Assembly: GCA_963705305.1 (NCBI GenBank)
Contig: OY970067.1
Span: 864,001-928,000 of the forward strand
Length of the DNA: 64,000 bases
DNA from: an uncultured Methylomirabilota bacterium
GTDB lineage: Bacteria > Methylomirabilota > Methylomirabilia > Methylomirabilales > 2-02-FULL-66-22
Reading direction: 5' to 3'
A program made the position numbers and the translations under genes. Position 1 is the first letter of the stretch. Every line of letters starts with the position of its first letter. This document shows, piece by piece, positions 1 through 64,000 of the stretch. The notes under the pieces were generated by a model that did no database searches, was not told where the DNA came from, and saw nothing but the letters and a program-made list of their open reading frames with translations.

Positions 1-677
1 ACGTAGCGGCCGGCGATGGCCAGGTTGCTTGGTGCCCGATCCACGGGAGGCTTCTCCACCAGCTCGCGCAGGCGCAGCACGTTCGGGTTCGCCGGCTCCG
101 GGTCGCCGCCCACCACGCCGTACCGCGTCACCCGGTCGCGCGGAACCCGCTCCACCGCCACCACCGCGGACTGCGTGGCCTCGTAGACGTCCAGCAGTTG
201 GCGCAGCCCCGGCCGCTCGCCCGCCGGCGGGTCGATGATCGTGTCCCCCAGGAGCACCGCGAACGGCTGGTCGCCCATGTGGTCCCGTCCCAGTCGGATG
301 GCATCCCCCAGCCCCAGCTGCTGCTTCTGGCGGATGTAGTGGATTTGGGCCTGCTCGCCGATGTCCCGCACCGCCTCGATGAGGTCGTGCTTGCCCGTCG
401 TCGCCAGGAAGGCCTCCAGCTCCGGGTTGAAGTCGAAGTGGTTCTCGATGGCCCGCTTGCCCCGGCCCGTGATGATGAGGATGTCGTCGATGCCGCTGGC
501 CACCGCCTCCTCGATCACGAACTGGAGGACCGGCTTGTCGATGATGGGCAGCATCTCCTTGGGCATGGACTTGGTTGCCGGCAGGAATCGCGTGCCCATG
601 CCCGCGGCGGGGATGACCGCCTTGCGCACGGTCCGGGGGGCGGGGGAGGCTGGGAAGTGGGGGCGGGGGGTGGTCAT
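1..677 (-). CDS. galU: UTP--glucose-1-phosphate uridylyltransferase (3' end beyond window edge)
   Basis: Not in the ORF track. Manual translation from ATG at 677 gives VRKAVIPAAGMGTRFLPATKSMPKEMLPIIDKP...LGLGDAI...VLLGD...LVEKP, the GalU signature motifs. Confidence 0.93.
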   Translation of the reverse strand, partial: MTTPRPHFPASPAPRTVRKAVIPAAGMGTRFLPATKSMPKEMLPIIDKPVLQFVIEEAVASGIDDILIITGRGKRAIENHFDFNPELEAFLATTGKHDLIEAVRDIGEQAQIHYIRQKQQLGLGDAIRLGRDHMGDQPFAVLLGDTIIDPPAGERPGLRQLLDVYEATQSAVVAVERVPRDRVTRYGVVGGDPEPANPNVLRLRELVEKPPVDRAPSNLAIAGRY

Positions 678-761
678 GGGTTCACCATCCCGGAGGCGTC
701 GCGGAACGATTCCATGGCGAAAGGCGGACCGTTCCGCCCGCGCCCGACCAACGGCTCCGGC

Positions 762-1754
762 TCACAGGATCTCCGGCACGATGAGCTTGGCCCCCATGGC
801 GGCATAGGCGGCGGTGAGGCGCTCCAGCCGCTTCGGGTCCCCATCGTAGCATCCGACCACGGCCCCGCCGGAGCCGGCGAACTTGACCGAGGCGCCGAGC
901 GCTCGCCCGGTCTCCACCAGGCTGCGGTTCCCGGGGCTGATGTTGAGGAGTCTGGCGCGCAGGTCGAAGTTTGCGTCCATGAGAGGGCCGATCTCCGCCC
1001 CCCGGCCCGCGGCGAGCAGATCCCGCGCCTGCTGGGCCAAATCCGCCCATCGCTTGATGCCGTCGAGCACCTCCGGCTCGCCGCGCCGATACCGGCTGCG
1101 GAGATCGTTGTGCGTGAGCTCCGTTCCCTCGGCCAGGCAGTCATGGTAGGCCACGAACAGCGGGGGCAGCAGTCGGGGGTCCATCTGCTCGTACCGGCCG
1201 TACCCGTCGCGCGCCATCCGCTCCTGGTCGAAATCCATGAACACCGCGCCCTCGTAAATTTGGATCACGCGGTCCTGCAGACCGGCGCCGATTTTCAGCT
1301 CGTCCAGCTCCACGCTGAGGATGAGCCCCGGCAGGACGGGCTGGGGGATGTCCACGCCGAAGAATTGCATCAGGGCCCGCACCGTGGCCGTGATGATGGC
1401 GCTGGATCCGGCCAGACCCACGCGGACGGGGATGTCGGTTTCATACTCGATGCTGAAGTTCCGGGCGAGGGGCACTCCCGACGCGTTGCAGTAGTCGCCG
1501 AAGCGTTTGATGGCGGCCTTGATGAGGCGGACGCCGCCGTAGTACCCGTGCAGGCGCACGTCCGCAGACAGGTCCTCGAAATCCCGGAACTCCAGCCGGT
1601 CGCTCCGCTGCGGCAGGACGGTCAGCCGGGGAGATTCGTACAGGGTCACCCGGGCGCTGAAATTCCGGATGATGAAGGAGATGGTCTTGCCGAAGTAGCC
1701 GTCCGACGGATTGCCGATCAGCCCCGCCCGGGCGTAGGCTCTGGTCTGAATCAT
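762..1754 (-). CDS. GHMP-family sugar kinase, glucuronokinase-like
   Basis: ARAGLIGNPSDGY, PVRVGLAGSSA (GHMP ATP-binding loop), GLQDRVIQIY, KFAGSGGA; start taken at MIQTR (1754). Confidence 0.82.
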   Translation of the reverse strand: MIQTRAYARAGLIGNPSDGYFGKTISFIIRNFSARVTLYESPRLTVLPQRSDRLEFRDFEDLSADVRLHGYYGGVRLIKAAIKRFGDYCNASGVPLARNFSIEYETDIPVRVGLAGSSAIITATVRALMQFFGVDIPQPVLPGLILSVELDELKIGAGLQDRVIQIYEGAVFMDFDQERMARDGYGRYEQMDPRLLPPLFVAYHDCLAEGTELTHNDLRSRYRRGEPEVLDGIKRWADLAQQARDLLAAGRGAEIGPLMDANFDLRARLLNISPGNRSLVETGRALGASVKFAGSGGAVVGCYDGDPKRLERLTAAYAAMGAKLIVPEIL

Positions 1755-1844
1755 GCTGCGAACCCCTTGCAGGTCCCGGCGCCCGGCCGCGAAGCTCGGA
1801 AGGCCCGGGACGACGGATCCCGCTGCACAGCTCGAAGCCGGAGC

Positions 1845-1874
1845 AGCATGCCGCGCACGCCCCGGCGCTGTCAA
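1845..1874 (-). promoter_or_regulatory. Putative sigma70 promoter for GHMP kinase-galU
   Basis: Minus strand TTGACA-N18-CATGCT, about 90 nt upstream of the kinase start. Confidence 0.4.
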
Positions 1875-2202
1875 GGGAAAACGGGGCGGGCGGAGCCGGC
1901 GCGCCGGGCGCGATCCCGACCGACCGCGACCCTCGCGAGACGGTCGGCCGCCATTCGGGCTACGGGTTCAAGATTCATGGACGCATCCAAGACATGTCCG
2001 GGGCACCCTTGGAAATTTCCAGCTGCGGCGGAATGGGTGTCCGGAGCGGCGGAACACCCCCATCTTCGGCTTGACTTCGGGGGGCGGGCAAGTGTAGCTT
2101 TCGCCGGGTTCTACCAGGTGCCGGCGGCGGAGAGATCACCGCGGCGGCTGGAGAAATCGCAGGGCGGGAGGCGGAACCCGACCGAAAGCCGAGGCGCAGG
2201 TC

Positions 2203-3225
2203 ATGCCCGATACCCATGGAATCTCCTATCCCCAGCCCGAGCCGCCGGCAATGGGACAGGCGGTGACCGTCGCCCCCGGCATTGTCTGGCTCCGGATGCC
2301 CCTGCCCTTCCAGCTCGACCACATCAATGTCTGGCTCCTTGAGGACGGGAACGGCTGGACGGTCGTCGACGCGGGAATCGGACTGGACGAGACGCAGAGG
2401 CTGTGGCGGGGCGTCCTCGGGGCGGAGCTCCACGGCCGGCCGGTAACGCGCGTCGTGGTCGGCCACTTCCACCCGGACCACATGGGCTGCGCCCACTGGC
2501 TGGCCGCCCGCTTCGGCGTCGCTCTCTGGTGTCCCCAGGCCGAATGGCTTGCGGCTCAGCTCGCCTGGCAGGTGGACGACCTGGATCAGCGCCTGGCACA
2601 CTACCGGCGCACCGGCGTCGGCCCGGAGATGCTGGCGGCGCTCCGCCGCCGCGGCCATCCCTACCGGCAGGTCGTCCCCTCGATCGCTCCGGAATTCTGC
2701 TGCCTCCGCGAGGGGGACACCCTCGCCATCGGGGGACGCGAATGGCGCGTCCTGACGCTCCCCGGCCATTCCCCCGAGCAGCTCTGCCTCTACGCCCCCG
2801 GGGACGACGTTCTCATCTCCGGGGATCAAGTTCTGCCCGTCATTACCACCAACATCAGCGTCGTGCCCGCTCAGCCGCTCGAGAACCCGCTGCGGCTCTA
2901 CCTGGAATCGCTGGAGCGGTTTCGGTCCATGCTCGGAGACACCCTCGTGCTCCCGTCGCACGGCCTCCCCTTCCGCGGGCTGCATGCCAGGCTCGATTCT
3001 CTTCGCCTCCACCACACCGAGCGTCTGGCCCGGACGGCGGATGCGCTGGCCGAGCCGAGAACCGGTGCTGACCTCCTCCCCATCCTCTTCGAGCGCCAGC
3101 TGGACATCCACCAGTTCGGCTTCGCCATCGGTGAGGCGCTGGCCCACCTCCATTACCTCGAGTGGCAAGGCCGAGCCGTACGGATGGTGGGCGCGGACGG
3201 CATCCACCGCTTCCAGCGCCGGTGA
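2203..3225 (+). CDS. MBL-fold metallo-hydrolase
   Basis: HFHPDH, PGHSP, SGD and PSHG metal-binding motifs. Confidence 0.9.
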   Translation: MPDTHGISYPQPEPPAMGQAVTVAPGIVWLRMPLPFQLDHINVWLLEDGNGWTVVDAGIGLDETQRLWRGVLGAELHGRPVTRVVVGHFHPDHMGCAHWLAARFGVALWCPQAEWLAAQLAWQVDDLDQRLAHYRRTGVGPEMLAALRRRGHPYRQVVPSIAPEFCCLREGDTLAIGGREWRVLTLPGHSPEQLCLYAPGDDVLISGDQVLPVITTNISVVPAQPLENPLRLYLESLERFRSMLGDTLVLPSHGLPFRGLHARLDSLRLHHTERLARTADALAEPRTGADLLPILFERQLDIHQFGFAIGEALAHLHYLEWQGRAVRMVGADGIHRFQRR

Positions 3226-3322
3226 GCCGCATCGCTCCACCGGCCGAGGGGGCTCCCCCGTCGCCTCACCCGCCCGGCCGGCGCCTCTGCCGGCAGCATC
3301 CCGGCGGGATGGTCCAGGCGAC

Positions 3323-3351
3323 TTGACCCCCTCCCGCCTCCCGGCTATCCT
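3323..3351 (+). promoter_or_regulatory. Putative sigma70 promoter for mscS
   Basis: TTGACC-N17-TATCCT. Confidence 0.4.
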
Positions 3352-3397
3352 CCGCGCAGCATCCGGCCGGCCATCGCCGCTTCCAAAGGAGGACGCC

Positions 3398-4210
3398 ATG
3401 GACCCATCCGTAATCCTGAACCTCATCACCGACCTCCTGGTCCGCTACAGCTTCCAGGTCCTCGCCGCCCTGGCCATCCTCGCCGCGGGATTCCTGTGTG
3501 CCCGCTGGACCGGCCAGTTCATCGAGCGCTCGCTCCGCCGGACGCCGATCGAGGCGCATCTCCAGCGCCTGGTGGTGCGGGCCGGAAAGCTCTTGGTCCT
3601 CGCCTTCACGGTCATCGTGGCCCTCGACAAGTTCGGCGTTCAGGTGACCGCCCTGGTGGCCGGCATCAGCGTGGCGGGCCTCGCCGGCGGCCTCGCCCTC
3701 CAGGGCGTCCTGGCGAACCTCGCGGCGGGGGTCAGCATCATGTTCTCCCGCTACTTCCGCATCGGGGATTACATCGAGATCGGAGCCGTCAGGGGGCAGG
3801 TGACCTCCATCGACCTGAGCATGACGGTGCTCCGCACGCTGGAGGACGCCCAGGTGATCGTGCCCAACCGGCGGATCCTCGGCGAGGTCATCTACAACTA
3901 CACGGCGGAGCGGCGGGTCACCCTCTATGTGGAGGTGGGGTACGGCGAGGACCTCGACAAGGCGCTCGGCGCCGTGCAGGCGGTCCTGGCAGAGAACCCC
4001 CGCGTCCTCAAGAACCCCCCGCCCGACGTGGGCATCGTGCACCTGTCGGAGTCGGGGATCCAGATCGCCCTCCGACCCTGGTGCAAGGCGGAGGATTATT
4101 GGCGGGTGCAGTACGAGGTCTACCGCGCGATCCTGGAGCGCTTCCGCCAGGAGAAGATCCCGATCCCGTTCCCGACGCGGGAGGTGCGCCTGGTGCAATC
4201 CCCGGCCTGA
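3398..4210 (+). CDS. mscS: Small-conductance mechanosensitive channel
   Basis: GLALQGVLANLAAG, FRIGDYIEIG, IVPN, IPIPFP; AGGAGG RBS before ATG 3398. Confidence 0.9.
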   Translation: MDPSVILNLITDLLVRYSFQVLAALAILAAGFLCARWTGQFIERSLRRTPIEAHLQRLVVRAGKLLVLAFTVIVALDKFGVQVTALVAGISVAGLAGGLALQGVLANLAAGVSIMFSRYFRIGDYIEIGAVRGQVTSIDLSMTVLRTLEDAQVIVPNRRILGEVIYNYTAERRVTLYVEVGYGEDLDKALGAVQAVLAENPRVLKNPPPDVGIVHLSESGIQIALRPWCKAEDYWRVQYEVYRAILERFRQEKIPIPFPTREVRLVQSPA

Positions 4211-4839
4211 CCGCCCGGACAGGCCCCGCAGGCGCGAGCGTGCGGGCCGGGGCTCCTCGGTGTCCGGACTGCCGGGGATGCCTCCGCGCGGATCCGTCGT
4301 TCCGGCCCGGGGACGGCACGACAGGGGACGACAAGCCGCCTCTCCCTCGGCGGCCCAGAATCAAACAACGGAATTCATATTGCAGCGTCCCCTGCTTTAC
4401 CGTTGCGCTTTGCGCGTCCGTCCAGACGAAATGCGGCTGGATCACCCCCGCTTCTTTCACATCGCAGACAAATGCGCTTCATAAGTGACCTGCGTCCCCT
4501 GGATTGCTGCTGGGCCCGGGCCAGGTCCTGATCGCGTCCGGCGCCAGTCTTCGGGCCAAGGCCCGGGGCTTCCTCCTCCCGGAATCGGCGATGGGTTGCG
4601 CATCTAACAGGACTCCAGCAGTCCGGAAACACCTTGACGGCCACACGCTATGCTGGGAGTATTCGCCTCGCGTGGCGGCCGGCTCTCTTCTTGCCTCCGC
4701 CCGTTTCGATGGCGAGGAAGCCCATGATCCATCAATTGATTTGCAGGCGCTCCTGCCGACGGTCCTCGCAAGAGTGTCTGGACGCTCTGCCGGCGTGCAT
4801 ACTGCTGTCTCGAAGGAGGCTGGAGGTGTCATCGTGCGA

Positions 4840-5754
4840 ATGAGCCGTCGCGAGCTGCTCGGAGCCGGCATCGCTGCGGGGGCCTCGATCCTCCTGTCCT
4901 CCGCGAGCGCGCGCGCCCAGGAGGCTTCCCTGATCCAGCGGAGGATTCCATCCACCGGCGAGCGCCTGCCGGTCATCGGAATCGGGACGGCCCGTCGCTA
5001 CGAGGCGGTCGCCACGGAGGCGGAGCGGGCCCCCCTCCGGGAGGCGCTGCGCCGATTCAAGGAGCTGGGGGGGAAAGTCATCGATACCGCGCCGTCGTAC
5101 GGAACCGCGGAATCGGTGGTGGGCGATCTGACGGCGGAGCTCGAGATTCGAGCGTCGCTGTTCATCGCGACAAAGCTCGGGGCTTACGGCCGCGAGGCCG
5201 GGATCGAGCAGCTGGAGCAGTCCTTCAAGCGCCTGCGCACACCCACCATCGACCTGATCGCGGTGCACAACCTGCAGGACACCCTGACGCAGCTCGCCAC
5301 CCTTCGCCAGTGGAAGCGGGCCGGTCGGATTCGATACGTCGGGATCACGACATCCTTCGAGCGGCAGTTTCCGGAATTTGAGCAGACGATGAAGGCCGAG
5401 GCGCTCGACTTCATCCAGGTGGACTATGCGCTCGACAATCGGAAGGCGGACGAACGGATCCTGCCGCTGGCGGCCGACCGGGGAATGGGCGCGATGATCA
5501 ACCTGCCGTTTGGGCGGGGGCGGCTCTTCCGGGCGGTGCAGGGCCAGCGCCTGCCGACATGGGCGTCGGAGTTCGATTGCGCGAGCTGGGCCCAGTTCTT
5601 CCTGAAGTATATCGTCTCCCACCCGGCGGTGACCTGCGCCGTGCCGGGGACCGCGAAGGTCGAGTACGTCGTCGATAACCTTGGGGCTGCGCGCGGGCGG
5701 CTGCCCGACGCGGCCATGCGCCGCCGCATGGAGCGCTTCATCGATGGGCTGTGA
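4840..5754 (+). CDS. Aldo/keto reductase with twin-arginine signal peptide
   Basis: SRRELL...ARA signal; IDTAPSYG, IATK, IDLIAVHN, RIRYVGIT. Confidence 0.88.
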   Translation: MSRRELLGAGIAAGASILLSSASARAQEASLIQRRIPSTGERLPVIGIGTARRYEAVATEAERAPLREALRRFKELGGKVIDTAPSYGTAESVVGDLTAELEIRASLFIATKLGAYGREAGIEQLEQSFKRLRTPTIDLIAVHNLQDTLTQLATLRQWKRAGRIRYVGITTSFERQFPEFEQTMKAEALDFIQVDYALDNRKADERILPLAADRGMGAMINLPFGRGRLFRAVQGQRLPTWASEFDCASWAQFFLKYIVSHPAVTCAVPGTAKVEYVVDNLGAARGRLPDAAMRRRMERFIDGL

Positions 5755-6028
5755 GGCCCGAGAGTGACCGTATGCCGGGCCGGGAGTGTTACCGGCCGAT
5801 CTGAGGGCGGGAGGCCGGGATGACCCGCGAGCCTGTCGGCGGCAACCCGGTCGCCGGAAGCACGCCTGCCCGCCTAATCCGCTGGTCGGCCTTCCGAACT
5901 GAATCCGCAGACGATCGACCGAGTCGGCGAGCCCCGCGGGCGTGCCTGGAGCCTGGACAGGTGGCGCTGAAGTCGGTCGGGGCGTGCAGGCAGAGGGTGA
6001 GGGAGGCGACCCGCACCCGGGCGCTGCG

Positions 6029-6862
6029 TCACTGCAAGAGCGTCTGGGGATCTCCGGCCAGCTCGACGTCGCCTTTGGCAGAGGCGAAGGCGTAGTGACT
6101 CAGGCTGGATCGGCGGAAGTCGCAGATCAGCTGCTCGAGCCGCCCAAGGTCATAGTGGGTGATGAATTCCTTGTACTTCCGATGGCGGAGGTAGGCCACT
6201 GCGAGGCGCAGCATCTCGTATCGCTCATACCGCAGCGTTGCCGTCAGCTGCGTCTTCCGATCACGGACGTAAGCCGACAGGCGGTCAAGGTCAATCCGAA
6301 TGCTGCTGAAGCCGAAGTCGATCCGTTTCCACAGCGAGCACATCTCCCCCGACTGGAGACTCTCCGGATACTGATGCACGACATTCTGGGAGACGCGCGC
6401 GTCGTCGGCGTCGGTCGTGTCGTACCCCAGGTCGACCCCGGCACTCGCGAAGTGCTCGACGAACGGGTTCCAGTCGCGGAGGATGACGGGGTCGTTCCCG
6501 CCGGGTTGCAGCCAGGAGAAACCGTCGCGTCCGAAGGCCCACTCGTACAGGTATGCCTCGCGCGGTTCCCGCTCGCCGCCACTGAATGAGCCCAGGACGC
6601 GGGGCACGTGGGCAAACACGTAGACCCCCGACCGGTAGAAAAAATCGTCCAGTTTCTTGGCGACGAGGTGGCGGATGAACATCTCGTGGCCGACGAACGG
6701 GGCTTGGTTGTACTCGATCCGGAGGGCGGAGGCCACGCCTTCCTGGGTCACGATGGTCCCCCCCAGTCCCGGAAACCGCGTCCGCAGCTCCATGATGATC
6801 CGCGCTTCGCTGCCGGCACCCGCCTCGCGAATGGGCTCGACGACTCCGTCTTGGAGGGTCAT
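6029..6862 (-). CDS. Hypothetical protein, possibly kinase-like fold
   Basis: 277-aa ORF with normal composition and GGAG RBS; YLYEWAFG, D..QNVV and RIDFG motifs. Confidence 0.7.
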   Translation of the reverse strand: MTLQDGVVEPIREAGAGSEARIIMELRTRFPGLGGTIVTQEGVASALRIEYNQAPFVGHEMFIRHLVAKKLDDFFYRSGVYVFAHVPRVLGSFSGGEREPREAYLYEWAFGRDGFSWLQPGGNDPVILRDWNPFVEHFASAGVDLGYDTTDADDARVSQNVVHQYPESLQSGEMCSLWKRIDFGFSSIRIDLDRLSAYVRDRKTQLTATLRYERYEMLRLAVAYLRHRKYKEFITHYDLGRLEQLICDFRRSSLSHYAFASAKGDVELAGDPQTLLQ

Positions 6863-6952
6863 CTGACGATCTCCTCTGCACCAGAGGGGACGTTGCCAAC
6901 TTCAGCACATTGCCCGTACCGACCGCACTGCACTTCCGCCGGCCCCCCCCTG

Positions 6953-7435
6953 TCAACCGCGCTTCCGGTGGGCCTCTCGGTGCGCCAGGCTTACCTTGAC
7001 CACGACCTTGTGCAAGTCGTGCGGGCCCTGATAATGGCACATGGGCAGGTGGGCTTCCTCGGGGAAGAACACCGCAAAATGGGCCGGATGAATGACCAGC
7101 CGCCGGTAATTCTCGGGCGCGGCGTAGAACACGATGTCCTTGGCCGCATCGTACGACGTCACGACCTGGAGGCCTTCGACCGGGGCCAGGCCGATGATCT
7201 CTTCCCCCGACACCAGGTACTGGATGTCGATGTAATCCCGGTGGGACTCGAACTGTCCCTCCTCGGGGGCGCGGGAGGGAGATCGCATGACCATGGCGTA
7301 CACGGCGTCGCCTAGGATCTGATGCTTGCCCGGCGGCAGACTGCCGAGAACGCTCTTCTCCAGAAACTCGAACCCGGCCTCCAGCCCCTCGATCCCCTGG
7401 AGGCCCCGCCACGCGTATATCGACCCCTGAATCAT
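6953..7435 (-). CDS. YhcH/YjgK/YiaL (DUF386) family protein
   Basis: FESHRDYIDIQY...GEEII, FAVFFPEEAHLP, KVVVKV. Confidence 0.9.
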   Translation of the reverse strand: MIQGSIYAWRGLQGIEGLEAGFEFLEKSVLGSLPPGKHQILGDAVYAMVMRSPSRAPEEGQFESHRDYIDIQYLVSGEEIIGLAPVEGLQVVTSYDAAKDIVFYAAPENYRRLVIHPAHFAVFFPEEAHLPMCHYQGPHDLHKVVVKVSLAHREAHRKRG

Positions 7436-7470
7436 TCTCATCCTCCCGCGTCTGCAGACCCCCTGCACCC

Positions 7471-8616
7471 CTACACGTTAATCGGATATCCGCCGAGGTC
7501 CCGTGCCGCGTCGAACATGGCCACAATGTTCTCCGGCGGGACGTTGGCCTGGATGTTGTGCACCGAGCCGAAGACGAACCCGCCGCCGGGCGCCAGGTCG
7601 TGGATGCGGCGCTTGACGTCCTCCACCACCTGGGCAACCGTCCCCGTCCCCATGACGACCGGGTCGCAGCCGCCGCCCCAGAAGGTCAGGTCTTTGCCGA
7701 ACTCCCGCTTGAGCCGCGCCGAGTCCATCTCGGCCGCGTTGACCTGCACGGGGTTCAGGATGTCCAGCCCGACCTCGATGAGATCCGGAATCAGGCGGTA
7801 GATGGAGCCGCAGGAGTGGAGATACACGCGGGCCTTGGTCCGCTGCTTGATGGCCGCGACGAGCTGCCGGAGCCGGGGCTTGTAGATCTTCCGGAAGGTG
7901 GCGGGGGCCATCATCGGCCCGTGCTGGCTCCCCAGGTCCTCGTTGAGCTGGACCACGTCCACATAGGGCCCCACCCGGGCCAGGACCATGTCCCAGTAGG
8001 CGATCTGCCATTCCATGATCCGCTGGGTGAAGGCCTCCATGAGCGGCTGGCTGCCGGCCAGGTTCATGAACGCCTGCTCCAGCCCGAACATGTACCAGGA
8101 ATGCTCCCACAGTCCGGGCATGGCCCCGCACATCATGATGACCTTCTCGCCCGCCTCGAAGGCCGCCTTCACCTGTTCGGGGACGCCCGCGATGCGGGCC
8201 GGGTCGGTCGGATTCGGCCAGCGGTACTTCTCGAGGTCCGCCTCCGACTCGGCCTCGGGCAGCGGCACGGCCGCCATGTCGTAGTAGTAGCCGCCGGGAG
8301 GCATATGGTAGGTGGTGCCCCACTCGTCCACGTAGGAGTTGGTGGCGGGATCGATCCTGAAGACGTAGCCGCTGGGAGGCTTCGGGAAGAACGCCGCGCT
8401 GACCCGCTCGAAGCGCTGCAGGAGCTGCGGGTCGGGATCCACCAGGTAGGTGTGGTAGCTCCGGATGGCGGGCTCCGGCCCGCGGAGGCCGAGATGCTTC
8501 ATCAGCGCCTGGTGGGCGGCGAAATGGAGCGTCGTCTGACGGCCGCCGAAATCCAGGGGCACCCGGTCCGGCTCGTGATGGTCGAGGGCGGCCAGCGCCC
8601 GCTGCCGACAGTTCAT
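7471..8616 (-). CDS. Uroporphyrinogen decarboxylase/MtaA-CmuA superfamily protein
   Basis: EPDRVPLD, DEWG, EDLG, YLHSCGS, LNPVQ, GGGFVFGSVHNIQ. Confidence 0.88.
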   Translation of the reverse strand: MNCRQRALAALDHHEPDRVPLDFGGRQTTLHFAAHQALMKHLGLRGPEPAIRSYHTYLVDPDPQLLQRFERVSAAFFPKPPSGYVFRIDPATNSYVDEWGTTYHMPPGGYYYDMAAVPLPEAESEADLEKYRWPNPTDPARIAGVPEQVKAAFEAGEKVIMMCGAMPGLWEHSWYMFGLEQAFMNLAGSQPLMEAFTQRIMEWQIAYWDMVLARVGPYVDVVQLNEDLGSQHGPMMAPATFRKIYKPRLRQLVAAIKQRTKARVYLHSCGSIYRLIPDLIEVGLDILNPVQVNAAEMDSARLKREFGKDLTFWGGGCDPVVMGTGTVAQVVEDVKRRIHDLAPGGGFVFGSVHNIQANVPPENIVAMFDAARDLGGYPINV

Positions 8617-8663
8617 CGTGGGTCCCCTCCCGGACGCGGCGGCGAGGGCCGGCACGCCGCCCG

Positions 8664-9410
8664 TCATCGCGTGAAGATCGCGCCCCGCACGTAGTCGGCG
8701 TCGGGCGAGGCCAGGAAGGCCAGGATGCGGGCCACGCCCATGGGATCGCCCGCCTCCCTGACGGCCTCGGCCCGGGCCTGCTCGAGGTCGCGGCCGGCGG
8801 CCCGCGCCCGGTCCACCAGGTTCTCGATGCGCATGGGGGTGGCGATGCTGCTCGGACAGACCTCGTTGACCCGGATGCCGTGGGGGGCGAGCTGCGCCTC
8901 CAGCGTCATGGCGAACCCATGCACGCCCCCCTTGCTGGCGCCATAGGCCAGAGACGAGCTGGGGATCTTGGTGCCGGCCTCCGAGGCAAAGAGCAGGACC
9001 ACGCCCTTTTTGGCCTTGCGGAGGTGCGGCAGCGCCGCCTTCACGGTCAAGAAGGCGCCCTTCAAATTCACGTCCAGGACGCTCTCGAAGGTGGCCTCCT
9101 CCAGCGCATCGGCCTGGAGCATGGCGCCCTTGAGGATCCCGGCGCAGCAGATCAGCACGTCCAGCCGGCCGCACCGCTCTACGGCCGCCGACGCCAGCCC
9201 TACGCAGTCCTCCTCGCGACGGACGTCGGTCCGCACAAAGGTCGCCTCGCCGCCGGCCGACCGGATCTCGGCCGCGACGGCCCGGCCCTCCGCCTCTAGC
9301 ATGTCGCCGAGGACGACCTTCCCTCCCTCGGCGACGACGGCTTTGGCGGTGGCCGCCCCGATCCCCCGCCCGCCGCCCGTGATGACCACCACGCGGCCTT
9401 CCAGGCGCAT
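8664..9410 (-). CDS. SDR family oxidoreductase
   Basis: TGGGRGIG, CAG, YGASK catalytic motif, IRVN. Confidence 0.92.
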   Translation of the reverse strand: MRLEGRVVVITGGGRGIGAATAKAVVAEGGKVVLGDMLEAEGRAVAAEIRSAGGEATFVRTDVRREEDCVGLASAAVERCGRLDVLICCAGILKGAMLQADALEEATFESVLDVNLKGAFLTVKAALPHLRKAKKGVVLLFASEAGTKIPSSSLAYGASKGGVHGFAMTLEAQLAPHGIRVNEVCPSSIATPMRIENLVDRARAAGRDLEQARAEAVREAGDPMGVARILAFLASPDADYVRGAIFTR

Positions 9411-9454
9411 GCGCGTCCTCCGATCTCCCTTCATTCCCTCGGCCGCGGGTTTCA

Positions 9455-9628
9455 CAAGGTGCTGGGAAACTACCGTTCGACGAGGCCGCTCAAAAAGGCT
9501 CAGATGCAAGGCGCCGCGCCGGGTACCCATCCGTGAGGATGGGTGCAGGCGCGAGGCGTACTCCGCGCGTACGGCGCAGCGCCGCGGGAGCGCGGCAACG
9601 AAGCAGATGGGCCTTTTTCAGCAGCCTG
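9455..9628 (-). mobile_element. MITE copy 1 (IS5-like ends, decayed outer end)
   Basis: Minus strand begins CAGGCTGCTGAAAAAGGCCCATCTGC directly after the TGA stop at 9629; alignable along its length to the copy at 33741. Confidence 0.75.
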
Positions 9629-10267
9629 TCAGGCGTCCACGGTCACCAGCGGCAGCATCCGCTGGAGGAGCGCTTCGGCCCGCACCGGGTTGTAGATCCC
9701 GCAGTGACAGGGCCGGGTCAGCTCCAGGCCCGCCTCTCGCACCGTCTTCTTCCCCCGCCTGATCTCGGCCAGCATCCGCTCGACCAGATTGGCCGGAACC
9801 ATGCCGTGCCCGCACATGGTGGTCAGCTGGAGGACCTCGTCCGCCGGCAGCTTCCTGTACTGGCCGAAGATGCCCAGGGAATTCTCCACCGTGTGCTTGG
9901 CGAGGCCGCTCTCGCGGCAGCCCTTCTCGGTCTCCTCGTGGATCCCCGTGACCACCACCGACATCCCCAGATCGGCCTCCTTCAGCTCCGCGAGGATCTT
10001 GACCACCTCCGCCTCGTCGGTGAAGACCCCATGGACGATGGAGGTGCTCTGGATGTTCCCGAGGATCTCTTCCCGGGACTTGACGTGACAGTTCCCCGTC
10101 ACCATGTCTCCGTAGTTGACCGGCCGGTGGCGCAACAGGATGCCCAGGAACTGCTTCATCCGCTCGGCCGAGCCCTCCTCATTGAGTCCCTTGGCCGACA
10201 TGGTGAAGACGATGTAGTCCTGGCTCAGGCTCTCCCGATCCCCCCGGCGGTGCAGTGTATGCGTCAC
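9629..10267 (-). CDS. Hypothetical His/Cys-rich protein
   Basis: GTG start with AGGAG RBS; THTLHR, KHTVE, TMCGHG, CHCGIYN motifs; co-oriented with the Fe-S genes. Confidence 0.8.
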   Translation of the reverse strand: MTHTLHRRGDRESLSQDYIVFTMSAKGLNEEGSAERMKQFLGILLRHRPVNYGDMVTGNCHVKSREEILGNIQSTSIVHGVFTDEAEVVKILAELKEADLGMSVVVTGIHEETEKGCRESGLAKHTVENSLGIFGQYRKLPADEVLQLTTMCGHGMVPANLVERMLAEIRRGKKTVREAGLELTRPCHCGIYNPVRAEALLQRMLPLVTVDA

Positions 10268-10289
10268 CCCACTCCTCCTCGACCAGTCG

Positions 10290-11033
10290 TCAGACGGCGG
10301 CCAGCGGTCTCCCCAGGCCGACGTTGCTCTTCCCGTTAATGGAGAGGAAGCGGCCGCGCCCCTGGATTTCCCGCACGTAGGGAACGGAGCCGTCCTCGCC
10401 GACCCGGCTGATGATGTCCCCGGAGAACACGGTGTCGATCTCCTGCGAAACGCGGTCCAGGACTTCCAGGACCTCTGGCAGCCGCTCGATCGGGATCATG
10501 AACTCCACGATGGCGGACAGCACCTTCTCGTCGAGGACCTCGGGGTTGATCCGCCCCTGTGCCCGGTCCACCATGAGCTTCGTGACCGGATTGTTCTCCT
10601 CGAAACTGATCCCCAGCCTGGCCAGCGCCATGGCCACCTTCTCCACATCGCGGAACCGGGTCCCCACGCCGGGCCGGCCCAGCTCGCAGGCCATGCCGTA
10701 CTTCCCCCACCGGTACCGGCCGGTGACCTCGTTGGTCTTCATCTCTTCCGTGCCCCGGCCCGGGATACGGGTCTCGGGGTGAATCTTCAGCGGGTCGCTG
10801 AAGTTCTTCCGCACCGTCCTCGGCCAGACCAGCTCGGGCTGGTACAATGCCTCGGTGGGACAGCAGCCGCTCCGCAGGCAGACGCTGCACTCCACGCACT
10901 CGTCCTCGTCGATCACGTAGGTGATCCGGGTCGGGTTCTTGGGGTCCCGCTCGAAGTGCATGATCCCGCCCAGCATGGTGCAGTACGAGCGGCAGCTGCC
11001 GCACCCGATACACTTCTCAGGATCGATTCTCAC
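10290..11033 (-). CDS. 4Fe-4S dicluster protein with uncharacterised C-terminal domain
   Basis: CIGCGSCRSYC and CVECSVC...CCP; GTG start overlaps the upstream stop (GTGA). Confidence 0.87.
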   Translation of the reverse strand: MRIDPEKCIGCGSCRSYCTMLGGIMHFERDPKNPTRITYVIDEDECVECSVCLRSGCCPTEALYQPELVWPRTVRKNFSDPLKIHPETRIPGRGTEEMKTNEVTGRYRWGKYGMACELGRPGVGTRFRDVEKVAMALARLGISFEENNPVTKLMVDRAQGRINPEVLDEKVLSAIVEFMIPIERLPEVLEVLDRVSQEIDTVFSGDIISRVGEDGSVPYVREIQGRGRFLSINGKSNVGLGRPLAAV

Positions 11034-12340
11034 TGCCGCATCCCTCCCAGCTCCCTCGCCCGGCACGCGCCGCCCATCGCGTACAGTCGCGGCCGGAACG
11101 AGATCCCCCGCTCCACGTCCCGCGCCAGCACCCCGGCCGAGACCTCGGTGCGGTTCTTCACCAGGGCGGTCAGGACCCCCGCGCAGCGCACGTCGCCCAA
11201 CAGCAGGAAGCCGTCCAGGCGCCCGCCCGCGCAGATCAGCTTCCGGTAGAGCGGCCTGTCCTTGTCCATGGTCGTGAGCGCCTCTCCCCCCTCCCAGAGG
11301 CCGGCGGAGATCACCCGCACCCCCAGGATCTCCACCGAGTTCATGCGCAGCGCACCCGAGAACGTCGCCGGCACGCCGGCCATGTTCAGGCCTGCAATCC
11401 GGCCCCCCTCGGTGGCCGAGGGCCAGATGGCGCTGGGGAGATTCTTCCGCTGGAGGACTTCCAGCGGCTCGGCCACGTCCCCGGCGGCGAAGATCCCCGG
11501 GACGCTCGTGCTCATGTGGTCATCCACGATCACGCCCTGGCTCAGGATCACACCCGTGTCCCGCAGGCAGCCGACGTTTGGGTCCACCCCCTTGCCGATG
11601 ATGGCCAGCTCGCACGGAAGCTGGCTCCCGTCCGACAGCGAGACTCCCTCCAGTCGCTCCCGCCCATGAAACGCGGTGACGTCGCTGTGAAAGTGGACCC
11701 GGACCCCGTTCCGCTCGAACGCCCGCAGGAAGAAATCGGAAGCCGTCCGGTCCAGCATCTGGGACAGGATCCGGTCGGAGGAGATCACCAGATGGACCGC
11801 CTTCTTCCTGCCGACCATGGCCTCCAGGCTTTTCACCCCCACCAACCCGCCGCCCACGATCACCACCGGCCCGCGCGTTGTGCGCGCCGCCTTCTTGATC
11901 GCTTCGGCGTCCACGATCTTGCGGAGCGGGAAGACGCCCGCGAGCTCCTTGCCCGGCACCGCCAGCAGCCGGGAGGACGAGCCGGTGGCCACCAAGAGCC
12001 GATCGAAGGGCAGGCTCTTGCCGCGGCCCAGATGGACCTGCCGCCCGCGGGGATCCACCCCCTCGGCCGCGATACCCTGGAGCAGCCGGATGCGCTGCGC
12101 GGCGTAGAACCCTCGGGGAGCGAAGACGAGATCCTGCTTGGTCTTCTTCCCAGCGATGTAGAGGGGCAGCATAGCCCGGGAATAGCCGAAGAGCTTTTCG
12201 TCCGAGACGATGGCGATCTGCCCGTCGGGATCGTGCCGCCGGATCTCCTGGGCGGCCGCGGTCCCGGCCACGCTGTTCCCCAGGATGACGTATCGAACCG
12301 GCTGCCTCTGCCGTGTCGTCGGCTTCATCTGGCTATCCAT
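11030..12340 (-). CDS. FAD-dependent NAD(P)H oxidoreductase (NirB/rubredoxin reductase-like)
   Basis: ILGNSVAG, LLVATGS, VGGGLVG, TSVPGIFAAGD. Confidence 0.9.
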   Translation of the reverse strand: MDSQMKPTTRQRQPVRYVILGNSVAGTAAAQEIRRHDPDGQIAIVSDEKLFGYSRAMLPLYIAGKKTKQDLVFAPRGFYAAQRIRLLQGIAAEGVDPRGRQVHLGRGKSLPFDRLLVATGSSSRLLAVPGKELAGVFPLRKIVDAEAIKKAARTTRGPVVIVGGGLVGVKSLEAMVGRKKAVHLVISSDRILSQMLDRTASDFFLRAFERNGVRVHFHSDVTAFHGRERLEGVSLSDGSQLPCELAIIGKGVDPNVGCLRDTGVILSQGVIVDDHMSTSVPGIFAAGDVAEPLEVLQRKNLPSAIWPSATEGGRIAGLNMAGVPATFSGALRMNSVEILGVRVISAGLWEGGEALTTMDKDRPLYRKLICAGGRLDGFLLLGDVRCAGVLTALVKNRTEVSAGVLARDVERGISFRPRLYAMGGACRARELGGMRQ

Positions 12341-12375
12341 GCCTCGTCTCGTGCGCCGGAAATCTCTTGACGTTT

Positions 12376-12483
12376 CGTCACCCCGGCGAACGCCGGGGTC
12401 CAGGAATACGGTCTGACTGGATTCCGGCTTTCGCCGGAATGACGGAACGGCAGCTCTGGATGCCGGCGTTCGCCGGCATGACG
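12376..12483. repeat. Triplet of 28-bp palindromic REP-like repeats (+,-,-)
   Basis: CGTCACCCCGGCGAACGCCGGGGTCCAG (12376-12403), CTGGATTCCGGCTTTCGCCGGAATGACG (12417-12444), CTGGATGCCGGCGTTCGCCGGCATGACG (12456-12483). Confidence 0.9.
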
Positions 12484-12519
12484 CCCCCGCGCAACTGCGG
12501 AAGCGTTGGAGGCATCTGC

Positions 12520-14073
12520 CTAGCGGGCGCCTCCGGCCGCCAGCATGGCGGCCAGCTCCTCGGCCTGTTCCCGCGGCTCGGGCAGCACCGGCCCCGCCAA
12601 AAGCCTGCCCCCCGTGATCCGCTGCCATTCGGCCGGCAGGACCTCGGCGAGCCACGGGCTTCCCCAGAAGGGCAGCCGGACCCCGATCTGCACCGTGAGT
12701 CCCAGCGCGAACAGGCCGACCGCGCTGGCCCAGGTGGCGGCCCGCGAGAATTCCGGGAAGGCCGCGACCGCCGGGGTGCCGCCATTCCTCCGGGGCAGAC
12801 CGAGCAGCAATGTGACCACCTGGGGAAGCTGGAAGGCGGAGCCGAAGGCGACGATCGGCTGGAGCCCGTCCTTCCCGAGTTCTGCGGCAAAGGCGGCCAG
12901 CCGGCCGCCCGTCCGCTTGTCCAGCTCGGCGGCCAGCGCCTCGGCGTGGGCCCCCAGGTCTCCGCCCAGCAGGATCGGGGCCTTCGCCCCCACCGCCGCC
13001 TCCATCAGGGCCAGCGTGCGCTCGAAGAATGTTTGCTTGGCGTTGCTCTCTCCCATCAGGACCGCCACCCCGCGGATCCGGCCCGCCTCCAGCGCGCCCG
13101 CGAGTGCGTGCGCCGGCGGCAGGGCCAGGCTGCCGGCGCCGGCCTGGAGCCGACGCGACGTGGTCCCGTAGAAGGCGTTCTGGGCGTGATGGGCCGCCTG
13201 GTCGATCACCTGGGCGGCCGTCCGGTCGAAGGGCGCTCTCCCGTCCACCAGGAAGGCGGGCACCCCGTACTTCGCCGCCAGCATCTCCAGCCCAGGCCAG
13301 CCAGCGTTGGGGGCGAGGATCAGCGCGTCCACGTTCATCCCTAGCGCCAGCTCCGGCGAACCGTAGTCGGCAGCCGCCAGGGTGAATGGCAGCCGGCCGC
13401 CCCCCTGCATGAACAGGTTGACCTTCCGCCCCTCCGCCCGCAGTCCCGCCTGATCGAAGGCCCGGACGAGTCCCTCGGGGGCCTGCCCGACGATCAAAAG
13501 GTTGATCCCGCCCGGATCGAACGGCAGACCTGCCTCGCTGCGGGCGAGCCCCGCGGCCGCCTGGCACAGCAGGCCGTACTGGATCAGGCCCAGCCGGGCC
13601 AGGTCCTGGAGGGTCTGGACCAGGTAGCCCTTGTGCGAGAAAAAGCCGTTCTGCACCGAGAACAGGTCCGCCTTCCGGACCGGGAGGAGTCCCGCTTTGG
13701 TCAGGCCCTCCGCGGTCGCCGCGGGCAGGGCGGCGGCCAGATCCGGAAGCTCCTGGCCGGCCCCGGCGATTCCCAAAAGCTGCACGGCCCGGGCCGACTC
13801 CAGCACGCCTTCCAGGGTTGCCTGGAAGAGGGTCTCCATGACGATCTGGTCCCGGTCGGCCCCGCAGGTCCCCTGGCTCGGCTCGTCCCCGAAGGGATTG
13901 ATCCGGCACGGCCCCTGGAAGCACTTCCGGCAGCTCAGGCCGTTGCTGGTGAAGGCGCAGAGCGGCAATTGCCGCTCGTAGCGCTCCCAGGAGAGCTGCG
14001 CCCCGAGGTCGTGTGCCGCCAGCAAGAGGGGAGACGTGTCCGCCAGTGCGCTCTTCTTGTGAATTCGATCCAT
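12520..14073 (-). CDS. CooS (Ni-CODH)-like protein lacking C-cluster ligands
   Basis: N-terminal WERYERQLPLCAF...SCRKCFQGPCRINPFG...TCG matches the CooS D/B-cluster region; C-terminal IRGVAVLMG and AAFPE segments follow the CooS layout; only one Cys after the N-terminal cluster region. Alternative start at 14148. Confidence 0.82.
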   Translation of the reverse strand: MDRIHKKSALADTSPLLLAAHDLGAQLSWERYERQLPLCAFTSNGLSCRKCFQGPCRINPFGDEPSQGTCGADRDQIVMETLFQATLEGVLESARAVQLLGIAGAGQELPDLAAALPAATAEGLTKAGLLPVRKADLFSVQNGFFSHKGYLVQTLQDLARLGLIQYGLLCQAAAGLARSEAGLPFDPGGINLLIVGQAPEGLVRAFDQAGLRAEGRKVNLFMQGGGRLPFTLAAADYGSPELALGMNVDALILAPNAGWPGLEMLAAKYGVPAFLVDGRAPFDRTAAQVIDQAAHHAQNAFYGTTSRRLQAGAGSLALPPAHALAGALEAGRIRGVAVLMGESNAKQTFFERTLALMEAAVGAKAPILLGGDLGAHAEALAAELDKRTGGRLAAFAAELGKDGLQPIVAFGSAFQLPQVVTLLLGLPRRNGGTPAVAAFPEFSRAATWASAVGLFALGLTVQIGVRLPFWGSPWLAEVLPAEWQRITGGRLLAGPVLPEPREQAEELAAMLAAGGAR

Positions 14074-14168
14074 CGCTCTCCAGCCCTTTCCCGAAAGGAT
14101 GTCCGGATCGTTACCCGTGGAGGAATACCGCGCGGTCGAGCCACCCATTCGCACTCCCTCGCGGGAGT

Positions 14169-14696
14169 CTATGATTTCGTCAGCCCCTTCGCCGCCGTGA
14201 AGTCCAGCCCTGTCAGCCTGGCCCCCTTGCGGACCGGCACCGCTCCCCGGGCGACCTCCTCCGGATCCAGGAACACCAGGGCGCCGGTGGGGCAGCTCTC
14301 GACGCAGAACGGCGCGCTCATCCCGGTGCACTGGTCGCACTTGAACATCTTCCGGAAGCTGCGAAAGGGCTGGGGTGCCCCGAATGGGCACACCATCACG
14401 CACATCCAGCAGCCGATGCACCGCTCGTCGTTGACCAGGACCAGCCCACCGTCCTCTCGGTACAGTGCCTTGGCAGGGCAGGCGTCCAGGCAGGGCGCGT
14501 CCTGACAATGGCGGCACTGCACGGGGAAGCCGTTCTCGGTGCCCGTATCCTCCACCCGCACCCTGGCCAGAGGGGCGGGGTTCTCGTAGATCGCTTCCGG
14601 CAGGCTCTTGCTCAACGAGCCCCGGTTCAGCGCGCAGGCGATTTCACAACTCTTGCACGCCACACACCGCTCTGCGTTCACGAAGATGGATTTCAT
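14169..14696 (-). CDS. cooF: CooF/DmsB-like 4x[4Fe-4S] electron-transfer protein
   Basis: CVACKSCEIAC, CRHCQDAPCLDACP, CIGCWMCVMVCPFG, KCDQC...CVESCPT; adjacent to the cooS-like gene. Confidence 0.85.
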   Translation of the reverse strand: MKSIFVNAERCVACKSCEIACALNRGSLSKSLPEAIYENPAPLARVRVEDTGTENGFPVQCRHCQDAPCLDACPAKALYREDGGLVLVNDERCIGCWMCVMVCPFGAPQPFRSFRKMFKCDQCTGMSAPFCVESCPTGALVFLDPEEVARGAVPVRKGARLTGLDFTAAKGLTKS

Positions 14697-14788
14697 GGTC
14701 CTCCTCGAACCCGATTCCTCCGAAGGCATCCCCCGCCTCTTCCCGCCGCCGGACGGGGGGAAAGTTCTCGCCGCCGACCGCCGTCCCG

Positions 14789-15976
14789 TCAGAACCGCGA
14801 CTCTTGCACGTAGATGTCGATGGGCTCGGAATAGGTCAACGTCTCGCTGCGGGACAGGGTGCCCGAGGCGACGTCCAGGGCCGTCCGGTAGAGGCGTTCG
14901 CCGGCCGCCTCCGGGCTCTCGGAACCCTCGATCACCGTGCCCGAGTAGAAATCGATGCTGTCGCGGGCGGCCGCGTAGGTATGCGGGTTGGCCGTGGTCC
15001 AAAGGAAGGGCGCCACCACCGACGGGGAGCCTTCCAAGAGCGTCCGCCCGGCCACGCCGCCGCCGCCGAGCTGAAACAGGACCAGGTTGGCTCCCGCCGC
15101 GGCGTACCCGGCAAAGATGGAGAGATGGCCCATCCAGTTGTCCACGAAGTAGAGGCCCTTTCCACCCGGCCGCTCGGCGTACTTCAGCACGCCCCGGATC
15201 GGCGCCGTCCCCGCCTTGTGGATCGCCCCCAGGCTCTTCTCTTCCAAGGAGCTGAGCCCCCCTTTAATGTTGGAGGGCACCGGGTTCACGGTGCGGATGT
15301 CCAGGCCCGTGGCCTTGGCCAGCGCCTCCCGGCGGGCCGCCGCATCCAGGATGGCCTGGGCCACCTGCGGCGTGGCGGCGCGCCGCGCCAGCGCCTGCTC
15401 GGCCCCGATGATCTCGGTCGTCTCGCCGAACAGCGCCGTGCCGCCCGCGGCCACGACCTTGTCGTAGAGATAGCCCACGGCCGGGTTTCCGGCGATGCCC
15501 GAGGTGGTGTCGGAGTACCCGCACTTGACCCCCAGGCACAGATGCTCGTCCCCGACCGGCTCGCGCCGCAGCCTGGAGGCCTCGTACACCAGCGTCCGGG
15601 CCAACTGGATGCCCTTGACGATAGCCCCGTAGGTGCCCCCGTCCCTGGCTGGATCCACCACCTCCACCCGCTTCTTGGCGTCGGCGATCTCGTCGGCCAG
15701 CCGCTCCACCGCGAGCTCCGGGTAGCCCACGCCGGGGCTGGCGGCGTGCAGGATCACGGCGGCCACGTTGGGGTTCCTCCCCAAACCGATCAGCACGCGG
15801 GCGATCGTCTCCCGGTCACTGGCGGTGCGGCCGGAGCCGTGGTCGGCGGTGACGATCGTCTTGGTTCCGGCCACGAAATCGCAGATGGACTTGGAGATGA
15901 CCCCCTGCGGCAACACCAGGACGTAATTCCGGGTGCCGACGGATCCGTCGGACCGGACGTAACCCAGAAAGCTCAT
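14789..15976 (-). CDS. UxaA/GarD/SuyB family dehydratase or lyase, large subunit
   Basis: GYVRSDGSVGTRNY, NPNVAA, KCGYSDTTSG...NPAVG, GETTE, NIKGGLSSLEEKSLG. Confidence 0.87.
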   Translation of the reverse strand: MSFLGYVRSDGSVGTRNYVLVLPQGVISKSICDFVAGTKTIVTADHGSGRTASDRETIARVLIGLGRNPNVAAVILHAASPGVGYPELAVERLADEIADAKKRVEVVDPARDGGTYGAIVKGIQLARTLVYEASRLRREPVGDEHLCLGVKCGYSDTTSGIAGNPAVGYLYDKVVAAGGTALFGETTEIIGAEQALARRAATPQVAQAILDAAARREALAKATGLDIRTVNPVPSNIKGGLSSLEEKSLGAIHKAGTAPIRGVLKYAERPGGKGLYFVDNWMGHLSIFAGYAAAGANLVLFQLGGGGVAGRTLLEGSPSVVAPFLWTTANPHTYAAARDSIDFYSGTVIEGSESPEAAGERLYRTALDVASGTLSRSETLTYSEPIDIYVQESRF

Positions 15977-16281
15977 CCCCTGCCGCTCCTTTCCAGGTCG
16001 CCGCGGGCGCGCATCCCTTCCAGGTTGTGGATGTGGACCAGCGCCCCCTGCGGGATGTGGACCCCTGCCCTGCCGATGGGCTCCCCGTACTTCCGGATGA
16101 CCGCGCCCCGGGCGATCTCCTCCAATGCGATCTTGAATCCGAACGGGATCAGCTCGCAGGCCTGGACCGTGAGTGAGCCCGGTCCTGCCGGCACCGCAAC
16201 CTCGTCTCCCGCCCGGATCTCCTCCATAGCCGTGGCCACGTTGTCGGAAGGATGCATGATCAGCGCGCGTTTCGCCGCCAT
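15973..16281 (-). CDS. UxaA/SuyA family SAF-domain small subunit
   Basis: DNVATA, IPFGFKIAL, KYGEPIG, VHIHN; 4-nt overlap with the large subunit. Confidence 0.88.
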   Translation of the reverse strand: MAAKRALIMHPSDNVATAMEEIRAGDEVAVPAGPGSLTVQACELIPFGFKIALEEIARGAVIRKYGEPIGRAGVHIPQGALVHIHNLEGMRARGDLERSGRG

Positions 16282-16450
16282 GGCTCCCCGTCCTCCTTCA
16301 CGAAGGCTGTCACAACAATCCGTCCGCCGCCAACCCGCAGAGAGTCTATCCGTCGCGGCGGCCCTCTCCTCCACCCCGAGCGCCGGGTCGCCGGCGAGAA
16401 TGGGCATGCCCTCTGACACGGCCGAGGCCGCGGCGTCCGCACACCGCTCC

Positions 16451-16480
16451 AGCATGCCTCGTGGCGCGGAGGCTTGTCAA
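16451..16480 (-). promoter_or_regulatory. Putative sigma70 promoter of the uxaA-cooF-cooS-like operon
   Basis: Minus strand TTGACA-N18-CATGCT. Confidence 0.4.
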
Positions 16481-16529
16481 CGAGAAGGCCGGGAAGGTGT
16501 GGAAAAGAGGTCGAAATCGAGCCAACCGC

Positions 16530-17174
16530 TCACTTGGCGCGGTAGCCGACCAGGCCCGCCTCCAGGGCGCGCCGGTCCACCCGGCTGAGGCTCTTTTCCA
16601 TGGCGGCGGTCAAGATGCGCGTGTGCGGGATATCCACCAGATAATCCGGGATGAACCAGAGATCGTCCTCGCTGGTCATCCAGCCCGGATGTATCCCGTC
16701 GAAGCGGCCGAGATTGACCGGGCGGGAATAGGCGCGCAGGGTCCGGTCGCCCCGCAGGTTGATGTAGTCCTCGAAGTAGCTCATCGCCAGCTCGCGCAGG
16801 CTCCGGTAGACCGGGGCGCGGAAACGCAGGCCCGAGAAGTTCGACTTGGCAATGGCGCCCCAGTGGCCGTTCCGGCGGTAGACGGCGATGACGTGATCCG
16901 TGTCCTGCACCGCCTCCAGATCCAGCAAGAGCGGCGGGTAGCCCAGGGCGCGCAGCGCGGCGGCGGCAAAGATGGCCCCCTCCAGGCAGTGGGCCGTCCC
17001 CGCGCGAAGCACCCGCCGCGGCGACCATGCCGTCTTGGCCAGGTGGTAGGGCATGGCGTCCAGCATCCGCTGGATCCCCACCGGCGAGCGCAGGGCCTGC
17101 AGCCGCCGGAGCTCCCGCCGGGTAAACCCACCCGCTTGCACCAGCCTGGGGGACGTTGCGACTTTATTGACCAT
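16530..17174 (-). CDS. Hypothetical protein, transglutaminase-like Cys/His motifs
   Basis: AHCLEGA, DHVIAVY, WGAIAKSN; GGAAGGA RBS before ATG 17174 (alternative start 17207). Confidence 0.75.
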   Translation of the reverse strand: MVNKVATSPRLVQAGGFTRRELRRLQALRSPVGIQRMLDAMPYHLAKTAWSPRRVLRAGTAHCLEGAIFAAAALRALGYPPLLLDLEAVQDTDHVIAVYRRNGHWGAIAKSNFSGLRFRAPVYRSLRELAMSYFEDYINLRGDRTLRAYSRPVNLGRFDGIHPGWMTSEDDLWFIPDYLVDIPHTRILTAAMEKSLSRVDRRALEAGLVGYRAK

Positions 17175-18144
17175 ATTCCTTCCCAGGTCCGCACCCCTCA
17201 CGATCATTTACTCCCCCTGGGGGGATCGAGGCCGGGGCTGTCTTGGACGGCAGCAGCACGGTGGAAAGAGAGGCCACCACCAGGAGCAGCGCCACGAAGT
17301 CGGACCAGTGGGGCGTCTCGCCCAGGAGCAGCATGCCGCTGAACACCCCCACCACGGGGACCATCATGACCGCGAGGCTGGAGACGCCCACGGGGGCCAC
17401 CAGAGCGATCTTCATCCAGGCCCAATAACAGAAGATGAAGGCCACGAAGACGTTGTAGAGGATGCCCAGCAGCGGCCAGACCGACAGCGCAAAGGGGCTG
17501 AAGCTGCCCGGCTCCAGAAAGAGGGCGGCGGCGAGGATGGGGACGACGGCGACGGCCATCTGCCAGGCCGTGAAGGAGGTCACCGGCAGATGGACGGGCC
17601 AGCGCTTCATGATGACGGTCCCCAGGGCCCAGGAGACTGCACCCCCGATGACGAAGAGCGCCCCCAGCGGCGCCTCGCCGAAGGCGGCGAGCTCGTTCGC
17701 CAGGAGGAGCAGCATGCCCGAGAAGCCGAGGACGACCCCGACCACTCGCCGCCGGGTGAAGGGCTCGCCGAGAAGCCAGGCGGAGAGCATGACGCCCCAC
17801 ACCGGCATGGTGTAGCCCAAGATCGCGGCCCGTCCGGACGCCATCAGGCGGACGCCGTAGATCACTAGCACGTTCCAGCCCATCATGTTGACCAGCCCGA
17901 TGAGGATCATCCGCGGCCACTGGCCCTCCGGCACCTGGAGGCGGTGGCCGTCGATCCGGGCGATGGCGAACAGGCCCAGGGCGCCGAAGAGGAGGCACGC
18001 CGTCCGGAAGTGCATGGGCCCCATCTCCGACAGGACCACCTTCATCACCGGCCAGTTGAACCCCCAGCCGAGAGTCAGACCCACCAGCAAGCCGAGAAGG
18101 TGGCCGGGAAACGTGTGGGCGGAGGCCTGATCGTTCTTTTCCAA
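17164..18144 (-). CDS. DMT/EamA family transporter
   Basis: About 10 hydrophobic segments; WGFNWP, LLGEP, LLLGET; probable TTG start after GGAGAG. Confidence 0.87.
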   Translation of the reverse strand: MEKNDQASAHTFPGHLLGLLVGLTLGWGFNWPVMKVVLSEMGPMHFRTACLLFGALGLFAIARIDGHRLQVPEGQWPRMILIGLVNMMGWNVLVIYGVRLMASGRAAILGYTMPVWGVMLSAWLLGEPFTRRRVVGVVLGFSGMLLLLANELAAFGEAPLGALFVIGGAVSWALGTVIMKRWPVHLPVTSFTAWQMAVAVVPILAAALFLEPGSFSPFALSVWPLLGILYNVFVAFIFCYWAWMKIALVAPVGVSSLAVMMVPVVGVFSGMLLLGETPHWSDFVALLLVVASLSTVLLPSKTAPASIPPGGVNDREGCGPGKEYGQ

Positions 18145-18361
18145 GGAATCTCTCCAAAGCTCCTGGTCGTCCGGCGGCTGCCCGCCAGCCGCCGTCCGGG
18201 CGGCAGCATGCGCGGGGATCTCCCAATTGTCAAGCCAGAAGCGCGCCGGCGGCGGGTTGACCGCCGGCCCGCGGCAGGGAACGCCCCGCCACGCCCGGCA
18301 GCGCTCCCCCGACTTGTGGGGGACGGCCTGCCCCGCGAAGGGGCGTCCTCCCCCCTGCCCC

Positions 18362-18390
18362 TTGACACCATGCGGCCCATGGGATATAGA
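18362..18390 (+). promoter_or_regulatory. Putative sigma70 promoter of the NitT/TauT ABC operon
   Basis: TTGACA-N17-TATAGA with a CCATG-N5-CATGG palindrome in the spacer. Confidence 0.45.
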
Positions 18391-18435
18391 GCTAGCCCGG
18401 GCCGGCGGGCCGCCGTCCGGGCATAAGGATTGCTC

Positions 18436-19275
18436 ATGAGTTTCCGCTCCGCCCCCACCATCAATGCAGGCGCCCCCGCGGCATCGAAGCGCCTGCGCCG
18501 GCTCCTTCGCAGCCAACGCGTCCTGGTGAGCTTTGTCCTGTTGTTCTTTCTGTGGGAGGGTGCGGTCCGACTGTTCCGCGTCCCCTCCTATTTGCTGCCC
18601 CCTCCGTCCGTCATCGCGCTGGATCTCCTGGCCCGCTGGAGCCGCGTGATGCAAAACACGCTCATTACGACGCAGGAGATCGTGGCGGGATATCTCGCGG
18701 CGGTGCTGATCAGCATCCCGCTCGCGCTGCTGATCGCCCATTCCCGCTTCATGGAAGAAACGGTCTATCCCATCATCGTCTTTTTCCAGATCGTGCCGAA
18801 GATTGCCATTGCGCCCCTGTTCATCATCTGGTTTGGATTCGGCTTCACTCCCAAGCTGCTGCTGGTATTCCTCCTGTCGTTCTTCCCGATCGTGGTCAGT
18901 AGCATTGCCGGTTTCAAGTCGGTGGACGCGGAAATATTAGACCTGGCTCGCTCCACGGGGGCGAGCCCGTGGATGATGTTCCGCAAGATCCGGCTGCCGT
19001 ACGCGCTGCCAAGCATCTTCACAGGGCTCAAGGTTGCCGCCGCGCTCTCGCCGACGGCGGCCGTGGTGGCCGAGTTCGTGGCGTCGGACAAGGGGCTAGG
19101 CTACCTGCTGCTGGAATTCAATGGAAACCTCAATACCTCCATGGTGTTTGCCACAATCGTCGTGCTGAGCATCGTGGGCCTGCTTGTCTACTACGCGGTG
19201 GAACTGATCGAGCGGATCCTCATCCCCTGGCATGTCACGACGCAAAAGGAGACTCGGAACGCGGACTATCTGTGA
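18436..19275 (+). CDS. NitT/TauT family ABC transporter permease
   Basis: LPPPS, PKIAIAPLFIIWFGFG, VVAEFV...GLG. Confidence 0.92.
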   Translation: MSFRSAPTINAGAPAASKRLRRLLRSQRVLVSFVLLFFLWEGAVRLFRVPSYLLPPPSVIALDLLARWSRVMQNTLITTQEIVAGYLAAVLISIPLALLIAHSRFMEETVYPIIVFFQIVPKIAIAPLFIIWFGFGFTPKLLLVFLLSFFPIVVSSIAGFKSVDAEILDLARSTGASPWMMFRKIRLPYALPSIFTGLKVAAALSPTAAVVAEFVASDKGLGYLLLEFNGNLNTSMVFATIVVLSIVGLLVYYAVELIERILIPWHVTTQKETRNADYL

Positions 19276-19453
19276 GCCGCCAGCCGGAGTGCGAGGGTAT
19301 TGCCGGCCCCTCCCGCGGGCGGCCCCTGCGCGGTGAGGCCGCCCCCTTGCGGACACGCACGGCAGCGGGTACATCGCGTCCGGCGCCGCCGCGCCTGCCG
19401 GCGGACGGCGGGGAAACCGGCTGTTCTGGCGCCACGAGAGAGGAGGAGCACCG

Positions 19454-20437
19454 ATGCGACGCCTCGTCCTGTTCGCAACAAGCGCACTGACCTTGGCTGC
19501 GCTCCTGGGAGCCGGCGGCCCCGCCGCCGCGGCCGATGCGGTCTCGCTGCGGCTGAACTGGTATCTGGGCGGCCTGCACGCGCCGTTCTACCTCGGCGTG
19601 GAGCGCGGGTACTACCGGGACGAGGGCATCGACCTCTCCATCAATGAGGGGCGGGGATCCCCGGCCTCGGTCCAGATCGTCGGCGCCAAGGGGGACACGT
19701 TCGGCATGTCCGATGCCGGCAGCCTGATGCTGGGGGTGACCAAGGGCGTGCCGATTCGATCGGTGTTCTCGCTGCTCAGCAGCTCGGACTTTGCCATCAT
19801 CTCCCTGGAGGAGCGGGGGATCAGGTCCGTCAAGGACCTGGAGGGAAAGAGCATCGCCGGCTCGGCCGGGGACGGGCCCACGCAGCTCTTTCCGGCCGTC
19901 TGCGAGACCAACGGGGCGAACAAGGACAAGATCAAAGTGGTGTTCATGGATCCGCCCGCCAAGCCGGCGGCCGTAATGGAAAAGAAGGTCGACGCGCTGC
20001 TGGGGGGCGCCAGCGACCAATATTGGCTCATCAAGTACAAGGGGTTCAGGCCGACGGCATTGAAGTATGCGGACCTCGGCGTGGACACGATCGGCATGAC
20101 CATCGCTGCCCACCTGGACACCCTCCGGGAGAAGCCCGACATGGTGCGGCGATTCGTCAAGGCGACGATTCGCTCCTGGGAGGCCGCGCAGAAAGAGCCG
20201 GCGGCGGCCGTGAAGGCGGCGCTCAAGGTCAAGCCGGATCTGAACGCCGCCTCCACCGAGGACCAGCTGCAGACGAACCTGCGCGAGCTGTTCTCAAAGA
20301 ACTCGCAGGGCAAGGCCATCGGCTATTCCGCACCGCTGGACTGGGAAAACACCATGGAGCTGCTCAAGAAGTACCGCGGGCTGCAGACGGACAAGCCGGC
20401 GACTTTCTTCTACACGAACGACTTCATGCCCAGATGA
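19454..20437 (+). CDS. NitT/TauT (NMT1/THI5-like) ABC substrate-binding protein
   Basis: Signal peptide; LRLNW...HAPFY...GYYRDEGIDL, KDLEGK. Confidence 0.9.
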   Translation: MRRLVLFATSALTLAALLGAGGPAAAADAVSLRLNWYLGGLHAPFYLGVERGYYRDEGIDLSINEGRGSPASVQIVGAKGDTFGMSDAGSLMLGVTKGVPIRSVFSLLSSSDFAIISLEERGIRSVKDLEGKSIAGSAGDGPTQLFPAVCETNGANKDKIKVVFMDPPAKPAAVMEKKVDALLGGASDQYWLIKYKGFRPTALKYADLGVDTIGMTIAAHLDTLREKPDMVRRFVKATIRSWEAAQKEPAAAVKAALKVKPDLNAASTEDQLQTNLRELFSKNSQGKAIGYSAPLDWENTMELLKKYRGLQTDKPATFFYTNDFMPR

Positions 20438-20520
20438 TGAGGCCAGGCTCGCCGGATCGTTCAGGGCCGTTAGCTCCGAGGGAGCGCCGCGCGCCCCTCC
20501 GTTCCGCGCAGAGGTGACGC

Positions 20521-21372
20521 ATGACCCTCGGCACATCGGCCCAGGCCGGCCCACGATCGGGCTCCCCGCTGACCAGTATCCAGGTGAGCGGGACGCGGAT
20601 GGTGTTCCGAAAGGGCAGCGCGGAGATCCATGCGCTCGGCGAGATCGATCTCTCCTTCGGTGCTGGAGAGTTCGTCGCCATCGTGGGTCCATCGGGCTGC
20701 GGCAAGAGCACACTCATGCGCATCATCGCCGGGCTGCTGCCGGCCACGGCCGGTCAGGTCGTCTTCGGCGGCCGGCCGGTGACCGGGCCGGTGACGCAGT
20801 TGGGGATCGTCTTCCAGAATCCCGTGCTGCTCAATTGGCGGACGGTCTTGGACAACGTCATGCTCCAGATCGAGATGCGCGGCCTCGACCCACGACGCTA
20901 CCGGGATCAGGCCCGCGCCCTCTTGGAGCTGGTGGGTCTGGGGGATTTCCTGTTCAGCTACCCCCGCGAGCTTTCGGGCGGGATGATGCAGCGCACAGCC
21001 ATCATTCGGGCTCTGATCCATGACCCCCCCGTGCTGTTCATGGACGAGCCCTTCGGCGCCCTGGACGCTCTCACGCGGGAGCAGATGAGAACAGACCTCG
21101 AATCCCTGCTGGCGGATCGCCCCAAGACCGTGCTCTTCATCACCCACAGCATCGACGAAGCGGTGCTGTTGGCCGATCGCGTGGTGGTGATGTCGCCGCG
21201 CCCGGGGCGCATCGAGCGGATCCTGCCCATCGACCTGCCCCGCCCCCGCGGCCTGGAGGGGCGCCTGCTGCCCGGGTTCGCCGCCGCGCACGAGACCATC
21301 ACCGAGATCTTCCTGGCGAGGGGCGTGCTGCGCCGGAAAACATTCTCGCTCTCGCCCTCAGGGGAGGAGTAA
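20521..21372 (+). CDS. NitT/TauT family ABC ATPase
   Basis: GPSGCGKS, LSGGM, MDEPFGALD, ITH. Confidence 0.94.
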   Translation: MTLGTSAQAGPRSGSPLTSIQVSGTRMVFRKGSAEIHALGEIDLSFGAGEFVAIVGPSGCGKSTLMRIIAGLLPATAGQVVFGGRPVTGPVTQLGIVFQNPVLLNWRTVLDNVMLQIEMRGLDPRRYRDQARALLELVGLGDFLFSYPRELSGGMMQRTAIIRALIHDPPVLFMDEPFGALDALTREQMRTDLESLLADRPKTVLFITHSIDEAVLLADRVVVMSPRPGRIERILPIDLPRPRGLEGRLLPGFAAAHETITEIFLARGVLRRKTFSLSPSGEE

Positions 21373-21376
21373 CGTC

Positions 21377-22324
21377 ATGAAGAACTTCGCGCTGAAGGGT
21401 ATTGTTGCCGCCCCGGCTCTGCCCATGCGTCCGGATGCCTCCATCGACTGGGAGTCGTTGCGCTCCTACCTCGGCTGGATCGCCAAGCAGAAGCCCACGG
21501 CCATCGCCATGAATATGGACGCCAGCGAGGGGCCGTCCCTCACCCGGGATGAGATGCTCGAAGTCATCGGGGTGTCACGCGAGGTGATCAACGGCGCCTG
21601 TCCCCTCGTCTCCGGGTTGATCGTCGGCTCGACCGCCGACGCCGTGGCGTTCGGCAAGGAGCTCAAGGGAGCCGGCGCCCAGGGGCTGGCCATTTTCCCG
21701 CCCTTCCCGACCTTCCTCGGCAACCCCGTGCCCAGCCGGATGATCTACGACTACCACAAGGCCATTGCCGACGGCGTGGACCTGCCGCTCATCGCCTTTC
21801 AGTTCCCGAAGGCGTGGGGCCCGGACTTCCCCCCGGAGACGCTGCGCGAGCTCGTGAAGATCCCTCAGCTGATCGGGCTGAAGGAAGCCTCCTTCGATAC
21901 CACCAAGACGCTGGAGACCATCGACGCGGCCCGGGCGCTCCCCCGCAAGATCGGGATCATGACCGGCAGCGATACCTTCATTCTCGAGGCGATGATTTTC
22001 GGGTGCGACGGGGCCCTGATCGGCTTCGCCGGGACGGCCACCGACCGGCTCATCCGCATGTACGAGGCCGTCTTGACAAAGGATTTTGATGCCGCCTTCG
22101 AGATCTGGAGGCGTCTGGGCCCGCTTGCACGCTACTGCTGGCGAGCCCCCATCCGCGACTACCGGCCACGGATGAAAGAGGTTCTGGTGATGCAGGGGCT
22201 GATCGCCCACGCCACCGTCCGGCCCCCGCAGCTCCCGGTGGACGATGCCGAGCGCGCCGAGCTGCGCCGCCTGGCAGAACATGCAGGGCTGATCAGCCGG
22301 AGGAGGGCGCGCAGGGCCTCGTAG
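21377..22324 (+). CDS. DapA/NanA family class I aldolase or lyase
   Basis: LKGI...IDWESL, EGPSLT, IGLKEAS (Schiff-base Lys), TGSD, GCDGAL. Confidence 0.87.
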   Translation: MKNFALKGIVAAPALPMRPDASIDWESLRSYLGWIAKQKPTAIAMNMDASEGPSLTRDEMLEVIGVSREVINGACPLVSGLIVGSTADAVAFGKELKGAGAQGLAIFPPFPTFLGNPVPSRMIYDYHKAIADGVDLPLIAFQFPKAWGPDFPPETLRELVKIPQLIGLKEASFDTTKTLETIDAARALPRKIGIMTGSDTFILEAMIFGCDGALIGFAGTATDRLIRMYEAVLTKDFDAAFEIWRRLGPLARYCWRAPIRDYRPRMKEVLVMQGLIAHATVRPPQLPVDDAERAELRRLAEHAGLISRRRARRAS

Positions 22325-22352
22325 CAGCACACCTTCACCGGGGGTCTTTTCG

Positions 22353-23820
22353 ATGTCGAAGCGCGTGTCGTTCCCCGCCATCGGGTCCCTGAAGGACGTG
22401 GCCGCCTTCAAGGCCCACCTCGCCACCCTCCCGATCCATCTCGACTGCGACGATGAGCTTGCGCCTCGCCAGCGGAGCGTCCTGGCGCAGCCGATCAGGG
22501 CGGAGGGGACGTCAAATCGGCAATCGATTCTGCATCCACGCCATGGGAGGAATGGACGGCACCCCCGATGGCCGGGTGACCGACCTCGTCACCCGGCGGT
22601 GGGTGAATTTCGGGCGCTCGGGCGCCAAGCTCATCTGGGGAGGCGAGGCGGCGGCGGTGAGGGCCGACGCCCGCGATAACCCTTACCAGCTCTACTACCA
22701 CCCGGACAACCGGGCGTCGCAAGAGAAGCTGCTCCGCGACACCCGGCAGGCCCATCGCGAGCGCTTCGGCACAACCGAGGATCTGCTGGTGGGGCTACAG
22801 ATCTCGCATTCCGGCCGGTACTGCCGGCCGGACCTGGATTTCCGGGCGAAGCCGCGGGTCACCTATCGCCATCCATTGTTGGACGCACGCTCCGGGGTCG
22901 AGGACGATCGTGCCGTGTTGTCGGACATGGAGCTGGACGATCTCGTCGGCGATTTCGTGGCCTATGCGAAGTTCGCGCACGAAGCCGGATTCGACTTCGT
23001 CGATGTCAAGCAATGCCACGGGTATCTGCTGCACGAGATGCTTTCGGCCCACACGCGACCGGGCCCGTACGGCGGGAGCTTCGAGAATCGCACCCGGCTG
23101 TTTCGGGAGATCGTGGCCGCCATCAGGCGCGATGTCCCCGGCCTCATCCTGGGCACGCGCATCTCGATATTCGACACGGTTCCCTTTCAGAAGCCCCCGG
23201 CGGATCCTGCCGGACCCGGCGAACCCGTGGATTACCAGCATCTCCTGCCCTACCGCTATGGCTTCGGGGTCGATCCGCTGCGCCCCACACAGCCCGACCT
23301 GGCCGAGCCGTTCGATCTCTTGAGGCTCTGTGGCCAGCTGGGCATCACGCTGGTCAATCTTTCCGCCGGATCCCCGTATTACAACCCTCACATCCAGCGT
23401 CCGGCCCGATTCCCCCCCTGTGACGGGTATCAGCCCCCTGAGGATCCGCTCATCGGATGTTCCAGGCAGATCGAGATCGTGGCCCGCTGCAAGCAGGAAT
23501 TCTCCCAGCTCGTCCTCGTGGGCAGCGGGTATTCCTACCTGCAGGAATACCTGAGCCACGTGGCCCAAGCCCAGGTGCGCTTGGGTCACGTGGACTTCGT
23601 GGGCATCGGTCGGCTTTCCCTGGCCTATCCGGAGTACCCCCATGATCTGCTTTGCGGGGGGGCGGTCCAGCGAAAGCGGCTCTGCCGGACGGACAGCGAT
23701 TGCACAACGTCGATGCGCAATCGTCTGGTGTCAGGTTGCTACCCCTTCGATCCGTTCTACAAGGGCCGACCCGAGGCGGAAAAACTGAAGCGGATCAAGA
23801 AAGGCTTACCCCCCGAATAG
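22353..23820 (+). pseudogene. NADH:flavin oxidoreductase (OYE-like), split by a +1 frameshift near 22505-22508
   Basis: N-terminus in ORF 22353..22679; remainder (IGNRF, QISHSGR, DVKQCHGYLLHE, YGGSFENRTR) in the 22453 frame. Removing one G from the G4 run joins them. Confidence 0.8.
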
Positions 23821-23948
23821 GGGAATGGGACGGGAGACGGCGTCGGCGGGCCAGGGAGAAATCCGTTGACTCCCCGCGAGGGGAAGCGGTAGCATCAGGC
23901 CACGTGGAGCTCTGGTCGCCCCCGACGCCCCTGGTGACGGAGGAAGCC

Positions 23949-24209
23949 TTGACGGGTTCCCTGGCGGCCCCGCGATCCGATGCCCGGCCCGGCCGACGCT
24001 TCCCGCTCCAGCTCCCCCTGTTCGATCTTCTGGTGGTCTGCTGTTCCTGCTTTCGTCTGAAGGTCGCCCGCGGCTGGACTAGGCATCCCGTGCATCCCGG
24101 GGATTACCCCGAAACGCCATTCTCCCACGGTATCTGCCCGACCTGCTTCAAGCGGCTCTACCCCGATCTCAACGTCCCCCCGTCTCTCCAGGGCCGCCAA
24201 AGCAATTGA
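23949..24209 (+). CDS. Small putative zinc-binding protein
   Basis: CCSC...W...FSHGICPTC; TTG start after GGAGGA. Confidence 0.55.
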   Translation: MTGSLAAPRSDARPGRRFPLQLPLFDLLVVCCSCFRLKVARGWTRHPVHPGDYPETPFSHGICPTCFKRLYPDLNVPPSLQGRQSN

Positions 24210-24548
24210 CGCCCCCGCCATCAGGCAGCCGTTGATCGCCTCAGGTCCCCAGAGCCTCACGGATGGGACCGGGAACACTCCCGCCTGCATGGACGTCGCT
24301 TGACGTTTTTCTAGTGCAATGATACTTTCCGCCCAAAAATCGAGACGGAATCGCGGCTTCGATCTGGATCATGCTTTCGGGGGGGCGCCTCTCCAGGAGA
24401 GCCCCTTGAAAAGCTGGCGGGCCATCTTGGCGATTCAAGGGGTCGAGGGGGCTTCGGAACGGACGGGGGTAGCCTCCGGCGCGGCCTCCCGCATGGGCCG
24501 GTGGGTCAAGTACCGATAGCACACCAGAGCAGGATCAGGAGGAGAGAG

Positions 24549-25847
24549 ATGGAGGCGAAGGGACCATCCACCAAGGGCGTAATCGCCATAATCATCGGGA
24601 ACATGCTCGAATGGTTTGACTTCGGCATCTTCGCGTTCATGACGCCGATAATCAGCAGCGTCTTTTTCCCGGTCAATCCCAGCATTCCCGGCAGCGAAAT
24701 CAACTCCATCCTCGCCACCACGGCCGTATTTGGCGCCGGGTTCCTCATGCGCCCCATCGGCGCCATCGTGCTCGGCGTCTACGGCGACAAGAAGGGGAGG
24801 AAGAGTGCCCTCCTGCTCGTGATGACACTCATGGGGGTGTCGGTTGCCCTGATGACGTTTGCTCCCACATACATGGCGGTAGGCGTCCTGGCCCCCCTGA
24901 TTCTTCTGGTTGCCCGGTTGTTGCAGGGCTTTTCTGTGGGCGGAGAATTCGGCCCGTCGACGGCGATGCTGGTCGAGGTTGCGCCCGGCAACCGCAAAGG
25001 GATCTACGGCTCGTGGCAAATGACCGGGCAGGTTGCCTCGTTCTTGTTGAGTGCCGCCCTGGGCGCGGTTTTGACGGCGATGTTCACAAAAGAGCAGTTG
25101 ATGGCGGGTGCCTGGCGCATTGCCTTTGGGTTTGGCCTGATCATCGTGCCCATTGCATTCTATATCCGGAGAAGCTTGGTCGAAACCGAAGAGTTCCAGC
25201 AGATTGTTCGGGCCAGGACGGCATCTGCGACCAAAGGCCTCGGCATCGCCAGCGATCTGCAACACGGTATTCCCCGTCTGCTGCTCGCCTGTGGTTTGGT
25301 GACGGCCAGCACCGTTTCTTTCTGGGTCGCCTTTGCCTACCTGCAGACGTTCGCCAGCAAGACACTCAATCTGCCGATTCACGATGCGTTCGTGGTTCAA
25401 ACGATCAGCGCGGTGATGATGCTGGGTCTTGTCCCGCTTTCAGGTTTTCTGTCCGACCGGTTCAACCGCAAGACCATCCTCCTGCTTTCGCTGCTGGGGT
25501 ACTTGATCACGATCTACCCGCTGTACGCATGGCTGACCGGCGCCCCGAGCATTGCAAAGCTCTGGGTAGTCGAGTTGACGGTGTGCTTCTTCATGGCGAT
25601 ATTCATCGGGACGTACTGCACCGTTTTCGCCTTGCTGTTCCCGACGCGAAGCCGATCCACCAGCCTGTCGATCGTGAACAACCTCACCGTGCTGATCACG
25701 GGGGGATTTGCCCAATTCATTGTGACATGGCTGATAAAGGTTACCGGATCCCCGATGGCGCCCGCCTACTACATGCTGGCCGGCGTAGCGCTGGGATTCA
25801 TTGCCGCTCTCTTCCTGCGCAGAGAAGAGATGGCCCCTGTCCTCTGA
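24549..25847 (+). CDS. MFS metabolite:H+ symporter (ProP/CitA/KgtP-like)
   Basis: GNMLEWFDF, FLMRPIG, GDKKGRK, RLLQGFSVGGE. Confidence 0.93.
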   Translation: MEAKGPSTKGVIAIIIGNMLEWFDFGIFAFMTPIISSVFFPVNPSIPGSEINSILATTAVFGAGFLMRPIGAIVLGVYGDKKGRKSALLLVMTLMGVSVALMTFAPTYMAVGVLAPLILLVARLLQGFSVGGEFGPSTAMLVEVAPGNRKGIYGSWQMTGQVASFLLSAALGAVLTAMFTKEQLMAGAWRIAFGFGLIIVPIAFYIRRSLVETEEFQQIVRARTASATKGLGIASDLQHGIPRLLLACGLVTASTVSFWVAFAYLQTFASKTLNLPIHDAFVVQTISAVMMLGLVPLSGFLSDRFNRKTILLLSLLGYLITIYPLYAWLTGAPSIAKLWVVELTVCFFMAIFIGTYCTVFALLFPTRSRSTSLSIVNNLTVLITGGFAQFIVTWLIKVTGSPMAPAYYMLAGVALGFIAALFLRREEMAPVL

Positions 25848-26039
25848 ATAGACGCACGGGTCGACGGAGATGATCCGAGCCGCGGGTCGCTCCGTCAGTC
25901 TGATCTCCGACACCGGGTCCGGTTTATCCGCCGGCGTGGGCACGCTCGATCTTGCGTCAACGGGGAGTGATCCTCCTTGCCCGCGGGAAGGCTGCTCCGC
26001 TCTGGATGCGTAGGTCGGGCCCTGAAGAGGAAAGCGCTG

Positions 26040-27008
26040 ATGACCAAGCGCGAGCGAATGCAGGCTGTCATCCACGGGAAACCCGTGGATCGAATTCCAG
26101 TCAGCTTCTGGTGGCATTATCCGGAGATCGACGATCGTCCCGATCTCCTCGCTGAGGCCATCGTCCGGGACCATCGCGCCTACGATCTCGATTTTGTCAA
26201 GATGATGCCCAGCGGCATGTTCGGCGTGGAGGACTGGGGGTGCCGGGTGGGGGATCCGGACCCGGAACTCGGGTTCAAGCGACTGCTGTCTGGCCCCATC
26301 CGAGTCCTCGAGGACTGGCGAAAGGTCACCCCGCGGCCTCCCGATCAAGGCGCGCGGGGACGCGAGCTCCGCTGTCTCGAACTGGTGCGGAAGGCTTTGC
26401 CAGATGCGGTGATCCTCCAGACCGTATTCGGCCCCCTCACCAACGCCGCCAAGCTGGCCGGCAAGTCCCTGCTCTTGGAGCATCTCCGGGAGAGCGAGCC
26501 ATCGGTCCTGGCGGCGCTGGAGGCCATCACCCGCACGGAAGAAGCCTACGTCACCGCCTGCCTGGAGCGGGGGGCCACCGGAATTTTCCTCGCCACCCAG
26601 TTCGCCGGAGATAACCTGCTGACCGCGGCAGAACACCAGCGCTGGTGCGCTCCGTTCGAGTCGAGGCTGCTCGCTCTTCTGCGCGGACGCTCCGAGTTCT
26701 CTCTCCTGCACCTTCATGGCCAGGCCATATTCTTCGACCGCTTCGCACAATACCCGATTCCCGCCCTGAGCTGGGAGGACACCTCCCTGTCTATGGCCGA
26801 GGGGCGCCGTCGGTTTCCAGGCGTCGTCGTCGGCGGCTTGGATCGGACCGGCTGGATCGTCTCAGCGTCACCAGAGGTCGTCCGGACAAAGACCGGGACC
26901 TTATTGCGGGAACTGGGAACGGAGCGGGCCGTTCTCGCGCCAGGTTGTGTCATGGCGCTTCGGACCCCCCCGGAAAATCTCCACGCGGCGCGCAATACGG
27001 TCAGTTGA
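26040..27008 (+). CDS. URO-D superfamily protein
   Basis: KRERM...VDRIPVSFWWH, TVFGP, LHLHG, LAPGC...PENL. Confidence 0.82.
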   Translation: MTKRERMQAVIHGKPVDRIPVSFWWHYPEIDDRPDLLAEAIVRDHRAYDLDFVKMMPSGMFGVEDWGCRVGDPDPELGFKRLLSGPIRVLEDWRKVTPRPPDQGARGRELRCLELVRKALPDAVILQTVFGPLTNAAKLAGKSLLLEHLRESEPSVLAALEAITRTEEAYVTACLERGATGIFLATQFAGDNLLTAAEHQRWCAPFESRLLALLRGRSEFSLLHLHGQAIFFDRFAQYPIPALSWEDTSLSMAEGRRRFPGVVVGGLDRTGWIVSASPEVVRTKTGTLLRELGTERAVLAPGCVMALRTPPENLHAARNTVS

Positions 27009-27240
27009 TCGGGCAGCTCGGCGTCCCCGAGACCGGGGATGCGTCGGCCCCGGCCACCCAATCGTCGGGGGCGACATCCCGCCGTCATCGGCGATGGAGA
27101 AGCGACAGGGACCGCGGCATCTCCTGATTTGATCCTGAGGCAACATTTGCTCCCTCGCACGCCCTCTCCGCGTCTCCGCTCCCCCCTGTCCCTTTCTCTC
27201 CCCTTCACCCCTGTTGCTCTCGGGCCCCTGACGCCTGTCG

Positions 27241-27530
27241 GTGAAACGGCTCTTCTTCGAATTTGGCGCGGGCGGTCTGCCGGCCGCGCTTCGGGCCTAC
27301 GGCCACCTGCTTGCCGACGGCCGGTCCCTGGGCTTCGCCGCGGCCAGCGGCCTCACCTCCGGGACGCTGTTCGCCTACATCGCCGGCTCGCCGTTCGCCT
27401 TCATCGAGCTGCATGGCGTCCGTCCGGAACGCTGCGGTCTGCTCTTCGGATGCATCGCGGGCACCGGCTTGGTGCAGCCCAACGCCCTCGCGCTGGCGCT
27501 CGCCCCCCATGGACGGCAGGCCAGCAGGAA
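27241..27530 (+). pseudogene. Fragment of a Bcr/CflA-type MFS efflux gene
   Basis: YGHLL...LFAYIAGSPFAFIELHGV...GLLFG joined to GLVQPNALALALAPHG; apparently internally deleted, no N-terminus. Confidence 0.55.
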
Positions 27531-27712
27531 ATCTTTGGACAGTCGGACGGCCGCCTTGCTACCATCAGGGCTGCTCGGTCGGCCGGGGGCCGATCGCGGC
27601 CAGCGGAAAGACGACCCCGCGGGGTTGCCGCCCCCGTTAAGAGAACCGCCCACGGCGTCGCGGCGGGATGGCATCCCGACGCGGCCGCCCGGACACACCC
27701 AAGGAGATCCGC

Positions 27713-28756
27713 ATGTCCCAGCTTTTTTCGCCGCTCTCTCTGCGCTCTGTCGCCGTCAGGAACCGCATCGTCATGTCGCCCATGTGCATGTACTCGGCGG
27801 GCCAGGACGGGAGGGCCACCGACTTCCATCTGGCCCACCTGGCCTCCCGCGCCGTCGGGGGAGCCGGCTTGATCCTCACCGAGGCCGCGGCGGTGGAGGC
27901 CCGGGCCCGGATCAGCGTGAACGACCTCGGCCTCTGGGACGACGCCCAGGTCGAGCCCCTGGCGCGCATCGTGCGCCTCTGCAAGGCTCAGGGCGCGGCA
28001 GTGGGCGTCCAGCTCGCGCATGCCGGCCGCAAGGCCTGGACCCCCACCAAGGGGAAGGGCCCGTTCCCCTCCGTCGCCCCCAGCGCGATCCCCTTTGACG
28101 CCGACTGGGTCGCGCCGCGAGAGCTGACCGAGCCGGACATGGACGCCATCCTCCCGGCCTACGAGGCCGCCACCCGGCGGGCGGTGGCCGCCGGTTTCGA
28201 TGTGATCGAGATCCACGCCGCCCACGGGTATTTTCTCCACCAGTTCCTGTCCCCGATCTCGAACCGCCGCACGGACGCGTATGGGGGATCGCTGGAGAAC
28301 CGGGCCCGCATGCTCCTCCGGGTGGTGGACGCCGTGCGCAAGGTCCTGCCCGAGTCGCAGCCCCTGTTCGTCCGGCTGTCCTGCACCGACTGGGTCGAGG
28401 GCGGGGTGACCATCGACGACCAGGTCCTGGTGGCCCGGTGGCTGCGGACCCGCGGGGCGGATGTGGTGGATTGCTCCTCCGGGGGCAGCACACCCCAGCT
28501 TCCCCCGGTCGGGCCGGGCTACCAGGTGCCCTTCGCCGAGCGGATCCGGCGCGAGGCGGGGATCGCCACCATGGCGGTGGGGTTGATCACGACGCCGGAG
28601 CTGGCCGAGGAGATCGTGCGCAACGGGCGCGCCGACCTGGTGGCGATGGGCCGCGAGCTGCTCCGGAATCCGTACTGGCCCCTGCACGCGGCGCGGGCGC
28701 TGGGGCACGACCTCGCCTGGCCCACCCAGTACCAGCGGGCCAAGCCGGTGAATTGA
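27713..28756 (+). CDS. namA: NADPH dehydrogenase, YqjM/NamA-type old yellow enzyme
   Basis: RNRIVMSPMCMY, QLAHAGRK, IHAAHGY, PGYQVPFA, GRELLRNPYW. Confidence 0.9.
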   Translation: MSQLFSPLSLRSVAVRNRIVMSPMCMYSAGQDGRATDFHLAHLASRAVGGAGLILTEAAAVEARARISVNDLGLWDDAQVEPLARIVRLCKAQGAAVGVQLAHAGRKAWTPTKGKGPFPSVAPSAIPFDADWVAPRELTEPDMDAILPAYEAATRRAVAAGFDVIEIHAAHGYFLHQFLSPISNRRTDAYGGSLENRARMLLRVVDAVRKVLPESQPLFVRLSCTDWVEGGVTIDDQVLVARWLRTRGADVVDCSSGGSTPQLPPVGPGYQVPFAERIRREAGIATMAVGLITTPELAEEIVRNGRADLVAMGRELLRNPYWPLHAARALGHDLAWPTQYQRAKPVN

Positions 28757-29004
28757 ATCCCAAGTTCGTAAATTATTCATCAGCCGCATAACCCCTGGTC
28801 CCCCGGGTCGGCCCGAGACGCCGCGCCCGCGGGCGAGCCCGGCCCCGGCCCGGAGGCCGCCGCTCTGGGGCGGGCCGACCCGGGGTGAGGGCGAAGCCGG
28901 CATCGACGAGGCGCCAGGCGTCCGAGGGGTGGCCCGGGGGACCGGGACACGCTACAGTAGTTGCGAAGAACAAGAGTGAGCACCTGCCCTGCGCGGAGGA
29001 CGGC

Positions 29005-29790
29005 ATGCCTTTCCAATTCTTCGGAACATCCGGCGCGATTCCCTCGCCCAACCGGGACAACACGGCGCTGGCCTTCTATTCGGAGGATGAGGTCGTCCTG
29101 GTGGACTGCTCCGGCAGCCCGTACCAGAAGATCCTCCAGGCGGGGCTGGACCCCAAGCGCGTCTCCTCCCTGATCGTGACCCACCGCCACGTGGATCACG
29201 TCTATGGCATCCCGTCGCTGGCCCACAACCTGGGGCTGGCCGGGCGGCGGGCGACGCTCCACGTCCACGCCCTGCCCGAGACGATGACGATCCTGCGCGG
29301 CTTCCTGGACCTGTTCCCGCTGGAGGCGAAGATGCCCTACCGCATCCAGCTTCACGAGGTGCCGCCCAAGGAGAACTTCCGGCTGTTGCGGGCCAAGGGC
29401 TTTTCCATCGAGTCCACGCCGGTCAAGCACGGGGCTCCCAACATCGGCTTGCGCGTGGAGTTTCGCTCGGCGCACGAACACGGCAGCGTCGTCTACAGCA
29501 GCGACACCAGTCCCTGCGCGACCCTCATCGCCCTCGCGCGCGGCGCCGACGTCCTGATCCACGAAGCGACCTTCCTGCATGCCGACGCCCAGCGGGCGGC
29601 CGCGGACGGCCATACCACCGGCTACCAGGCCGGCGAGGTGGCGCGCCAGGCCGAGGTCGGGCGCCTGCTCCTCTGCCACTTCCAGGCCGCCCTGCACGGG
29701 CGGGAGGGCGAGCTGTGCCAGGAGGCCGCCCAGGCGTACGACGGCCCGGTGGAGATCCCGGAAGAGCTGCGGGAATACCGGGTCGGATGA
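29005..29790 (+). CDS. RNase Z-like MBL-fold hydrolase
   Basis: FGTSGAIP, LVDC, THRHVDH, SSDT, IHEATF, HTT. Confidence 0.85.
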   Translation: MPFQFFGTSGAIPSPNRDNTALAFYSEDEVVLVDCSGSPYQKILQAGLDPKRVSSLIVTHRHVDHVYGIPSLAHNLGLAGRRATLHVHALPETMTILRGFLDLFPLEAKMPYRIQLHEVPPKENFRLLRAKGFSIESTPVKHGAPNIGLRVEFRSAHEHGSVVYSSDTSPCATLIALARGADVLIHEATFLHADAQRAAADGHTTGYQAGEVARQAEVGRLLLCHFQAALHGREGELCQEAAQAYDGPVEIPEELREYRVG

Positions 29791-29896
29791 CTCCCCGCCG
29801 CGTGTCGGCTCGACGGCCCGTCCACCAGAAAGCCCTTGCTGCCCTTGGATCCGGAGGGTAAACTGATTCACTTGATGCTTTTCGCGAGGGTACCTC

Positions 29897-30787
29897 ATGC
29901 CGTTTCGTGCCGATCCGACCAAGGAATATTACAGCATCTTGGGACTCAAGGACGACGCGTCCCTTGACGAGATCCGGAAGGCCTATCGCAAGCTGGCGCT
30001 GCATTATCACCCCGACCGGAACCGGGGCGATGCCGGGGCCGAAGAGCGCTTCAAGGCTATCAGCGAGGCGTACGGCGTTCTGACCGATCCCGAGAAGCGC
30101 CGCCTGTACGACCTCTCCCGCTCCGCCGGGGCGTCGAGCGCCGGCGCCGGATGGGCCGGTTCGGGCACCTACTCCAGCCAGGAGGACATCCTGCGGGATC
30201 TGCTGCGCAACCAGGATGCCGCCGCGATCTTCCAGGAGCTGACGCGGGAGTTCCAGCGGATGGGGTTCCGCTTCGATGACGGCTTCGTCCGGCACGTCTT
30301 CTTCGGAGGACGCGGCGTCGCGTTCGGCGGGGTCTTCTTCGGAGGCCCCTTCACGTGGGGACGCGCGCGCGACCTCCAGGGATTCGGCGGCCGCGGGCGG
30401 CACATCGGGGGTTGGGGCCCGCAGCGGGAGCGCCGTCGCGAGGCCGAGGTCTCGACCCCCCGCCAGGCGCCGCGCCTGTTCTCCGGCCTGGGGGGCGCCC
30501 TGCGGGGGGTCGTCCGCGGCCTCGGGCGGGTGGCCCGCCTGGCCCTGGGGACCGGCCAGCCGGAAAGGGAGGACCTCGTCCAGGACTTCGACATCACCCC
30601 GGAAGAGGCCCGCCTGGGCGCCAAGCGGCACGTCCGGCTGTCCCGGGGCGTGGAGACGGAGGAGATCGTCGTGACGATCCCCCCAGGGGTGAAGCCGGGC
30701 ACCCGCCTGCGCCTGCGGGGCAAGGGTCGTGTCGGCAAGGACGGTGTCCCGGGGGACCTGTATCTGCGCGTGCACTACCCGCAGTGA
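29897..30787 (+). CDS. J-domain protein (DnaJ/CbpA-like, no zinc finger)
   Basis: YYSILG...YHPDRN...ISEAY; C-terminal IPPGV...LRLRGKG...GDLY. Confidence 0.9.
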
Positions 30788-30930
30788 CGTTGGGTCATTC
30801 GACCTCCCCGCTTTGTTCTGCCCGTCGGGATTTGCCCGCGTCACCCGAAGATTGTCGACGCTTTCATCTCATCGCGGGATGCGCTGCCTGCTGAACAGAC
30901 CTTACCGAGCCTCCTGGGCGGGGGATTCGG

Positions 30931-33003
30931 ATGCCTCCTGAGGCCCTCAGAACAGTCTGCCCTCACGACTGCCCGGACACCTGCAGCATCCTGGTCACGG
31001 TCGAGGACGGCCGGGTCGCCAGCTGCGAGGGCGACCCGCAGCACCCCTTCACGCAGGGGTTTCTCTGCCACAAGGTTCACCGCTATCCCGAGCGGCTCTA
31101 CGCCCCCCTCCGGGTCCTCCATCCCATGCGGCGGGTGGGCCGGAAGGGCGAGGGGCGCTTCCAGCCCATCTCGTGGGAGGAGGCCCTGGGCGAGGTCGCC
31201 GATCGCCTGCAGGCGATCGCGGGCGACTGCGGTGCCGAGGCCATCCTCCCCTTCTCGTACGGGGGAACCTTGGGGCTGGTCCAGCGCAAGGCCGGACACG
31301 CCTTCTTCCACCGGCTGGGTGCCACGCGCCTGAAGCGCAACATCTGCGACACCGCGGCCGAGGAGGCGTGGCTGGCCACCTACGGCGCGTGCGTGGGAAC
31401 CGACATGGAGGGAATCCGGAACTCGGATCTCCTGGTCCTGTGGGGCATCAACGCCGTCCACACCAACATCCACGGCATGCGGTTTGTCACCCAGGCGCGC
31501 CGGGAGGGCGCGCGGCTGGTGGTCATCGACCCGTACCGCACCCGGACCGCCAAGCTGGCGGATGTCCACCTCATGCCGCGGCCGGGGACGGACGCGGCCC
31601 TAGCCCTCTCCGTGGGCCACGTCCTGATCCGGGAGGGCTTGCTGGACTGGGCCTACATCGAGCGGCACACGTCCGGCTTCGAGGCCTACCGGGCGGAGGC
31701 CGAGAAGTTCCCGCCGCAGCGCGCCGCCGCCATCACCGGCATTCCCGCCGAGGCCATCGAGGCCTTCGCCCGGGCCTACGGCCGGGCGCGGGCGCCCTTC
31801 ATCCGCCTGGGCAACAGCCTCCAGCGCCACAGCAACGGCGGTCAGGCCGTCCGGGCCATCGCCTGCCTTCCCGGCCTGGTGGGCGCCTTCGCCCGGCCGG
31901 GGGGCGGGGCCCTCTGGGAGACCTTCGGCGCCTTCCACACCAACTTCGCCGCCATCGAAGGGCAGGAGTTGCAACCCCACCGTACGCGCGAGGTCAACAT
32001 GGTCCGGCTGGGCAACGCCCTGTGCTGCCTGGACCATCCGCCCATCCGGGCCCTCTTCGTCTACCAGGCCAACCCGGCCGCCAACATCCCGGATCAGCGC
32101 CAGGTACGCGCCGGGCTCGTCCGGGAGGACCTCTTCACCGTCGTCCACGAGCAGTTCTTCACCGACACCGCCGATTTCGCCGACATCCTGCTGCCGGCCA
32201 CGACCAGCTTCGAGCATACCGACCTGTATCGCAGCTATGGGCACTACTACCTCCAGCTCGCCCGGCCCGTCATTCCTCCGGCGGGCGAGGCCCGGTCCAA
32301 CCTGGAGCTGTTCCAGGCCCTGGCCGCGCGCCTGGGCTTTGCCGAGCCGATCTTCCGGAAGACGGTCGAGGAGTTGATCCGGGACCTCCTGGCGGTGCAG
32401 CATTCGGATGTGGACGGCCTGTCGTTCGAGCGCTTGGCCTCCGGCCGGCCCGTCCGGGTGAACATTCCTCGCACCGGCAATCCCTTCGGCGACGGCTTCC
32501 CGACGCCTTCGGGACGCCTGGAGCTCTTCTCGCAGCGCCTGGCGGCCAGGGGCCTGCCCCCCGTCCCGTCCTACGTGCCGGCGGCCGAAGGGCACGAGCA
32601 TGCCACGCCGGAATTTCCCCTGCAGTTGATGACACCCCCCTCCAAGGATTTCCTCAACACCAGCTTCGGGGGGGTCGAGGGCCTGCGGCGCGCCGAGGGG
32701 AAGCCCCGCCTGAAGATCAACCCGGCCGACGCCGGCCCGCGCGAAATCGGCGACAACGCGCTCGTCCGGGTGTACAATCCCCGCGGCGAATGCCGTCTTT
32801 ACGCGGAGGTGACCGACGACGTGCCCCCGGGCGTCCTGGTGGCCGAGTCGATCTGGTGGGCCAAGCATCATCCGGGAGGTAACGGCATCAATCAGCTCAC
32901 CTCCCAACGATTGACCGATCTGGGCGAGTGCAGCACCATCCACGAGAATCTGGTCAACGTCGCCCTCGCCGGCCCCGACCCGGATGCGGCAGGGGCCGCC
33001 TGA
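30931..33003 (+). CDS. Molybdopterin-dependent oxidoreductase (DMSO reductase superfamily), single subunit
   Basis: CPHDCPDTC...LC Fe-S motif, ISWEEAL, PGTDAALA, TDTADFADILLPA. Confidence 0.92.
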   Translation: MPPEALRTVCPHDCPDTCSILVTVEDGRVASCEGDPQHPFTQGFLCHKVHRYPERLYAPLRVLHPMRRVGRKGEGRFQPISWEEALGEVADRLQAIAGDCGAEAILPFSYGGTLGLVQRKAGHAFFHRLGATRLKRNICDTAAEEAWLATYGACVGTDMEGIRNSDLLVLWGINAVHTNIHGMRFVTQARREGARLVVIDPYRTRTAKLADVHLMPRPGTDAALALSVGHVLIREGLLDWAYIERHTSGFEAYRAEAEKFPPQRAAAITGIPAEAIEAFARAYGRARAPFIRLGNSLQRHSNGGQAVRAIACLPGLVGAFARPGGGALWETFGAFHTNFAAIEGQELQPHRTREVNMVRLGNALCCLDHPPIRALFVYQANPAANIPDQRQVRAGLVREDLFTVVHEQFFTDTADFADILLPATTSFEHTDLYRSYGHYYLQLARPVIPPAGEARSNLELFQALAARLGFAEPIFRKTVEELIRDLLAVQHSDVDGLSFERLASGRPVRVNIPRTGNPFGDGFPTPSGRLELFSQRLAARGLPPVPSYVPAAEGHEHATPEFPLQLMTPPSKDFLNTSFGGVEGLRRAEGKPRLKINPADAGPREIGDNALVRVYNPRGECRLYAEVTDDVPPGVLVAESIWWAKHHPGGNGINQLTSQRLTDLGECSTIHENLVNVALAGPDPDAAGAA

Positions 33004-33026
33004 CGCCGCCATCCGGAGCGCTTATC

Positions 33027-33740
33027 ATGATCGAAGAGCGGCTCAGCATTCCGGTGGATGCCGTCGCGCTGGCGGCGGTCCTGCATCTCCCCGCCTCCGG
33101 CCGGGGCCCCTGGCCGTGCGTGATCACCGCGCATGGTCTCCTGAGCTCCAAGGACAGCGACAAGTACCTGCTCATCGCGGCGGAGTTCACGCGGGCGGGC
33201 GTCGCCGTTTGCCGATTCGACTTCCGCGGCTGCGGGGACAGCGGGGGGAGCCTGCTGGAGACTACGGTCGCGCAGTGGGTGGCCGACCTGCGCGCCGTCC
33301 TGGACTGGGCGCGGAAGCACCCCGCCCTGAACGGACGCCTGGGGCTTCTGGGAAGCAGCATGGGCGGCTTTATCTCGCTGTGCCTCGCCCACGAGGAGCC
33401 GGACGTCCGGGCGGTCGCCGTCTGGGCCGCGCCGGCGGACCTGGACGATCTGGGCGTCGGACCCGAGGCGGTCGCCGAATATGGCCTGGGGGCGCCCTTC
33501 GTGGCCGACCTCCAGGCCGGACGGTACCTCCGGGTGCCGCGGGGCACGCGCGCGTGCCTGTTCATCCACGGAGACCAGGACGACGTGGTGCCCGTGGAGC
33601 ACGCGCGGCGCCTGCACAGGGCGGCCCGTGAGCCGAAGCGGCTGGTGATTATCCCCGGCGGCGATCACTCGCTCACGGACACGACGCACCGCCGGGAGGC
33701 GGTCCGCCTGAGCTTGGAGTGGATGCAGCGATTCCTCTAG
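33027..33740 (+). CDS. Alpha/beta hydrolase
   Basis: AHG, FDFRGCGDS, GSSMGG nucleophile elbow, HGDQD, GDH. Confidence 0.9.
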   Translation: MIEERLSIPVDAVALAAVLHLPASGRGPWPCVITAHGLLSSKDSDKYLLIAAEFTRAGVAVCRFDFRGCGDSGGSLLETTVAQWVADLRAVLDWARKHPALNGRLGLLGSSMGGFISLCLAHEEPDVRAVAVWAAPADLDDLGVGPEAVAEYGLGAPFVADLQAGRYLRVPRGTRACLFIHGDQDDVVPVEHARRLHRAAREPKRLVIIPGGDHSLTDTTHRREAVRLSLEWMQRFL

Positions 33741-33912
33741 CAGGCTGCTGAAAAAGGCCCATCTGCCGCGTTGGCGCACTCTCGCGACGCTGCGACGTAC
33801 CCGTAAGTACGCCTCGCGTCTGCACCCATCCTGCGGATGGGTACCCGGCGCGCCGCCTTGCATCTGGACCTTTTTGAGCAGCCTGGGGGAAAGCGGATTT
33901 TTCAGTATCCTG
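33741..33912 (+). mobile_element. MITE copy 2 with CTAG target duplication
   Basis: CTAG|CAGGCTGCTGAAAAA...TTTTTCAGTATCCTG|CTAG; an inner second end TTTTTGAGCAGCCTG is also present. Confidence 0.85.
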
Positions 33913-34198
33913 CTAGGCCACTCGGGGAGCCTCCGGAGATGCCCCGAGGCAGCCGGCCGTGCGGTGGGCCGGTGGTCCGGTCGCCGTCGGGGGCACCCGG
34001 CCCGCAGCCGTGTCCATCCAGATCGCTGGCTGGATCCTTTGGCGAACCGGCGGCGTGGAGGAGTTTCGTCCCACGCGGGGCGGCGACCCGGAGCGAGAGG
34101 CCCCAGGCCAGCAAAGCTGGCCTGCCGTCGCGGCCGGGCGCCCGAAGAGGCAGCTCTGGAGACTCCCCGCCGCCCGCGAGGAGCGTCGAACTGCTGTC

Positions 34199-36913
34199 AT
34201 GAATCTCTTCCAGCGCTTTGAAGAGACGGCCGCACGGCGGCCCGACCGGATGGCCCTCCAGATCAAGGAGGGGCGGGCCTACCGCGGGCTGACCTTCCTC
34301 GAGATCGGCCGGCAGGTGCGGCGGCTGGCCGCCGTCTTGATCCGCCACGGGACGGCCCCCGGCGACCGGGTGGCCCTGGTCAGCGAGAACCGACCCGAGT
34401 GGGCCGTGGCCTACCTTGCCATCACGGCGGCCGGCGCGGCAGCGGTTCCACTGGACACCCAGATGAGCGACGCGGAGGCGGTGAACGTCCTGCGGCATGC
34501 GGAGTGCCGGGTGGCGATCGCCTCCGGCGCGCAGACGCCGCGCCTGGTGGCCGTCGGACGCAGCGGCGCACCGCTTGGTCGAGTGGTCGACCTGGACGCG
34601 GAGTCGGCCTTCGATGACCGGGTGCTGCCGGGCCGCGCCATCCTGATGCACGGCGACGATGCAGTGGCGGCGCTGCCCGCAGTGGATGAGGACGCCCTGG
34701 CCTCCATCCTGTATACCTCCGGGACCACCGGCAACCCCAAGGGGGTGATGCTGACCCACGGGAACTTCCTGGCCAATGTCGAGAGCATCCTTCGCTTCGG
34801 CCTGGTTCGCCCCGAGGATAACCTGCTGGCGCTGCTTCCCCTGCACCACGCGTTCGCATTCATGGTCCAGCTTGTCGTCCTCTGCTCGGGGGCCCAGATC
34901 ACCTTCCCGCCCTCTCTGCGCGGGCCCGACCTTCTCGCGTGCATGGAGGAGACGGGGGTGTCGCTTCTGGTCGGCGTCCCCCAGCTCTTCTACATGCTGC
35001 ACAAATCCATCTTCGACCAGCTCCAGAGCCGGCCGCTCTTGGTCCGGGCGCTGTTCCGGTCCCTGCTGCGGCTGGCGGGGGCGCTCCATTCCCGGGGTGT
35101 CAACCTGGGCCGGACAGTATTCTCGAGCCTCCACCGCCGCTTCGGAGGCCATATCCGCCTCATGGTGAGCGGCGGCGCGCGGCTGGACCCCCTCATTGCC
35201 CGCGATTTCCTGGCTCTGGGCTTCACATTCACCGAGGGCTACGGGCTGACGGAGGCGGCGCCGGTGGTTTGCTTCAATCCCCTGGATGACTTCCGCCCGG
35301 GCTCGGTGGGCGTGCCCTTGCCCGACGTGGAGATCCGGATCCTCGACCGGGGCCCGGACGGGGCGGGCGAGGTCGTCATCCGCGGCGCCAACATCACCCC
35401 CGGATACTTCCGAAATCCCGAGGCCACGGCCGAGGTTCTCCGGGACGGGTGGCTGCACTCGGGCGATCTCGGTTGGCTGGACGAAGACGGTTACCTGACT
35501 ATCACGGGGCGCGCCAAGGAGGTGATCGTCCTCAGCTCGGGGAAGAATATCTACCCCGAGGAGGTCGAGGAGCAGTACCTCAAAAGTCCGTACATCAAGG
35601 AGATCTGCCTCATCCCCCAGGCCACCGACCGGGGCGGGGCCGTCGTGGAGGGACTGCTGGCCTTGGTCCTGCCGGACCTGGACTACTTCCGGACCCAGGA
35701 CATGACCAACGTCTTCGAGACCATTCGCTGGGATATGGAGAACATCAGCCGGAATCTCCCCCCCTTCAAGCGGCCCACGAGCCTCCGCATCGTGAAGGAA
35801 AGCTTCCCCCGGACGCGATTGGGGAAAATCCAGCGCTATCTGGTGCAGCAGCAGGCCGTGGAAGAGGGCCGTGGGGAGACCGAGCCGCGCGATGTCTCGG
35901 CTCCCTCCGCAGAGGACCAGGCCCTCCTGGAGGACCCGGTGGCCCAGCGGATCCTCGTCTCCCTCCGGGAGACCGCCCAGGCACCCAGCCTGAGATTGGA
36001 CGACCACCTGGAGCTGGACCTGGGAATGGACTCGTTGGCGCGGGTGGAGATGCTCGTGGCCCTGGAAGGGATGTTCGGCGTGAAGATCCCGGATGAGGCC
36101 GCGGCCCAGTGCTTCACCGTCCGAGAAGTGATCCAGCGCGTGCGCTCCCTCCAGGGGGCGACACCCGCCCCCGCGACTGCCCCGCCGCGGAGGCAGGGCT
36201 GGGGCGAGATCCTGGCGGCCGATCCGCCGGCGGAGATCACGCGCAGGATCCAGGGCGGCGGGGGAATCTCCGCAGCCGTCGTGACGGCCGTGTCCCGAGG
36301 GTTGTCCGCCCTGATCTTCCGGACCCTGTATCGGCTGCGTGTCGAGGGTCGCGAGCACGTGCCTGCCGGCGGCCCGCTGGTCCTGGTGGCGAATCACTGC
36401 AGCTACTTCGACGCCTTCATTTTGGCCGCCGCGCTGCCGCAGCCGGCCGTCCGGCATCTCTTCTATCTCGGGTTCGAGTGGTTCTTCCGCAACCCGATCC
36501 TGGCCTGGTGGGGGCGCGGGGTCCGGGTGATCCCGGTGGACATGGACACCTACCTGGTCCGCGCCCTCCGGGCCGCCGCCTGCGTCCTGCGCCAGAAGAA
36601 CATTCTCTGCGTCTTTCCCGAGGGAGAGCGATCCGCCACCGGCGAGCTGCGTCCGTTTCGCAAGGGGACCGGCATTCTCGTCCGGGAGTTGCGGGCACCC
36701 ATCCTGCCCGCCTACATCTCCGGATCGTTCGACGCCTGGCCTCGCGGCCAGGCGCTTCCCCGCGTGCATCGTCTGCGCGTCCGCTTCGGGCCGGTGGCGG
36801 TGCCGGAAGAGCTCCTTGCGGGCGACGGGCCGCGCGGGGCAGACGAATACGAGACCGTTGTCTTGCGACTGCAGGAGCGGATGGCCGGGTTGCAGGACGC
36901 GGAGAGGGCTTGA
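34199..36913 (+). CDS. Long-chain acyl-CoA/AMP ligase - ACP - PlsC acyltransferase fusion
   Basis: YTSGTTGNPKG, EGYGLTE, SGDLG; LGMDSL (phosphopantetheine Ser); NHCSYFD and FPEG. Confidence 0.92.
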   Translation: MNLFQRFEETAARRPDRMALQIKEGRAYRGLTFLEIGRQVRRLAAVLIRHGTAPGDRVALVSENRPEWAVAYLAITAAGAAAVPLDTQMSDAEAVNVLRHAECRVAIASGAQTPRLVAVGRSGAPLGRVVDLDAESAFDDRVLPGRAILMHGDDAVAALPAVDEDALASILYTSGTTGNPKGVMLTHGNFLANVESILRFGLVRPEDNLLALLPLHHAFAFMVQLVVLCSGAQITFPPSLRGPDLLACMEETGVSLLVGVPQLFYMLHKSIFDQLQSRPLLVRALFRSLLRLAGALHSRGVNLGRTVFSSLHRRFGGHIRLMVSGGARLDPLIARDFLALGFTFTEGYGLTEAAPVVCFNPLDDFRPGSVGVPLPDVEIRILDRGPDGAGEVVIRGANITPGYFRNPEATAEVLRDGWLHSGDLGWLDEDGYLTITGRAKEVIVLSSGKNIYPEEVEEQYLKSPYIKEICLIPQATDRGGAVVEGLLALVLPDLDYFRTQDMTNVFETIRWDMENISRNLPPFKRPTSLRIVKESFPRTRLGKIQRYLVQQQAVEEGRGETEPRDVSAPSAEDQALLEDPVAQRILVSLRETAQAPSLRLDDHLELDLGMDSLARVEMLVALEGMFGVKIPDEAAAQCFTVREVIQRVRSLQGATPAPATAPPRRQGWGEILAADPPAEITRRIQGGGGISAAVVTAVSRGLSALIFRTLYRLRVEGREHVPAGGPLVLVANHCSYFDAFILAAALPQPAVRHLFYLGFEWFFRNPILAWWGRGVRVIPVDMDTYLVRALRAAACVLRQKNILCVFPEGERSATGELRPFRKGTGILVRELRAPILPAYISGSFDAWPRGQALPRVHRLRVRFGPVAVPEELLAGDGPRGADEYETVVLRLQERMAGLQDAERA

Positions 36914-36924
36914 GAGCGGGGCGC

Positions 36925-36952
36925 TTGACTTCCGGCCTTCCGCTGGGATAAT
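36925..36952 (+). promoter_or_regulatory. Putative sigma70 promoter
   Basis: TTGACT-N16-GATAAT with extended -10 TG. Confidence 0.35.
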
Positions 36953-37091
36953 CGGCTGTGCCCGCAGGACAGCGTCGCATGAGCAAACGACGTCGTGAGA
37001 CGCGAGACGCCCCGATGATCCACTGTGAAGGTCCTGCGCCAGGATTGCCCGGACCGGGCGGTCCTGGCGGGACAGAGGAGGCTGCCCAAAC

Positions 37092-37763
37092 GTGAAAAAA
37101 GCCCTGCTATCCTGGAGCAGCGGGAAGGACAGCGCCTGGGCGCTGCACCGGCTGCGGGCTCCGGACCTCGAGGTGGTCGGCCTGCTCACCACGCTCAACC
37201 AGGCCTTCGACCGGGTGGCCATGCACGCGGTGCGTCGCAGCCTCCTCGAGGCCCAGGCCGACGCCCTCGCTCTTCCGCTGTGGGCCGTCCCGCTGCCCTG
37301 GCCCTGCTCCAACAGCGAGTACGAGGCCATCATGGAGCGGGTTTGCCGCCGCGCCGTCGGCCAGGGAATCGAGTTCGTGATCTTCGGAGACCTCTACCTC
37401 GCCGATGTGCGCGCCTACCGAGAGCGACAGCTCGAGGGCACCGGCCTGACCCCCCTCTTCCCCCTCTGGGGCATCCCGACCGCGGAGCTCGCGCGGGAAA
37501 TGGTGGCGGGGGGCCTCAAAGCCAAGATCACCTGTCTCGATCCCAAGGTCTTGCCCGCGAGCTTTGCCGGGCGGGACTTCGATGCGAAGCTGCTGGAGGA
37601 GCTGCCGGCGGGAGTGGATCCCTGCGGCGAGCAGGGGGAGTTTCACACCTTCGCCTACGGCGGGCCCATGTTTCGGAAATCCATCCCGGCCGTGAGCGGG
37701 CAGACGCTGGAGCGGGACGGGTTTGTGTTTGCCGATCTGATGCTGGAAGCTCCGCCATCCTGA
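37092..37763 (+). CDS. PP-loop ATP pyrophosphatase, Dph6/MJ0570-like
   Basis: SWSSGKDS, FGDLYL, PLW, DPCGEQGEFHTF. Confidence 0.9.
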   Translation: MKKALLSWSSGKDSAWALHRLRAPDLEVVGLLTTLNQAFDRVAMHAVRRSLLEAQADALALPLWAVPLPWPCSNSEYEAIMERVCRRAVGQGIEFVIFGDLYLADVRAYRERQLEGTGLTPLFPLWGIPTAELAREMVAGGLKAKITCLDPKVLPASFAGRDFDAKLLEELPAGVDPCGEQGEFHTFAYGGPMFRKSIPAVSGQTLERDGFVFADLMLEAPPS

Positions 37764-37772
37764 GGCGGGGAC

Positions 37773-38906
37773 TTACGGGGCGTAGGTCCGGGCCGTCTCG
37801 TACATGGCGCAGATGTTTTCCGGAGAGACGTTGGCCTGGATGTTGTGCACCGCACAGAGGACATAGCCACCGCCGGGACCTAGATCGTCGATCCGCTTCC
37901 GCACCTCGGCCGCGACCTCGCCGGGGGTGCCGAAGGGGAGGACCCGCTGCGTGTCGACGGCCCCCCAGAAGGCGAGGTCCTTGCCGAACTCCCGCTTCAG
38001 GCGCTTCGAATCCATCCCCCTGGCGGACACCTGGACCGGATTCAGGGCGTCCACCCCGATCTCAATGAGATCCGGGATGAGGTGCACCACGCTGCCGCAG
38101 GTGTGATACAGGATCTTGGCCGAGGTGCGCGACTTGACGGTGGCGAAGAGCCGCCGGTGGTGCGGCTTGATCATCTTGCGGTACAGCTCCATGGACATCA
38201 TGGGGCCGTCCTGGAAGGCCATATCGTCCCCATAGAAGCAGATGTCGGCGCGATCCCCCGCGGCCTCCAGCAGGTCGACGGCCATGGCGACCCAGAGGTC
38301 GGCCAGCTTTTCCATCAGCGCCTGGAAGAAAGCGGGATCGGCGATGAGGTCCGAAAACCAGTCCTCGAAGCCCCGCAGGAACTGCGCCTGGTGGACGATG
38401 CCGCCTGGCATGTTCAGGACCACCGCATAGTTCGTCTCGTCGTGCAGCCGCCGGGCCTCTTCGGCCAGGCCCCGGCAGCGGCCCGGATCGTGCGGATCCG
38501 GCCAGGGGTAGCGCTCCAGATCGGCCGGCGTCCGATCTCCCCGCAGCGGAGGACGGCTCAGATCGTAGTACAGGCTTCCGGGCGGGCGGCTGCGCACGAC
38601 CCCCCACTCGTCCTGGTAGGAGCCGTCGGGGAAGGTGATGTCCTGGGACCGGTCCGGCGCGCCCTGGCTAAGGCTTCGTGTGTCGATGTCGAAGCGGCGC
38701 AGCACCTCCTCGCCGGGATGGGCGATGTTGAGCCACTTGCTGAAGATCCGGGGGGGCGCATCGATCCCGAGGTGGCGATGCAAATTCTCGTAGGCCTCCA
38801 CCACCAGCGAGGTGCAGCGGGTGGCGCCCAGATCCAGGGGGACCCGGTCCGGCTCCTGGTGACTGAGGGCCCGCTGCACGCGCTCCCGGTGCGTCATGGT
38901 CGTCAT
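37773..38906 (-). CDS. URO-D/MtaA-CmuA superfamily protein
   Basis: EPDRVPLDLG, DEWG, GDD, LYHTCGS, LNPVQ, GGGYVLCAVHNIQ. Confidence 0.9.
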   Translation of the reverse strand: MTTMTHRERVQRALSHQEPDRVPLDLGATRCTSLVVEAYENLHRHLGIDAPPRIFSKWLNIAHPGEEVLRRFDIDTRSLSQGAPDRSQDITFPDGSYQDEWGVVRSRPPGSLYYDLSRPPLRGDRTPADLERYPWPDPHDPGRCRGLAEEARRLHDETNYAVVLNMPGGIVHQAQFLRGFEDWFSDLIADPAFFQALMEKLADLWVAMAVDLLEAAGDRADICFYGDDMAFQDGPMMSMELYRKMIKPHHRRLFATVKSRTSAKILYHTCGSVVHLIPDLIEIGVDALNPVQVSARGMDSKRLKREFGKDLAFWGAVDTQRVLPFGTPGEVAAEVRKRIDDLGPGGGYVLCAVHNIQANVSPENICAMYETARTYAP

Positions 38907-39038
38907 GGCTCCTCCCGCTCCGTGCTTGACGTGGGCTCACGTCAATGATACCGATTCCACGCCTCGGACGCCATCCCGGCAACCGAGGCGCGGCCGGCCG
39001 GTCCTGAGTGGCGGACAAGTGGGGCGACACGGGGGGCC

Positions 39039-39066
39039 TGTCATTCCGGCGAAAGCCGGAATCCAG
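39039..39066 (+). repeat. REP-like palindrome upstream of the GIY-YIG gene
   Basis: TGTCATTCCGGCGAAAGCCGGAATCCAG. Confidence 0.9.
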
Positions 39067-39093
39067 TGAAGTCCGAGTTCAGACCCTGAGGCT

Positions 39094-39387
39094 ATGCGAT
39101 TGAAGCAGCCTTGCGTGTACTTGCTCGCAAGCCGCCGAAACGGGACGCTATATGTCGGAGTCACCTCGGACTTGGTCAAGCGCGCATGGGAGCACAAAGA
39201 AAACCTTGCCGACGGATTCACCAGACGGTATGGAGTGCACATGTTGGTCTGGTATGAGCTGCATGAGTCCATGGAAGCGGCCATCCAGCGCGAGAAAGCG
39301 ATCAAGGAGTGGAAGCGACGCTGGAAGCTGGAGTCGATCGAGAAGACGAATCCGAGCTGGCGCGACTTGTACACAGACCTATTGTGA
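39094..39387 (+). CDS. Stand-alone GIY-YIG nuclease (UPF0213/YhbQ-like)
   Basis: CVYLLAS...TLYVGVTSDL..R..EH...FT.RY...LVWYE...AIQREK.IK.W.R.WK...NP.W.DL. Confidence 0.93.
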   Translation: MRLKQPCVYLLASRRNGTLYVGVTSDLVKRAWEHKENLADGFTRRYGVHMLVWYELHESMEAAIQREKAIKEWKRRWKLESIEKTNPSWRDLYTDLL

Positions 39388-39391
39388 GGGG

Positions 39392-39686
39392 CTGGATTCC
39401 GGCGTGCACCGGAATGACGGAGGGGAAGGGCTGGCGTGCTGGGCCTTGTCGTCACCCCGGCCCCGGTCCTCATCGGGGGAAATTCCAGCCGCGGTCCAGA
39501 CGGCCTTTCGTCACCCCGGCGGACGCCGGGGTCCAGGATCGGGGCTCAACCGGATTCCGGCTTTCGCCGGAATGACAAGGGGGGACTCTGGATGCCGGCA
39601 TCCGCCGGCATGACGGAGATACGGCAGGATTCTCGGTGAGGGGAGATGGCGGAGGGGGGCTCTGGATATCGGCGAACGCCGGAATG
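39392..39686. repeat. Cluster of six REP-like palindromes downstream of the GIY-YIG gene
   Basis: Units at 39392-39419(-), 39450-39499(+, long-loop variant), 39509-39536(+), 39550-39577(-), 39588-39615(-), 39662-39686(-, degenerate). Confidence 0.88.
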
Positions 39687-39694
39687 GAGGAGTC

Positions 39695-40087
39695 ATGTCC
39701 ACGGTGAAATTCATCGAGTATGCGGAGGCCAGCGCCGAAGTGCGCACCGTCTTCGACGACATCAAGCGGACCCGCAACGTCCCCGACGTGAACAACTTCT
39801 GGAAGGTGCTGGCCAACCACCCGCCCACGCTGCGCCGCACCTGGGAAAGCCTCAAGGAGGTCATGGCGCCCGGGGCCCTCGACCCCCTGGTCAAGGAGAT
39901 GCTCTACCTCGCCGTGAGCGTCGCCCACGGCTGTGAGTACTGCATCGCCTCCCACACGGCCGGGGCGCGCAAGCGGGGCATGACGGACCAGATGCTCGGC
40001 GAGCTGCTGGCCGTGGTCGGCATGGCCAGCGAGACCAATCGCCTGGTCACCGGCCTGCGCGTCCCCGTGGACGAGGCCTTCCGCTGA
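39695..40087 (+). CDS. Carboxymuconolactone decarboxylase/AhpD family protein
   Basis: KEMLYLAVS...GCEYCIASH. Confidence 0.92.
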   Translation: MSTVKFIEYAEASAEVRTVFDDIKRTRNVPDVNNFWKVLANHPPTLRRTWESLKEVMAPGALDPLVKEMLYLAVSVAHGCEYCIASHTAGARKRGMTDQMLGELLAVVGMASETNRLVTGLRVPVDEAFR

Positions 40088-40277
40088 CCGGAGCAGGGGC
40101 GGCCGGCCGCAGGCGACGGTCCTGCGGGCGCCGCGCCAACGATCGCCGCCCCAGCCGACCCAAACCCTTTCCTTGACAAACCGACGTGTAGATTATAAAA
40201 ACCCCGACGGGAGGGATCTCGCCCGCCGCTGCGTCTTCGTACCTTCTCAGGCCATCCGCGGGTTCCAGGGAGGACTC

Positions 40278-41624
40278 ATGGACGGAGTCTTTCGCTACAT
40301 CGACGAGAACCGCCAGCGGTTTCTCGACGAGCTGTTCCTTCTGCTTCGCCAGCCCAGCATCAGCGCTCAGAACCAGGGCGTCGCCGAGTGCGCAGCATTG
40401 CTCAAGCGGCAGATGGAGACCATCGGCATCCCCACACAGATCCTGCCCACGGCCGGGCATCCGGTGGTCTGCGGCGAGGTGAGGGCGCCCGCCGCCGCGC
40501 GCACAGTCCTCATCTATGGGCACTACGACATCCAGCCGCCGGAACCCCTTGACCTCTGGAAATCGCCCCCCTTCGAGCCGACCATCCGCGACGGGCGCAT
40601 CTGGGGACGGGGGACCGGCGACAACAAGGGACAGCTCTTCGCCCACCTGAAGGCGGTCGAGGCGATCCTGAAGGTCAACACCACCCTCCCGCTGAACGTG
40701 AAGTTCCTCTTCGAGGGCGAGGAAGAGGTCAGCAGCCGCAGCCTCAGGGCCTTCATGGAAGCCAACCGGGCCAGACTTGCGGCGGACTACTGCTTCTGTT
40801 CGGACGGTGGGATGTACCCCGCCGACCAGCCCGTCGTGGTCTTCGGAGTCCGCGGCATCCTCTACGTCGAAGTAATCGCCAGCGGCGCGAACCGCGACGT
40901 GCACTCCGGGAACCTCGGAACGTTCGTGCCCAAGCCCGCCTGGCGGCTGGTCCAGTTCCTCAACACCCTGGCGGACCCGAGCGGAAGGGTTCTGGTGAAG
41001 GGCTTCTACGACGCGGTGGTCCCGCCCAACGAGGTGGAGGCGAAGGCTATCGCCAGAATCCCCTTCGACACCCGGGTCCTCAGGGATCTGGGTGTGCGCG
41101 AGGTGCTGCCGTCCGGCGGCCCCTCCTTCCCCGAGCGGGTTATGTTCCATCCCACGCTGAACATCTGCGGGCTGACCAGCGGCTACGGCGGGCCGGGCAT
41201 GAAGACCATCGTTCCGCACAGGGCCTCGGTCAAGATCGATATGCGGCTGGTGGTGAACCAAGATCCCGACGATATCTTCGAGAAGTTCACGGCCCATGCG
41301 CGCGCCCACGGATACGGTGACCTGCGGATCGAACGGCTGGGCGGCTTCTACCCGTCCCGCACGCCCATCACCCACCCCCTGGGGCGGGCCGCCGTGGCGG
41401 CCGTCCGGCACGGCTTCGGCAAGGAGCCCCTGCTCTTGCCGTGCATGGGCGGCAGCGATCCGGACTACTACTTCACCAAAGTGCTGGGGCTGCCGCGGGT
41501 GAACGTCCCCTACGCCCCCCACGACGAGAACAACCACGCGCCCAACGAGAACATCATGCTGGAGGGATTCTTCAACGGCATCAAGACGACAGCCGCCTTT
41601 CTGTACGAGGCGTCCCGACTCTGA
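40278..41624 (+). CDS. M20 family metallopeptidase
   Basis: YGHYDIQP, GRGTGDNKG, EGEEE, HSG, HAPNE. Confidence 0.93.
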   Translation: MDGVFRYIDENRQRFLDELFLLLRQPSISAQNQGVAECAALLKRQMETIGIPTQILPTAGHPVVCGEVRAPAAARTVLIYGHYDIQPPEPLDLWKSPPFEPTIRDGRIWGRGTGDNKGQLFAHLKAVEAILKVNTTLPLNVKFLFEGEEEVSSRSLRAFMEANRARLAADYCFCSDGGMYPADQPVVVFGVRGILYVEVIASGANRDVHSGNLGTFVPKPAWRLVQFLNTLADPSGRVLVKGFYDAVVPPNEVEAKAIARIPFDTRVLRDLGVREVLPSGGPSFPERVMFHPTLNICGLTSGYGGPGMKTIVPHRASVKIDMRLVVNQDPDDIFEKFTAHARAHGYGDLRIERLGGFYPSRTPITHPLGRAAVAAVRHGFGKEPLLLPCMGGSDPDYYFTKVLGLPRVNVPYAPHDENNHAPNENIMLEGFFNGIKTTAAFLYEASRL

Positions 41625-41670
41625 GATAAGGGGCGGACGGAGGACTGGCTCAGCACTCAAGGAGGATCGC

Positions 41671-43224
41671 ATGATGCGCAAGAGACTGCTCCTGGTCTTC
41701 CTGGCCTCGGTGATCGCGGTGGGGCTGCTGCCGCCGTTTGGCGGGCCGGCCCACGCCGCCAAGGACAGGGTGGTGGTGGCGTTCGGGTCCAACATTCCGA
41801 CCCTGGACCCGCACATGCACACCAGCCGCCTTGCCCACATCGTTGATTATCACCTGTACGATACCCTGCTGTACCGCGACCCCAAGGACAACTACAAACC
41901 CAGCCCCTGCCTGGCCACCTCGTTGAAGAGCCTCAATCCGACCACCTGGGAGCTGAAGCTGCGCAGGGGTGTGAAGTTCCACAACGGCGAGCCGTTCAAC
42001 GCCGAGGCCGTCAAGTTCTCCCTCGAGCGCATCCTCGATCCGGCCCAGAAGTCCCTCATCCGCGGGAATTTCTCCTGGATCAAGGAGATCAAGGTCATCG
42101 ACGACTACACCGTGCAGCTCATCACCGACAAGCCCTTTCCAGCCGCGGCGGAGTACCTGACCCTGGCCTACATCGTGCCGCCCAAGTACCTGAAGGAGGT
42201 CGGGAACGAGGGCTTTTCGAAGAATCCGGTTGGCACCGGCCCCTACAAGTACGTCGAGTGGCGGAAGTCCGAGCACTTGATTCTGGAGGCGTTCCCCGGA
42301 TACTGGAAGGACAGCCCCAAGGGAATGCCCAAGATCAAGACCATCGTCTTCCGGGCCATCCCCGAGACCACGACCCAGATTGCCGAGCTGCTCTCGGGGG
42401 GCGTGGACATCATCCGGAACGTCCCGCCCGATCAGATCCCGCTGATCAAGAGCTCGTCCAATGCCCGCATCTCGGCCACCAAGATCCTGCGGGTCAACTT
42501 CCTGATGCTGGACAGCTTCGGCCGGGCCAGCCAGACCCCCCTCATGAACCAGAAGGTGCGGCTGGCCATGGCTTATGCCATCAATGTGGACGAGATGCTG
42601 AAGCAGATCCTGGGAGGCTACGCCGAGCGGACAGCCGCGGGGGTGAACCCATTGCACTTCGGGTACGATCCCGCCATCAAGCCCTATCCATATGATCCCG
42701 AGCGGGCCAAGAAGCTTTTGGCGGAGGCCGGCTACCCCAACGGCTTCGAGGTCACTCTCAACACCTACGGTGGCAGCATCACGAGCGTGGACCAGATGGC
42801 GGATGCCATCACCGGCTACCTGGGAAAGGTCGGCATCAAGGTCAAACGCCGCCACATCGAGGACGTGGGGCTCTGGACCAGCTCCAACAAGGAGGGCAAG
42901 CTGGAGGGGATGCTCTACTACAGCTGGGGCTCCAACTCCATCTTCGACGCCGACGCCCTGCTCTACGCGCTGGGCTACTCCAAGGAGCCGCTGAGCTACA
43001 TCAAGGACCCCGACCTGGACGCCCTCCTCGACGCGGCGCGCACCCAGATCGATCCCAAGAAGCGGCTGGAGGCCTATTCCAAGGCCCAGAAGCTCATGCA
43101 CGAGAAGGTCTACTGGATCCCGATCAACGTCCAGTACACCATCGAGGGCGTCAACAAGGACCTCAATTACGAGGCCAGCAGCGACGAGATGATGCGGGTC
43201 TACAGCGCGTCCTGGAAGAACTAG
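41671..43224 (+). CDS. Peptide/nickel ABC substrate-binding protein (DppA/OppA-like)
   Basis: TLDPH, LRRGVKFHNG, PVGTGPY, AKKLLAEAGY. Confidence 0.93.
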   Translation: MMRKRLLLVFLASVIAVGLLPPFGGPAHAAKDRVVVAFGSNIPTLDPHMHTSRLAHIVDYHLYDTLLYRDPKDNYKPSPCLATSLKSLNPTTWELKLRRGVKFHNGEPFNAEAVKFSLERILDPAQKSLIRGNFSWIKEIKVIDDYTVQLITDKPFPAAAEYLTLAYIVPPKYLKEVGNEGFSKNPVGTGPYKYVEWRKSEHLILEAFPGYWKDSPKGMPKIKTIVFRAIPETTTQIAELLSGGVDIIRNVPPDQIPLIKSSSNARISATKILRVNFLMLDSFGRASQTPLMNQKVRLAMAYAINVDEMLKQILGGYAERTAAGVNPLHFGYDPAIKPYPYDPERAKKLLAEAGYPNGFEVTLNTYGGSITSVDQMADAITGYLGKVGIKVKRRHIEDVGLWTSSNKEGKLEGMLYYSWGSNSIFDADALLYALGYSKEPLSYIKDPDLDALLDAARTQIDPKKRLEAYSKAQKLMHEKVYWIPINVQYTIEGVNKDLNYEASSDEMMRVYSASWKN

Positions 43225-43235
43225 GCTAGCGCGGC

Positions 43236-44153
43236 ATGGGTTCGTACGTTCTGAAGCGTCTGGCCGAGGCCGTTGTCGTCTGCTTCGGCATCTCGGTCAT
43301 CACCTTTCTGCTGCTGCACGTGGCGGGTGACCCGATCAACTTGCTCTTGTCCATCGAGTCCAAGGCGGAGGACGCCATCCTCCTGCGGAAGACCCTGGGC
43401 CTCGACCAGCCGCTGTACGTCCAGTACTGGATCTTCCTGAAGGGACTGCTCCGGCTCGACTTCGGGAACTCCCTGTTCATCCGGGAGTCGGCGCTCAGCC
43501 TGGTGCTGGAACGGCTGCCGGCCACGCTGGAGCTGACTGTTGCGGGGATGGTGGTGGCCATCCTGATCTCCATTCCTCTCGGCGTGCTGGCGGCGATCCG
43601 CCGCTACTCCGTTCTGGACAACCTGTGCACCATGCTGGCGGTCTCGGGCCAGGCCATGCCCATCTTCTGGCTGGGCCTGATGCTGATCATCCTCCTGTCG
43701 GTGAAGCTCCATCTGCTGCCTGCTTCCGGGCGCGGCACGCCCCTGCATCTGGTCATGCCCGCCATCACGCTGGGCGCCGCCCTAGCCCCCATCATCATGC
43801 GGATGACCCGCTCCAAGATGCTGGATATCCTCTCCGCCGACTACGTCCGCACGGCCCGGGCCAAGGGCGTTCATGAGCGGCTGGTCTTGTTCAAGCACGC
43901 CTTCCGGAACGCCTCCACCCCGATCGTGACCATCCTGGGCCTCCAGTTCGGTCGCCTGTTGGGCGGAGCCATCATCACCGAGACGGTCTTCGCCTGGCCC
44001 GGGCTCGGGAACCTGGCCGTGACGGCCATCCGGAATTTCGACTATCCCCTGGCCCAGGCCGCCATCCTGACGATGGCCCTGATGGTCGTCCTGGTGAACC
44101 TGGCCATCGACATTCTGGTGGGCTTCCTCGATCCGCGGATCCGGTTCGACTAA
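43236..44153 (+). CDS. Peptide ABC permease (DppB-like)
   Basis: GLDQPLYVQY, RLPATLEL, DYVRTARAKG, ETVFAWPGLG. Confidence 0.93.
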   Translation: MGSYVLKRLAEAVVVCFGISVITFLLLHVAGDPINLLLSIESKAEDAILLRKTLGLDQPLYVQYWIFLKGLLRLDFGNSLFIRESALSLVLERLPATLELTVAGMVVAILISIPLGVLAAIRRYSVLDNLCTMLAVSGQAMPIFWLGLMLIILLSVKLHLLPASGRGTPLHLVMPAITLGAALAPIIMRMTRSKMLDILSADYVRTARAKGVHERLVLFKHAFRNASTPIVTILGLQFGRLLGGAIITETVFAWPGLGNLAVTAIRNFDYPLAQAAILTMALMVVLVNLAIDILVGFLDPRIRFD

Positions 44154-44166
44154 CGGGGACCCGGGC

Positions 44167-45006
44167 GTGACCTTGCGCAAGGTATGGAAACACCGTGCCG
44201 GCATCGTGGGGCTGCTCATTGTGCTCGGGATGTCCGCGGTGGCCGTCTTCGCCGGCTCCGTGTCCCCCCACGATCCTTACGATCAGAACGTCATGAACCG
44301 GCTCAAGCCCCCCGTGTGGGCCGAAGGGGGGAGCGCGGACCACCTGCTGGGGACCGATCCGGTGGGGCGGGACATCCTGAGCCGGATCATTTACGGATCG
44401 CGGATCTCCCTGGCCACGGGGGCCTCCGCGGTGCTCATCGCCGTCGTCATCGGGGTCCTGCTCGGCCTGGCGGGAGGGTACTACGGCGGCCTGGTGGACT
44501 CGGTCATCAATAACCTGGTCAACATCATGATGGCCTTCCCCTTCATGCTGCTGGCCTTGACCGCAGTGGCCGTCATGGGCCCGAGTTTTCGCAACCTCGT
44601 CATCGTCCTCGGCGTCACCGGCTGGCCCATCTACACCCGCGTCATCCGGGCCGAGGCCTACCACCTGAAGGCCCTGGAGTTCGTATCCGCCGCGCGGGCC
44701 ATTGGCCTCTCCAGCCTGCGGATCATCGGCAAGCACATCCTGCCCAACGTCATCAACACCATCATCGTCACCGCCAGCCTGGAGGTTGCCCGGATGATCA
44801 TCCAGGAGTCCTTTCTCAGCTTCCTGGGCCTGGGGGTGCAGCCTCCGACCCCGTCCTGGGGGGGAATGCTGGGCGAGGGGCGCACCTACATGCTGACCCA
44901 GTGGTGGCTGGCGGCCTTCCCCGGTCTGGCCATTTTCATCACGACCCTCGGCATCAACCTGCTGGGCGACGGCCTGCGCGACCTGTTGGACCCCCACCAG
45001 TATTGA
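44167..45006 (+). CDS. Peptide ABC permease (DppC-like)
   Basis: LGTDPVGRD, HILPN, LSFLGLG, NLLGDGLRD. Confidence 0.93.
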   Translation: MTLRKVWKHRAGIVGLLIVLGMSAVAVFAGSVSPHDPYDQNVMNRLKPPVWAEGGSADHLLGTDPVGRDILSRIIYGSRISLATGASAVLIAVVIGVLLGLAGGYYGGLVDSVINNLVNIMMAFPFMLLALTAVAVMGPSFRNLVIVLGVTGWPIYTRVIRAEAYHLKALEFVSAARAIGLSSLRIIGKHILPNVINTIIVTASLEVARMIIQESFLSFLGLGVQPPTPSWGGMLGEGRTYMLTQWWLAAFPGLAIFITTLGINLLGDGLRDLLDPHQY

Positions 45007-45033
45007 GTCCCCGTCTCGCCTCGGGCAAACCGT

Positions 45034-45063
45034 TTGACAGCCCTTTCCGTCCCTGGATACAAT
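45034..45063 (+). promoter_or_regulatory. Sigma70 promoter for glgD-like/glgC, likely leaderless
   Basis: TTGACA-N18-TACAAT ending 6 nt before ATG 45070. Confidence 0.55.
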
Positions 45064-45069
45064 CAAATC

Positions 45070-46332
45070 ATGAACAGGATTCTCGGCATGGTCCTGGCGG
45101 GGGGGCGGGTGGACGAGCTGCTGGTGCTCACGGCCAACCGGCCCAAGAGCGCCCTGCCGATGTGGGGGATGTACCGGATCATCGATTTCGTCCTCTCCAA
45201 CCTGATGTACGCTGGGATCGAGGTCGTCGGCGTCCTGTCGCAATACCGGCCCTATTCCCTGATCACCCACCTGGCCAACGGCGAGCCCTGGGATTACGTC
45301 GGCCGCTCCCGCGCCCTGCGGATCCTGAGCCCCTACAAGGCCGCCGAGGACTCCGACTGGTACAAGGGCACGGCCGATGCCCTGTACCAGAACCTCGGCT
45401 TCATCGAGCGGTACGCCCCCGACCTGGTCCTGGTGGCGTCCGGCGACCACGTCTACTCCATGGACTACCGCCCCCTGCTGAGGCAGCATGCCGCGACCGG
45501 GGCGGACCTCACCATCGCATTCAAGCGGGTCCCCCGCGAGCGCGCCCATCTCTACGGTACGGCCGTCCTGGATCCGGCCGGCCGCGTCGTGACCTATCAG
45601 GAGAAGGTACAGAACCCGGAGGGAGACCTTGCCTCCCTGACCGTCTATGTCTTCAACACGACCTGCCTCGTGGACCGTCTGAAAGAGAACGCCCGCGAGG
45701 GCACACACTTCCAGATCTACTCGGAGATCATCCCCCGCATGGTGGCGGAGGGGGCGCGGGTATACGGGTGGGTGTTCAACGGGTACTGGCAATACGCCCG
45801 GACCCTGGATACCTACTACACCACGAACATGGACATCCTGAGCGACCGCGGCCCCGATCTCTCGGCCTGGCAAGTGCGGACGAATCTCAACCCCGGCACC
45901 ATGGGCGACCGTGTTCCGACCCTGTTCCTGGAATCGGCGCGGGCGAGCGGCTCACTGGTGTGCTGCGACGCCGTTCTGGACGGCAGCGTGGAGAACAGCA
46001 TCGTCTCGCCGGGGGTCGTCATCGAGCGCGGGGCCGTCGTGCGCGACTCGGTGATCATGAGCCGCTGCCGGATCGAGTCCGGGGCCGTCGTGGATCGGGC
46101 CATCCTGGACAAGGGCGTGCGCGTGGGCCGGAACGCCTGCGTGGGCTGGGGGGAGATCGTTCCCCACGATCAGCATGCCCACACCCTGTCCGGCGGGGTG
46201 ACGGTGATCGGTAAGGGCTCCACCATCCCGGCGGAGCGCCGCATCGGCCGCAGCTGCGTCGTCCATCCCGGCCTGCGCGAGGCCGACTTCCCCCGGGCGG
46301 ACGTCCGCTCCGGGACGACGGTGGGCCCATGA
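45070..46332 (+). CDS. ADP-glucose pyrophosphorylase family subunit, GlgD-like
   Basis: LAGGRVDEL (degenerate GxG(T/S)R loop), YRIIDF, WYKGTADA, SGDHVY, hexapeptide repeats. Confidence 0.8.
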   Translation: MNRILGMVLAGGRVDELLVLTANRPKSALPMWGMYRIIDFVLSNLMYAGIEVVGVLSQYRPYSLITHLANGEPWDYVGRSRALRILSPYKAAEDSDWYKGTADALYQNLGFIERYAPDLVLVASGDHVYSMDYRPLLRQHAATGADLTIAFKRVPRERAHLYGTAVLDPAGRVVTYQEKVQNPEGDLASLTVYVFNTTCLVDRLKENAREGTHFQIYSEIIPRMVAEGARVYGWVFNGYWQYARTLDTYYTTNMDILSDRGPDLSAWQVRTNLNPGTMGDRVPTLFLESARASGSLVCCDAVLDGSVENSIVSPGVVIERGAVVRDSVIMSRCRIESGAVVDRAILDKGVRVGRNACVGWGEIVPHDQHAHTLSGGVTVIGKGSTIPAERRIGRSCVVHPGLREADFPRADVRSGTTVGP

Positions 46333-47603
46333 GATCGGCGCGGGATACGCTGGTGATGCTCCTGGCCGGCGGCGTGGGCAGCCGGCTCAACATCCTGGCT
46401 TCCGAGCGGGCCAAGCCCGCCGTGCCCTTCGGCGGCGCCTACCGCATCATCGATTTCACCCTGTCCAACGTCATGCACTCCGGGCTGGAGCGCGTCGGGC
46501 TCCTCACGCAGTACCGCCCCCTCTCCCTCATGGACCACGTGCGCGGCGGGGAGCCGTGGGATCTCATCGGACGCGAGCGCGGCGTGAAGATCCTCCCGCC
46601 CCACACCGGCAAGGAGGATTCGGACTGGTACAAGGGGACGGCCGATGCGGTGTACCAGAACCTGGAGTTCATGGACGAGCACCGGCCGGACAAGGTCCTC
46701 ATCCTGTCGGGCGACCATATCTACCGGATGGACTACGAGCGCATGATCGCCGCCCACGAGTCGCGCGGCGCCAACGTCACCATCGCCGCCATGCCGGTCC
46801 CCTGGGAGGACACCCAGCGCTTCGGGGTGATCGCGGCCGACACAACCTCCTGGATCGTCGAGTTCCAGGAGAAGGTGAAGGACGCCAAGAGCAACCTCGC
46901 CTCCATGGGCGTCTACGTGTTCAGCTACGCCGTGCTGGCGGAGGAGCTCCGGAGCGTGGTCGGAACCAGGACGGGCTTCGACTTCGGCAAGGATATCGTG
47001 CCGGGGATGCTGGGCCGGAGGAAGCTGCTCTGCTACCCCTTCAAGGGGTACTGGCGGGACGTGGGGACGATCAAGGCCTACCACGAGGCCAACATGGACT
47101 GCCTGAACGCCGAGAGCGGCCTCGACCTTCGGCGCTGGGAGCTTCGCTCGGCGCCGGAGGTCCAGCGCTCGGGAGACCGGCCCCCCATCCTGCTGGGCCG
47201 CGCCGCCTCGGTGACCCGCTCACTCGTCGCCAAGGGCTGTGTCATCGAAGGCGGCGTGGAAAACAGCGTGATCTTCCCCGGCGTGCGCATCGGCAAGGGG
47301 GCCCGGGTGCGGGATTCGATCATCATGCACGACAGCGCGGTGGGCGACGGCTGCCGGGTCGAGTACGCGGTCATCGACAAACGGTGCGTGTTGGGCCCCG
47401 GGACCATCATCGGCGAGGGCCGCGCCGACGTGGCCAACCGGAAGTTTCCCGGTCACCTCGACTGCGGCATCAGCGTGGTTGGCAAGACCGTCGTGATTCC
47501 CGGCGGCACGATGGTGGGCAAGAACTGCATCATCGCGCCCCGCGTGGACCTGACCGCGCACGGCGCGGTGCGCCTGGAGGACGGGGAAACCGTCGAATCC
47601 TAA
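46329..47603 (+). CDS. glgC: Glucose-1-phosphate adenylyltransferase
   Basis: LAGGVGSRL...RAKPAVPFGG.YRIIDF, FQEK, ASMGVY, DFGKD, YWRDVGT. Confidence 0.92.
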   Translation: MRSARDTLVMLLAGGVGSRLNILASERAKPAVPFGGAYRIIDFTLSNVMHSGLERVGLLTQYRPLSLMDHVRGGEPWDLIGRERGVKILPPHTGKEDSDWYKGTADAVYQNLEFMDEHRPDKVLILSGDHIYRMDYERMIAAHESRGANVTIAAMPVPWEDTQRFGVIAADTTSWIVEFQEKVKDAKSNLASMGVYVFSYAVLAEELRSVVGTRTGFDFGKDIVPGMLGRRKLLCYPFKGYWRDVGTIKAYHEANMDCLNAESGLDLRRWELRSAPEVQRSGDRPPILLGRAASVTRSLVAKGCVIEGGVENSVIFPGVRIGKGARVRDSIIMHDSAVGDGCRVEYAVIDKRCVLGPGTIIGEGRADVANRKFPGHLDCGISVVGKTVVIPGGTMVGKNCIIAPRVDLTAHGAVRLEDGETVES

Positions 47604-47870
47604 CAGGCTGCCGAAAAAGGCCCATCCGCCGGGTACCCATCTGATGGGTGCCCATCCTTCGGACGGGTACCCCGCGCGCTTGGGCACTCGCTGCGGCGTA
47701 GCGGAAGTACGCCTTGACCCGCCTGCGGCGGGTGCCCCGCCCCGGGTACCCATCCCAAGGGGTGGGTGACGCTGCCTTGCCGTTCGGCTTGCTCACGGCC
47801 CCGAGCGACGTCGAGGGGCATCTGGACCTTTTTGAGCAGCCTGGGCGAAAGCGGGTTTTTCAACCTCCTG
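47604..47870 (+). mobile_element. MITE copy 3 (expanded) with CTAA target duplication
   Basis: CTAA|CAGGCTGCCGAAAAAGGCCCATC...CATCTGGACCTTTTTGAGCAGCCTG...TTTTTCAACCTCCTG|CTAA. Confidence 0.85.
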
Positions 47871-47897
47871 CTAAGGGCTGCACTCCAGCGGAATCTC

Positions 47898-47965
47898 CGT
47901 CATTCCGGCGAAAGCCGGAATCCAGAATTTCCCCCCCTGTCGCTCCGGCGAACGCCGGGCCCGGG
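47898..47965 (+). repeat. REP-like palindrome plus a degenerate copy
   Basis: CGTCATTCCGGCGAAAGCCGGAATCCAG at 47898-47925; TGTCGCTCCGGCGAACGCCGG from about 47938. Confidence 0.85.
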
Positions 47966-47999
47966 ATGGCAACGCCGAGAAACCTCCGAAGGCCCTACC

Positions 48000-48680
48000 C
48001 TATCCAAGAGTCCGCTTCAGGCGCGAGGCGCGCCATTTCCAGGGGCGGTCCTCCGCCCGACGGTACCAGGGGGCGGTCCGGTACGAGGTGAAGGCCTCCT
48101 GGAGCGCGGCGCGCGCCTCATCCCGCCTCGCCAGACGATCCAGCGCCTCCCCCAGCTTGTACCAGCCCTCCACGCTGGAGCCGTGTATCCCGGTGGCCTG
48201 ACGGTAGCGCTGGGCCGCCTCCTCCCACTCGCCGCGCTCGGCCCGGAAGTCCCCCAGGCGCAGGTACGGCTCCCCGTAGCCGAATTTGGGATTGATCTCA
48301 AGGGCTCGCTCCACCAGTTGGCGCCCCCGCTCGATGTCGCCGTCGTGCAGCAGACACAGACCCAACCCGTAGTTGGCCTCGGATAGGTCGTCAACGCGCG
48401 GGAAGGCCTGCTCCAGCTCCGCCCGGGCCTCCTTGAAGCGTCCGCGCCGGACCATGATCATCCCCAGGTCGGTCCGGGCCTTCACGTCGTGCGGGTTGAG
48501 GCCGAGCTCGCGCCGGAGCCGCCCCGCCTCTCCCCACTCTCGCATTTTTCGGCTGAGTCGCCAGGCCCAGCGCGAGCCCGCCCACCATCCCGGCAGGGAC
48601 AGGAGGACGAGGACCAGGATCGCCAGGATCGGATTGCCGAGGATCCAGGTGAGCAGGGCGAAGAGGAGGAAGCGACCCAT
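48000..48680 (-). CDS. Membrane-anchored TPR protein
   Basis: Hydrophobic N-terminus followed by TPR-like repeats (ANYGLGLCL, ALEINP, WYKLGEAL). Confidence 0.85.
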   Translation of the reverse strand: MGRFLLFALLTWILGNPILAILVLVLLSLPGWWAGSRWAWRLSRKMREWGEAGRLRRELGLNPHDVKARTDLGMIMVRRGRFKEARAELEQAFPRVDDLSEANYGLGLCLLHDGDIERGRQLVERALEINPKFGYGEPYLRLGDFRAERGEWEEAAQRYRQATGIHGSSVEGWYKLGEALDRLARRDEARAALQEAFTSYRTAPWYRRAEDRPWKWRASRLKRTLG

Positions 48681-48825
48681 ACCGACTCCAGGCCGGGGTG
48701 CCGACGCGTTCGCACGCCGGAACGCGTCGCGGCGCCTCCCATTTCGGCTTCCGAGCCCCCGGGCCACATGATGAGAATGGGGACGGAGGTCCCGTCCCCT
48801 ATCGCGCGGTTGTCCTGCGCCAGGA

Positions 48826-49395
48826 TCACGCCGTCAGGATCTCTTTCAAGCGCGCCTTGGAATCTTCCAGAACGACAGCGTGCAGGCTGTTGCCGTGGGC
48901 ATCCATCGTGACCACGGCCGGGAACTCCTTCACCCGCAGCGCCCAGATGGCTTCCGGGCTGCCGAACTGCTCGAGATACACACCCAAGACCTCGGTGACG
49001 CTTTCCGCCAGGACCTGGGCGGCTCCCCCCACGGCATGCAGGTACACGCAGCCCACCTTGGCGCAGGCCTCCAGGGTCTTGGGACCCATGCCCCCCTTGC
49101 CGATCACCGCCCGCAGCTTGAACCGCTCGATCAATTCGCCCTGGAACGGCTCTTCCCGGATCGAGGTCGTCGGTCCGGCCGCCGTGACGACCCACTTGCC
49201 CTTCTGCTTGATCACCACCGGGCCGCAGTGGTAGATCATCTGGTTTTCCAGTGGCACCGGCGGGGGATTTCCCTCGTGCAGGTACTTGTGCACGGCGTCG
49301 CGGCCGGTATAGACCTTGCCGGAGATGTGCACCATGTCCCCCGTCTTCAACGCGCGGATCTTCTCCTCGGTGTACGGCTCAGCCAGCTGGATCAT
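48826..49395 (-). CDS. Class I fumarate hydratase/tartrate dehydratase beta subunit
   Basis: TGRDAVH, YHCGP, AGPTTS, IGKGGMG, MDAHG. Confidence 0.93.
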   Translation of the reverse strand: MIQLAEPYTEEKIRALKTGDMVHISGKVYTGRDAVHKYLHEGNPPPVPLENQMIYHCGPVVIKQKGKWVVTAAGPTTSIREEPFQGELIERFKLRAVIGKGGMGPKTLEACAKVGCVYLHAVGGAAQVLAESVTEVLGVYLEQFGSPEAIWALRVKEFPAVVTMDAHGNSLHAVVLEDSKARLKEILTA

Positions 49396-49416
49396 GATCG
49401 CCCCCTGGGGAGAGAT

Positions 49417-49445
49417 GTCAGTGGTCAGCGGTCAGCGGTCAGCGG
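49417..49445. repeat. Heptamer tandem repeat (GTCAGCG)x4
   Basis: gtcagtg gtcagcg gtcagcg gtcagcg g. Confidence 0.8.
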
Positions 49446-49484
49446 CGCTGGTAATGCAGCGCGTCGGAAATCTCTTGATGTCCT

Positions 49485-49581
49485 GTCACCCCGGCAGTCA
49501 TTCCGGCGAAAGCGGGGGCCGGAACTACATATCGGCACCTCGATGTCATCTTCCGTCATTCCGGCGAAAGCCGGAATCCAG
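49485..49581 (+). repeat. REP-like palindromes between the fumarase subunit genes
   Basis: Partial copies at 49485-49512 and full CGTCATTCCGGCGAAAGCCGGAATCCAG at 49554-49581. Confidence 0.85.
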
Positions 49582-49611
49582 TCGGACCCGGCCCGCCCTG
49601 GACCCCCGCTG

Positions 49612-50490
49612 CTAATACAGCCACTTGACGACCTTGCCATCCTGGCTCAGTACGTAGCCTTGGCGGCGGTAGGCCCAGCACATATACGACACCGACACGA
49701 AGAAGCTGGCCGGCAGGCGGTTGAGCGCGCCGATCTTGCACCCCAGCAGCGTGGTGGCCCCCCCGAACCCCATCGGCCCGATGTTGAGCTTGTTGGCGCT
49801 GACGACGATGTCCTTTTCCAGCGCCGCCAGCGCGCGATCCGGATTCACATCGTCCAGGCTGCGCAGCAGCTCTTCCTTGGAGTGCAGGTACCCCGTGGCC
49901 CGGTCCCCCCCGATGCAAACGCCCAGGATGCCCGGACTGCAGCCCTTCCCCTGGGCCTGGACCACGGCGTCCAGGATGGCCTTTCGCACCCCATCCAGGT
50001 CCCGGCCCGCCCCCAGCCGCACGTCGGGCAGCGAATACTGGGCCCCCACGTTCTCGCAGCCGCCGCCCTTCAGGACCAGGCGCACCTCCAGCCGCGTCCC
50101 CCGGTGCTGGTGAAAGTGAATGACGGGGCTCCCCGGCCCCAAATTGTTGCCCGTGTTCTTCCCGGTGATCGAGTCGACCGAGTTCTGGCGGAGGAACCCC
50201 TTGGCCGTGGCCTCCGCCACGGCGCCGGCCGCCGCCTTCTCGAAGGCCAGCTGGTCGAAGCCGACGGGGGCCTTCACGAAGAACAGAATGCTTCCCGTAT
50301 CCTGGCAGAGCGGGGCCGACTTCAACTTGGCCAGATCGATATTCTTCACGATGATGTTCATCGCGTAGCTGCCGCGGCTGCCCTCCGTCTCCTCGGCGGT
50401 GCCGCGCTGGACGGCCTGGACGACGTCGTCCGGCAGCTCGGCCGAGGTTCGGCGGACCAGCTCCAACAGGTTGGCCTGCAGATTTCGCAT
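49612..50490 (-). CDS. Class I fumarate hydratase/tartrate dehydratase alpha subunit
   Basis: PLCQDTG, LRQNSV, KGGGCEN, GCSPG, GPMGFGG, CWA. Confidence 0.93.
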   Translation of the reverse strand: MRNLQANLLELVRRTSAELPDDVVQAVQRGTAEETEGSRGSYAMNIIVKNIDLAKLKSAPLCQDTGSILFFVKAPVGFDQLAFEKAAAGAVAEATAKGFLRQNSVDSITGKNTGNNLGPGSPVIHFHQHRGTRLEVRLVLKGGGCENVGAQYSLPDVRLGAGRDLDGVRKAILDAVVQAQGKGCSPGILGVCIGGDRATGYLHSKEELLRSLDDVNPDRALAALEKDIVVSANKLNIGPMGFGGATTLLGCKIGALNRLPASFFVSVSYMCWAYRRQGYVLSQDGKVVKWLY

Positions 50491-50555
50491 ACGAACTCTC
50501 CCTTCTGACGGGCAGAGCCCGACACCACTCCGGTATTCTGCCGCTCCGTTGACGA

Positions 50556-50585
50556 ATTGTATGCCCTTGAGCAGGAGGCTGTCAA
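50556..50585 (-). promoter_or_regulatory. Sigma70 promoter for the fumarase genes
   Basis: Minus strand TTGACA-N18-TACAAT. Confidence 0.55.
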
Positions 50586-50712
50586 CGCGGGGAGGCCGCG
50601 ACATCATGGCGTCCCGGCGGCTGACATGGTAGAATTTGCGTCGTTGCGGCGCCCGGGGGTATCTCCCGGAGCGCTCGAGGAATGCCCCTCAGGAGAAAGG
50701 AACAGCGGTTCC

Positions 50713-51249
50713 ATGGCCATCCTCAAGATAGCCGTCCTGGGCAATCCGATCCTGCGCGTCCCGGCGGAGCCAGTGAAGAATGTCCAGGCGTCGGACATCC
50801 AGCGCCTGATCGATGACATGGTCGAGACCATGCGCGAATACCGTGGCGTGGGCTTGGCGGCCCCCCAGGTGCATCGATCCCTCCAGATCGTCACCATCGA
50901 GGCGGACGAGGACCAGCGCTCTTCCAAGGTTCAGTCTCCACCCACCGTCCTCATCAATCCGCGCATCGTGCCGGTCACGGACCGGCAAGAAGAGGACTGG
51001 GAGGGCTGCCTGAGCGTCCCGAATCTGCGGGGAAAGGTGTCGCGGCACACCGAGATCGAGGTCCAGGCCTCCGATCGCCGGGGCAAGCCCGTGCACCTGA
51101 AGGTGGGCGACTTCTTTGCCCGGGTGGTCCAGCACGAGTATGACCACCTGATCGGCACAATGTTCCTCGATCGCATGAAGAGCCTGGAGACCCTGACCTT
51201 CCTGGACGAATACGCCCGGTTCTGGGCCCGGAAAGAGGACGAGGAGTGA
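50713..51249 (+). CDS. def: Peptide deformylase
   Basis: [20 protein letters not shown]. Confidence 0.96.
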
Positions 51250-51761
51250 CCACTCCGCCGGACTATCGTTTCTGCCCCCGCTGCGGGGGATCGCTCGATC
51301 GGCGGGTCCTTCGCGCCGGCGAGCCGCCCCGGCTGGTCTGCCAGGCCTGCGGGTTCGTGTTCTTCCTGGATCCCAAGGTGGCCACCGGAACGCTGTTCCG
51401 GCTGAACGGCGGGGTCCTGCTGGTCCGGCGCGCCATCGAGCCCAGCTACGGAAAGTGGGTGTTCCCGGGAGGATACGTGGATCGCGGCGAATCGCTGGAG
51501 GCGGCCGCCATCCGCGAGGCAAAAGAGGAGTGCGGCCTGGACGTCCGCCTGGTGCGACTCCTGGGGGCCTATTCCTACACCGGTAACCCGGTCATCCTGA
51601 CCGTCTACGAGGGCGAGGTCACGGGCGGGTCCCTCGCCATCGACGACGAGAGCCTGGATGCCCGATCCTTTCCCCCGGCCGAGATCCCCTGGGACCAACT
51701 CGCCTTTCCCAGCACCCGCGCCGCCCTGCAAGACTACCTGGGTCTCCCCAGGACCCCCTGA
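51246..51761 (+). CDS. NUDIX hydrolase with N-terminal zinc ribbon
   Basis: FCPRCG...[28 protein letters not shown]. Confidence 0.93.
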
Positions 51762-51940
51762 CGCATGGCCTGATCTTCCAGCCCGATGGACCCATGAGAC
51801 TTCGATTCCTTCCCCCGGCACCCCAATTGTGCAAAACAGTCCGCCGCCCTAAGGAGTCCATTCGGCTCTGCCTCTCCAGCGCCTTCCGCTTTGGACGGCA
51901 CCGATTCGCCTTATTATGGTCCGCCCCCCGGCACCCCAAT
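51760..51940 (+). other. Degenerate tRNA-like 3' fragment with a 16-bp direct repeat (att-like)
   Basis: TTCGATTCCTTCCCCCGGCACC resembles a T-arm plus acceptor 3' strand; CCCCCGGCACCCCAAT occurs at 51812-51827 and 51925-51940. Confidence 0.5.
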
Positions 51941-52294
51941 GGAGACATGGTTCCTTTCCTCCAGCCAGAGCAGGGTCCCCTCCATCCGGAACAGTCTTGT
52001 CGAGTCGAGGATCGGCGCAGTACTCCGTGGATCCGGGTTGTCCGGTAAGACTCCGTCCGGCCCTTTCCTGCCTGAAGTAGGTACGTCCGACCAGCCATAC
52101 CAGCACACCATCTTCAGGTTCTCTTGACCGGCCGGAGCGGTCCGGAGTAACCTTCGCCTGATTGCCCCTCGCCGTGATGATCGTCGGAGGAGGCCCAATG
52201 GGATCGGTTACGGACAATGCTCCGGACCCGAGGCGGGCAGGCGGCCCGATATACCCGTCACTGTCCACACGTCCGAGTCCCCGGCCCGTTTTAT

Positions 52295-52599
52295 CTATCG
52301 CTCCCAGGAGTTCGCCCCGTTCCCGTTGCGCGCGCCAGGTCGTCAAGTTCGTGGAGTACAGCCCCTCGCGACGGAGCAGGGCCCCGAACTCTCCCGGCTG
52401 CGTGCACGCCTCCGCTTCGCGCAGGATCTTGAGCTTGTACTCGCCCGAGAACCGTCGCCGAGTGGCCTTGGCCAGCACCTCGACCTCGTTCGCCGTCTGT
52501 CCCGGGACCACGACTCCATTCGGGGCACTCATCGCCCACTTCCTCCCCGCCCTCTACCCTAAACTCTGAAGCGGGGAGTGTCTCACTCATATTGGCACA
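52295..52599 (-). mobile_element. IS3-family remnant (left end and truncated orfA)
   Basis: RRRFSGEYKLKILREAEAC...GALLRREGLYSTNLTTWR HTH; end begins TGTGCCAATATGAGTGAGACA at 52599; no orfB. Confidence 0.8.
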
Positions 52600-52663
52600 G
52601 AGAGCCAACTCCATCATGGCCACACCGAAGACCTCCCACAGTCTAGAGGTAAATCACACGAAG

Positions 52664-53959
52664 ATGATAGTGATAAAAGGCGGGCGACTACTTGACGGAA
52701 CGGGAAGAGCCCCCTTTGAGAACGCGATCGTGATCGTCGAGGGGTCGAGAATTACATCTGTGGGTCCGGCCGAAGAGGTGCCTGTCCCCAGCGGGGAGGG
52801 TGTGGAGATCGTCGAGGTTACGGGCAAGACGGTGATGCCGGGATTGATCGACAGTCATGTTCACATCTACTCTAACGGGGAGTCGAGCGAATTCGCTTCC
52901 ATGCCGATCCGCGACAATCCGCTGTCGCGTGCCATGATGGCAGTCCCCCGCTTGAAGCGTACCCTCGAAATGGGCATTACCACGCTGCGGGATGGTGGGT
53001 CGGGGTGGGGATGGCTGGAGGTAGCCCTTCGGGACGCGATCCTCCGCGGTGATATCGTCGGTCCACGGTATTTTGCCACTGGATATCACCTGACTGTCAC
53101 TGGAGGGCATGGCTTCTTCCTCCCCCCCTGGCTCGCAAACATGCCGATCCACCCAACGCAATCGTCGGTGCATTGCGACGGGCCCGACGAGTGGCGGAAG
53201 GCTGCTCGAATGCAGATCTATAACGGAGTCGACTGCATCAAGCTTGTAGCCAGTCGCGATGTGATCAGTCCGGGTCTCGCCACCGCGCCGCAGGCGACGC
53301 TCGACGAATTGCGCGCGGCCGCTGAAGAGGCGCATAAGATGGGCAAAAAGGTGCTGGCCCATGCCCAGGGCCACAAGGCCATTATGCGATCCATCGAGGC
53401 CGGTGCTGACTCGATCGTCCATGGCTTCTGGATTGATGAAGAGTGTGCGGATCTGATGGTCAAGCGGAACGTGTTCTTGGAGTCGACCAACCTGTATGTA
53501 CGAGGCATCGTGGACAAGGGCGCTGGTGATCTTCCCGACTGGATGGTGCAAAAGGCGGTCGCGTGCTGGCAAGATAAGAAAGAGAATTTCCGGATGCTGT
53601 TGGACAAGGGCGTCAAGATATCCTTCGGCTCCGACGCCGGGGTTCCCTACGTTTATCACGGAGAGAACGCCAAAGAGTTAGCCATGTTTGTCGAGTTGGG
53701 GATGTCACCTGCCCAGGCGATCGTCGCGGCCACCAAAACCGCAGCCGAGGCCGTGGGCCTGGGCGACCAAGTCGGCACACTAGAGGCAGGCAAGGTTGCG
53801 GATATCATCGCTGTAGAGGGTGATCCGTTACGCGACATTGATCTCTTGCATCGGCCCGATGCGATCAAGATGGTGATGAAAGACGGATTGATTGTACGGA
53901 CTCGGCCCTCGAAGATCAGCGGAACGCCGAGTGGTGTGCGCGACACACCGACCTCTTGA
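52664..53959 (+). CDS. Metal-dependent amidohydrolase (Xaa-Pro dipeptidase-like)
   Basis: MPGLIDSHVH, GITTLRD, IKL, AHA, SIVHG, FGSDAG, GKVADII. Confidence 0.92.
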   Translation: MIVIKGGRLLDGTGRAPFENAIVIVEGSRITSVGPAEEVPVPSGEGVEIVEVTGKTVMPGLIDSHVHIYSNGESSEFASMPIRDNPLSRAMMAVPRLKRTLEMGITTLRDGGSGWGWLEVALRDAILRGDIVGPRYFATGYHLTVTGGHGFFLPPWLANMPIHPTQSSVHCDGPDEWRKAARMQIYNGVDCIKLVASRDVISPGLATAPQATLDELRAAAEEAHKMGKKVLAHAQGHKAIMRSIEAGADSIVHGFWIDEECADLMVKRNVFLESTNLYVRGIVDKGAGDLPDWMVQKAVACWQDKKENFRMLLDKGVKISFGSDAGVPYVYHGENAKELAMFVELGMSPAQAIVAATKTAAEAVGLGDQVGTLEAGKVADIIAVEGDPLRDIDLLHRPDAIKMVMKDGLIVRTRPSKISGTPSGVRDTPTS

Positions 53960-53980
53960 CCTCAGAAAGGAGGACTTACG

Positions 53981-55270
53981 ATGAGAAGCACGAACAAGGG
54001 AACTTCACGTAGGGTTTTCCTGAAATATGGGGCTTCCGCCGGCCTCGGGATGATGGCACTGACAAGAAGCTCCTTCGCCGCCGCCCAGGCAAAGAAGCCG
54101 ATCCTCATCGGGCTCACTAGCGACGCGAGCGGTACTTATGCGCCGGATGGCGCGGATGAGCGACGTGGCATGCTGATGGCCATCGAGGAGTGCAACGAGA
54201 AGGGCGGAGTGCTTGGAAGAACAATAGAGTACAAGCATGAGGACACGGAAACGAATCCTTCCACGGCAGCCCGCAAAGCCGAGCGACTGATCCAACGCGA
54301 GCAAGTTGATTTTCTGGTCGGCGCCTGCAGCAGCGACTGCGCCAACGCGATCTCCGAGATCGCACAGCGAAACGGCGTTGTCTTCTTCAACTCCAATAGC
54401 AGTGCCGACTCGGTCACGAATGAACACTGCCACCGGACGAATTTCGTCGTCGATGCCAACAACCACATGTTCATCTCTGCCTTGGGTCCATGGGTTGCGA
54501 GAAACGTTGGGAAGCGCTGGTATTTCGTCACTCACGACTATACCTTTGGAAGGACCGGCACGGCGGAGTTTCGGAAGGTCCTGGCTGCCGAGAATGGCGT
54601 CGAGCTCGGCGAGGTGCTGATCCCTATGGGGACCAGGGATTTCAGCGCCCAAATTATCAAGATCCTGGCGGCCAAGCCAGATGCGGTCATGACGACAGTT
54701 GCCGGTGACGACGCGGCGGCTCTCTACTCGCAGGTGAAGGAGTTCGGAGCCGACACGAAAGTGCAGTGGTGTCTCGCGTGCAAGGATTGGCCCATCATTT
54801 GGGCCCTCGGCTGGGACAAAAACTTCGGGGTGTTCGGCTTAACGTGGTATCACAAGCAAGATTACCCGGGGATCAGGGAGTTCGTCGCAAGATACAAGAA
54901 GCGGTGGCCCAATGCGTCGGTTCCCGTTCCCGGGAACGAGAGTTACAACGGCTACATGTCGATCCGCGAGTTGTTGCGAGCTGTCGACCGTGCTGGAACG
55001 ACGCGCAATCACGAGGTCATCAAGGCCCTCGAGGGGTGGGTGATCAAGGACAGCATGAAGCATGACCCAACAACCATCCGGGCCCTTGATCACCAATTTC
55101 AGGCGACGATATACATCGCCCGGCAAAAGCCGAAGGACAAGATGGAAGACGAGACGGATATATGCGAGATCATCGGCATGGTCAAGCCTGAAGAAGCGGT
55201 CATCAAGCCAGCGGATAGTAAGTGTAAAATGGAAGCCCTTGCCGCCACCCCGGTGTATTGGAAGAATTAG
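53981..55270 (+). CDS. Branched-chain amino acid-type ABC substrate-binding protein, Tat signal
   Basis: SRRVFLK; GGVLGR, DYTFG, DFSAQI. Confidence 0.9.
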   Translation: MRSTNKGTSRRVFLKYGASAGLGMMALTRSSFAAAQAKKPILIGLTSDASGTYAPDGADERRGMLMAIEECNEKGGVLGRTIEYKHEDTETNPSTAARKAERLIQREQVDFLVGACSSDCANAISEIAQRNGVVFFNSNSSADSVTNEHCHRTNFVVDANNHMFISALGPWVARNVGKRWYFVTHDYTFGRTGTAEFRKVLAAENGVELGEVLIPMGTRDFSAQIIKILAAKPDAVMTTVAGDDAAALYSQVKEFGADTKVQWCLACKDWPIIWALGWDKNFGVFGLTWYHKQDYPGIREFVARYKKRWPNASVPVPGNESYNGYMSIRELLRAVDRAGTTRNHEVIKALEGWVIKDSMKHDPTTIRALDHQFQATIYIARQKPKDKMEDETDICEIIGMVKPEEAVIKPADSKCKMEALAATPVYWKN

Positions 55271-55467
55271 AGGCTGCGAGTAAGCATGTTTAGAGCTCCC
55301 CCGCGACGTTTGCACGGCTTTCCGGTCGCGGGACGGTCTTCCGCCTGTGGCCCGGCCTCTATAGTCGCGCGGTCGGAGGATAGCGTTGTGATAATCAACG
55401 AGCGGGTTCGTGCCCCGCCTGAATTTGAGAATGATGGTACACGCTCCCCGAAAGCCTACGTATGAAT

Positions 55468-55885
55468 CGATAGTTACACACGACCATTTTGGCCTTTCTA
55501 TGTATCGCGATCGGAGCGGCGGCGACTACCGCTCAAGGGCGAGGATGCGCTTCGGGGCCGGGATCTCGAGCGTTTTCAGCAAGGCAACGACGGCCGGGTT
55601 GGCATGCGTGCTTTGAACAATAGGTCGTCTCTACGACCCGGTAGCGGACGGCCTTGAGCGCGTCCGGGACCAGGCGGATATTGGGCTTGGTGTCCCCCGC
55701 CCGGATCTCGGCCGGCCGCTCGAGAAGCAGGGCGAGGCCACACAGTTTGATGTGACTAAGGATCCGGTGGGCGGTCCAGGGGTCGACAGGCCGGATGCGG
55801 AGCCCCGTGGTCTTCATCCGGCGGAAGCATGCCTTGATGGGCATCATCCCTTTGTACCCCTGTGCGGCACCGGCTCGTTTTATCG
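55468..55885 (-). mobile_element. IS1634/IS4-like transposase 3' remnant
   Basis: CFRRMKTTGLRIRPV..W.AHRI.SHIKLC.LALLLER, frameshifting into IVQST...LLKTLEIPAPKRILAL; possible element end near 55468. Confidence 0.7.
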
Positions 55886-55953
55886 GTAGTGTTTGCGATA
55901 TCAGCAGGTGCCCCGATGGAGCCGGCGAGCCGGAACCCAAGAGGAGTGCGGCG

Positions 55954-56826
55954 ATGCCAAGTTTTGTGGAGTTCTGTACGCAGTTGTTGAACGGCGTGGT
56001 ATTGGGGCTGCTTTACGCCTTGGTCGCACTAGGCTTCATGCTCATTCTCGGCTTCATGGAGGTCATCAACTTCAGTCACGGCATGCTGTTCGCGTTTGGA
56101 GCTTATTTCGCCATCACGCTTATTCCTGTCGTAGGTTTCTGGCCAGCGTTCTTAATCGGCCCCGTCATCGTTGGCATCATGGGAGTCTTGCTCGAGTTTG
56201 CGGTACGACGGACGTACGGCAAGGATCCCCTTTTCGGGCTTCTCCTCACGTTCGGCGCCGCGATGGCCCTGGAGGAAATTGTTAAGATAATCTGGGGGCC
56301 GGGCAACTACTCGATGATGATTCCCGCGTTCGCGCAAGGACCGATCTCCCTCGGGTTCATCACCTACTCTAAGTACCGCGCTTTCCTCGCCGGCCTCGCG
56401 ATCCTATTCATTGCTCTGACATGGCTTTTTCTCGAGAAAACGCCCTATGGCGCCCTCATCAAGGCGGGCGCCTTCGACAGCGAGATGGTCATGGCGATGG
56501 GTATCGACCTGAGGAAACTGAGGACCGTGGTCTTTGGCCTCGGATCCTTGCTGGCCGCCACTGCCGGCATTGTGGCCGCCCCCCTGTGGAGCGTGAAGCC
56601 AACGATGGGTACAGATGTCATCATGCCCGCTTTCGTTGTCGTGGTGATCGGGGGGGTCGGCAGTCTGTGGGGGTCGGTGATTGGCGGGTTGCTGGTTGGC
56701 GTGCTGACTGCCATCAGCGTCATGTTCATGCCAAGAACCTCCAGTATCACCATGTATATCCTTATGGCTATTATCCTGCTGGTTCGGCCAAGAGGCCTGA
56801 TGGGCGAAAAGAGCATCCTTGATTGA
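55954..56826 (+). CDS. Branched-chain amino acid ABC permease (LivH-like)
   Basis: YALVALG, INFSHG, VVVIGGVGS. Confidence 0.92.
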   Translation: MPSFVEFCTQLLNGVVLGLLYALVALGFMLILGFMEVINFSHGMLFAFGAYFAITLIPVVGFWPAFLIGPVIVGIMGVLLEFAVRRTYGKDPLFGLLLTFGAAMALEEIVKIIWGPGNYSMMIPAFAQGPISLGFITYSKYRAFLAGLAILFIALTWLFLEKTPYGALIKAGAFDSEMVMAMGIDLRKLRTVVFGLGSLLAATAGIVAAPLWSVKPTMGTDVIMPAFVVVVIGGVGSLWGSVIGGLLVGVLTAISVMFMPRTSSITMYILMAIILLVRPRGLMGEKSILD

Positions 56827-57830
56827 CGGAACTGACGGAGGAACCAGTGAACAACGCTGCGTCGAGAGTTGTCCGCCACCCTATGCTGTGGGTTTTTGCA
56901 CTCTTTTTGGTTCTTCCATATTTTTTGCCGTTCTTGGGCGGTTATACCTACCTTGGCGTGGAAGTCCTTATATGGTCCATTTTTGCGCTCGGTCTGAACA
57001 TTATCGTCGGGTACACAGGGTTGCCCTCCTTTGGCCACGGTGCGTTCTTTGGCGTCGGCGCGTTCGTTTTGGGGATTGTCCAACTCCGCGTTACCCACGG
57101 AATGTGGGTTCCGCTGCTCGCCGCCATTCTCGCCGCTACCCTCTGTGGCGCCATGGTGGGGCTGTTCGTCGCGAAAAAGCGTGGGATCTACTTCGCGCTT
57201 CTTACGATCGCGTTCAGTCAGATGTTTTGGTTCGTCGCGTGGGGGTGGGATTCGGTCACAGGCGGTGAAGGTGGTCTCCTCGGAATTAATCGGCTCCCCG
57301 TAGGGGTTCCGGGCCTGTTCAGCGTCGGTATCGACAGCATTCTTCATTATTACTACTTTGTCTATATCATCTTTATTGCCTGCGTCGTGTTGATCTGGAT
57401 TGTTGTTCACTCACCGTTTGGCCGAACCCTGCAATCCATCCGCTATAACGATACGCGCGCAAGGTGCATCGGATACAACATTGCCTTCTACAAATGGATC
57501 GCGTTCACCCTCTCATGCGCATTTTCGGGGCTCGCAGGCGCCCTCTATGCGTTACTGAGAAATGCTGCCTTCTCGGACGTGCTCCACTGGACTAGGTCGG
57601 GTGATGTCATCCTGATGATTATTCTGGGTGGCGGCATGAGCAATTTTTTCGGTCCTATTCTCGGCGCGACCGTGTTCATTGTCCTGCGAGACCTATTCAG
57701 CACCATCACCGAACATTGGCTCTTGATTTACGGTCTGCTGTTCATGGCCGTGATTATATTCGTGCCGGAAGGACTGCTGACCATTTTTCAAGGCTGGACA
57801 AAGCGGAGGCTCACTGGACCTGAGAAATAG
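56823..57830 (+). CDS. Branched-chain amino acid ABC permease (LivM-like)
   Basis: GYTGLPSFGHGAFFG, IYFALLT, TGGEGG, SPFGR. Confidence 0.92.
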   Translation: MTELTEEPVNNAASRVVRHPMLWVFALFLVLPYFLPFLGGYTYLGVEVLIWSIFALGLNIIVGYTGLPSFGHGAFFGVGAFVLGIVQLRVTHGMWVPLLAAILAATLCGAMVGLFVAKKRGIYFALLTIAFSQMFWFVAWGWDSVTGGEGGLLGINRLPVGVPGLFSVGIDSILHYYYFVYIIFIACVVLIWIVVHSPFGRTLQSIRYNDTRARCIGYNIAFYKWIAFTLSCAFSGLAGALYALLRNAAFSDVLHWTRSGDVILMIILGGGMSNFFGPILGATVFIVLRDLFSTITEHWLLIYGLLFMAVIIFVPEGLLTIFQGWTKRRLTGPEK

Positions 57831-57840
57831 GGAGCAGATT

Positions 57841-58587
57841 GTGGACATCCTGACAACTCAACACTTAAGCAAGCGTTTTGGCGGACTAGTGGCGGTAAAC
57901 AACGTCAGTCTGAAAGTAAGACAGGGCTGTTTAACATCTCTGATTGGACCCAACGGGGCCGGGAAGACGACGCTGTTTAATCTTCTGACGGGATTAATGA
58001 AACCGGATGCGGGGCGGATCCATTTTCAGCAAGTCGATATTACGGCCTACCCCCCCCATCGGATTGTGAAAGTAGGGGTAGGCCGGTCTTTCCAAATTGT
58101 GAATATCTTCGGGGAACTGACCCTTCTGGAAAATGTTCGCCTCGCAGTTCAGGCGCAAAAGGGTCATGGTCTCGAAATGTTCACGTCCGTCAACTCGTCT
58201 GGCTTTCATGAAGTGAATGAGCAGGCCGCAGCAATTATCAGGGCGACCGGCCTGGGGGGCAAGGAACGGATCATTGCAAAGAATCTGTCATACGGAGACA
58301 AGCGCTTGCTGGAAATCGCCATCGCGCTAGGATCGAAGCCGCGCCTGCTCTTGATGGATGAGCCCACTAGCGGATTGGCCAGCAGAGAGACTGCCAGGAT
58401 GAGGGAGTTCATTCAGAATCTCGCGAAAGAGCTGACAATTCTGCTTATCGAGCATGACATGAACATCGTGCTGTCCATTTCTGATCATATTGCCGTGCTT
58501 CACCAGGGGCGAGTGATAGCGGAAGGAGAGCCGGACGCGATACGACAGAATGCAGACGTGCAGGAGGCATACTTGGGGGGATTATGA
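57841..58587 (+). CDS. ABC ATPase (LivG-like)
   Basis: GPNGAGKTT, RSFQ, LSYGD, MDEP, IEHDM, EAYLG. Confidence 0.93.
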   Translation: MDILTTQHLSKRFGGLVAVNNVSLKVRQGCLTSLIGPNGAGKTTLFNLLTGLMKPDAGRIHFQQVDITAYPPHRIVKVGVGRSFQIVNIFGELTLLENVRLAVQAQKGHGLEMFTSVNSSGFHEVNEQAAAIIRATGLGGKERIIAKNLSYGDKRLLEIAIALGSKPRLLLMDEPTSGLASRETARMREFIQNLAKELTILLIEHDMNIVLSISDHIAVLHQGRVIAEGEPDAIRQNADVQEAYLGGL

Positions 58588-59285
58588 GGATGCTTTGTGT
58601 GGACCGAATCAACACATTTTACGACGAGGCGCAGATTCTGCACGACGTGTCGCTAACCATCGCCCGGGGCGAGATCGTCGCGCTCCTCGGACGGAACGGC
58701 GCGGGGAAGACCACGACTTTGAGGAGCATTCTGGGGTTGACTCCGGCGAAGCAGGGCAGGATTTTGTTCAAGGAAGAGGAGATCACGAGGCTACTGCCAC
58801 ATCTTATCGCCCGAAGGGGTATCGGCTGGGTTCCCGACAACCGCAGGATCTTTCCGACGCTCACCGTTCAACGGAATTTGGAGATCGCGCAAAAGAACGG
58901 TACCCATCGGGAGTGGGACCTCAAGCAAATTTATGAACACTTCCCCACGCTGGAAAGATTCAGGGGCCACAAAGGGGAATATCTGAGCGGCGGCGAACAG
59001 CAGATGCTGGCGATTGCCAGGACGCTGATGGGGAACCCGGACCTCCTCCTCTTGGACGAGCCGTCCCAAGGGCTCGCGCCGAAAATCGTTAAGGAAGTGA
59101 TGAAGATCATCATGGAGTTGAAACGGAAGGCGATCTCAATCTTGCTCGTGGAGCAGAACTCTGTAATGGCGTTGGCAGTGTCTGACCGATGCTATGTCCT
59201 CGACGACGGGCGGATTGTGCACGAAAGCACGGCGGAGGACCTGGATCGGAACGAGGGACTGAAGAGAGAGTTCTTGGGGATATAG
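58584..59285 (+). CDS. ABC ATPase (LivF-like)
   Basis: GRNGAGKTT, LSGGEQQMLA, LDEPSQGLAP, VEQN. Confidence 0.93.
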   Translation: MRMLCVDRINTFYDEAQILHDVSLTIARGEIVALLGRNGAGKTTTLRSILGLTPAKQGRILFKEEEITRLLPHLIARRGIGWVPDNRRIFPTLTVQRNLEIAQKNGTHREWDLKQIYEHFPTLERFRGHKGEYLSGGEQQMLAIARTLMGNPDLLLLDEPSQGLAPKIVKEVMKIIMELKRKAISILLVEQNSVMALAVSDRCYVLDDGRIVHESTAEDLDRNEGLKREFLGI

Positions 59286-59477
59286 TGGGAGAGAAGATTC
59301 ACTCCTCGGATCGCTGCCCCTGATCTACCGGAAAACCGAACCGCCGCGAATGCGGGTGCGACGTGGGATGCCGTAAAATCCATGTGTCTGGAGTACAAGC
59401 GGAGCCGAGAGTGAGATTGACCCGACGGGGCGCGTGGCCTCTTGGGCGCAGATCGGGGCGGGGGGAAGGAGACTGGG

Positions 59478-60545
59478 ATGGAGTACCGGAAGGTCGGGCG
59501 GACGGGGCTAAAGGTGTCGGCGTTCTGTCTGGGGACGATGACGTTCGGTCGTCAGGTGAATGAGCAGGAGTCCCTGCGGATCATTCAGCGAGCCATCGAC
59601 GCGGGGGTCAACTTCATCGACACCGCCGACATGTACGACAACGGCGGGACAGAGTTGATTGTCGGGAAAGCGATCCATGGGATGCGGGACTCGCTTGTCA
59701 TCGCGTCGAAGGCGGGGCATATCCGACGATTGGGAAAGAAGTATGGCGAGCAGAAGATCGCGGGCCCGATCGATCTGCCGCGGCCACGGGCCTTCCATCC
59801 CTGGCCGGCAGGCGAAGACATCAGTCCGAACGACACGGGCCTCTCACGGAAGAATATGATGAAGGCGATCGAGGGGATCCTGCAACGCCTCCGTACCGAT
59901 TACCTCGACATATACTATGCCCACATGCCGGACTATGACACGCCTCTCGACGAAACTCTCCGCGCCATGGATGACCTTGTGCGTCAGGGAAAGGTCAGAT
60001 ATCTGGGCTGCTCTAACTTCCGTGCATTCCAGCTCTGCAAAGCGCTCTGGATCAGTGACTCGCACAATCTCGCCCGCTGGGACATCATCCAGCCGCCCTT
60101 CAACTTACTCGCCCGAGATATCGAGTACGAACTGCTACCGCTCTGCCTCGAGGAAGGCGTCGGTGTCGCAGTGTTCAGTCCCATGGCCGCCGGGTTCCTC
60201 TCGGGCAAGTACGAGAAGGGGAAGCCGCCGATCGAGGGGCGACGGTTCGCCCTGTCGTCGCGGGGGTTCCGCTACAATGAGAAATTCTGGACGGACATCG
60301 ATTTCGAGGCTGTGGTTAAGCTGAGGAAGATTGCAACGGACCACGGCAGGAGCTTGTCCCAATTTGCCCTCGCGTGGGTGCTAAACAAAAGGGGGATTAC
60401 CTCAATCGTTTGCGGCGCAAGCGCCATCGAGCAGCTAGATGAGAATTTGACGGCGGTCGGAATCCGGCTTTCGCAGGAGGAACTCGACGCATGCGATGAA
60501 GTGTGGCATGAAATCCATCCCCCGCGATTGTTTTACGGAAGGTAG
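59478..60545 (+). CDS. Aldo/keto reductase
   Basis: LGTMTFG, IDTADMY, ASK, DIYYAH, GKVRYLGCSN. Confidence 0.92.
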   Translation: MEYRKVGRTGLKVSAFCLGTMTFGRQVNEQESLRIIQRAIDAGVNFIDTADMYDNGGTELIVGKAIHGMRDSLVIASKAGHIRRLGKKYGEQKIAGPIDLPRPRAFHPWPAGEDISPNDTGLSRKNMMKAIEGILQRLRTDYLDIYYAHMPDYDTPLDETLRAMDDLVRQGKVRYLGCSNFRAFQLCKALWISDSHNLARWDIIQPPFNLLARDIEYELLPLCLEEGVGVAVFSPMAAGFLSGKYEKGKPPIEGRRFALSSRGFRYNEKFWTDIDFEAVVKLRKIATDHGRSLSQFALAWVLNKRGITSIVCGASAIEQLDENLTAVGIRLSQEELDACDEVWHEIHPPRLFYGR

Positions 60546-60899
60546 CGGCGCACGCGATAGCGACGAAACGGAAGACAACACCAGGCCCAGAGATGTCGTG
60601 CTGGCCATCGGCACAGTGACTTTCTCCTTGTGGAGTGTTACTTTAAAGATACTGCCGCCCGTCTTGTGCAAGTCTCCACACATTGTTGTTGGACGGATCG
60701 AATGTTGCACTACCTCCGATTGACTCATGGAAGTGTGAAAGAAAGGGGGCGAATGCGACCTGATGCGCCAGAAATTGGACCGGGGTGCTTCCGTTAGGAA
60801 GCTCTCGGCCGTCGGCCAGCATCAATCGCGTCATCCGCAGGCCAAGGAGGCCCACCGCGTGGGTGTGAAGAGTCTCTTGTCCGGCTGAAGGAGTTGTTA

Positions 60900-62414
60900 A
60901 TGGTGAAACGACTACAGTGCTTGATAAGCGGGGAATGGCAAGATAGCCAGGGCGGCAAATACCTGTCAGTGCATAACCCGAGCACCGGTGAGATCATGGC
61001 CGAGGTCCCCCGGTGCTCTGCTGGCGAGGTGGATGCGGCCGTCCAGGCGGCAGCTGACGCCTTCCCTGCCTGGCGCGACACGCCGGTCACTCGGCGGGTT
61101 CATGTGATGTTCAAATTCCGAGAGCTTCTTAATCACCACTTGCACGACCTTGCGATCCTTCTGGCCACTGAGATGGGGAAGACGTATACGGAAGCCCGAG
61201 GGGACGTGTTGAAGGCAATCGAGGTCGTCGAACTGGCTTGCGGGATCCCGGCCATGATGCAGGGCGACGCGCTGATGAACGTGTCCGCGGGATTCGATAC
61301 AGTAAGTTACCGCGAGCCCCTCGGCGTCTGCGTAGGTATTGCCCCCTGGAACTTCCCAGCGATGATTCCCATGGGCTGGATGACTCCTCTCGCGCTGACC
61401 ACGGGAAACACCTACGTCCTGAAAGCGGCCAGCTTCGTCCCGCAGACAGCCATGCGCATGGCCGAGTTCCTGCTCCAGTCCGGACTCCCAGCGGGAGTAT
61501 TCAATCTGGTGACCGCAGGCCGCGCGGAGGCAGAGTTGCTGCTAAGCCACCCCCGGGTACGAGGGGTGACGTTCGTTGGATCGACCAGTGTTGGCCAGCA
61601 CGTCTACGCGGTTGGGGCAGCGCACGGAAAGCGCGTGCAGTGCCTGACAGAGGCCAAGAACCATGCCCTCGTCTTGCGAGACGCCCCGATCCGGGCGACG
61701 GCTCAGCGCATCATCAACTCAGCCTTCGGGTGTGCGGGCGAGCGCTGTATGGCACTCCCGGTCATTGCGGTCGAGGAACCGATCGCGGACGAACTTGTCG
61801 CGACGATCTGCGCCTTCGCAAAGCAGCGGAAACTCGGGCCAGCCTGGGAGGAGGCCACCGAACTCGGGCCGCTTGCCACCGGTGAGCACAAGGCCTTCGT
61901 GCTCGACTGGATCAAGAGATCTCTCGAAGAGGGCGCAAGGCTGGTCCTAGACGGCCGCGGCGTCTCCGTCCCCGGCTGCGAGGGTGGCTACTTCCTCGGG
62001 CCGACCGTCTTCGATCATGTGACTCCAGAGATGCGCTGCGGGTGGGAGGAGGTATTCGGCCCCGTCCTGTATGTCAAGCGGGTCCAGGGATTCGAGGAGG
62101 GCGTGGAATTGATCAACGCCAGCGCCTTCGCCAACGGCGCTTCTATCTTCACGCGGAGCGGCCATTACGCCCGGGAATTCGCCCGACGCATCGACGGCGG
62201 AATGGTTGGGATCAACGTGGGGATTCCCGTTCCCTTCGCTGCTTTTCCCTTCTGCGGGCACAAGCAGAGTTTCTTCGGTGACCTCCATGTCTTGGGGATG
62301 GACGGTATCGCGTTCTTCACGGAAACCAAGGCTGTCACCAGCTACTGGTTTGGCGACGCAGACCTGAAAGGCGAGCAGGTAGGCACGTGGGAAGGGACGG
62401 TTAGCCGCTCCTGA
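60900..62414 (+). CDS. mmsA: CoA-acylating (methyl)malonate-semialdehyde dehydrogenase
   Basis: PWNFPAMIP, FVGST, AKNH, AFGCAGERCMA, EEVFGP, GMVGINVGIPVP. Confidence 0.9.
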   Translation: MVKRLQCLISGEWQDSQGGKYLSVHNPSTGEIMAEVPRCSAGEVDAAVQAAADAFPAWRDTPVTRRVHVMFKFRELLNHHLHDLAILLATEMGKTYTEARGDVLKAIEVVELACGIPAMMQGDALMNVSAGFDTVSYREPLGVCVGIAPWNFPAMIPMGWMTPLALTTGNTYVLKAASFVPQTAMRMAEFLLQSGLPAGVFNLVTAGRAEAELLLSHPRVRGVTFVGSTSVGQHVYAVGAAHGKRVQCLTEAKNHALVLRDAPIRATAQRIINSAFGCAGERCMALPVIAVEEPIADELVATICAFAKQRKLGPAWEEATELGPLATGEHKAFVLDWIKRSLEEGARLVLDGRGVSVPGCEGGYFLGPTVFDHVTPEMRCGWEEVFGPVLYVKRVQGFEEGVELINASAFANGASIFTRSGHYAREFARRIDGGMVGINVGIPVPFAAFPFCGHKQSFFGDLHVLGMDGIAFFTETKAVTSYWFGDADLKGEQVGTWEGTVSRS

Positions 62415-62732
62415 TTGGCTCGATAAAGGCGCTCGGCTACAGCTTCGACAAGAGGGACCTTGAGCGTCTGTCCTACATCCCAAGCGGATACGTCGACAAC
62501 GAGAACAGGGAACGGCGTATACAGGATTTGCTCACGCAGATCCTGGAGGGCACCCGGACGTTCCCCGTGCCGATAGGCCAGCCACCGGGACCGACGAATC
62601 CCTTCCCGCCTCCCCCATAACCCGGTGAGGAGCTTGGAGGAAACCTTCCGGCGTCCTCAATCACGTCTACCCGCCTGTGGTCGGCAATGATCTCGTCTCT
62701 CGATAGCTAATCTATCGATTCTAATGGAATCC

Positions 62733-63018
62733 GGGACGTTGCCATGTATGGCATGTTGCGTGAGGATAGCGTCACCATGGCCTGCCAGGCGCGCCTCGGC
62801 GTGCTGGCGCCGGCCGTCTGCCAGGCCGTCGGCCTGTTGGCCGATTCTCTTTGGAGCGGTGGCCGACGTGCGCCGGTGCACGGCGATCCGTCGGCGCCAG
62901 GCAGTGTGCCGACAGCCCGATGGAGGTCGGGGTGCCGCGTGAGCGAACCGTCTCACGGTGGTTATGGATGCAGGGACAAGACGAATTCCCTTGCACGTGA
63001 CGAACATGGCAACGTCCC
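62733..63018 (+). mobile_element. Internally deleted element with 15-bp terminal inverted repeats
   Basis: GGGACGTTGCCATGT (62733-62747) and ACATGGCAACGTCCC (63004-63018); interior reads MACQARL...AVCQAVG...SGGRRAPV, reminiscent of the termini of Y1/HUH transposases. Confidence 0.55.
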
Positions 63019-63029
63019 CTATTACACCT

Positions 63030-63244
63030 ATTACACGCACATCTCCCTGACCGCCGTCGCCGAGGGGCTGGGCAGCGGCATCATCGGCTTTGGCGGGGAG
63101 GAGAAGAAGGCCGTGGAGGCCCTCCTGGGGCTGCCCGCCGGCTACGAACTGGTCTGTATCATGAAGTTCGGGGTGCCCGCAGGGCCCGTCACGAAACCGC
63201 CGATGCGACGCGAATTCAGCTGGCTGCACACGAACACGTTCTAG
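63030..63244 (+). pseudogene. Nitroreductase C-terminal fragment
   Basis: ISLTAVAEGLGSGII...LLGLP...LVCIMKFGVP; no N-terminal half upstream. Confidence 0.65.
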
Positions 63245-63346
63245 CGGCAGGGGACCGGGGCCCTGGCCAGGGCCTGGCCGCTCTCGGGCCGCCAGGCCGG
63301 GGCAGCAGTCGCAATCGCCTGGAGGGAGCCTGGAGACGAGCCCGCG

Positions 63347-63610
63347 ATGCCCACGATTGTGACGTACACGGATGCGAAACCTCCCATCAATCGCTTCCCC
63401 CGGCGGATCATCTCACCCACGCGCTCGGGCCCCTGCTGCTTCTCGGCGATGGAGGACCTCGGGCCGGTCCGGCACGCGGACCGGTACGAGTACGCCTACC
63501 GGCGCTGCCGGACCTGTGGGTTCACGGTGCGGGTGATCGTACGCTCCCTGCCCGACCAAGTGCGGATCGCCAAACTCCAGAAGCTCTTCGCCACCGCGCT
63601 CAGCCGGTAG
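63347..63610 (+). CDS. Small hypothetical protein with CC and CxxC motifs
   Basis: 87 aa, GGAG RBS; GPCC...YRRCRTCGFT. Confidence 0.65.
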   Translation: MPTIVTYTDAKPPINRFPRRIISPTRSGPCCFSAMEDLGPVRHADRYEYAYRRCRTCGFTVRVIVRSLPDQVRIAKLQKLFATALSR

Positions 63611-63830
63611 CCTGCGAGCGGCGCCCCTGGTTTGGCCACTGACCCTCGCGTTGGAAGCCAGCCTCACCCATCTGGAGACCACTGTCGCGGGTCCCGGCGA
63701 CTTGCCGGATCGCCCCCGCCCCCTTGGCTCAGTCACCGAGTCCTGGTGTGAGCCTATCCGTAAGCAACCGGCTTCTCCGAAAGCCACCAGACCCGTGGTC
63801 TCCGGCCCGAGGGCGCTTCGAAGCCATCAT

Positions 63831-63874
63831 AAACAACCGTCTCCCTTGAAAACAACCGACCGGTTGTTTACACC
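63831..63874. promoter_or_regulatory. Operator-like palindrome
   Basis: AAACAACCG-AC-CGGTTGTTT (63850-63869) plus an extra half-site at 63831-63839. Confidence 0.55.
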
Positions 63875-64000
63875 GCGGCGCTCCCTCTGGTCTGAATTTC
63901 GTTCCCATCCGGCCCCTATAGGGGCGGGGTGGAAAATCCAAAAATCGCCGCTCGCCAACTCATTCCCCGGGCCATCCTCAATCTTCTTGTCGAAGTCTCC

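Follow-up and report, generated by a model that had tools for sequence, protein, structure and literature searches.

The 64,000-nucleotide stretch of DNA analysed here (the window), from a soil-type bacterium, carries ten genes on one strand that combine a split dehydratase, components resembling those of carbon monoxide dehydrogenase (CODH) electron-transfer sets and two proteins of no known family. The question that this locus raises is whether the ten genes serve one pathway and what reaction the two new proteins might carry out.

Layout of the cluster and its flanking genes

Ten minus-strand open reading frames with high third-position GC, spanning 6953-16281, were called on the window and their domains were assigned using Pfam and NCBIfam profile searches (Table 1). 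This agreed with a preliminary description, which had named ten co-oriented genes with the same domains, and both couplings claimed there were found as stop/start overlaps of 4 nt (15973/15976 for G1/G2 and 11030/11033 for G5/G6). The novel Fe-S pair that it placed at 9629-11033 is likewise present, the interval having to be read as two genes, G6 and G7. The URO-D-like gene (G9) was absent from its title.

Table 1. Features of the ten-gene cluster, in window coordinates
Feature	Position	Strand	Length and basis of assignment
G1, SAF-domain small subunit, split UxaA/GarD-family dehydratase	15973..16281	-	102 aa; Pfam SAF
G2, large subunit, split UxaA/GarD-family dehydratase	14789..15976	-	395 aa; GD_AH_C
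G3, CooF/HydN/DmsB-type polyferredoxin	14169..14696	-	175 aa; Fer4_11; four Cys groups
G4, CODH-like protein	12520..14073	-	517 aa; CODH/Prismane N-terminus only
Three REP-like hairpin repeats between G4 and G5	12377..12482	.	sequence inspection, copy count
G5, FAD/NAD(P)-dependent oxidoreductase (FNOR / PadH-like)	11030..12340	-	436 aa; Pyr_redox_2
G6, N-terminal 2x[4Fe-4S] ferredoxin domain and ~180-aa domain of no known family	10290..11033	-	247 aa; Fer4
G7, protein of no known family	9629..10267	-	212 aa; alignment, co-fold
G8, short-chain dehydrogenase/reductase (SDR)	8664..9410	-	248 aa; adh_short
G9, URO-D / MtaA-like TIM-barrel protein	7471..8616	-	381 aa; URO-D
G10, YhcH/YjgK/YiaL (DUF386) family protein	6953..7435	-	160 aa; PF04074

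A GGAGG-like site was found upstream of every gene whose start was checked; the start of G5 was refined and that of G10 was picked by GGAGG spacing. The remaining gaps, from G2 to G10, measure 92, 95, 179, 22, 218, 47 and 35 nt. Distances of this size, above all the 179 and the 218 nt, would accommodate more than one transcript, so that the ten genes may be co-transcribed in whole or in part. The 179-nt gap between G4 and G5, two genes that abut without a gap in locus L012, is filled by the three REP-like repeats, of which the window holds 10 copies (0.00 expected). A terminator scan identified a terminator-like site just upstream of the cluster (16527-16509) and two minus-strand sites inside 6953-16281, both within coding sequence, and none in the intergenic gaps of that interval.

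Rather than representing one conserved pathway, the ten genes are a composite, at whose core lies a conserved redox module of five genes (G3-G7). Ahead of the module, G1 (Pfam SAF, 21.6 bits with a cut-off of 21; matching GarD model positions 4-79) and G2 (GD_AH_C, 228 bits; GD_AH_second, 70 bits) between them account for the SAF, second and C-terminal domains found in UxaA/GarD dehydratases. The sole PDB sequence relative of G2, and nearest solved relative of the enzyme, is galactarate dehydratase (6u7l, E 8e-31), but here two separate genes encode the enzyme, which scores far under the GarD equivalog cut-off (150 vs 731 bits). Its substrate may be a sugar acid or sulfolactate. Behind the module, across the 218-nt gap that follows G7, G8 (adh_short, 177 bits; no NCBIfam equivalog above cut-off) is followed by G9 (URO-D, 75.6 bits; MtaA/CmuA subfamily, 47 bits with a cut-off of 235; weak PDB match to the methylcobalamin:CoM methyltransferase 4ay7), which has two further URO-D paralogues within the window's first 39 kb, and by G10 (PF04074, 133 bits; TIGR00022, 112.7 bits with a cut-off of 45.5).

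These flanks are not conserved with the module. UxaA-type genes accompany it in 4/50 loci of 8 kb or more: they flank it in three loci of one genus (the window, L004 and L005), and in L110 they lie 9 kb away. An orthologue of G8 follows G7 only in L005, and neither the SDR and YhcH genes, which had been proposed as parts of the unit, nor the URO-D-like gene travel with the module, which in other genomes is flanked by a PrpD gene, a second G6/G7 pair and a TRAP transporter (L097), by a TTT transporter (L001) or by aldehyde:ferredoxin oxidoreductase (AOR), GntR and TRAP genes (L012). The evidence linking the module with the UxaA, SDR, URO-D and YhcH genes comes from three related, non-independent genomes of one genus.

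The ten genes might accordingly be three unrelated blocks (dehydratase; five-gene module; SDR, URO-D-like and YhcH genes) lying side by side on one strand, a possibility that we entertain only tentatively. The flanks vary even within the genus, UxaA genes being present beside the module in three of the six genomes with an orthologous module, and between the blocks there are gaps of 92, 95, 179 and 218 nt. However, in each of the three loci that have UxaA genes the SAF, GD_AH and CooF-like genes stand next to one another, the ten genes all lie on one strand and the internal gaps are free of terminator-like sites. This reading bears on the flanking genes alone and does not conflict with the explanation favoured below for the module.

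The five-gene module and its CODH-like protein

Among loci L001-L080, a set biased by having been fetched with the CODH-like protein, the order CooF-like, CODH-like, FNOR, G6, G7 is conserved in 14 of 16 related loci, the other two being cut short by the end of the contig. G6/G7 were also found in three of the 64 remaining CODH loci (L029, L043 and L066) but in none of the 61 with a canonical CODH, 25 of which have CooF-like and FNOR-like genes. Sequence identity in L002-L016 is 64-89% for G6, 58-86% for G7, 53-79% for G3 and 30-67% for the CODH-like protein, G6/G7 being better conserved than the latter. Neighbourhoods of homologues of 9629-11033 and 12520-14073 thus show synteny of five genes across phyla, and for these five the association put forward in the preliminary description did not dissolve in other genomes. 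The five-gene redox module is a widely conserved unit.

G4 is matched by Prismane at its N-terminus only (TIGR01702, 83 bits with a cut-off of 478) and is the sole Prismane-family match of its genome, in which no other CODH or HCP homologue was detected. In alignment columns it keeps the four B-cluster cysteines, a single D-cluster cysteine and none of the six C-cluster ligands, as expected of the pseudo-CooS that it had been called; C39, C48, C51, C56 and C70 are invariant in 18/18 CODH-like sequences. The 34 G6/G7-linked CODH-like proteins form one clade in the tree (support 1.0), of which 26 (25 in the window's subclade, and L176) keep no C-cluster ligand. Seven basal proteins (L125, L126, L137, L172, L066, L043 and L029) keep four or five of the six, basal members having 438-518 aa and being without only the second C-cluster cysteine, or that and the histidine.

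G3 contains four cysteine groups with 16 cysteines, as read from the translation, and matches Fer4_11 (62.8 bits); all of its best NCBIfam matches are below cut-off, among them part of PadI (68 bits, cut-off 700). G5 matches Pyr_redox_2 (170 bits), its best NCBIfam match being PadH (247 bits, cut-off 475). The common design of PadH/PadI-type NAD-linked Fe-S complexes (phenylglyoxylate:NAD+ oxidoreductase) runs from catalytic subunit through polyferredoxin and FAD subunit to NAD(P), and the tungsten aldehyde oxidoreductase AorABC is, we presume, another complex of this general design. However, G5 and G3 both score under the respective cut-offs, the proposed catalytic subunits here, G6/G7, belong neither to the 2-oxoacid:ferredoxin oxidoreductases nor to the tungstopterin enzymes, and an extra CODH-like protein is inserted.

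The same path of B-cluster CODH-family protein, CooF-type polyferredoxin and FAD/NAD(P) oxidoreductase is found in the CODH-CooF-FNOR sets of Ni-CODHs (Inoue et al. 2019, PMC6344411; Inoue et al. 2022, PMC8776680), but the window's CODH-family member is without the six C-cluster ligands and has one D-cluster cysteine, and the two extra conserved genes G6 and G7 are found in none of the 61 canonical loci. At 517 aa the protein falls under a filter of the survey of Inoue et al. 2019, whose stated criteria left out proteins of less than 550 aa and those in which cluster motifs are deleted (PMC6344411). Mini-CooS, or clade G CODH, is likewise a short CODH-family protein beside cooF (Techtmann et al. 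2012, PMC3328121; PMC8776680); it is described as retaining all cluster residues, whereas the window protein keeps no C-cluster residues.

The G6/G7 pair and its genomic contexts

Only the Fer4 part of G6 matches Pfam, NCBIfam and PDB sequences, and G7 has no match in any of the three. Its 779 relatives, and the 880 representative clusters of its family, are all unnamed. Fold searches yielded nothing beyond generic ferredoxin-like sandwiches (best Z 6.9 and 7.3). Among 16 sequences G6 has 66 invariant columns, with many Arg, Lys, Glu, Asp, Thr and Asn outside the ferredoxin part; G7 has a conserved to invariant N-terminus, four conserved cysteines (C117, C152, C187 and C189) and histidines H6, H125 and H154.

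In 93 of 97 copies the G6 gene is the immediate upstream neighbour of the G7 gene. One protein, P0386, naturally joins the two as a G7-G6 fusion (42% identity to G6, E 4e-61), and in another, P0259, G7 is fused to a CooF-like domain. Co-folding of G6 with G7 gave an ipSAE of 0.91 (best control 0.06), a score that expresses model confidence and is not a measurement; the mark used was reached by 116/157 solved complexes and 2/215 mismatched pairs, counts that hold only roughly, own alignments having been used. Runs agreed in at least 91% of contacts with a partner pLDDT of at least 89. G6 and G7 are thus predicted to bind each other, at a modelled interface comprising the conserved N-terminus and the C-x-H and C-x-C motifs of G7, the GRGTEE-KTN loop of G6 and parts of its ferredoxin domain.

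The pair also occurs without the module: elsewhere in the window's genome (L095 and L096) and, among the 28 metagenome loci fetched with G7 that reach at least 8 kb, in 17. The G7-fetched set (L101-L179) is biased, consisting of the 80 closest relatives of the window's G7. Neighbours include TRAP or TTT organic-acid transporters (21/50 loci), GntR (11/50) and AOR (8/50), the latter immediately upstream of G6/G7 in L145, L155, L161, L164, L166 and L168, as well as PrpD, UxaA, LarA, PdxA and PFOR-like genes. Such heterogeneity could mean that the family acts on many substrates or that, instead of catalysing a reaction, it serves generally as an electron carrier.

That G6/G7 are not an enzyme, but a dedicated carrier or adaptor coupling ferredoxin-dependent enzymes (AOR, CODH-like) to redox partners, or a factor that assembles or repairs these enzymes, appears improbable to us. 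The plain 2x[4Fe-4S] domain at the start of G6, the very diverse and often ferredoxin-dependent neighbours (AOR, CODH-like, PFOR-like) and searches that showed no active-site-like similarity to known enzymes are consistent with it. However, a protein that only carries electrons would not usually show such a density of invariant columns as G6 does, together with the invariant G7 N-terminus. In L098, L151, L159 and L160, two or three diverged pairs stand in tandem behind transporters and look like substrate-specific paralogues, and in L133, L148 and L095 no ferredoxin-dependent enzyme was detected in the locus.

Because of its CODH ancestry, the module might alternatively handle a one-carbon unit (formate, a formyl thioester, CO or CO2), G6/G7 making or consuming the C1 species and the CODH-like partner having processed it ancestrally before decaying in this lineage. 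Oxalyl-CoA-decarboxylase/2-hydroxyacyl-CoA-lyase-like and formyl-CoA-transferase-like enzymes yield formyl-CoA and formate, and in five metagenome loci (L131, L132, L135, L144 and L146) such a TPP enzyme and such a transferase lie beside G6/G7 or within ~3 kb, a context that, with the C-cluster ligands kept by the basal clade members, points this way. However, those matches are under every equivalog cut-off, the window protein and 25 relatives have lost all six ligands with synteny still kept, and most contexts (TRAP/TTT, GntR, PrpD, UxaA, LarA, PdxA) show no obvious C1 step; we consider this reading unlikely.

Degradation of sulfolactate or a related sulfonate by a SuyAB-like sulfo-lyase, with the module and G6/G7 handling released sulfite using NAD(P)H, is very improbable: a two-gene SAF and GD_AH architecture with subunits of 102 and 395 aa, which we take to match SuyAB, and a weakly SsuA-like binding protein (19454-20437) with an ABC ATPase 3 kb upstream on the other strand agree with it, but the binding protein scores 58 bits against an SsuA-family cut-off of 163.5, UxaA-type genes are rare beside the module and mostly from one genus, most G6/G7 pairs adjoin carboxylate transporters, AOR or Oxc-like genes, TPP enzymes near other pairs are far under the Xsc cut-offs, and no sulfite-reductase, siroheme, Xsc-grade or sulfite-exporter domain was found in the scanned flanks. 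The co-occurrence with suyAB and xsc and the role of sulfite as lyase product that had been suggested for this locus thus drew no support from these searches.

Proposed function of the module

The best reading of G6/G7 is an Fe-S oxidoreductase of an undescribed family. In the explanation that we favour, and to which we give an even chance, the two proteins would form a heterodimeric enzyme within the composite cluster, wired to NAD(P)H through G5, G3 and G4 and probably acting as a small-carboxylate reductase. The ferredoxin domain of G6 would hold two [4Fe-4S] clusters and the four cysteines of G7 (with a histidine) a metal site at the subunit interface. Electrons would pass from NAD(P)H to G5 (FAD), to G3 (four [4Fe-4S]), to the B-cluster of G4 and on to G6/G7, in this putative order and direction. 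G4 would descend from a CO dehydrogenase and, after loss of the Ni-Fe C-cluster, would now act solely as electron wire or scaffold. The proposal that a CODH module has been repurposed to link NAD(P)H to two metalloproteins is retained in so far as a CODH-derived set is conserved with both and the two are predicted to bind each other; its tie to the lyase and to sulfite is not.

A reductase, placing low-potential electrons onto a small hydroxy-, oxo- or enoyl-carboxylate, is preferred because the partner next door in relatives usually supplies electrons, being an AOR, a mini-CODH still with C-cluster ligands or an NAD(P)H flavoprotein. However, in characterised modules of the CooF/FNOR type electrons pass from a low-potential donor to NAD(P)+; by analogy the reverse of the proposed direction would be favoured, which argues against a reductase. 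In this genus the module has come to lie between a split UxaA-type sugar-acid dehydratase, which precedes it, and the SDR, URO-D-like and YhcH genes that follow, and the local substrate would therefore be a product of that sugar-acid route. G6/G7 and the module probably take part in the breakdown of organic acids, as an undescribed enzyme.

Cluster architecture and the conserved five-gene module

Ten minus-strand ORFs with high third-position G+C were found at 6953-16281 of the window (overall G+C about 68%), in agreement with the ten co-oriented genes of the preliminary description, and the two junctions that it had called translationally coupled, G1/G2 and G5/G6 (genes numbered in order of transcription), each overlap by 4 nt. 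The remaining intergenic gaps measure 92, 95, 179, 22, 218, 47 and 35 nt, and the 179-nt gap between G4 and G5 is filled by three copies of a REP-like hairpin repeat; in L012, a locus from the same genus, the counterparts of G4 and G5 abut with no gap. This 27-nt hairpin (GTCAT-stem-loop-stem-ATCCAG type) occurs in 10 copies in the window against 0.00 expected. Its sites are intergenic and often form inverted clusters, and read in frame the element yields peptides similar to 'PAFAGMT / RRKPES', which inflates spurious ORFs. An Rfam scan of 6000-19500 gave no match, and the promoter scan (2 promoter-like sites versus 0.7 expected) and the terminator scan (8 terminator-like sites versus 5.7 expected) remained at chance level.

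Coordinates of the cluster genes and of other features, in the window unless a locus or contig is named
Feature	Coordinates	Strand	Description
G1	15973-16281	-	SAF-domain protein (Pfam/NCBIfam)
G2	14789-15976	-	GD_AH second and C-terminal domains
G3	14169-14696	-	CooF/HydN-type polyferredoxin, 16 Cys in four groups
G4	12520-14073	-	517 aa; residues 1 to ~90 match CO-dehydrogenase/Prismane models
G5	11030-12340	-	Pyr_redox_2 flavoprotein; top NCBIfam match PadH
G6	10290-11033	-	2x[4Fe-4S] domain and a domain without family
G7	9629-10267	-	Without family
G8	8664-9410	-	SDR
G9	7471-8616	-	URO-D/MtaA-like
G10	6953-7435	-	YhcH
REP-like element	12377-12482		Three copies
REP-like element	39040-39614		
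REP-like element	47899-47925		
REP-like element	49555-49581		
URO-D/MtaA-like paralogue	25977-27008		
URO-D/MtaA-like paralogue	37773-38906		
Upstream genes	19454-23820	+	NMT1/SsuA-like binding protein, ABC ATPase, DHDPS-family aldolase/dehydratase, OYE-type flavoenzyme
L011 module	9116-12867		Three genes each matched in two tblastn pieces; G6, G7 intact
L138 G6/G7 region	7688-12109		G6/G7 between FdrA-like and AllG genes
RACo-like gene, L003	14634-16586		Directly 3' of G7
RACo-like gene, L006	14497-16533		Directly 3' of G7
RACo-like gene, L011	14549-16492		Directly 3' of G7
AOR-family match	C1:755996-759868		Example, outside the window

Loci were fetched by the G4 family from one genome per species, and genes in all fetched loci were called by our own ORF picks combined with tblastn and Pfam. 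In this set, biased by the manner of fetching and holding genomes of one genus that are not independent, the order CooF-like, CO dehydrogenase (CODH)-like, FAD/NAD(P) oxidoreductase (FNOR), G6 and G7 is identical in 14 of the 16 loci of the family, the other two being contig ends. G6 (64-89% identity) and G7 (58-86%) are the best kept members, with G4 at 30-67%. Among the 64 other loci, G6/G7 lies beside a short CODH-like gene in three (L029, Chloroflexota; L043, Clostridia; L066, Acetobacteraceae), and the 61 canonical CODH loci are devoid of G6/G7, yet 25 of them have CooF-like and FNOR-like genes. In L011 the CooF-like, CODH-like and FNOR genes are each split into two tblastn pieces, which suggests frameshifts arising from decay or assembly error.

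The G6/G7 pair

The C-terminal domain of G6 and the whole of G7 matched no Pfam family, even at E values up to 10, and no NCBIfam family. Profile searches against PDB sequences returned only ferredoxin-domain matches for G6 and a single match, at E 1.7, for G7. The predicted structures are ferredoxin-like alpha/beta sandwiches with a mean pLDDT of 65 (G6) and 80 (G7), for which Foldseek and VIA-align retrieved only generic sandwiches (best Foldseek E 0.02, best Z 6.9 and 7.3), a result on predicted models that does not amount to proof of new folds. Only unnamed or '4Fe-4S binding' clusters were retrieved from the ESM Atlas, and a comparison by hhalign did not relate the C-terminal domain of G6 to G7. 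The C-x-H...C-x-C segment of G7 might be a BFD-like [2Fe-2S] domain, which is kept as a lead; Pfam gave no Fer2_BFD match.

The relatives of G7 number 779 in a 90% collection, all unnamed, and the family comprises 880 representatives at 50% identity, nearly all of 200-230 aa and aligned from residue 1, with T2, L5, H6, R7 and G9 at the N-terminus and C117, H125, C152-G-H154 and C187-x-C189 conserved. Invariant columns number 66 in G6; among them are W-P-R, F-S-D-P, G-R-G-T-E-E-x-K-T-N and, toward the C-terminus, K-x-N-x-G-L-G. The hosts include Methylomirabilota, Thermodesulfobacteriota, Syntrophaceae, Acidobacteriota, Chloroflexota, Clostridia and others, and the G7 family is present in 52 of 251 genomes of the phylum and 17 of 20 of the genus. 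The pair forms a big and broadly distributed family that is wholly without a name.

In the 103 loci compared, 97 copies of G7 have room upstream, and in 93 of them G6 is the gene immediately before G7; 16 further copies lack such room. A word-index search for longer, fused relatives of G7 found none, and an exhaustive profile search found three: P0386, a natural fusion of G7 followed by G6 (42% identity to G6, E 4e-61), P0259, in which G7 is followed by a CooF-like domain, and P0256, which carries a Fer4 motif after G7. Co-folding of G6 with G7 scored 0.91 versus 0.06 for the best control, a mark that 116 of 157 solved complexes attained, as did 2 of 215 mismatched pairs (rough counts, obtained with our own alignments), with at least 91% of contacts shared between runs and a partner pLDDT of at least 89. 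These predictions support binding of G6 to G7, and the predicted interface brings the motifs conserved in either protein together with a portion of the ferredoxin domain of G6, as would be expected if an active site there were fed by the clusters of G6.

The CO-dehydrogenase-like protein and its presumptive electron-transfer partners

G4 scored 83.3 bits against the CooS model TIGR01702, below its cut-off of 478, with the best stretch at residues 20-89, and Pfam Prismane covered profile positions 2-44 of 513 only. C39, C48, C51, C56 and C70 are invariant in all 18 aligned family members, an alignment with no other invariant Cys or His. The columns of the C-cluster ligands were defined by 57 canonical ORFs, all of which read HCCCCC and which we take to correspond to His261, Cys295, Cys333, Cys446, Cys476 and Cys526 in C. 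hydrogenoformans CODH-II numbering; at these columns G4 has Q, G, A, E, D and A, so that all six ligands are absent. The four B-cluster cysteines (C48, C51, C56, C70) are present and align with the canonical columns. Of the two D-cluster cysteines one is present as C39, and Ser occupies the other position. The preliminary label of 'pseudo-CooS' is therefore upheld by the 93-ORF alignment, in that G4 retains the B-cluster, lacks the C-cluster and has only one of two D-cluster cysteines. Metagenome relatives of G4 number 206, the best 120 of which are 46-68% identical and 425-556 aa long, and are named 'hydroxylamine reductase', 'CODH' or 'hypothetical' by annotation pipelines. No second Prismane-family match and no other CODH or HCP homologue was found in the window's genome (98.9% complete).

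A FastTree phylogeny was calculated from the 93 CODH-family ORFs of the fetched loci alone (547 columns). The 34 CODH-like proteins that accompany G6/G7 group in a single clade that excludes all others (support 1.0); its member L010 comes from a contig that stops before G6/G7 could show. Five or six of the C-cluster columns hold no Cys or His in 26 of the 34. The clade includes members of 438-518 aa with H-CCCC or S/N-CCCC patterns, the former kept in the basal L066, L125, L126, L137 and L172 and the latter in the basal L043 and L029, while ligand decay is partial or complete in L136 and L176, and a subclade of 25 that includes the window has lost all six. Since L176 adjoins the ligand-bearing L172 in the tree, loss happened at least twice.

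Of the presumptive redox partners, G3 passes Fer4_11 (62.8 bits versus a cut-off of 26.2) and has no NCBIfam equivalog above cut-off; its 16 Cys in four CxxCxxCxxxC-type groups, as read from the translation, would hold four [4Fe-4S] clusters. G5 belongs to the Pyr_redox_2 superfamily (169.7 bits versus 26.1) and lies below equivalog level for PadH (247.4 bits versus 475).

Among published surveys, that of Inoue et al. (2019) excluded CODH hits of <550 aa and sequences with cluster-motif deletions (PMC6344411), and a context study in eLife (2026) left out clades G and H and made key clusters a requirement (PMC13056359). Mini-CooS, as described, retains every cluster residue (PMC3328121). Filters that drop short or cluster-less sequences would have left the whole clade of C-cluster-less CODH relatives unexamined. 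No description of a cluster-less CODH or of the G6/G7 pair was found in the literature searched; the supplementary tables of PMC6344411 and PMC13056359 might list such sequences.

Gene contexts, proposed electron path and substrate

The window's genome has three G6/G7 pairs. Around the two besides that of the cluster (L095, L096), a span of 10 kb holds neither a CODH-like nor a CooF nor an FNOR gene, their neighbours being a xylose-isomerase-like TIM-barrel gene, or TRAP, GntR, cyclase and SDR genes. Further contexts were collected from 79 metagenome loci fetched by G7 from the closest 80 of 518, a set biased toward the window's subfamily, and neighbours were counted in the 28 of these of at least 8 kb.

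Recurrent neighbours of G6/G7 (TPP-enzyme and CoA-transferase matches all below equivalog cut-offs)
Genes	Loci
CODH-like gene	11 of 28
TRAP or TTT transporter genes	13 of 28
AOR (aldehyde:ferredoxin oxidoreductase)	6 of 28
Oxc/HACL-like TPP enzyme and Frc-like CoA-transferase	3 of 28
TPP enzyme, G6, G7, CoA-transferase III	L131, L132, L146; L135, L144 similar
HpcH aldolase, small ORF, AOR, G6, G7	L155, L164
AOR immediately before G6	L145, L161, L166, L168
Tandem G6/G7 pairs behind TRAP genes	L151, L159, L160
LarA-like and GlcD-like genes after pairs	L152, L160
PdxA-like gene	L151, L169
FdrA, G6, G7, AllG	L138
RACo-like ATPase after G7, Lin0512-family gene before CooF	Syntrophaceae-type L003, L006, L011, L110, L111, L114

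The AllG gene (oxamate carbamoyltransferase subunit) links the pair in L138 to an oxamate/oxalurate-type gene set. The RACo-like protein that follows G7 in the Syntrophaceae-type loci has [2Fe-2S] and ASKHA ATPase domains and belongs to the reductive-activator family. This arrangement is a hint that, in some lineages, ATP-driven reductive activation may be required for the G6/G7 centre. The window's genome holds 12 AOR-family matches, 11 of them near full length and none in the window, an unusually large set for one bacterium.

We infer an electron path in which NAD(P)H would bind G5 (FAD) and electrons would pass through the four clusters of G3 to the B-cluster of G4, then through the two clusters of G6 to a putative four-Cys (plus His) centre of G7. 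At this centre, which would lie on the interface of the two subunits, conversion of a small carboxylate would take place. G6/G7 probably works as a reductase, because its neighbours in every recurrent context usually supply electrons (AOR oxidising aldehyde, ligand-bearing mini-CODH, NAD(P)H flavoprotein) and because AOR or CODH run backwards as acceptors from G6/G7 would be energetically demanding. Against this, in the CooF/FNOR-type modules that have been characterised a low-potential donor supplies the electrons for NAD(P)+ reduction, and the opposite direction retains an appreciable, if smaller, probability. As judged from neighbouring genes, the substrates of this presumed reductase would be hydroxy-, oxo- or enoyl-carboxylates and, in the window's genome, a compound formed along the UxaA-type dehydratase route; this is the weakest step of the proposal.

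The preliminary description had instead tied the module to a UxaA/SuyAB-type lyase and perhaps to handling of its sulfite. G1 and G2 do carry domains of the UxaA/GarD family (SAF, 21.6 bits versus a cut-off of 21; GD_AH_second, 70.2 bits; GD_AH_C, 228.1 bits), falling short of the GarD equivalog TIGR03248 (149.8 bits for G2 and 31.7 for G1, cut-off 730.85). However, of the 50 long loci only 4 have UxaA-type genes together with the module, the flanks scanned contain no sulfite-reductase, Xsc-grade or exporter gene, the SsuA-like match is far below its cut-off, and no Xsc, sulfite exporter or sulfolactate dehydrogenase was seen in the window's flanks, so that neither the lyase tie nor the sulfite idea is supported. 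Among loci fetched by G4, split dehydratase genes occur only in L004 and L005, both from genomes of the window's genus, and an SDR orthologue follows G7 only in L005. Six genomes of the genus carry the orthologous module, with UxaA in front in three; elsewhere in the genus L097 has PrpD, a second G6/G7 pair and TRAP genes, L001 TTT transporter genes, and L012 AOR, GntR and TRAP genes. As the flanks vary and five genes stay, the ten-gene cluster is a lineage-specific assembly around a conserved five-gene module.

G10 exceeds the cut-offs of PF04074 (132.9 bits versus 26.5) and TIGR00022 (112.7 versus 45.5) and lies below that of the N-acetylneuraminate anomerase equivalog (106.5 versus 160). 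G9 exceeds that of PF01208 (75.6 bits versus 23.9), lies below that of the MtaA/CmuA subfamily (47.1 versus 235.4), and has an H-x-C motif, presumably a Zn ligand; it is one of three URO-D/MtaA-like paralogues in the first 39 kb of the window, and no corrinoid-protein gene was seen among ORFs scanned up to that point. A corrinoid system, as the RACo-like activators after G7 in six loci and G9 had suggested, was rejected, with no B12-binding domain in any flank and RACo and URO-D never in the same locus. The plus-strand genes at 19454-23820 may belong to the same organic-acid catabolic neighbourhood as the cluster.

A more far-reaching history is offered tentatively, as possible rather than probable: G6/G7 would be a categorically new family of Fe-S reductases (about 880 clusters at 50% identity) acting on small organic acids, which originally arose to take up the electrons of a mini-CO-dehydrogenase. 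The window's CODH would be the end state of that history, a fossil whose Ni-Fe cluster was lost in at least two separate lineages and which would have survived over hundreds of millions of years solely as a B-cluster wire and scaffold linking NAD(P)H to the new enzyme. If true, it would document the retention of a CODH in a role other than catalysis. The series from ligand-bearing to ligand-less CODH in one syntenic module provides a testable case of a complex metalloenzyme demoted to a wire. Counting C-cluster-less CODH relatives as CO-oxidation capacity in metagenome studies would lead to an over-count, and because G6/G7 adjoins organic-acid uptake genes, the pair probably marks an unrecognised step of anaerobic or soil carboxylate turnover.

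Follow-up and report, generated by a model that had tools for sequence, protein, structure and literature searches.

Introduction

The closest described systems are the Ni,Fe-dependent CO dehydrogenases (CODHs) of the CooS type, for which C. hydrogenoformans CODH-II (PDB 1su6) and R. rubrum CooS (1jqk) serve here as canonical references. Gene clusters combining CooS, CooF and a flavoprotein oxidoreductase (FNOR) are described in the accessible text of Inoue 2019 (PMC6344411), and a short form, mini-CooS or clade G, with 482 aa in Thermosinus carboxydivorans, is presented in the available parts of Techtmann 2012 (PMC3328121) and Inoue 2022 (PMC8776680). CODH scaffolds have also been put to other use: CooS-V (clade D, C. 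hydrogenoformans, PDB 7b7q) shows no CO oxidation and carries a hybrid cluster, according to the part of that report available (PMC13240472), and clade B RfCODH is treated as a repurposed scaffold in the available text on it (PMC13592312). The Ni-CODH surveys of Inoue 2019 and Inoue 2022 discard, in the text accessible from each, sequences with mutated C-cluster ligands, as does the accessible part of a 2026 marine survey, while clades G and H are omitted from a 2025/26 genomic-context preprint, to go by its available text. Because such surveys filter out mutated C-cluster ligands, a CooS-like clade without them is invisible in the clade A-H scheme.

We analysed a stretch of 64,000 nucleotides (the window) from an uncultured Methylomirabilota bacterium (GCA_963705305.1, contig OY970067.1, positions 864,001 to 928,000 of the forward strand), which encodes a CooS-like protein that keeps the N-terminal B-cluster cysteines and has every C-cluster ligand replaced. 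This protein, termed pseudo-CooS, is on balance best explained as a non-catalytic electron-relay or docking subunit that links NAD(P)H to a redox enzyme probably formed by two downstream gene products, Fer4X and Y.

Results

A conserved module surrounds pseudo-CooS

The genes concerned all lie on the minus strand:

9629..10267, minus strand: Y (P0273, 212 aa), a Cys3-His protein with no Pfam or NCBIfam family
10290..11033, minus strand: Fer4X (247 aa from the GTG at 11033; the ORF reaches 11066), an N-terminal 2x[4Fe-4S] ferredoxin domain and a C-terminal domain of ~170 aa
11030..12340, minus strand: FNOR, an FAD/NAD(P)-dependent oxidoreductase (Pyr_redox_2), best NCBIfam match PadH (247 bits, cut-off 475)
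12341..12519, minus strand: 179-nt spacer between pseudo-CooS and FNOR, a copy of a dispersed GC-rich palindromic repeat (REP/MITE-like)
12520..14073, minus strand: pseudo-CooS (P0002, 517 aa), CODH fold, B-cluster Cys48/51/56/70 and Cys39 kept, C-cluster ligands, H93 and K563 replaced
14169..14696, minus strand: CooF-like ferredoxin (P0276, 175 aa), 16 Cys in four CxxCxxCxxxC(P)-type motifs (4x[4Fe-4S])
14789..16455, minus strand: split UxaA/GarD-family dehydratase, SAF small subunit 15973-16455 and GD_AH large subunit 14789-15976

The pseudo-CooS frame runs over 517 intact codons from an ATG at 14073 to a TAG stop at 12522-12520, with a GGAG Shine-Dalgarno sequence 4 nt 5' of the start, and the start of Fer4X overlaps the FNOR stop (GTGA). 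An earlier sequence-only reading of this DNA had noted an intact ORF between cooF and a flavoprotein gene and no cooC nearby; the former is borne out by the CooF-like and Pyr_redox_2 genes on either side, and the latter by the genome's 17 CbiA/CooC-family matches, none of which falls inside the window and the nearest of which lies ~75 kb away.

CooF-like ferredoxin, pseudo-CooS, FNOR, Fer4X and Y constitute a conserved module. A CooF-like homologue stands immediately upstream of pseudo-CooS in 11 of 12 family loci, and FNOR follows downstream in all 10 family loci that have downstream DNA, as well as in 4/4 loci of more distant relatives that likewise lack the C-cluster ligands (C-less). The full FNOR-Fer4X-Y series is found downstream in every one of the 14 loci, family and C-less taken together, whose downstream DNA is available, and in L002 a Fer4X-Y pair is located upstream. 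Flanking genes were called with a crude GC3-based ORF caller that missed or merged some of them, and their descriptions rest on Pfam hits. The adjacency of cooS-like, cooF-like and FNOR genes is the same as in the CooS-CooF-FNOR clusters described in the accessible text of PMC6344411, but the pseudo-CooS locus has no catalytically competent CooS as electron source.

A second likeness is to phenylglyoxylate:NAD+ oxidoreductase, whose NAD-coupling subunits are PadH and PadI; the shared logic is that a flavoprotein and a polyferredoxin couple a ferredoxin-type enzyme to NAD. In NCBIfam the CooF-like protein matches DmsB best (94 bits), with PadI among the matches (67 bits), and the PadH and PadI matches both fall under their equivalog cut-offs; moreover, the Pad enzyme has no CooS-fold subunit, unlike the module described here. 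The split dehydratase directly upstream on the same strand also precedes the module in L005 and L006 (82-88% identity) and is a lineage-specific context outside the core module. A SuyAB-type sulfo-lyase was considered for its SAF and GD_AH pair, whose only NCBIfam match is galactarate dehydratase (149.8 bits, cut-off 730.85). Across the main texts of the open-access papers covered, we found neither a CooS-like family without C-cluster ligands nor Fer4X-Y partners described.

Pseudo-CooS has the fold of a short CODH

The AlphaFold2 model of pseudo-CooS (pLDDT 92.3, pTM 0.93) displays the three-domain CODH fold, and all Foldseek matches listed from the PDB are chains of the Ni-CODH family including CooS-V (TMq 0.73-0.80, E ~1e-20 to 1e-23). 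The fold is shared with the canonical enzymes at TMq 0.75-0.80 and with CooS-V at TMq 0.76. By sequence profile the protein passes the Pfam Prismane model (46.5 against 27) and stays well below the cut-off of the CooS model TIGR01702 (83.3 bits against 478), which is nonetheless the only NCBIfam model that it matches.

The hybrid cluster of hybrid-cluster proteins (HCPs) is liganded by Cys, His and Glu residues in the C-terminal domains. Against an HCP identity for pseudo-CooS stand the lack of Cys after residue 170, the PDB sequence matches, of which 36 of 36 are CODHs and none an HCP, and the NCBIfam match to the CooS model only. Sequence databases nevertheless carry such labels, as the sequence-only reading had anticipated for annotation pipelines: among the 120 homologues listed, 10 are named 'hydroxylamine reductase (hybrid-cluster protein)' and one 'anaerobic carbon-monoxide dehydrogenase catalytic subunit' by the source. 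That reading had also suggested looking for a canonical CooS elsewhere that might act as heterodimer partner; Prismane and TIGR01702 matches in the 5.65-Mb genome comprise the pseudo-CooS gene alone, with no other CooS or HCP gene and hence no such partner among them.

Pseudo-CooS is ~120 residues shorter than canonical CooS-type Ni,Fe-CODHs and in this respect resembles mini-CooS, with deletions relative to CODH-II at ~101-155, 230-238, 275-281, 356-370 and 408-415. Compared with the short CooS-like proteins P0139, P0151, P0158, P0221 and P0245, four of these five family deletions are shared by 5/5 and the one at ~408-415 by 3/5. The difference lies in the ligands: mini-CooS keeps all cluster ligands, according to the available text of PMC3328121, whereas the pseudo-CooS family keeps none of those of the C-cluster.

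The B-cluster cysteines are kept and the C-cluster ligands are replaced

CODH-II numbering was anchored on the canonical CooS P0187, aligned end to end with chain 1su6_A, and was carried into a MAFFT L-INS-i alignment of 34 sequences including mini-CooS intermediates; family counts at individual sites refer to 96 aligned pseudo-CooS family members. A recount of the cysteines returns the six claimed from the sequence alone, five of them N-terminal (39, 48, 51, 56 and 70) and the sixth at 170. The alignment confirms retention of B-cluster C48, C51, C56 and C70 together with C39, in 96/96 family members, and residues 14-89 of the query align to CODH-II 14-89, so that the N-terminal B-cluster motif corresponds residue for residue. 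Position 47 is Ser as proposed, and within the family it is N in 68, S in 26 and V in two members (N or S in 94/96). The two-Cys motif of the D-cluster (C39, C47) is thus reduced to C39, and with a single Cys the canonical electron exit of CODHs may be altered or absent.

Relative to canonical CooS, pseudo-CooS lacks all six C-cluster ligands, H93, K563 and the D-cluster residue C47. The replacements read off earlier by eye hold up in the alignment: H261 maps to Q197 (IVGQAP), C333 to A257 (APNAGWP), C446 to E342 (LMGESN), C476 to D372 (LGGDLG) and C526 to A413 (FGSAF), while C295 falls beside a gap around G224 (FMQGGG) with a placement uncertain by 1-2 residues. For C476 a pairwise phmmer alignment gives a position 2-3 residues earlier, and neither placement has a Cys. 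K563 is indeed absent, A446 standing in its place (S or A across the family), and H93 has become S93 (T or S across the family). Every C-cluster ligand, not C446 alone, is replaced in the aligned family, and the combination of kept cysteines with a C446-to-Glu exchange is not due to chance, since it is common to all 96 members. Judged from these residues, pseudo-CooS is predicted to be unable to bind a canonical C-cluster. In CooS-V the Fe-S-O hybrid cluster is held by most of the Cys ligands, none of which is left in pseudo-CooS.

Not all of the former pocket drifts freely. Glu342, W448 and W470 are invariant (96/96), Q197 is nearly so (83/96), N/D256 is conserved in 86/96, and the C476 position is Asp or Glu in 79/96; together with Q197, the invariance of the first three shows that residues in or close to the former pocket are under constraint, for which a mere electron wire gives no obvious reason. 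These residues favor an alternative in which the cavity has been rebuilt as a new site, for instance to hold a metal by carboxylate ligands or to serve as a pocket for a substrate or effector. The protein would then still be an enzyme, or else a sensor, whose new site the B-cluster feeds or reads. Each C-less subgroup has at least one carboxylate at a former ligand position, and CooS-V and clade B RfCODH offer, in the available texts of PMC13240472 and PMC13592312, precedents for repurposed CODH scaffolds. On the other hand, the absence of any available His or Cys makes a redox-active metal site unlikely; the C526 position accepts many different residues (A, L, F, W, S, Y, V and others) and C476 is G or A in 14/96; and the carboxylate changes position between subgroups (A-E-D, D-G-E, G-E-G), as would be predicted for the filling of a cavity and not for a single conserved site. 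Within the family, three of the six positions that once held ligands are free to vary, the subgroup comparison finds no pocket residue conserved over the wider C-less clade, and pseudo-CooS evolves faster than Fer4X and Y (see below). For the binding site for a new ligand envisaged by the sequence-only reading, E342, W448 and W470 speak in favor and the free positions and the subgroup comparison speak against, and we regard such a rebuilt site as rather unlikely, though the most credible of the alternatives.

In a further alternative, pseudo-CooS is a structural remnant only, on which FNOR, CooF and Fer4X-Y would assemble or which would act as their chaperone, with a B-cluster that is structural and carries no electrons. 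The incomplete D-cluster motif and the joint gain and loss of the CooS-like gene and FNOR would fit this proposal. However, every one of the 124 rows of alignment A2 has the four B-cluster Cys, and the segment surrounding them is the most conserved of the protein (residues 41-80, the Fe-S-binding N-terminus, mean conservation 0.92; 0.33-0.81 in 20-residue blocks from residue 101 on). Constraint of this kind is typical of a working redox centre, and a purely structural role appears improbable.

Homologues, selection and phylogeny

Pseudo-CooS has at least 120 homologues of 425-556 aa in several phyla, with a Syntrophus-type homologue at L010. A dN/dS comparison among homologues, suggested from the start as a check, indicates purifying selection rather than the relaxed selection of a decaying gene, with values of 0.08 in the most closely related pair and 0.19-0.48 in the remaining ones. 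Loss of all catalytic ligands and a TIGR01702 score of 83 bits against 478 are what a CO dehydrogenase pseudogene would show, but the intact 517-codon frame, the spread of homologues over several phyla, dN/dS of 0.08-0.48 and the fixed synteny make decay very hard to credit. That unconventional ligands let the protein go on functioning as a Ni,Fe-CODH has next to no probability, for although it has the CODH fold and CooF and FNOR neighbors like those of known clusters (accessible text of PMC6344411), it has no Cys after residue 170, has lost H93, H261 and K563, and has no CooC-family gene in the window.

In a quick tree of 57 rows, the C-less CooS-like proteins, pseudo-CooS among them, form a well-supported clade (SH-aLRT 96); the same tree does not join this clade and the mini-CooS groups with support. 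Short CooS-like proteins with complete C-cluster motifs occur beside FNOR, Fer4X and Y in L067, L099, L101 and L124, and those with partial motifs occur in the module in L030, L044, L127, L161 and L162. The tree requires at least three changes of C-cluster state, and the presence of complete, partial and absent motifs beside Fer4X-Y argues for three or more losses of the cluster. Both the CooS-like gene and FNOR look fragmented in L012, which could reflect an assembly error or real decay.

Fer4X and Y are more conserved than pseudo-CooS

Both Fer4X and Y are more conserved than pseudo-CooS: in 8 of 8 pairs comparable as orthologues, dN/dS is lower in Fer4X (0.05-0.20) and Y (0.03-0.15), and over the module loci L003-L017 identities are 63-87% and 58-86%, respectively. 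Conserved motifs of Fer4X include GRGTEEMKTNEVTGR and GKSNVGLGRP; its C-terminal domain has no family match, and a PDB profile search with Fer4X gave matches confined to the N-terminal ferredoxin domain. In Y, residues H6, R7, H125, C152, H154, C187 and C189 are invariant (MCGH ... CxCG). Its AlphaFold2 model (pLDDT 80.9) has no Foldseek match in the PDB at E <= 0.001, and a wide VIA-align search returned generic ferredoxin-like alpha/beta domains over residues ~10-142 (best Z 6.5); a PDB profile search gave nothing under E 0.58, and the ESM Atlas, queried with Y and the Fer4X C-domain, gave only 'hypothetical protein' clusters.

At least 605 metagenomic stretches match two Y peptide patterns, and 591 of these encode a Y relative. 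Nine metagenomic Y loci have 4 kb or more of sequence on each side; four of them carry both a CooS-like gene and FNOR and five carry neither. The source genome holds two further Fer4X-Y pairs, both without CooS-like gene and FNOR. TRAP or ABC binding proteins are encoded beside Fer4X-Y pairs in L009, L013, L085 and L086. Conversely, of the other CooS loci (L018-L081) only 3/64 contain Fer4X-Y, all three with short CooS forms. The CooS-like gene and FNOR thus behave as an add-on package to Fer4X-Y, and the pair itself is likely the catalytic core, an abundant and uncharacterised Fe-S enzyme. As Fer4X-Y stands without a CooS-like partner in most loci, we infer the contribution of pseudo-CooS from context. 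Prediction of a complex of Fer4X, Y and pseudo-CooS scored 0.65, compared with 0.59 when Fer4X was replaced, and so speaks neither for nor against binding.

Discussion

The non-catalytic Fe-S wire or scaffold first proposed for this protein from its sequence fits both the conservation profile and the gene context, from which we infer the function itself. As an electron-relay or docking subunit, pseudo-CooS would descend from a short, mini-CooS-type Ni,Fe-CODH that lost catalysis. NAD(P)H would reduce the FAD of FNOR, or the flow would run in the reverse direction; electrons would then cross the CooF-like protein by way of its four clusters and dimeric pseudo-CooS by way of its B-cluster, perhaps along with an atypical cluster at Cys39. 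They would end at Fer4X, with its two clusters, and at the Cys3-His site in Y, and it is at Y that an organic acid or sugar acid taken up by the cell would be converted. The old CODH body would act as a docking hub joining the FNOR/CooF package to Fer4X-Y and would supply one link of the wire, its former active-site cavity being filled with Glu342 at the centre. Clade B CODH provides a parallel as a repurposed scaffold whose function is likewise assigned from operon partners, but it has a C-cluster, weak CO oxidation and a link to ABC transporters, as opposed to no C-cluster and a link to FNOR and Fer4X-Y.

A broader proposal, which we put forward tentatively, is that CooS-fold proteins of the short, mini-CooS-like type are dedicated partners of a widespread two-protein Fe-S enzyme, Fer4X + Y. 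With FNOR they would form a new oxidoreductase that is linked to NAD(P)H and has imported organic acids as substrates. If so, at least three C-cluster losses inside the module would make CO chemistry dispensable there, oxidation of CO may not be the physiological role even of 'complete' mini-CooS or clade G proteins, and exaptation would have turned the CODH body into a redox hub. Where members of this family are labelled HCP or CODH, metabolism of CO or hydroxylamine could be wrongly read into metagenome-assembled genomes, those of Methylomirabilota, Thermodesulfobacteriota and Acidobacteriota among them. The module also amounts to a natural experiment with complete, partial and absent C-clusters, and these three states in one setting make roles of the CODH scaffold beyond CO chemistry directly testable.

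Finally, the repeat that forms the spacer at 12341..12519 is predicted to fold strongly (z = -5.3) and has 22 further partial matches in the genome at 76-100% identity; it is not part of the protein machinery.

A CooS homologue without C-cluster ligands

The pseudo-CooS (P0002) is encoded on the minus strand from an ATG at 14073, preceded by GGAG and shared as the start Met by homologues, to a TAG at 12522-12520, as part of a five-gene module.

14169-14696 (-), CooF-like protein
12520-14073 (-), pseudo-CooS, 517 aa
11030-12340 (-), FNOR, a FAD/NAD(P)-dependent oxidoreductase
10290-11033 (-), Fer4X, a 2x[4Fe-4S] protein
9629-10267 (-), Y, a Cys3-His protein

The high G+C (68-69%) also gives rise to a spurious 665-aa frame starting with a GTG at 14517. 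As the sequence-only reading had described it, the ORF is intact and holds six Cys in 517 aa, five of them N-terminal (residues 39, 48, 51, 56 and 70) and the sixth at 170. Its score lies above the cut-off of the broad Pfam Prismane/CODH model (46.5 against 27 bits) and far below that of the CooS equivalog TIGR01702 (83 against 478). All 36 of its PDB sequence matches are Ni-CODHs, with residues 14-89 aligning residue for residue with 14-89 of Carboxydothermus hydrogenoformans CODH-II (1su6_A) and C-terminal residues 320-507 with CODH-II 424-621. AF2 models the protein with high confidence (pLDDT 92.3, pTM 0.93), and among the Foldseek matches listed against the PDB all are Ni-CODH-family chains, including CooS-V (TMq 0.73-0.80).

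Ligand positions follow the textbook CODH-II list. Mutant titles among the PDB Foldseek matches (C295D, K563A, H93A) are consistent with it, as are the motifs described by Inoue 2019 (PMC6344411). Ligands were mapped in a 34-sequence alignment that included short intermediates, the middle-domain numbering being anchored on the canonical CooS P0187, which aligns end to end with 1su6_A. C39, C48, C51, C56 and C70 are kept, and the replacements are C47 to S, H93 to S, H261 to Q197, C333 to A257, C446 to E342, C476 to D372, C526 to A413 and K563 to A446; the C295 position adjoins a gap near G224. This alignment reproduced every ligand assignment previously made by eye.

Family conservation and selection

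With pseudo-CooS as query, a word-indexed search retrieved 206 proteins (E <= 1e-3), of which the 120 listed are 46-68% identical and 425-556 aa long, and an exhaustive search of 50%-identity representatives retrieved 420 at the same threshold. All 96 aligned family members keep the five N-terminal Cys and have Glu in place of C446. An acidic residue (Asp or Glu) replaces C476 in 79 of them, Gln replaces H261 in 83, Ala replaces C333 in 82, and K563 has become Ser or Ala in 93; the C526 position is free to vary (A 40, L 15, F 12, W 7, others). Conservation peaks at 0.92 over residues 41-80, the Fe-S-binding segment. Pairwise NG86 dN/dS, proposed by the sequence-only reading as a check on decay, spans 0.08-0.48, with 0.08 in the closest pair (L009/L010) and 0.19-0.48 in more distant pairs, ratios that are biased upwards as dS is probably too low in these GC-rich genes. 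Values exceed those of Fer4X (0.05-0.20) and Y (0.03-0.15) in all 8 orthologue-comparable pairs, two L002 pairs being omitted because the Fer4X-Y of that locus is a divergent paralogue (41-46% identity). Pseudo-CooS is a member of a conserved family and no wreck.

In one MAG (L012:10001-12650), only fragments of pseudo-CooS and FNOR match (227 and 350 aligned aa), with no full ORF called for them, next to intact Fer4X and Y; either the assembly contains frameshift errors or the package is truly decaying.

Repeated loss of the C-cluster

Relative to CODH-II the family carries five deletions, at about residues 101-155, 230-238, 275-281, 356-370 and 408-415, and short CooS-like proteins with five C-cluster Cys or a complete motif are deleted at the same places. 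In a quick maximum-likelihood tree of 57 rows, to be treated with care given SH-aLRT support only and several long branches, 16 C-cluster-less proteins form a supported clade (SH-aLRT 96) comprising the family, P0125, P0130 with L015, and P0132, L014, L016 and L017; no supported node links this clade to the mini-CooS (short CooS) groups. The C-terminal C-cluster Cys are absent in 31 rows and kept in 26, requiring at least three changes of C-cluster state. CooS-like proteins linked to Fer4X-Y span the full range, with complete C-cluster motifs (L067, L099, L101, L124), partial motifs (L030, L044, L127, L161, L162, and also L133 and L159, in which the C-cluster ligands are kept and D-cluster position 47 is N, L133 ending at a contig edge before K563), or no motif (the family, L096, which is identical to P0130, L114, L119 and L014-L017). 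As the C-cluster was lost repeatedly inside one module, the retained function of that module does not need it.

Many more short CooS-like representatives (about 460-530 aa; P0149, P0159, P0162 and others) combine Asp39 and Ser/Thr47 with a full B-cluster motif and lack every C-cluster Cys; Fer4X-Y-FNOR accompanies at least one group of this Asp39 kind (L114, L119).

Module order and an optional package on Fer4X-Y

By tblastn of the window neighbours against homologous loci, the order CooF-like, pseudo-CooS, FNOR, Fer4X, Y is fixed. The CooF-like gene lies upstream in 11 of 12 family loci, and FNOR-Fer4X-Y follows in 10/10 family loci with downstream DNA and in 4/4 loci of distant C-cluster-less relatives; L002 has its Fer4X-Y pair upstream instead, its contig stopping at pseudo-CooS. 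Fer4X (63-87% identity) and Y (58-86%) across L003-L017 are far more conserved than pseudo-CooS (30-68% across L002-L017). Fer4X joins a 2x[4Fe-4S] ferredoxin domain to a C-terminal domain of about 170 aa that has no relative in Pfam, NCBIfam or the PDB. Y likewise has no Pfam or NCBIfam match and no solved-structure relative, and structure searches with its model gave no specific fold match; its invariant residues are H6, R7, H125, C152, H154, C187 and C189.

The unusually long 179-nt gap between pseudo-CooS and FNOR (12341-12519) is one copy of a GC-rich repeat dispersed in the genome, where another 22 partial matches are 76-100% identical; in the window the repeat also occurs at about 39040-39615 and 47896-49588. 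The gap holds three GC-rich hairpins by eye, two of which nest into one long stem in the predicted fold (-92 kcal/mol, z = -5.3 vs shuffled sequence). The corresponding gap is 6-10 bp in the homologous loci checked (L005, L013).

This genome has three Fer4X-Y pairs. Of the two outside the module (L085, L086), one lies behind GntR/FCD, TRAP and cyclase-family genes and the other beside an ABC transporter and a xylose-isomerase-like TIM-barrel gene, and CooS-like, FNOR and CooF-like genes are absent from both. A metagenome scan with two Y peptide patterns found at least 605 stretches, 591 of them encoding a Y relative, from which 80 loci (L087-L166) were kept. Of these, 63 have at least 800 bp upstream, and in 57 Fer4X immediately precedes Y; the 80 include 15 with CooS-like gene and FNOR, 2 with CooS-like only and 7 with FNOR only, mostly at contig ends. 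Nine loci extend 4 kb or more in both directions; four of them have CooS-like gene and FNOR and five have neither. The CooS-like gene and FNOR are an optional package added to Fer4X-Y. FNOR stands near 28 of 64 other CooS loci (L018-L081, genome scan), a known CooS-FNOR context, and Fer4X-Y at only three, all with short CooS forms. Fer4X-Y, an abundant pair that usually adjoins TRAP or ABC transporters, is a candidate new redox enzyme worth separate study.

A putative electron-relay or scaffold subunit

The 5.65-Mb single-contig genome has no Prismane-family or TIGR01702 match besides pseudo-CooS, which excludes here the heterodimer with a canonical CooS that the sequence-only reading had considered; that no cooC is nearby also holds, all 17 CbiA/CooC-family matches of the genome lying outside the window. 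We lean towards a non-catalytic role for pseudo-CooS, as the subunit that relays electrons or serves as scaffold in an uncharacterised Fe-S oxidoreductase linked to NAD(P)H. It would act as a B-cluster-bearing link and docking hub between the Fer4X-Y enzyme and an NAD(P)H-side package that would consist of FNOR (FAD) and the CooF-like protein (four clusters). PadH and PadI, which couple a ferredoxin-type oxidoreductase to NAD as its subunits, fit an NAD(P)H-coupling logic: in NCBIfam PadH is the best match of FNOR, and PadI is one of several for the CooF-like protein. The earlier proposal of an Fe-S wire or scaffold is in part sustained: fold, kept and lost ligands, selection, synteny and optional-package behaviour are seen directly and speak for it, and the role itself is what we infer. 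A less likely rival places a new site in the former C-cluster region; the invariance of Glu342, Trp448 and Trp470 keeps it alive. Of the two D-cluster Cys, pseudo-CooS retains one, and in 72 of 73 sequences (P0149, P0159 and P0162 included) the residue at position 39 is either Cys or Asp, so something is constrained there.

The published Ni-CODH surveys consulted exclude such C-cluster-mutated sequences by design (PMC6344411, PMC8776680, PMC13240472), a genomic-context preprint (2025/26) omits clades G and H, and repurposing of the CODH scaffold is already known for CooS-V (PMC13240472) and clade B (PMC13592312). Searches of open-access full texts turned up no account of CooS families that lack the C-cluster, nor of the Fer4X-Y partners.

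Flanking genes and a possible substrate class

Genes around the module differ by lineage. TRAP transporters and GntR/FCD regulators flank it in L009 and L013, an MFS transporter (upstream) and a GntR/FCD regulator (downstream) in L017, aldehyde:ferredoxin oxidoreductase in L003 and Zn-dependent alcohol dehydrogenases in L013 and L015. A split UxaA/GarD-family dehydratase lies upstream in the window, L005 and L006, with an EamA transporter nearby in the window and L005 and an SDR in the window and L006. In the window, all on the module strand, the neighbours are:

16530-17207 (-), upstream, 225-aa protein without family
17164-18741 (-), upstream, EamA transporter
14789-16455 (-), upstream, split dehydratase (SAF small and GD_AH large subunit)
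8664-9530 (-), downstream, SDR, 78% identical in L006
7471-8559 (-), downstream, URO-D/MtaA-like protein
6953-7468 (-), downstream, YhcH/DUF386 protein

Taken together, the flanks point to a role in breaking down organic or sugar acids that the cell imports. In L004, L007 and L012 the module is immediately followed by a RACo-type ATP-dependent reductive activase, a hint that in some lineages low-potential reduction driven by ATP may be required at the Fer4X-Y site. The three genes, at Syntrophaceae/deltaproteobacterial loci (L004:14634-16586, L007:14497-16533, L012:14549-16492), encode a 2Fe-2S domain with an ASKHA ATPase, the type being a reductive activator of corrinoid enzymes. The split dehydratase shares 82-88% identity with its counterparts in L005 (Methylomirabilales) and L006 (Baltobacteraceae), above the conservation of pseudo-CooS.

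Follow-up and report, generated by a model that had tools for sequence, protein, structure and literature searches.

A probable Ssn-type GIY-YIG nuclease gene framed by inverted SRM hairpins in an uncultured Methylomirabilota bacterium

Ssn enzymes are GIY-YIG nucleases for which NTS/SRM hairpins are targets solely as single-stranded DNA (ssDNA), the cut falling a few nucleotides to the 5' side (Chenal et al., Nat Commun 2025, PMC11893778). That paper reports this ssDNA-only, orientation-dependent binding and cleavage for four assayed homologues and no activity of SsnA on RNA, and its supplementary data 4 includes Candidatus Methylomirabilis limnetica and Nitrosomonas communis as carriers of cd10448 homologues.

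Here we analysed a window of 64,000 nt (positions 864,001 to 928,000 of contig OY970067.1, assembly GCA_963705305.1) from the genome of an uncultured Methylomirabilota bacterium (G000). The window carries a small GIY-YIG gene framed by inverted hairpins. Judged from its sequence, this locus is very probably an Ssn-type system, that is, a stand-alone single-domain GIY-YIG endonuclease of 95–97 aa with its cognate SRM hairpins. The gene-repeat pairing is not a new kind of system, Ssn having been published in 2025 (PMC11893778). The initial annotation had presented the pairing as novel; this claim fails because both the pairing and the analogy to IS-like and REP/RAYT-like layouts are raised in the Discussion of the 2025 paper (PMC11893778). 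What this analysis adds is the co-occurrence of gene and repeat at the genus level, the position of the cassette in a ~1.9-kb stretch absent from related contigs, stem covariation in 26 of 26 copies, and the location of many dispersed repeat pairs inside a 155-bp element with IS630-like ends. A keyword literature search combining GIY-YIG with intergenic or extragenic palindromic repeats returned, among the papers listed, no work on bacterial repeat-flanked small nucleases. The features at the locus are as follows.

39039-39066, plus strand: upstream SRM hairpin TGTCATTCCGGCGAAAGCCGGAATCCAG; SRM motif match; ssDNA fold of -10.1 kcal/mol, z -5.0
39094-39387, plus strand: probable ssn-type GIY-YIG nuclease gene; 97 aa from ATG, 95 aa from TTG; PF01541 E 1.5e-16
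39392-39419, minus strand: downstream SRM hairpin, inverted, 4 nt past the nuclease stop; SRM motif match; -7.4 kcal/mol
39451-39499 (about), plus strand: long degenerate SRM variant whose ACCCCGGC...GCCGCGGT stem encloses an additional inserted hairpin, read from the sequence
39510-39536, plus strand: SRM copy of the CC/GG stem type, intact; -9.8 kcal/mol
39550-39577, minus strand: SRM copy of the TT/AA stem type, intact; -9.0 kcal/mol
39588-39614, minus strand: SRM copy of the TG/CA stem type, intact; -10.4 kcal/mol
39662-39688, minus strand: decayed SRM copy, 3 mismatches to the pattern

The Pfam profile PF01541 covers residues 6–79 of the protein encoded at 39094–39387, and no other domain was matched. 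The listed homologues are mostly 94–96 aa long and their alignments begin at residue 3; therefore, the TTG at 39100 may be the true start. Y9, Y20, G22, R30, H34, E67, and N86 were invariant in a 20-sequence alignment, and these residues would correspond to the catalytic set of the GIY-YIG superfamily. As the initial annotation had observed, the gene is AT-richer than its neighbours (GC 55.8% vs 66–68%, with a genome value of 66.1%), and its GC3 was 75.5% compared with 86–95% in the neighbours. The protein shared 63% identity over 93 aa, without gaps, with a 94-aa ORF of Neisseria gonorrhoeae (BLASTP E 8e-47). The tblastn E-value for this pair was 7e-35, the criterion for SsnA homology given in the Ssn paper being tblastn E < 1e-10 (PMC11893778). 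Nine exact NTS copies lie within ±1.5 kb of the gonococcal ORF, and from its length and this NTS setting we infer that it is the orthologue of the assayed SsnA of N. meningitidis.

In NCBIfam, no model scored above its cut-off for the nuclease; TIGR01453 was rejected at 19 bits vs a cut-off of 56. A PDB search returned only a distant UPF0213 match (E 0.0022), and nothing in a phage collection matched at E 1e-10. Assignment to the free-standing GIY-YIG homing endonucleases of the I-TevI/Seg type was also rejected, as the protein stops ~18 residues past the domain and carries no added C-terminal DNA-binding region. Three further small GIY-YIG genes in the genome, which gave weaker matches, have no such hairpin repeat nearby.

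Seven repeats lie at the nuclease locus, two framing the gene and five behind it (three intact and two degenerate). Repeat GTCATTCCGGCGAAAGCCGGAATCCAG at 39040–39066 is separated from the nuclease ATG by a gap of 27 nt, and the arms of the two framing repeats (39040–39066 and 39392–39418) are 27 nt long and 89% complementary. The hairpin before the start, the inverted copy 4 nt after the stop, and the five repeats behind it were all located as initially annotated. In same-genus orthologues, an SRM occupies the same position after the stop. When folded as ssDNA, five copies at the locus formed an 8-bp stem with a 4-nt loop at -7.4 to -10.4 kcal/mol (z -2.5 to -5.0). The fold of the long variant at 39451–39499 was no better than those of shuffled sequences (z -1.1), and no convincing fold was obtained for the copy at 39662 (z -1.0). 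Similar long SRM variants flank the orthologues in L002 and in C38 of G006.

The CMD-family gene downstream (start 39695) has a GGAGG ribosome-binding site that the decayed copy at 39662–39688 overlaps with its outer end, as seen in an alignment with related CMD upstream regions. This overlap, together with the intergenic position of the window copies examined, would suit hairpins that work at the RNA level, as terminators or regulators of the nuclease or its neighbours, and are unrelated to DNA cleavage. However, scans of 38850–39750 detected no T-tract terminator, promoter, or Rfam match, and with respect to their neighbouring genes the copies are found in either orientation. SsnA is moreover reported to be inactive on RNA (PMC11893778), though a secondary effect on transcripts would be compatible with this. 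We consider an RNA-level role in place of DNA cleavage to be very unlikely.

In the window, the core YCCGGC-N4-GCCGGR occurred 17 times vs 5.9 ± 2.5 expected, a count that none of 100 shuffles reached. A strict 27-nt pattern gave 31 matches in the 5.65-Mb genome, and its reversed control gave none. The published SRM search sequence, HGTCWYN(0-2)YYVSBRHN(0-5)WNVSBRGN(0-2)RNCYNB, matched nine sites in the window, including both gene-framing copies, vs 0 for the reversed control; genome-wide, this loose sequence was not enriched (70 vs 57 for the reversed control) in what is a GC-rich genome. There was no exact match to the strict NTS motif CGTCATTCCCGCGMAVGCGGGAATCYRG. The copies here carry a CCGGCG...CGCCGG stem with one compensatory base-pair swap and are therefore classed as SRM, not NTS; in the commonest copy, a C:G to G:C swap in the stem is the sole difference from the NTS consensus. 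The free stem positions were Watson–Crick paired in all 26 copies (CC/GG in 10, TT/AA in 8, TG/CA in 7, and TA/TA in 1). The constancy of the GTCA and TCCAG flanks is no result here, because the search pattern fixed them. No exact occurrence of the window 27-mer was found in the supplements of the Ssn paper (PMC11893778).

The repeats of the genome form 17 clusters, and the one at the nuclease gene is the largest, in agreement with the initial view that the densest cluster lies there. The further copies indicated at 12.4, 47.9, and 49.5 kb were also recovered, at 12377, 12417, 12456, 47899, and 49555:

12376-12483, no strand assigned: three SRM copies (CC type on the plus strand at 12377, TT and TG types on the minus strand at 12417 and 12456), all within a decayed 155-bp TIR element
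47898-47925, plus strand: solitary SRM copy; a second, degenerate core lies at 47944-47959
49496-49581, plus strand: one degenerate and one intact (49555) SRM copy in an intergenic spacer

At the first site, window positions 12343–12445 (876343–876445 in G000) match the 155-bp element at 78%, and the syntenic spacer in G004 is 62 nt long without an SRM. At the third site, the spacer measures ~205 nt here vs 64–87 nt in G004, G006, G010, and G020, where it contains no repeat.

We compared 80 named genome loci with 67–87% identical homologues from many phyla (Nitrospirae, Chloroflexota, Elusimicrobia, Gemmatimonadales, Binatia, and alpha-, beta-, gamma-, and delta-proteobacteria); at a Nitrosomonas communis locus, the protein is 76% identical. 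An SRM oriented as expected was found within 120 nt on at least one side in 51 of the 80 loci and on both sides in 19, while the reversed-motif control gave 0/80. No adjoining SRM match was present at 29 loci; a few of these are short of flank on one side, and others may carry SRM variants that the motif misses. All five close orthologue loci in the genus are framed by repeats in the same manner, and GTCATTGCGAG-type repeats lie within 200 nt of the gene at L006.

Among 21 genomes of the genus, which are kin to each other and not independent, the gene was present in four of the six with 19–82 strict repeats vs none of the 15 with 0–3. The comparison of repeat count with gene presence suggested in the initial annotation thus showed co-occurrence, with two exceptions: repeat-rich G007 (32 copies) and G002 (21 copies) showed no close orthologue, both being fragmented assemblies (290 and 570 contigs, respectively).

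These distributions also bear on whether the repeats are ordinary REPs of a RAYT/Y1 transposase encoded elsewhere, with the nuclease gene merely lying in a repeat hot spot. The genome does contain 16 PF01797 matches, and REP-like inverted doublets are present. However, the window contains none of the 16, as the initial annotation had stated for RAYT, and all of them are more than about 40 kb away from each of the 17 clusters; the repeat tracks the Ssn gene, not a RAYT, both at the homologue loci (51/80) and in the genus tally. In addition, the repeat is the SRM/NTS motif, for which the partner enzyme is experimentally known (PMC11893778). We give this explanation almost no credence.

Sixteen cassettes were compared (15 distinct, the flanks of L098 and L004 being identical). 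They were 354–380 bp long, ended exactly at the inverted hairpins, and had unrelated flanks, and the gene sits at a different place in each of the four genomes of the genus (4/21) that carry it. It is clear that the ssn gene, as a block bounded by repeats, is horizontally mobile. In the window, the cassette lies within a larger variable stretch:

37764-39694, no strand assigned: stretch absent from related contigs, ~1.93 kb, comprising a URO-D-family gene (minus strand), the ssn cassette, and the SRM array

In the metagenome contigs L128 and L130, a homologue of ORF 37092–37763 is followed directly by the CMD gene, with spacers of about 98 and 268 nt, respectively, between the matched segments. 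The whole of 37764–39694, URO-D-family gene included, is thus missing there. The initial annotation had suggested looking for empty sites between the URO-D and CMD genes; no precise empty site was found for the cassette alone when the CMD and URO-D orthologue loci and the cassette flanks were compared in relatives. The CMD orthologues in G004, G005, G006, and G010 have differing neighbours and showed no empty site; the regions upstream of eight URO-D orthologues differ and contain no repeat within 1.5 kb (622 nt for L037); and the flanks of the L002–L004 cassettes have no syntenic site in G000. No strict repeat occurred anywhere in the 30 related loci listed. Among public sequencing runs no RNA data set was listed; four DNA runs from two studies, with short contig pieces only, yielded neither the joints nor a contig across the cassette.

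As the initial annotation had proposed in outline, the SRM-ssn-SRM cassette might be an autonomous selfish element in which nicks at the outer edges lead host replication or repair to copy the cassette or gene-less hairpin pairs. Such an element would be a hydrolytic analogue of REP/RAYT and is compatible with the Ssn reading. It would account for the sharp hairpin-bounded ends and unrelated flanks of the 16 cassettes examined, the scatter of homologues over many phyla and at differing sites in 4/21 genomes of the genus, the GC content of the gene (10 points under the host), and its position within a stretch absent from related contigs; the same hypothesis appears in the Ssn paper (PMC11893778). 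However, we found no target-site duplication and no conserved target among the 16 cassettes, no precise empty site for the cassette alone, and no joints in public contigs. Nor was there any sign of recent cassette copying, because the cassette is single-copy in the genome and the two copies in G006 are only 75–89% like the query. We regard autonomous copying as rather doubtful. GIY-YIG enzymes hydrolyse DNA, and no joining activity is known for them. If the nuclease did start copying of the block by outer-edge nicks, the block would be a mobile element with a hydrolytic GIY-YIG enzyme at its core, a hypothetical mechanism.

Because GIY-YIG enzymes are hydrolases and at least nine of the 17 clusters have IS630-like element ends or flank, an alternative route for the spread of the hairpins has to be weighed. 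Many dispersed hairpin pairs in the genus could be the cargo of a 155–159-bp MITE, a non-autonomous transposon that an IS630-family transposase, and not the nuclease, would mobilise in trans. Eight copies of this TIR element (from G000, G006, and G009) can be aligned over their full length and enclose two convergent SRMs; the homology starts at TAGTGTAGTGCGTC and stops at its inverted copy. TA is present at the left end in seven of the eight aligned copies, and the flanks fit (C/T)TA...TA(G). IS630 inserts at CTAG, duplicating TA. Four complete and five partial or decayed copies of the element were found among the 17 repeat clusters of G000. The same genome has nine identical copies of a 1,174-bp IS that encodes HTH and DDE_3 domains and has TAGTCTAGTGTGTCATAAAT ends, and the left end of one G006 element, TAGTGTAGTGTGTCATAAGT, equals this type of IS end at 18/20 positions by manual count.

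On the other hand, no full-length IS with exactly the ends of the TIR element was found in G000, IS630-family relatives are also present in repeat-free genomes such as G020 and G010, and no SRM-free version of the element was seen. Since synteny extended to only one side of the two copies checked, no empty site was found for them. In G006, most pairs match the element only across the SRM part, so the plain SRM pair may be the older unit. Weighing both sides, we see transposition of hairpin pairs as MITE cargo as a serious candidate that falls slightly short of an even chance. A combined model, which we put forward as unlikely, is that the phylum-crossing SRM-ssn-SRM block of ~360 bp is a minimal selfish element whose hairpins were also captured by an unrelated IS630-type miniature transposon; the transposase of that element would then sow targets of an ssDNA nuclease.

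For the nuclease locus itself, the Ssn-type assignment remains our preferred reading, and the mechanism proposed below is drawn from homology to characterised enzymes. The suggestion in the initial annotation that the GIY-YIG protein recognises or nicks the hairpins gains support from this homology to the experimentally characterised Ssn family (PMC11893778). Where ssDNA is exposed, the repeat would form a hairpin with an 8-bp stem and a 4-nt loop. The enzyme would bind the hairpin in one orientation only, reading the 5' (C)GTCA and 3' TCCAG flanks, and would hydrolyse the strand on the 5' side, a few nucleotides away from the motif, leaving duplex DNA and RNA intact. Because the two framing copies are inverted, each strand would present a cuttable site at the outer edge of the cassette. 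Together with its two hairpins, the gene forms a 354–380-bp block that has moved between phyla and arrived recently in this genome. By analogy with Neisseria, the function here would most likely be to limit or shape how incoming or exposed ssDNA recombines at sites marked by SRMs.

Compared with known systems, the repeats resemble REP/REPIN sequences and their RAYT (TnpA-REP) in being short intergenic palindromes, often in inverted doublets, and in including a small enzyme gene framed by its own inverted repeat. Unlike REP/RAYT, the enzyme is a GIY-YIG hydrolase and not an HUH/Y1 transposase, and no Y1 gene lies near the repeats. Neither a covalent intermediate nor strand transfer is known for this enzyme. 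The protein is also like the UPF0213/YhbQ type (e.g., BH0048, PDB 1ZG2) in being a stand-alone GIY-YIG domain of ~100 aa, the relation being distant (E 0.0022). Mosaic arrays of the dRS3 repeats of Neisseria are named NIMEs. The repeats here share the ATTCC-N10-GGAAT geometry of dRS3 but, unlike dRS3, which is the 20-bp palindrome alone, they have the oriented flanks that define NTS/SRM. The link to dRS3 drawn in the initial annotation is sound, as NTS is an extended form of dRS3 and about half of the dRS3 copies are the core of a longer NTS (PMC11893778). The 155–159-bp element resembles IS630/Tc1-mariner ISs and MITEs in its short TIRs, terminal TA, and CTAG-like flanks, and its ends resemble those of the resident IS630-family IS. 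It differs from IS630 MITEs in that its interior consists of two Ssn hairpins and not of a transposase-gene remnant.

The Ssn paper leaves open whether such cassettes move and what spreads the hairpins (PMC11893778), and two leads on these points come from a sharp-ended cassette in a strain-variable stretch and from hairpin pairs inside a TIR element whose ends are IS630-like. The Ssn/SRM pairing, known since 2025 in Neisseria and RefSeq genomes (PMC11893778), extends to an uncultured GC-rich environmental lineage. The locus supplies a naturally occurring pair of enzyme and site, in which the stem differs slightly and several variants of it are tolerated, and this pair can serve to map the specificity of Ssn. 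The locus differs from Neisseria in its host, an environmental Methylomirabilota-like bacterium, in its stem (CCGGCG/CGCCGG vs CCCGCG/CGCGGG in the NTS), in having three or four stem variants beside one gene, in the many repeat pairs that lie within a TIR-bounded element, and in its copy number, with about 31 strict copies vs the >400 given for N. meningitidis (PMC11893778). It is like the Ssn family (SsnA of N. meningitidis, cd10448) in its ~95-aa single-domain GIY-YIG protein, in the 28-nt form of the NTS/SRM motif with 5' CGTCA, an 8-bp stem, a 4-nt loop, and 3' TCCAG, in the order repeat (+), gene, repeat (-), and in the co-occurrence of gene and repeat across genomes.

The window carries a small ssn-type GIY-YIG gene between two oppositely oriented hairpin repeats (Ssn-related motif, SRM), and the following features define the locus.

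39094–39387, + strand: ssn-type GIY-YIG ORF of 97 aa (PF01541, E = 1.5e-16, sole domain)
37773–38906, − strand: URO-D-family gene, neighbour on one side
39695–40087: CMD-family gene, neighbour on the other side

The 27-nt repeat GTCATTCCGGCGAAAGCCGGAATCCAG lies upstream, separated from the ATG by 27 nt, and an inverted copy begins 4 nt after the stop, followed by five further repeats (three intact and two decayed). The GC content of the gene was 55.8% vs 66.1% for the genome, and its GC3 was also below that of the neighbouring genes. An alignment of 20 sequences showed that Y9, Y20, G22, R30, H34, E67, and N86 are invariant; these correspond to the positions at which catalytic residues are expected. 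A TTG at 39100 (within window positions 39094–39102) has a GAGG 8 nt ahead of it, and homologues among those listed are mostly 94–96 aa, aligning from residue 3 of the window protein. Judging by the sequence, the true start may be this TTG, not the ATG. A classical homing endonuclease was rejected because the window protein has no DNA-binding extension.

Five copies of the repeat, folded as ssDNA, formed 8-bp stems with 4-nt loops (−7.4 to −10.4 kcal/mol). The repeat core was over-represented in the window (17 matches vs 5.9 ± 2.5 in shuffles). The strict 27-nt pattern occurred 31 times in the 5.65-Mb genome vs 0 for the reversed control, and these repeats fell in 17 clusters, the largest being that at the GIY-YIG gene. 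The initial annotation had thus described the gene and its hairpins correctly throughout. The strict pattern imposes no pairing rule at two stem positions per side. Because these free positions were Watson–Crick paired in 26/26 exact copies (CC/GG, 10; TT/AA, 8; TG/CA, 7; TA/TA, 1), the hairpin is, on the evidence of its copies, under selection as a structure. Since the pattern itself fixes the 5′ GTCA and 3′ TCCAG, this count cannot speak for their conservation. Terminators or structured RNA were rejected, since T-tract, promoter, and Rfam signals were all absent from a scan of 38850–39750. A RAYT partner was also rejected: the genome has 16 Y1-domain matches, none close to any repeat cluster.

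Long hairpin variants with a second small hairpin within the repeat loop, e.g. ...CCGGCTGGAGTTTA[C/T]CCC..., were observed at window 39451–39499, directly past the stop in locus L252 (G006, contig C38), and ahead of the start in locus L002; at some cassette edges, such a variant replaces the normal copy. At window 39662–39694, the ribosome-binding site (GGAGG) of the CMD-family gene is overlapped or provided by the decayed last copy; in related contigs, a GGAGG stands at the equivalent place with no hairpin.

Among 8,000 candidate proteins scored, >7,900 were relatives at E ≤ 0.001; identity was 74–92% for the best 120, with several phyla named. The flanks of 80 named genome loci encoding homologues of 67–87% identity were surveyed over 120 nt for an SRM oriented as expected. 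SRM was present on at least one side at 51/80 loci and on both sides at 19/80, and the reversed motif at 0/80. These loci came from Nitrospirae, Chloroflexota, Elusimicrobia, Gemmatimonadales, Binatia, and several proteobacterial classes. Sixteen cassettes (15 distinct; 354–380 bp) could be delimited, starting and ending at hairpins; their flanks were unrelated to one another, and no target duplication was found around them.

Close orthologues were found in 4 of the 21 genomes of the genus: the window's own genome (G000), G004, G006 (two copies), and G017. The framing was alike at all five loci, two of which have the long hairpin variant at one edge.

Table. Strict repeats and close orthologues in the genus.
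G000, 31; G004, 19; G006, 82; G017, 28: close orthologue found
G007, 32; G002, 21: close orthologue not found (fragmented assemblies)
Other 15 genomes, 0–3 each: close orthologue not found

The gene was found in 4/6 repeat-rich and 0/15 repeat-poor genomes, and G007 and G002 have repeats without the gene being found; because the 21 genomes are kin, these counts amount to a tally and no test. Two genomes of the same order encode homologues of 45% identity, and there the repeat is a different, longer one (GTCATTGCGAG...GCAATC type). On a coarse scale, protein and repeat thus vary together. No SRM-type repeat was found near three other small GIY-YIG genes of G000. Small GIY-YIG genes at G000:C1 1351064–1351303 (−) and 1260638–1260841 (−) adjoin the tRNA 3′-end-like sequence GGTTCGAGTCCTACCCGGGGAGCCA, and gene calling placed a tRNA-Asn gene next to the former (locus L223, 254–328); both may be tRNA-associated nuclease cassettes.

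Synteny around the window locus was not conserved within the genus. Two related metagenome contigs (L128 and L130) have a homologue of ORF 37092–37763 and then directly the CMD gene, with about 98 nt and about 268 nt, respectively, between the matched segments. Therefore, 1.93 kb (URO-D gene, cassette, and repeat array) is extra in the window lineage. No precise empty site for the cassette alone was found. No strict repeats were found in the 30 loci listed, including L128 and L130. The spacer at the 12.4-kb repeat site was 238 nt in the window vs 62 nt, repeat-free, in G004, and that at the 49.5-kb site was ~205 nt vs 64–87 nt, repeat-free, in G004, G006, G010, and G020. These sequence comparisons show that the ssn gene and repeats come and go among relatives; they do not identify the mover. 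At two deltaproteobacterial loci (L068 and L094), a larger inverted repeat, GCGCTAACTTAAGG ... CCTAAGTTAGCGC, has the cassette between its arms; the arrangement resembles an insertion into another palindromic element's loop.

Alignment of repeat-cluster flanks revealed that many repeat pairs lie within a 155–159-bp element with terminal inverted repeats TAGTGTAGTGCGTC, TA at the ends, and two convergent Ssn hairpins inside; the sequence on either side conforms to (C/T)TA...TA(G). An end-to-end alignment was obtained for eight copies, drawn from three genomes. G000 has four complete and five partial or decayed copies, G006 and G009 contain full copies as well, and in G004 a copy adjoins the ssn gene.

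G000:C1 3431426–3431606, 3612534–3612690, 3786381–3786539, and 4447096–4447253: copies of the element
Window about 12343–12520 (12.4-kb site): decayed copy
G000:C1 2399396–2400573 and 8 other places, all outside the window: 1,174-bp IS

This IS encodes HTH and DDE_3 domains (IS630-like), and the identity of its nine copies suggests recent activity. Its ends are similar to the small element's, agreeing with one G006 copy at 18/20 positions (our own count), and its relatives are present also in genomes without the repeats. No empty site for the element was found. We regard it as a plausible but tentative reading that the element is a miniature transposon of the IS630 type with two Ssn sites as cargo; such hitch-hiking is a modest lead and may be new. 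A separate ~275-nt repeat family with inverted ends CAGGCTGCCGAAAAAGGCCCATC ... CATCTGGACCTTTTTGAGCAGCCTG occurs at window 47600–47880; BLAST gave 125 pieces of it from G000, and G005, G006, and G010 have dozens of copies. At two sites in G000, copies directly border Ssn hairpins, and one copy fills the spacer ahead of the CMD gene in L130.

In about half of Neisseria dRS3 palindromes, Chenal et al. 2025 (PMC11893778) recognise the core of a longer, oriented motif of 28 nt, NTS; they further report that NTS-like motifs flank one gene, ssnA, in many bacteria. SsnA is a 94-aa single-domain GIY-YIG protein (CDD family cd10448) that binds the motif solely as ssDNA and cuts a few nucleotides upstream, being inactive on duplex DNA, RNA, and the reverse strand; four Ssn homologues cut next to their respective motifs (PMC11893778). 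Their degenerate SRM search sequence gave 9 matches in the window, both gene-framing copies included, vs 0 for the reversed motif. A tblastn search of a plasmid collection found a Neisseria gonorrhoeae ORF (94 aa) in two 2.17-Mb records (PLSDB NZ_CP119140.1 and NZ_CP119142.1; L251), with 63% identity to the window protein over 93 residues without gaps (E = 8e-47); it has 9 perfect matches to NTS around it, all within ±1.5 kb. These records, filed as plasmids, are probably chromosomes because of their size; their gene table is nearly empty, and the ORF is therefore unannotated. The commonest window repeat departs from the NTS consensus at only one base pair of the stem, where the swap is compensatory. 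Judged by these matches, the window locus is of the Ssn/SRM kind. The hairpin recognition proposed initially is thereby upheld, and its novelty is not, the system being already described in PMC11893778. In the mutagenesis reported there, the three nucleotides preceding the palindrome count most for cutting and the C directly past it for binding, and the stem covariation of the window's genome fits these data.
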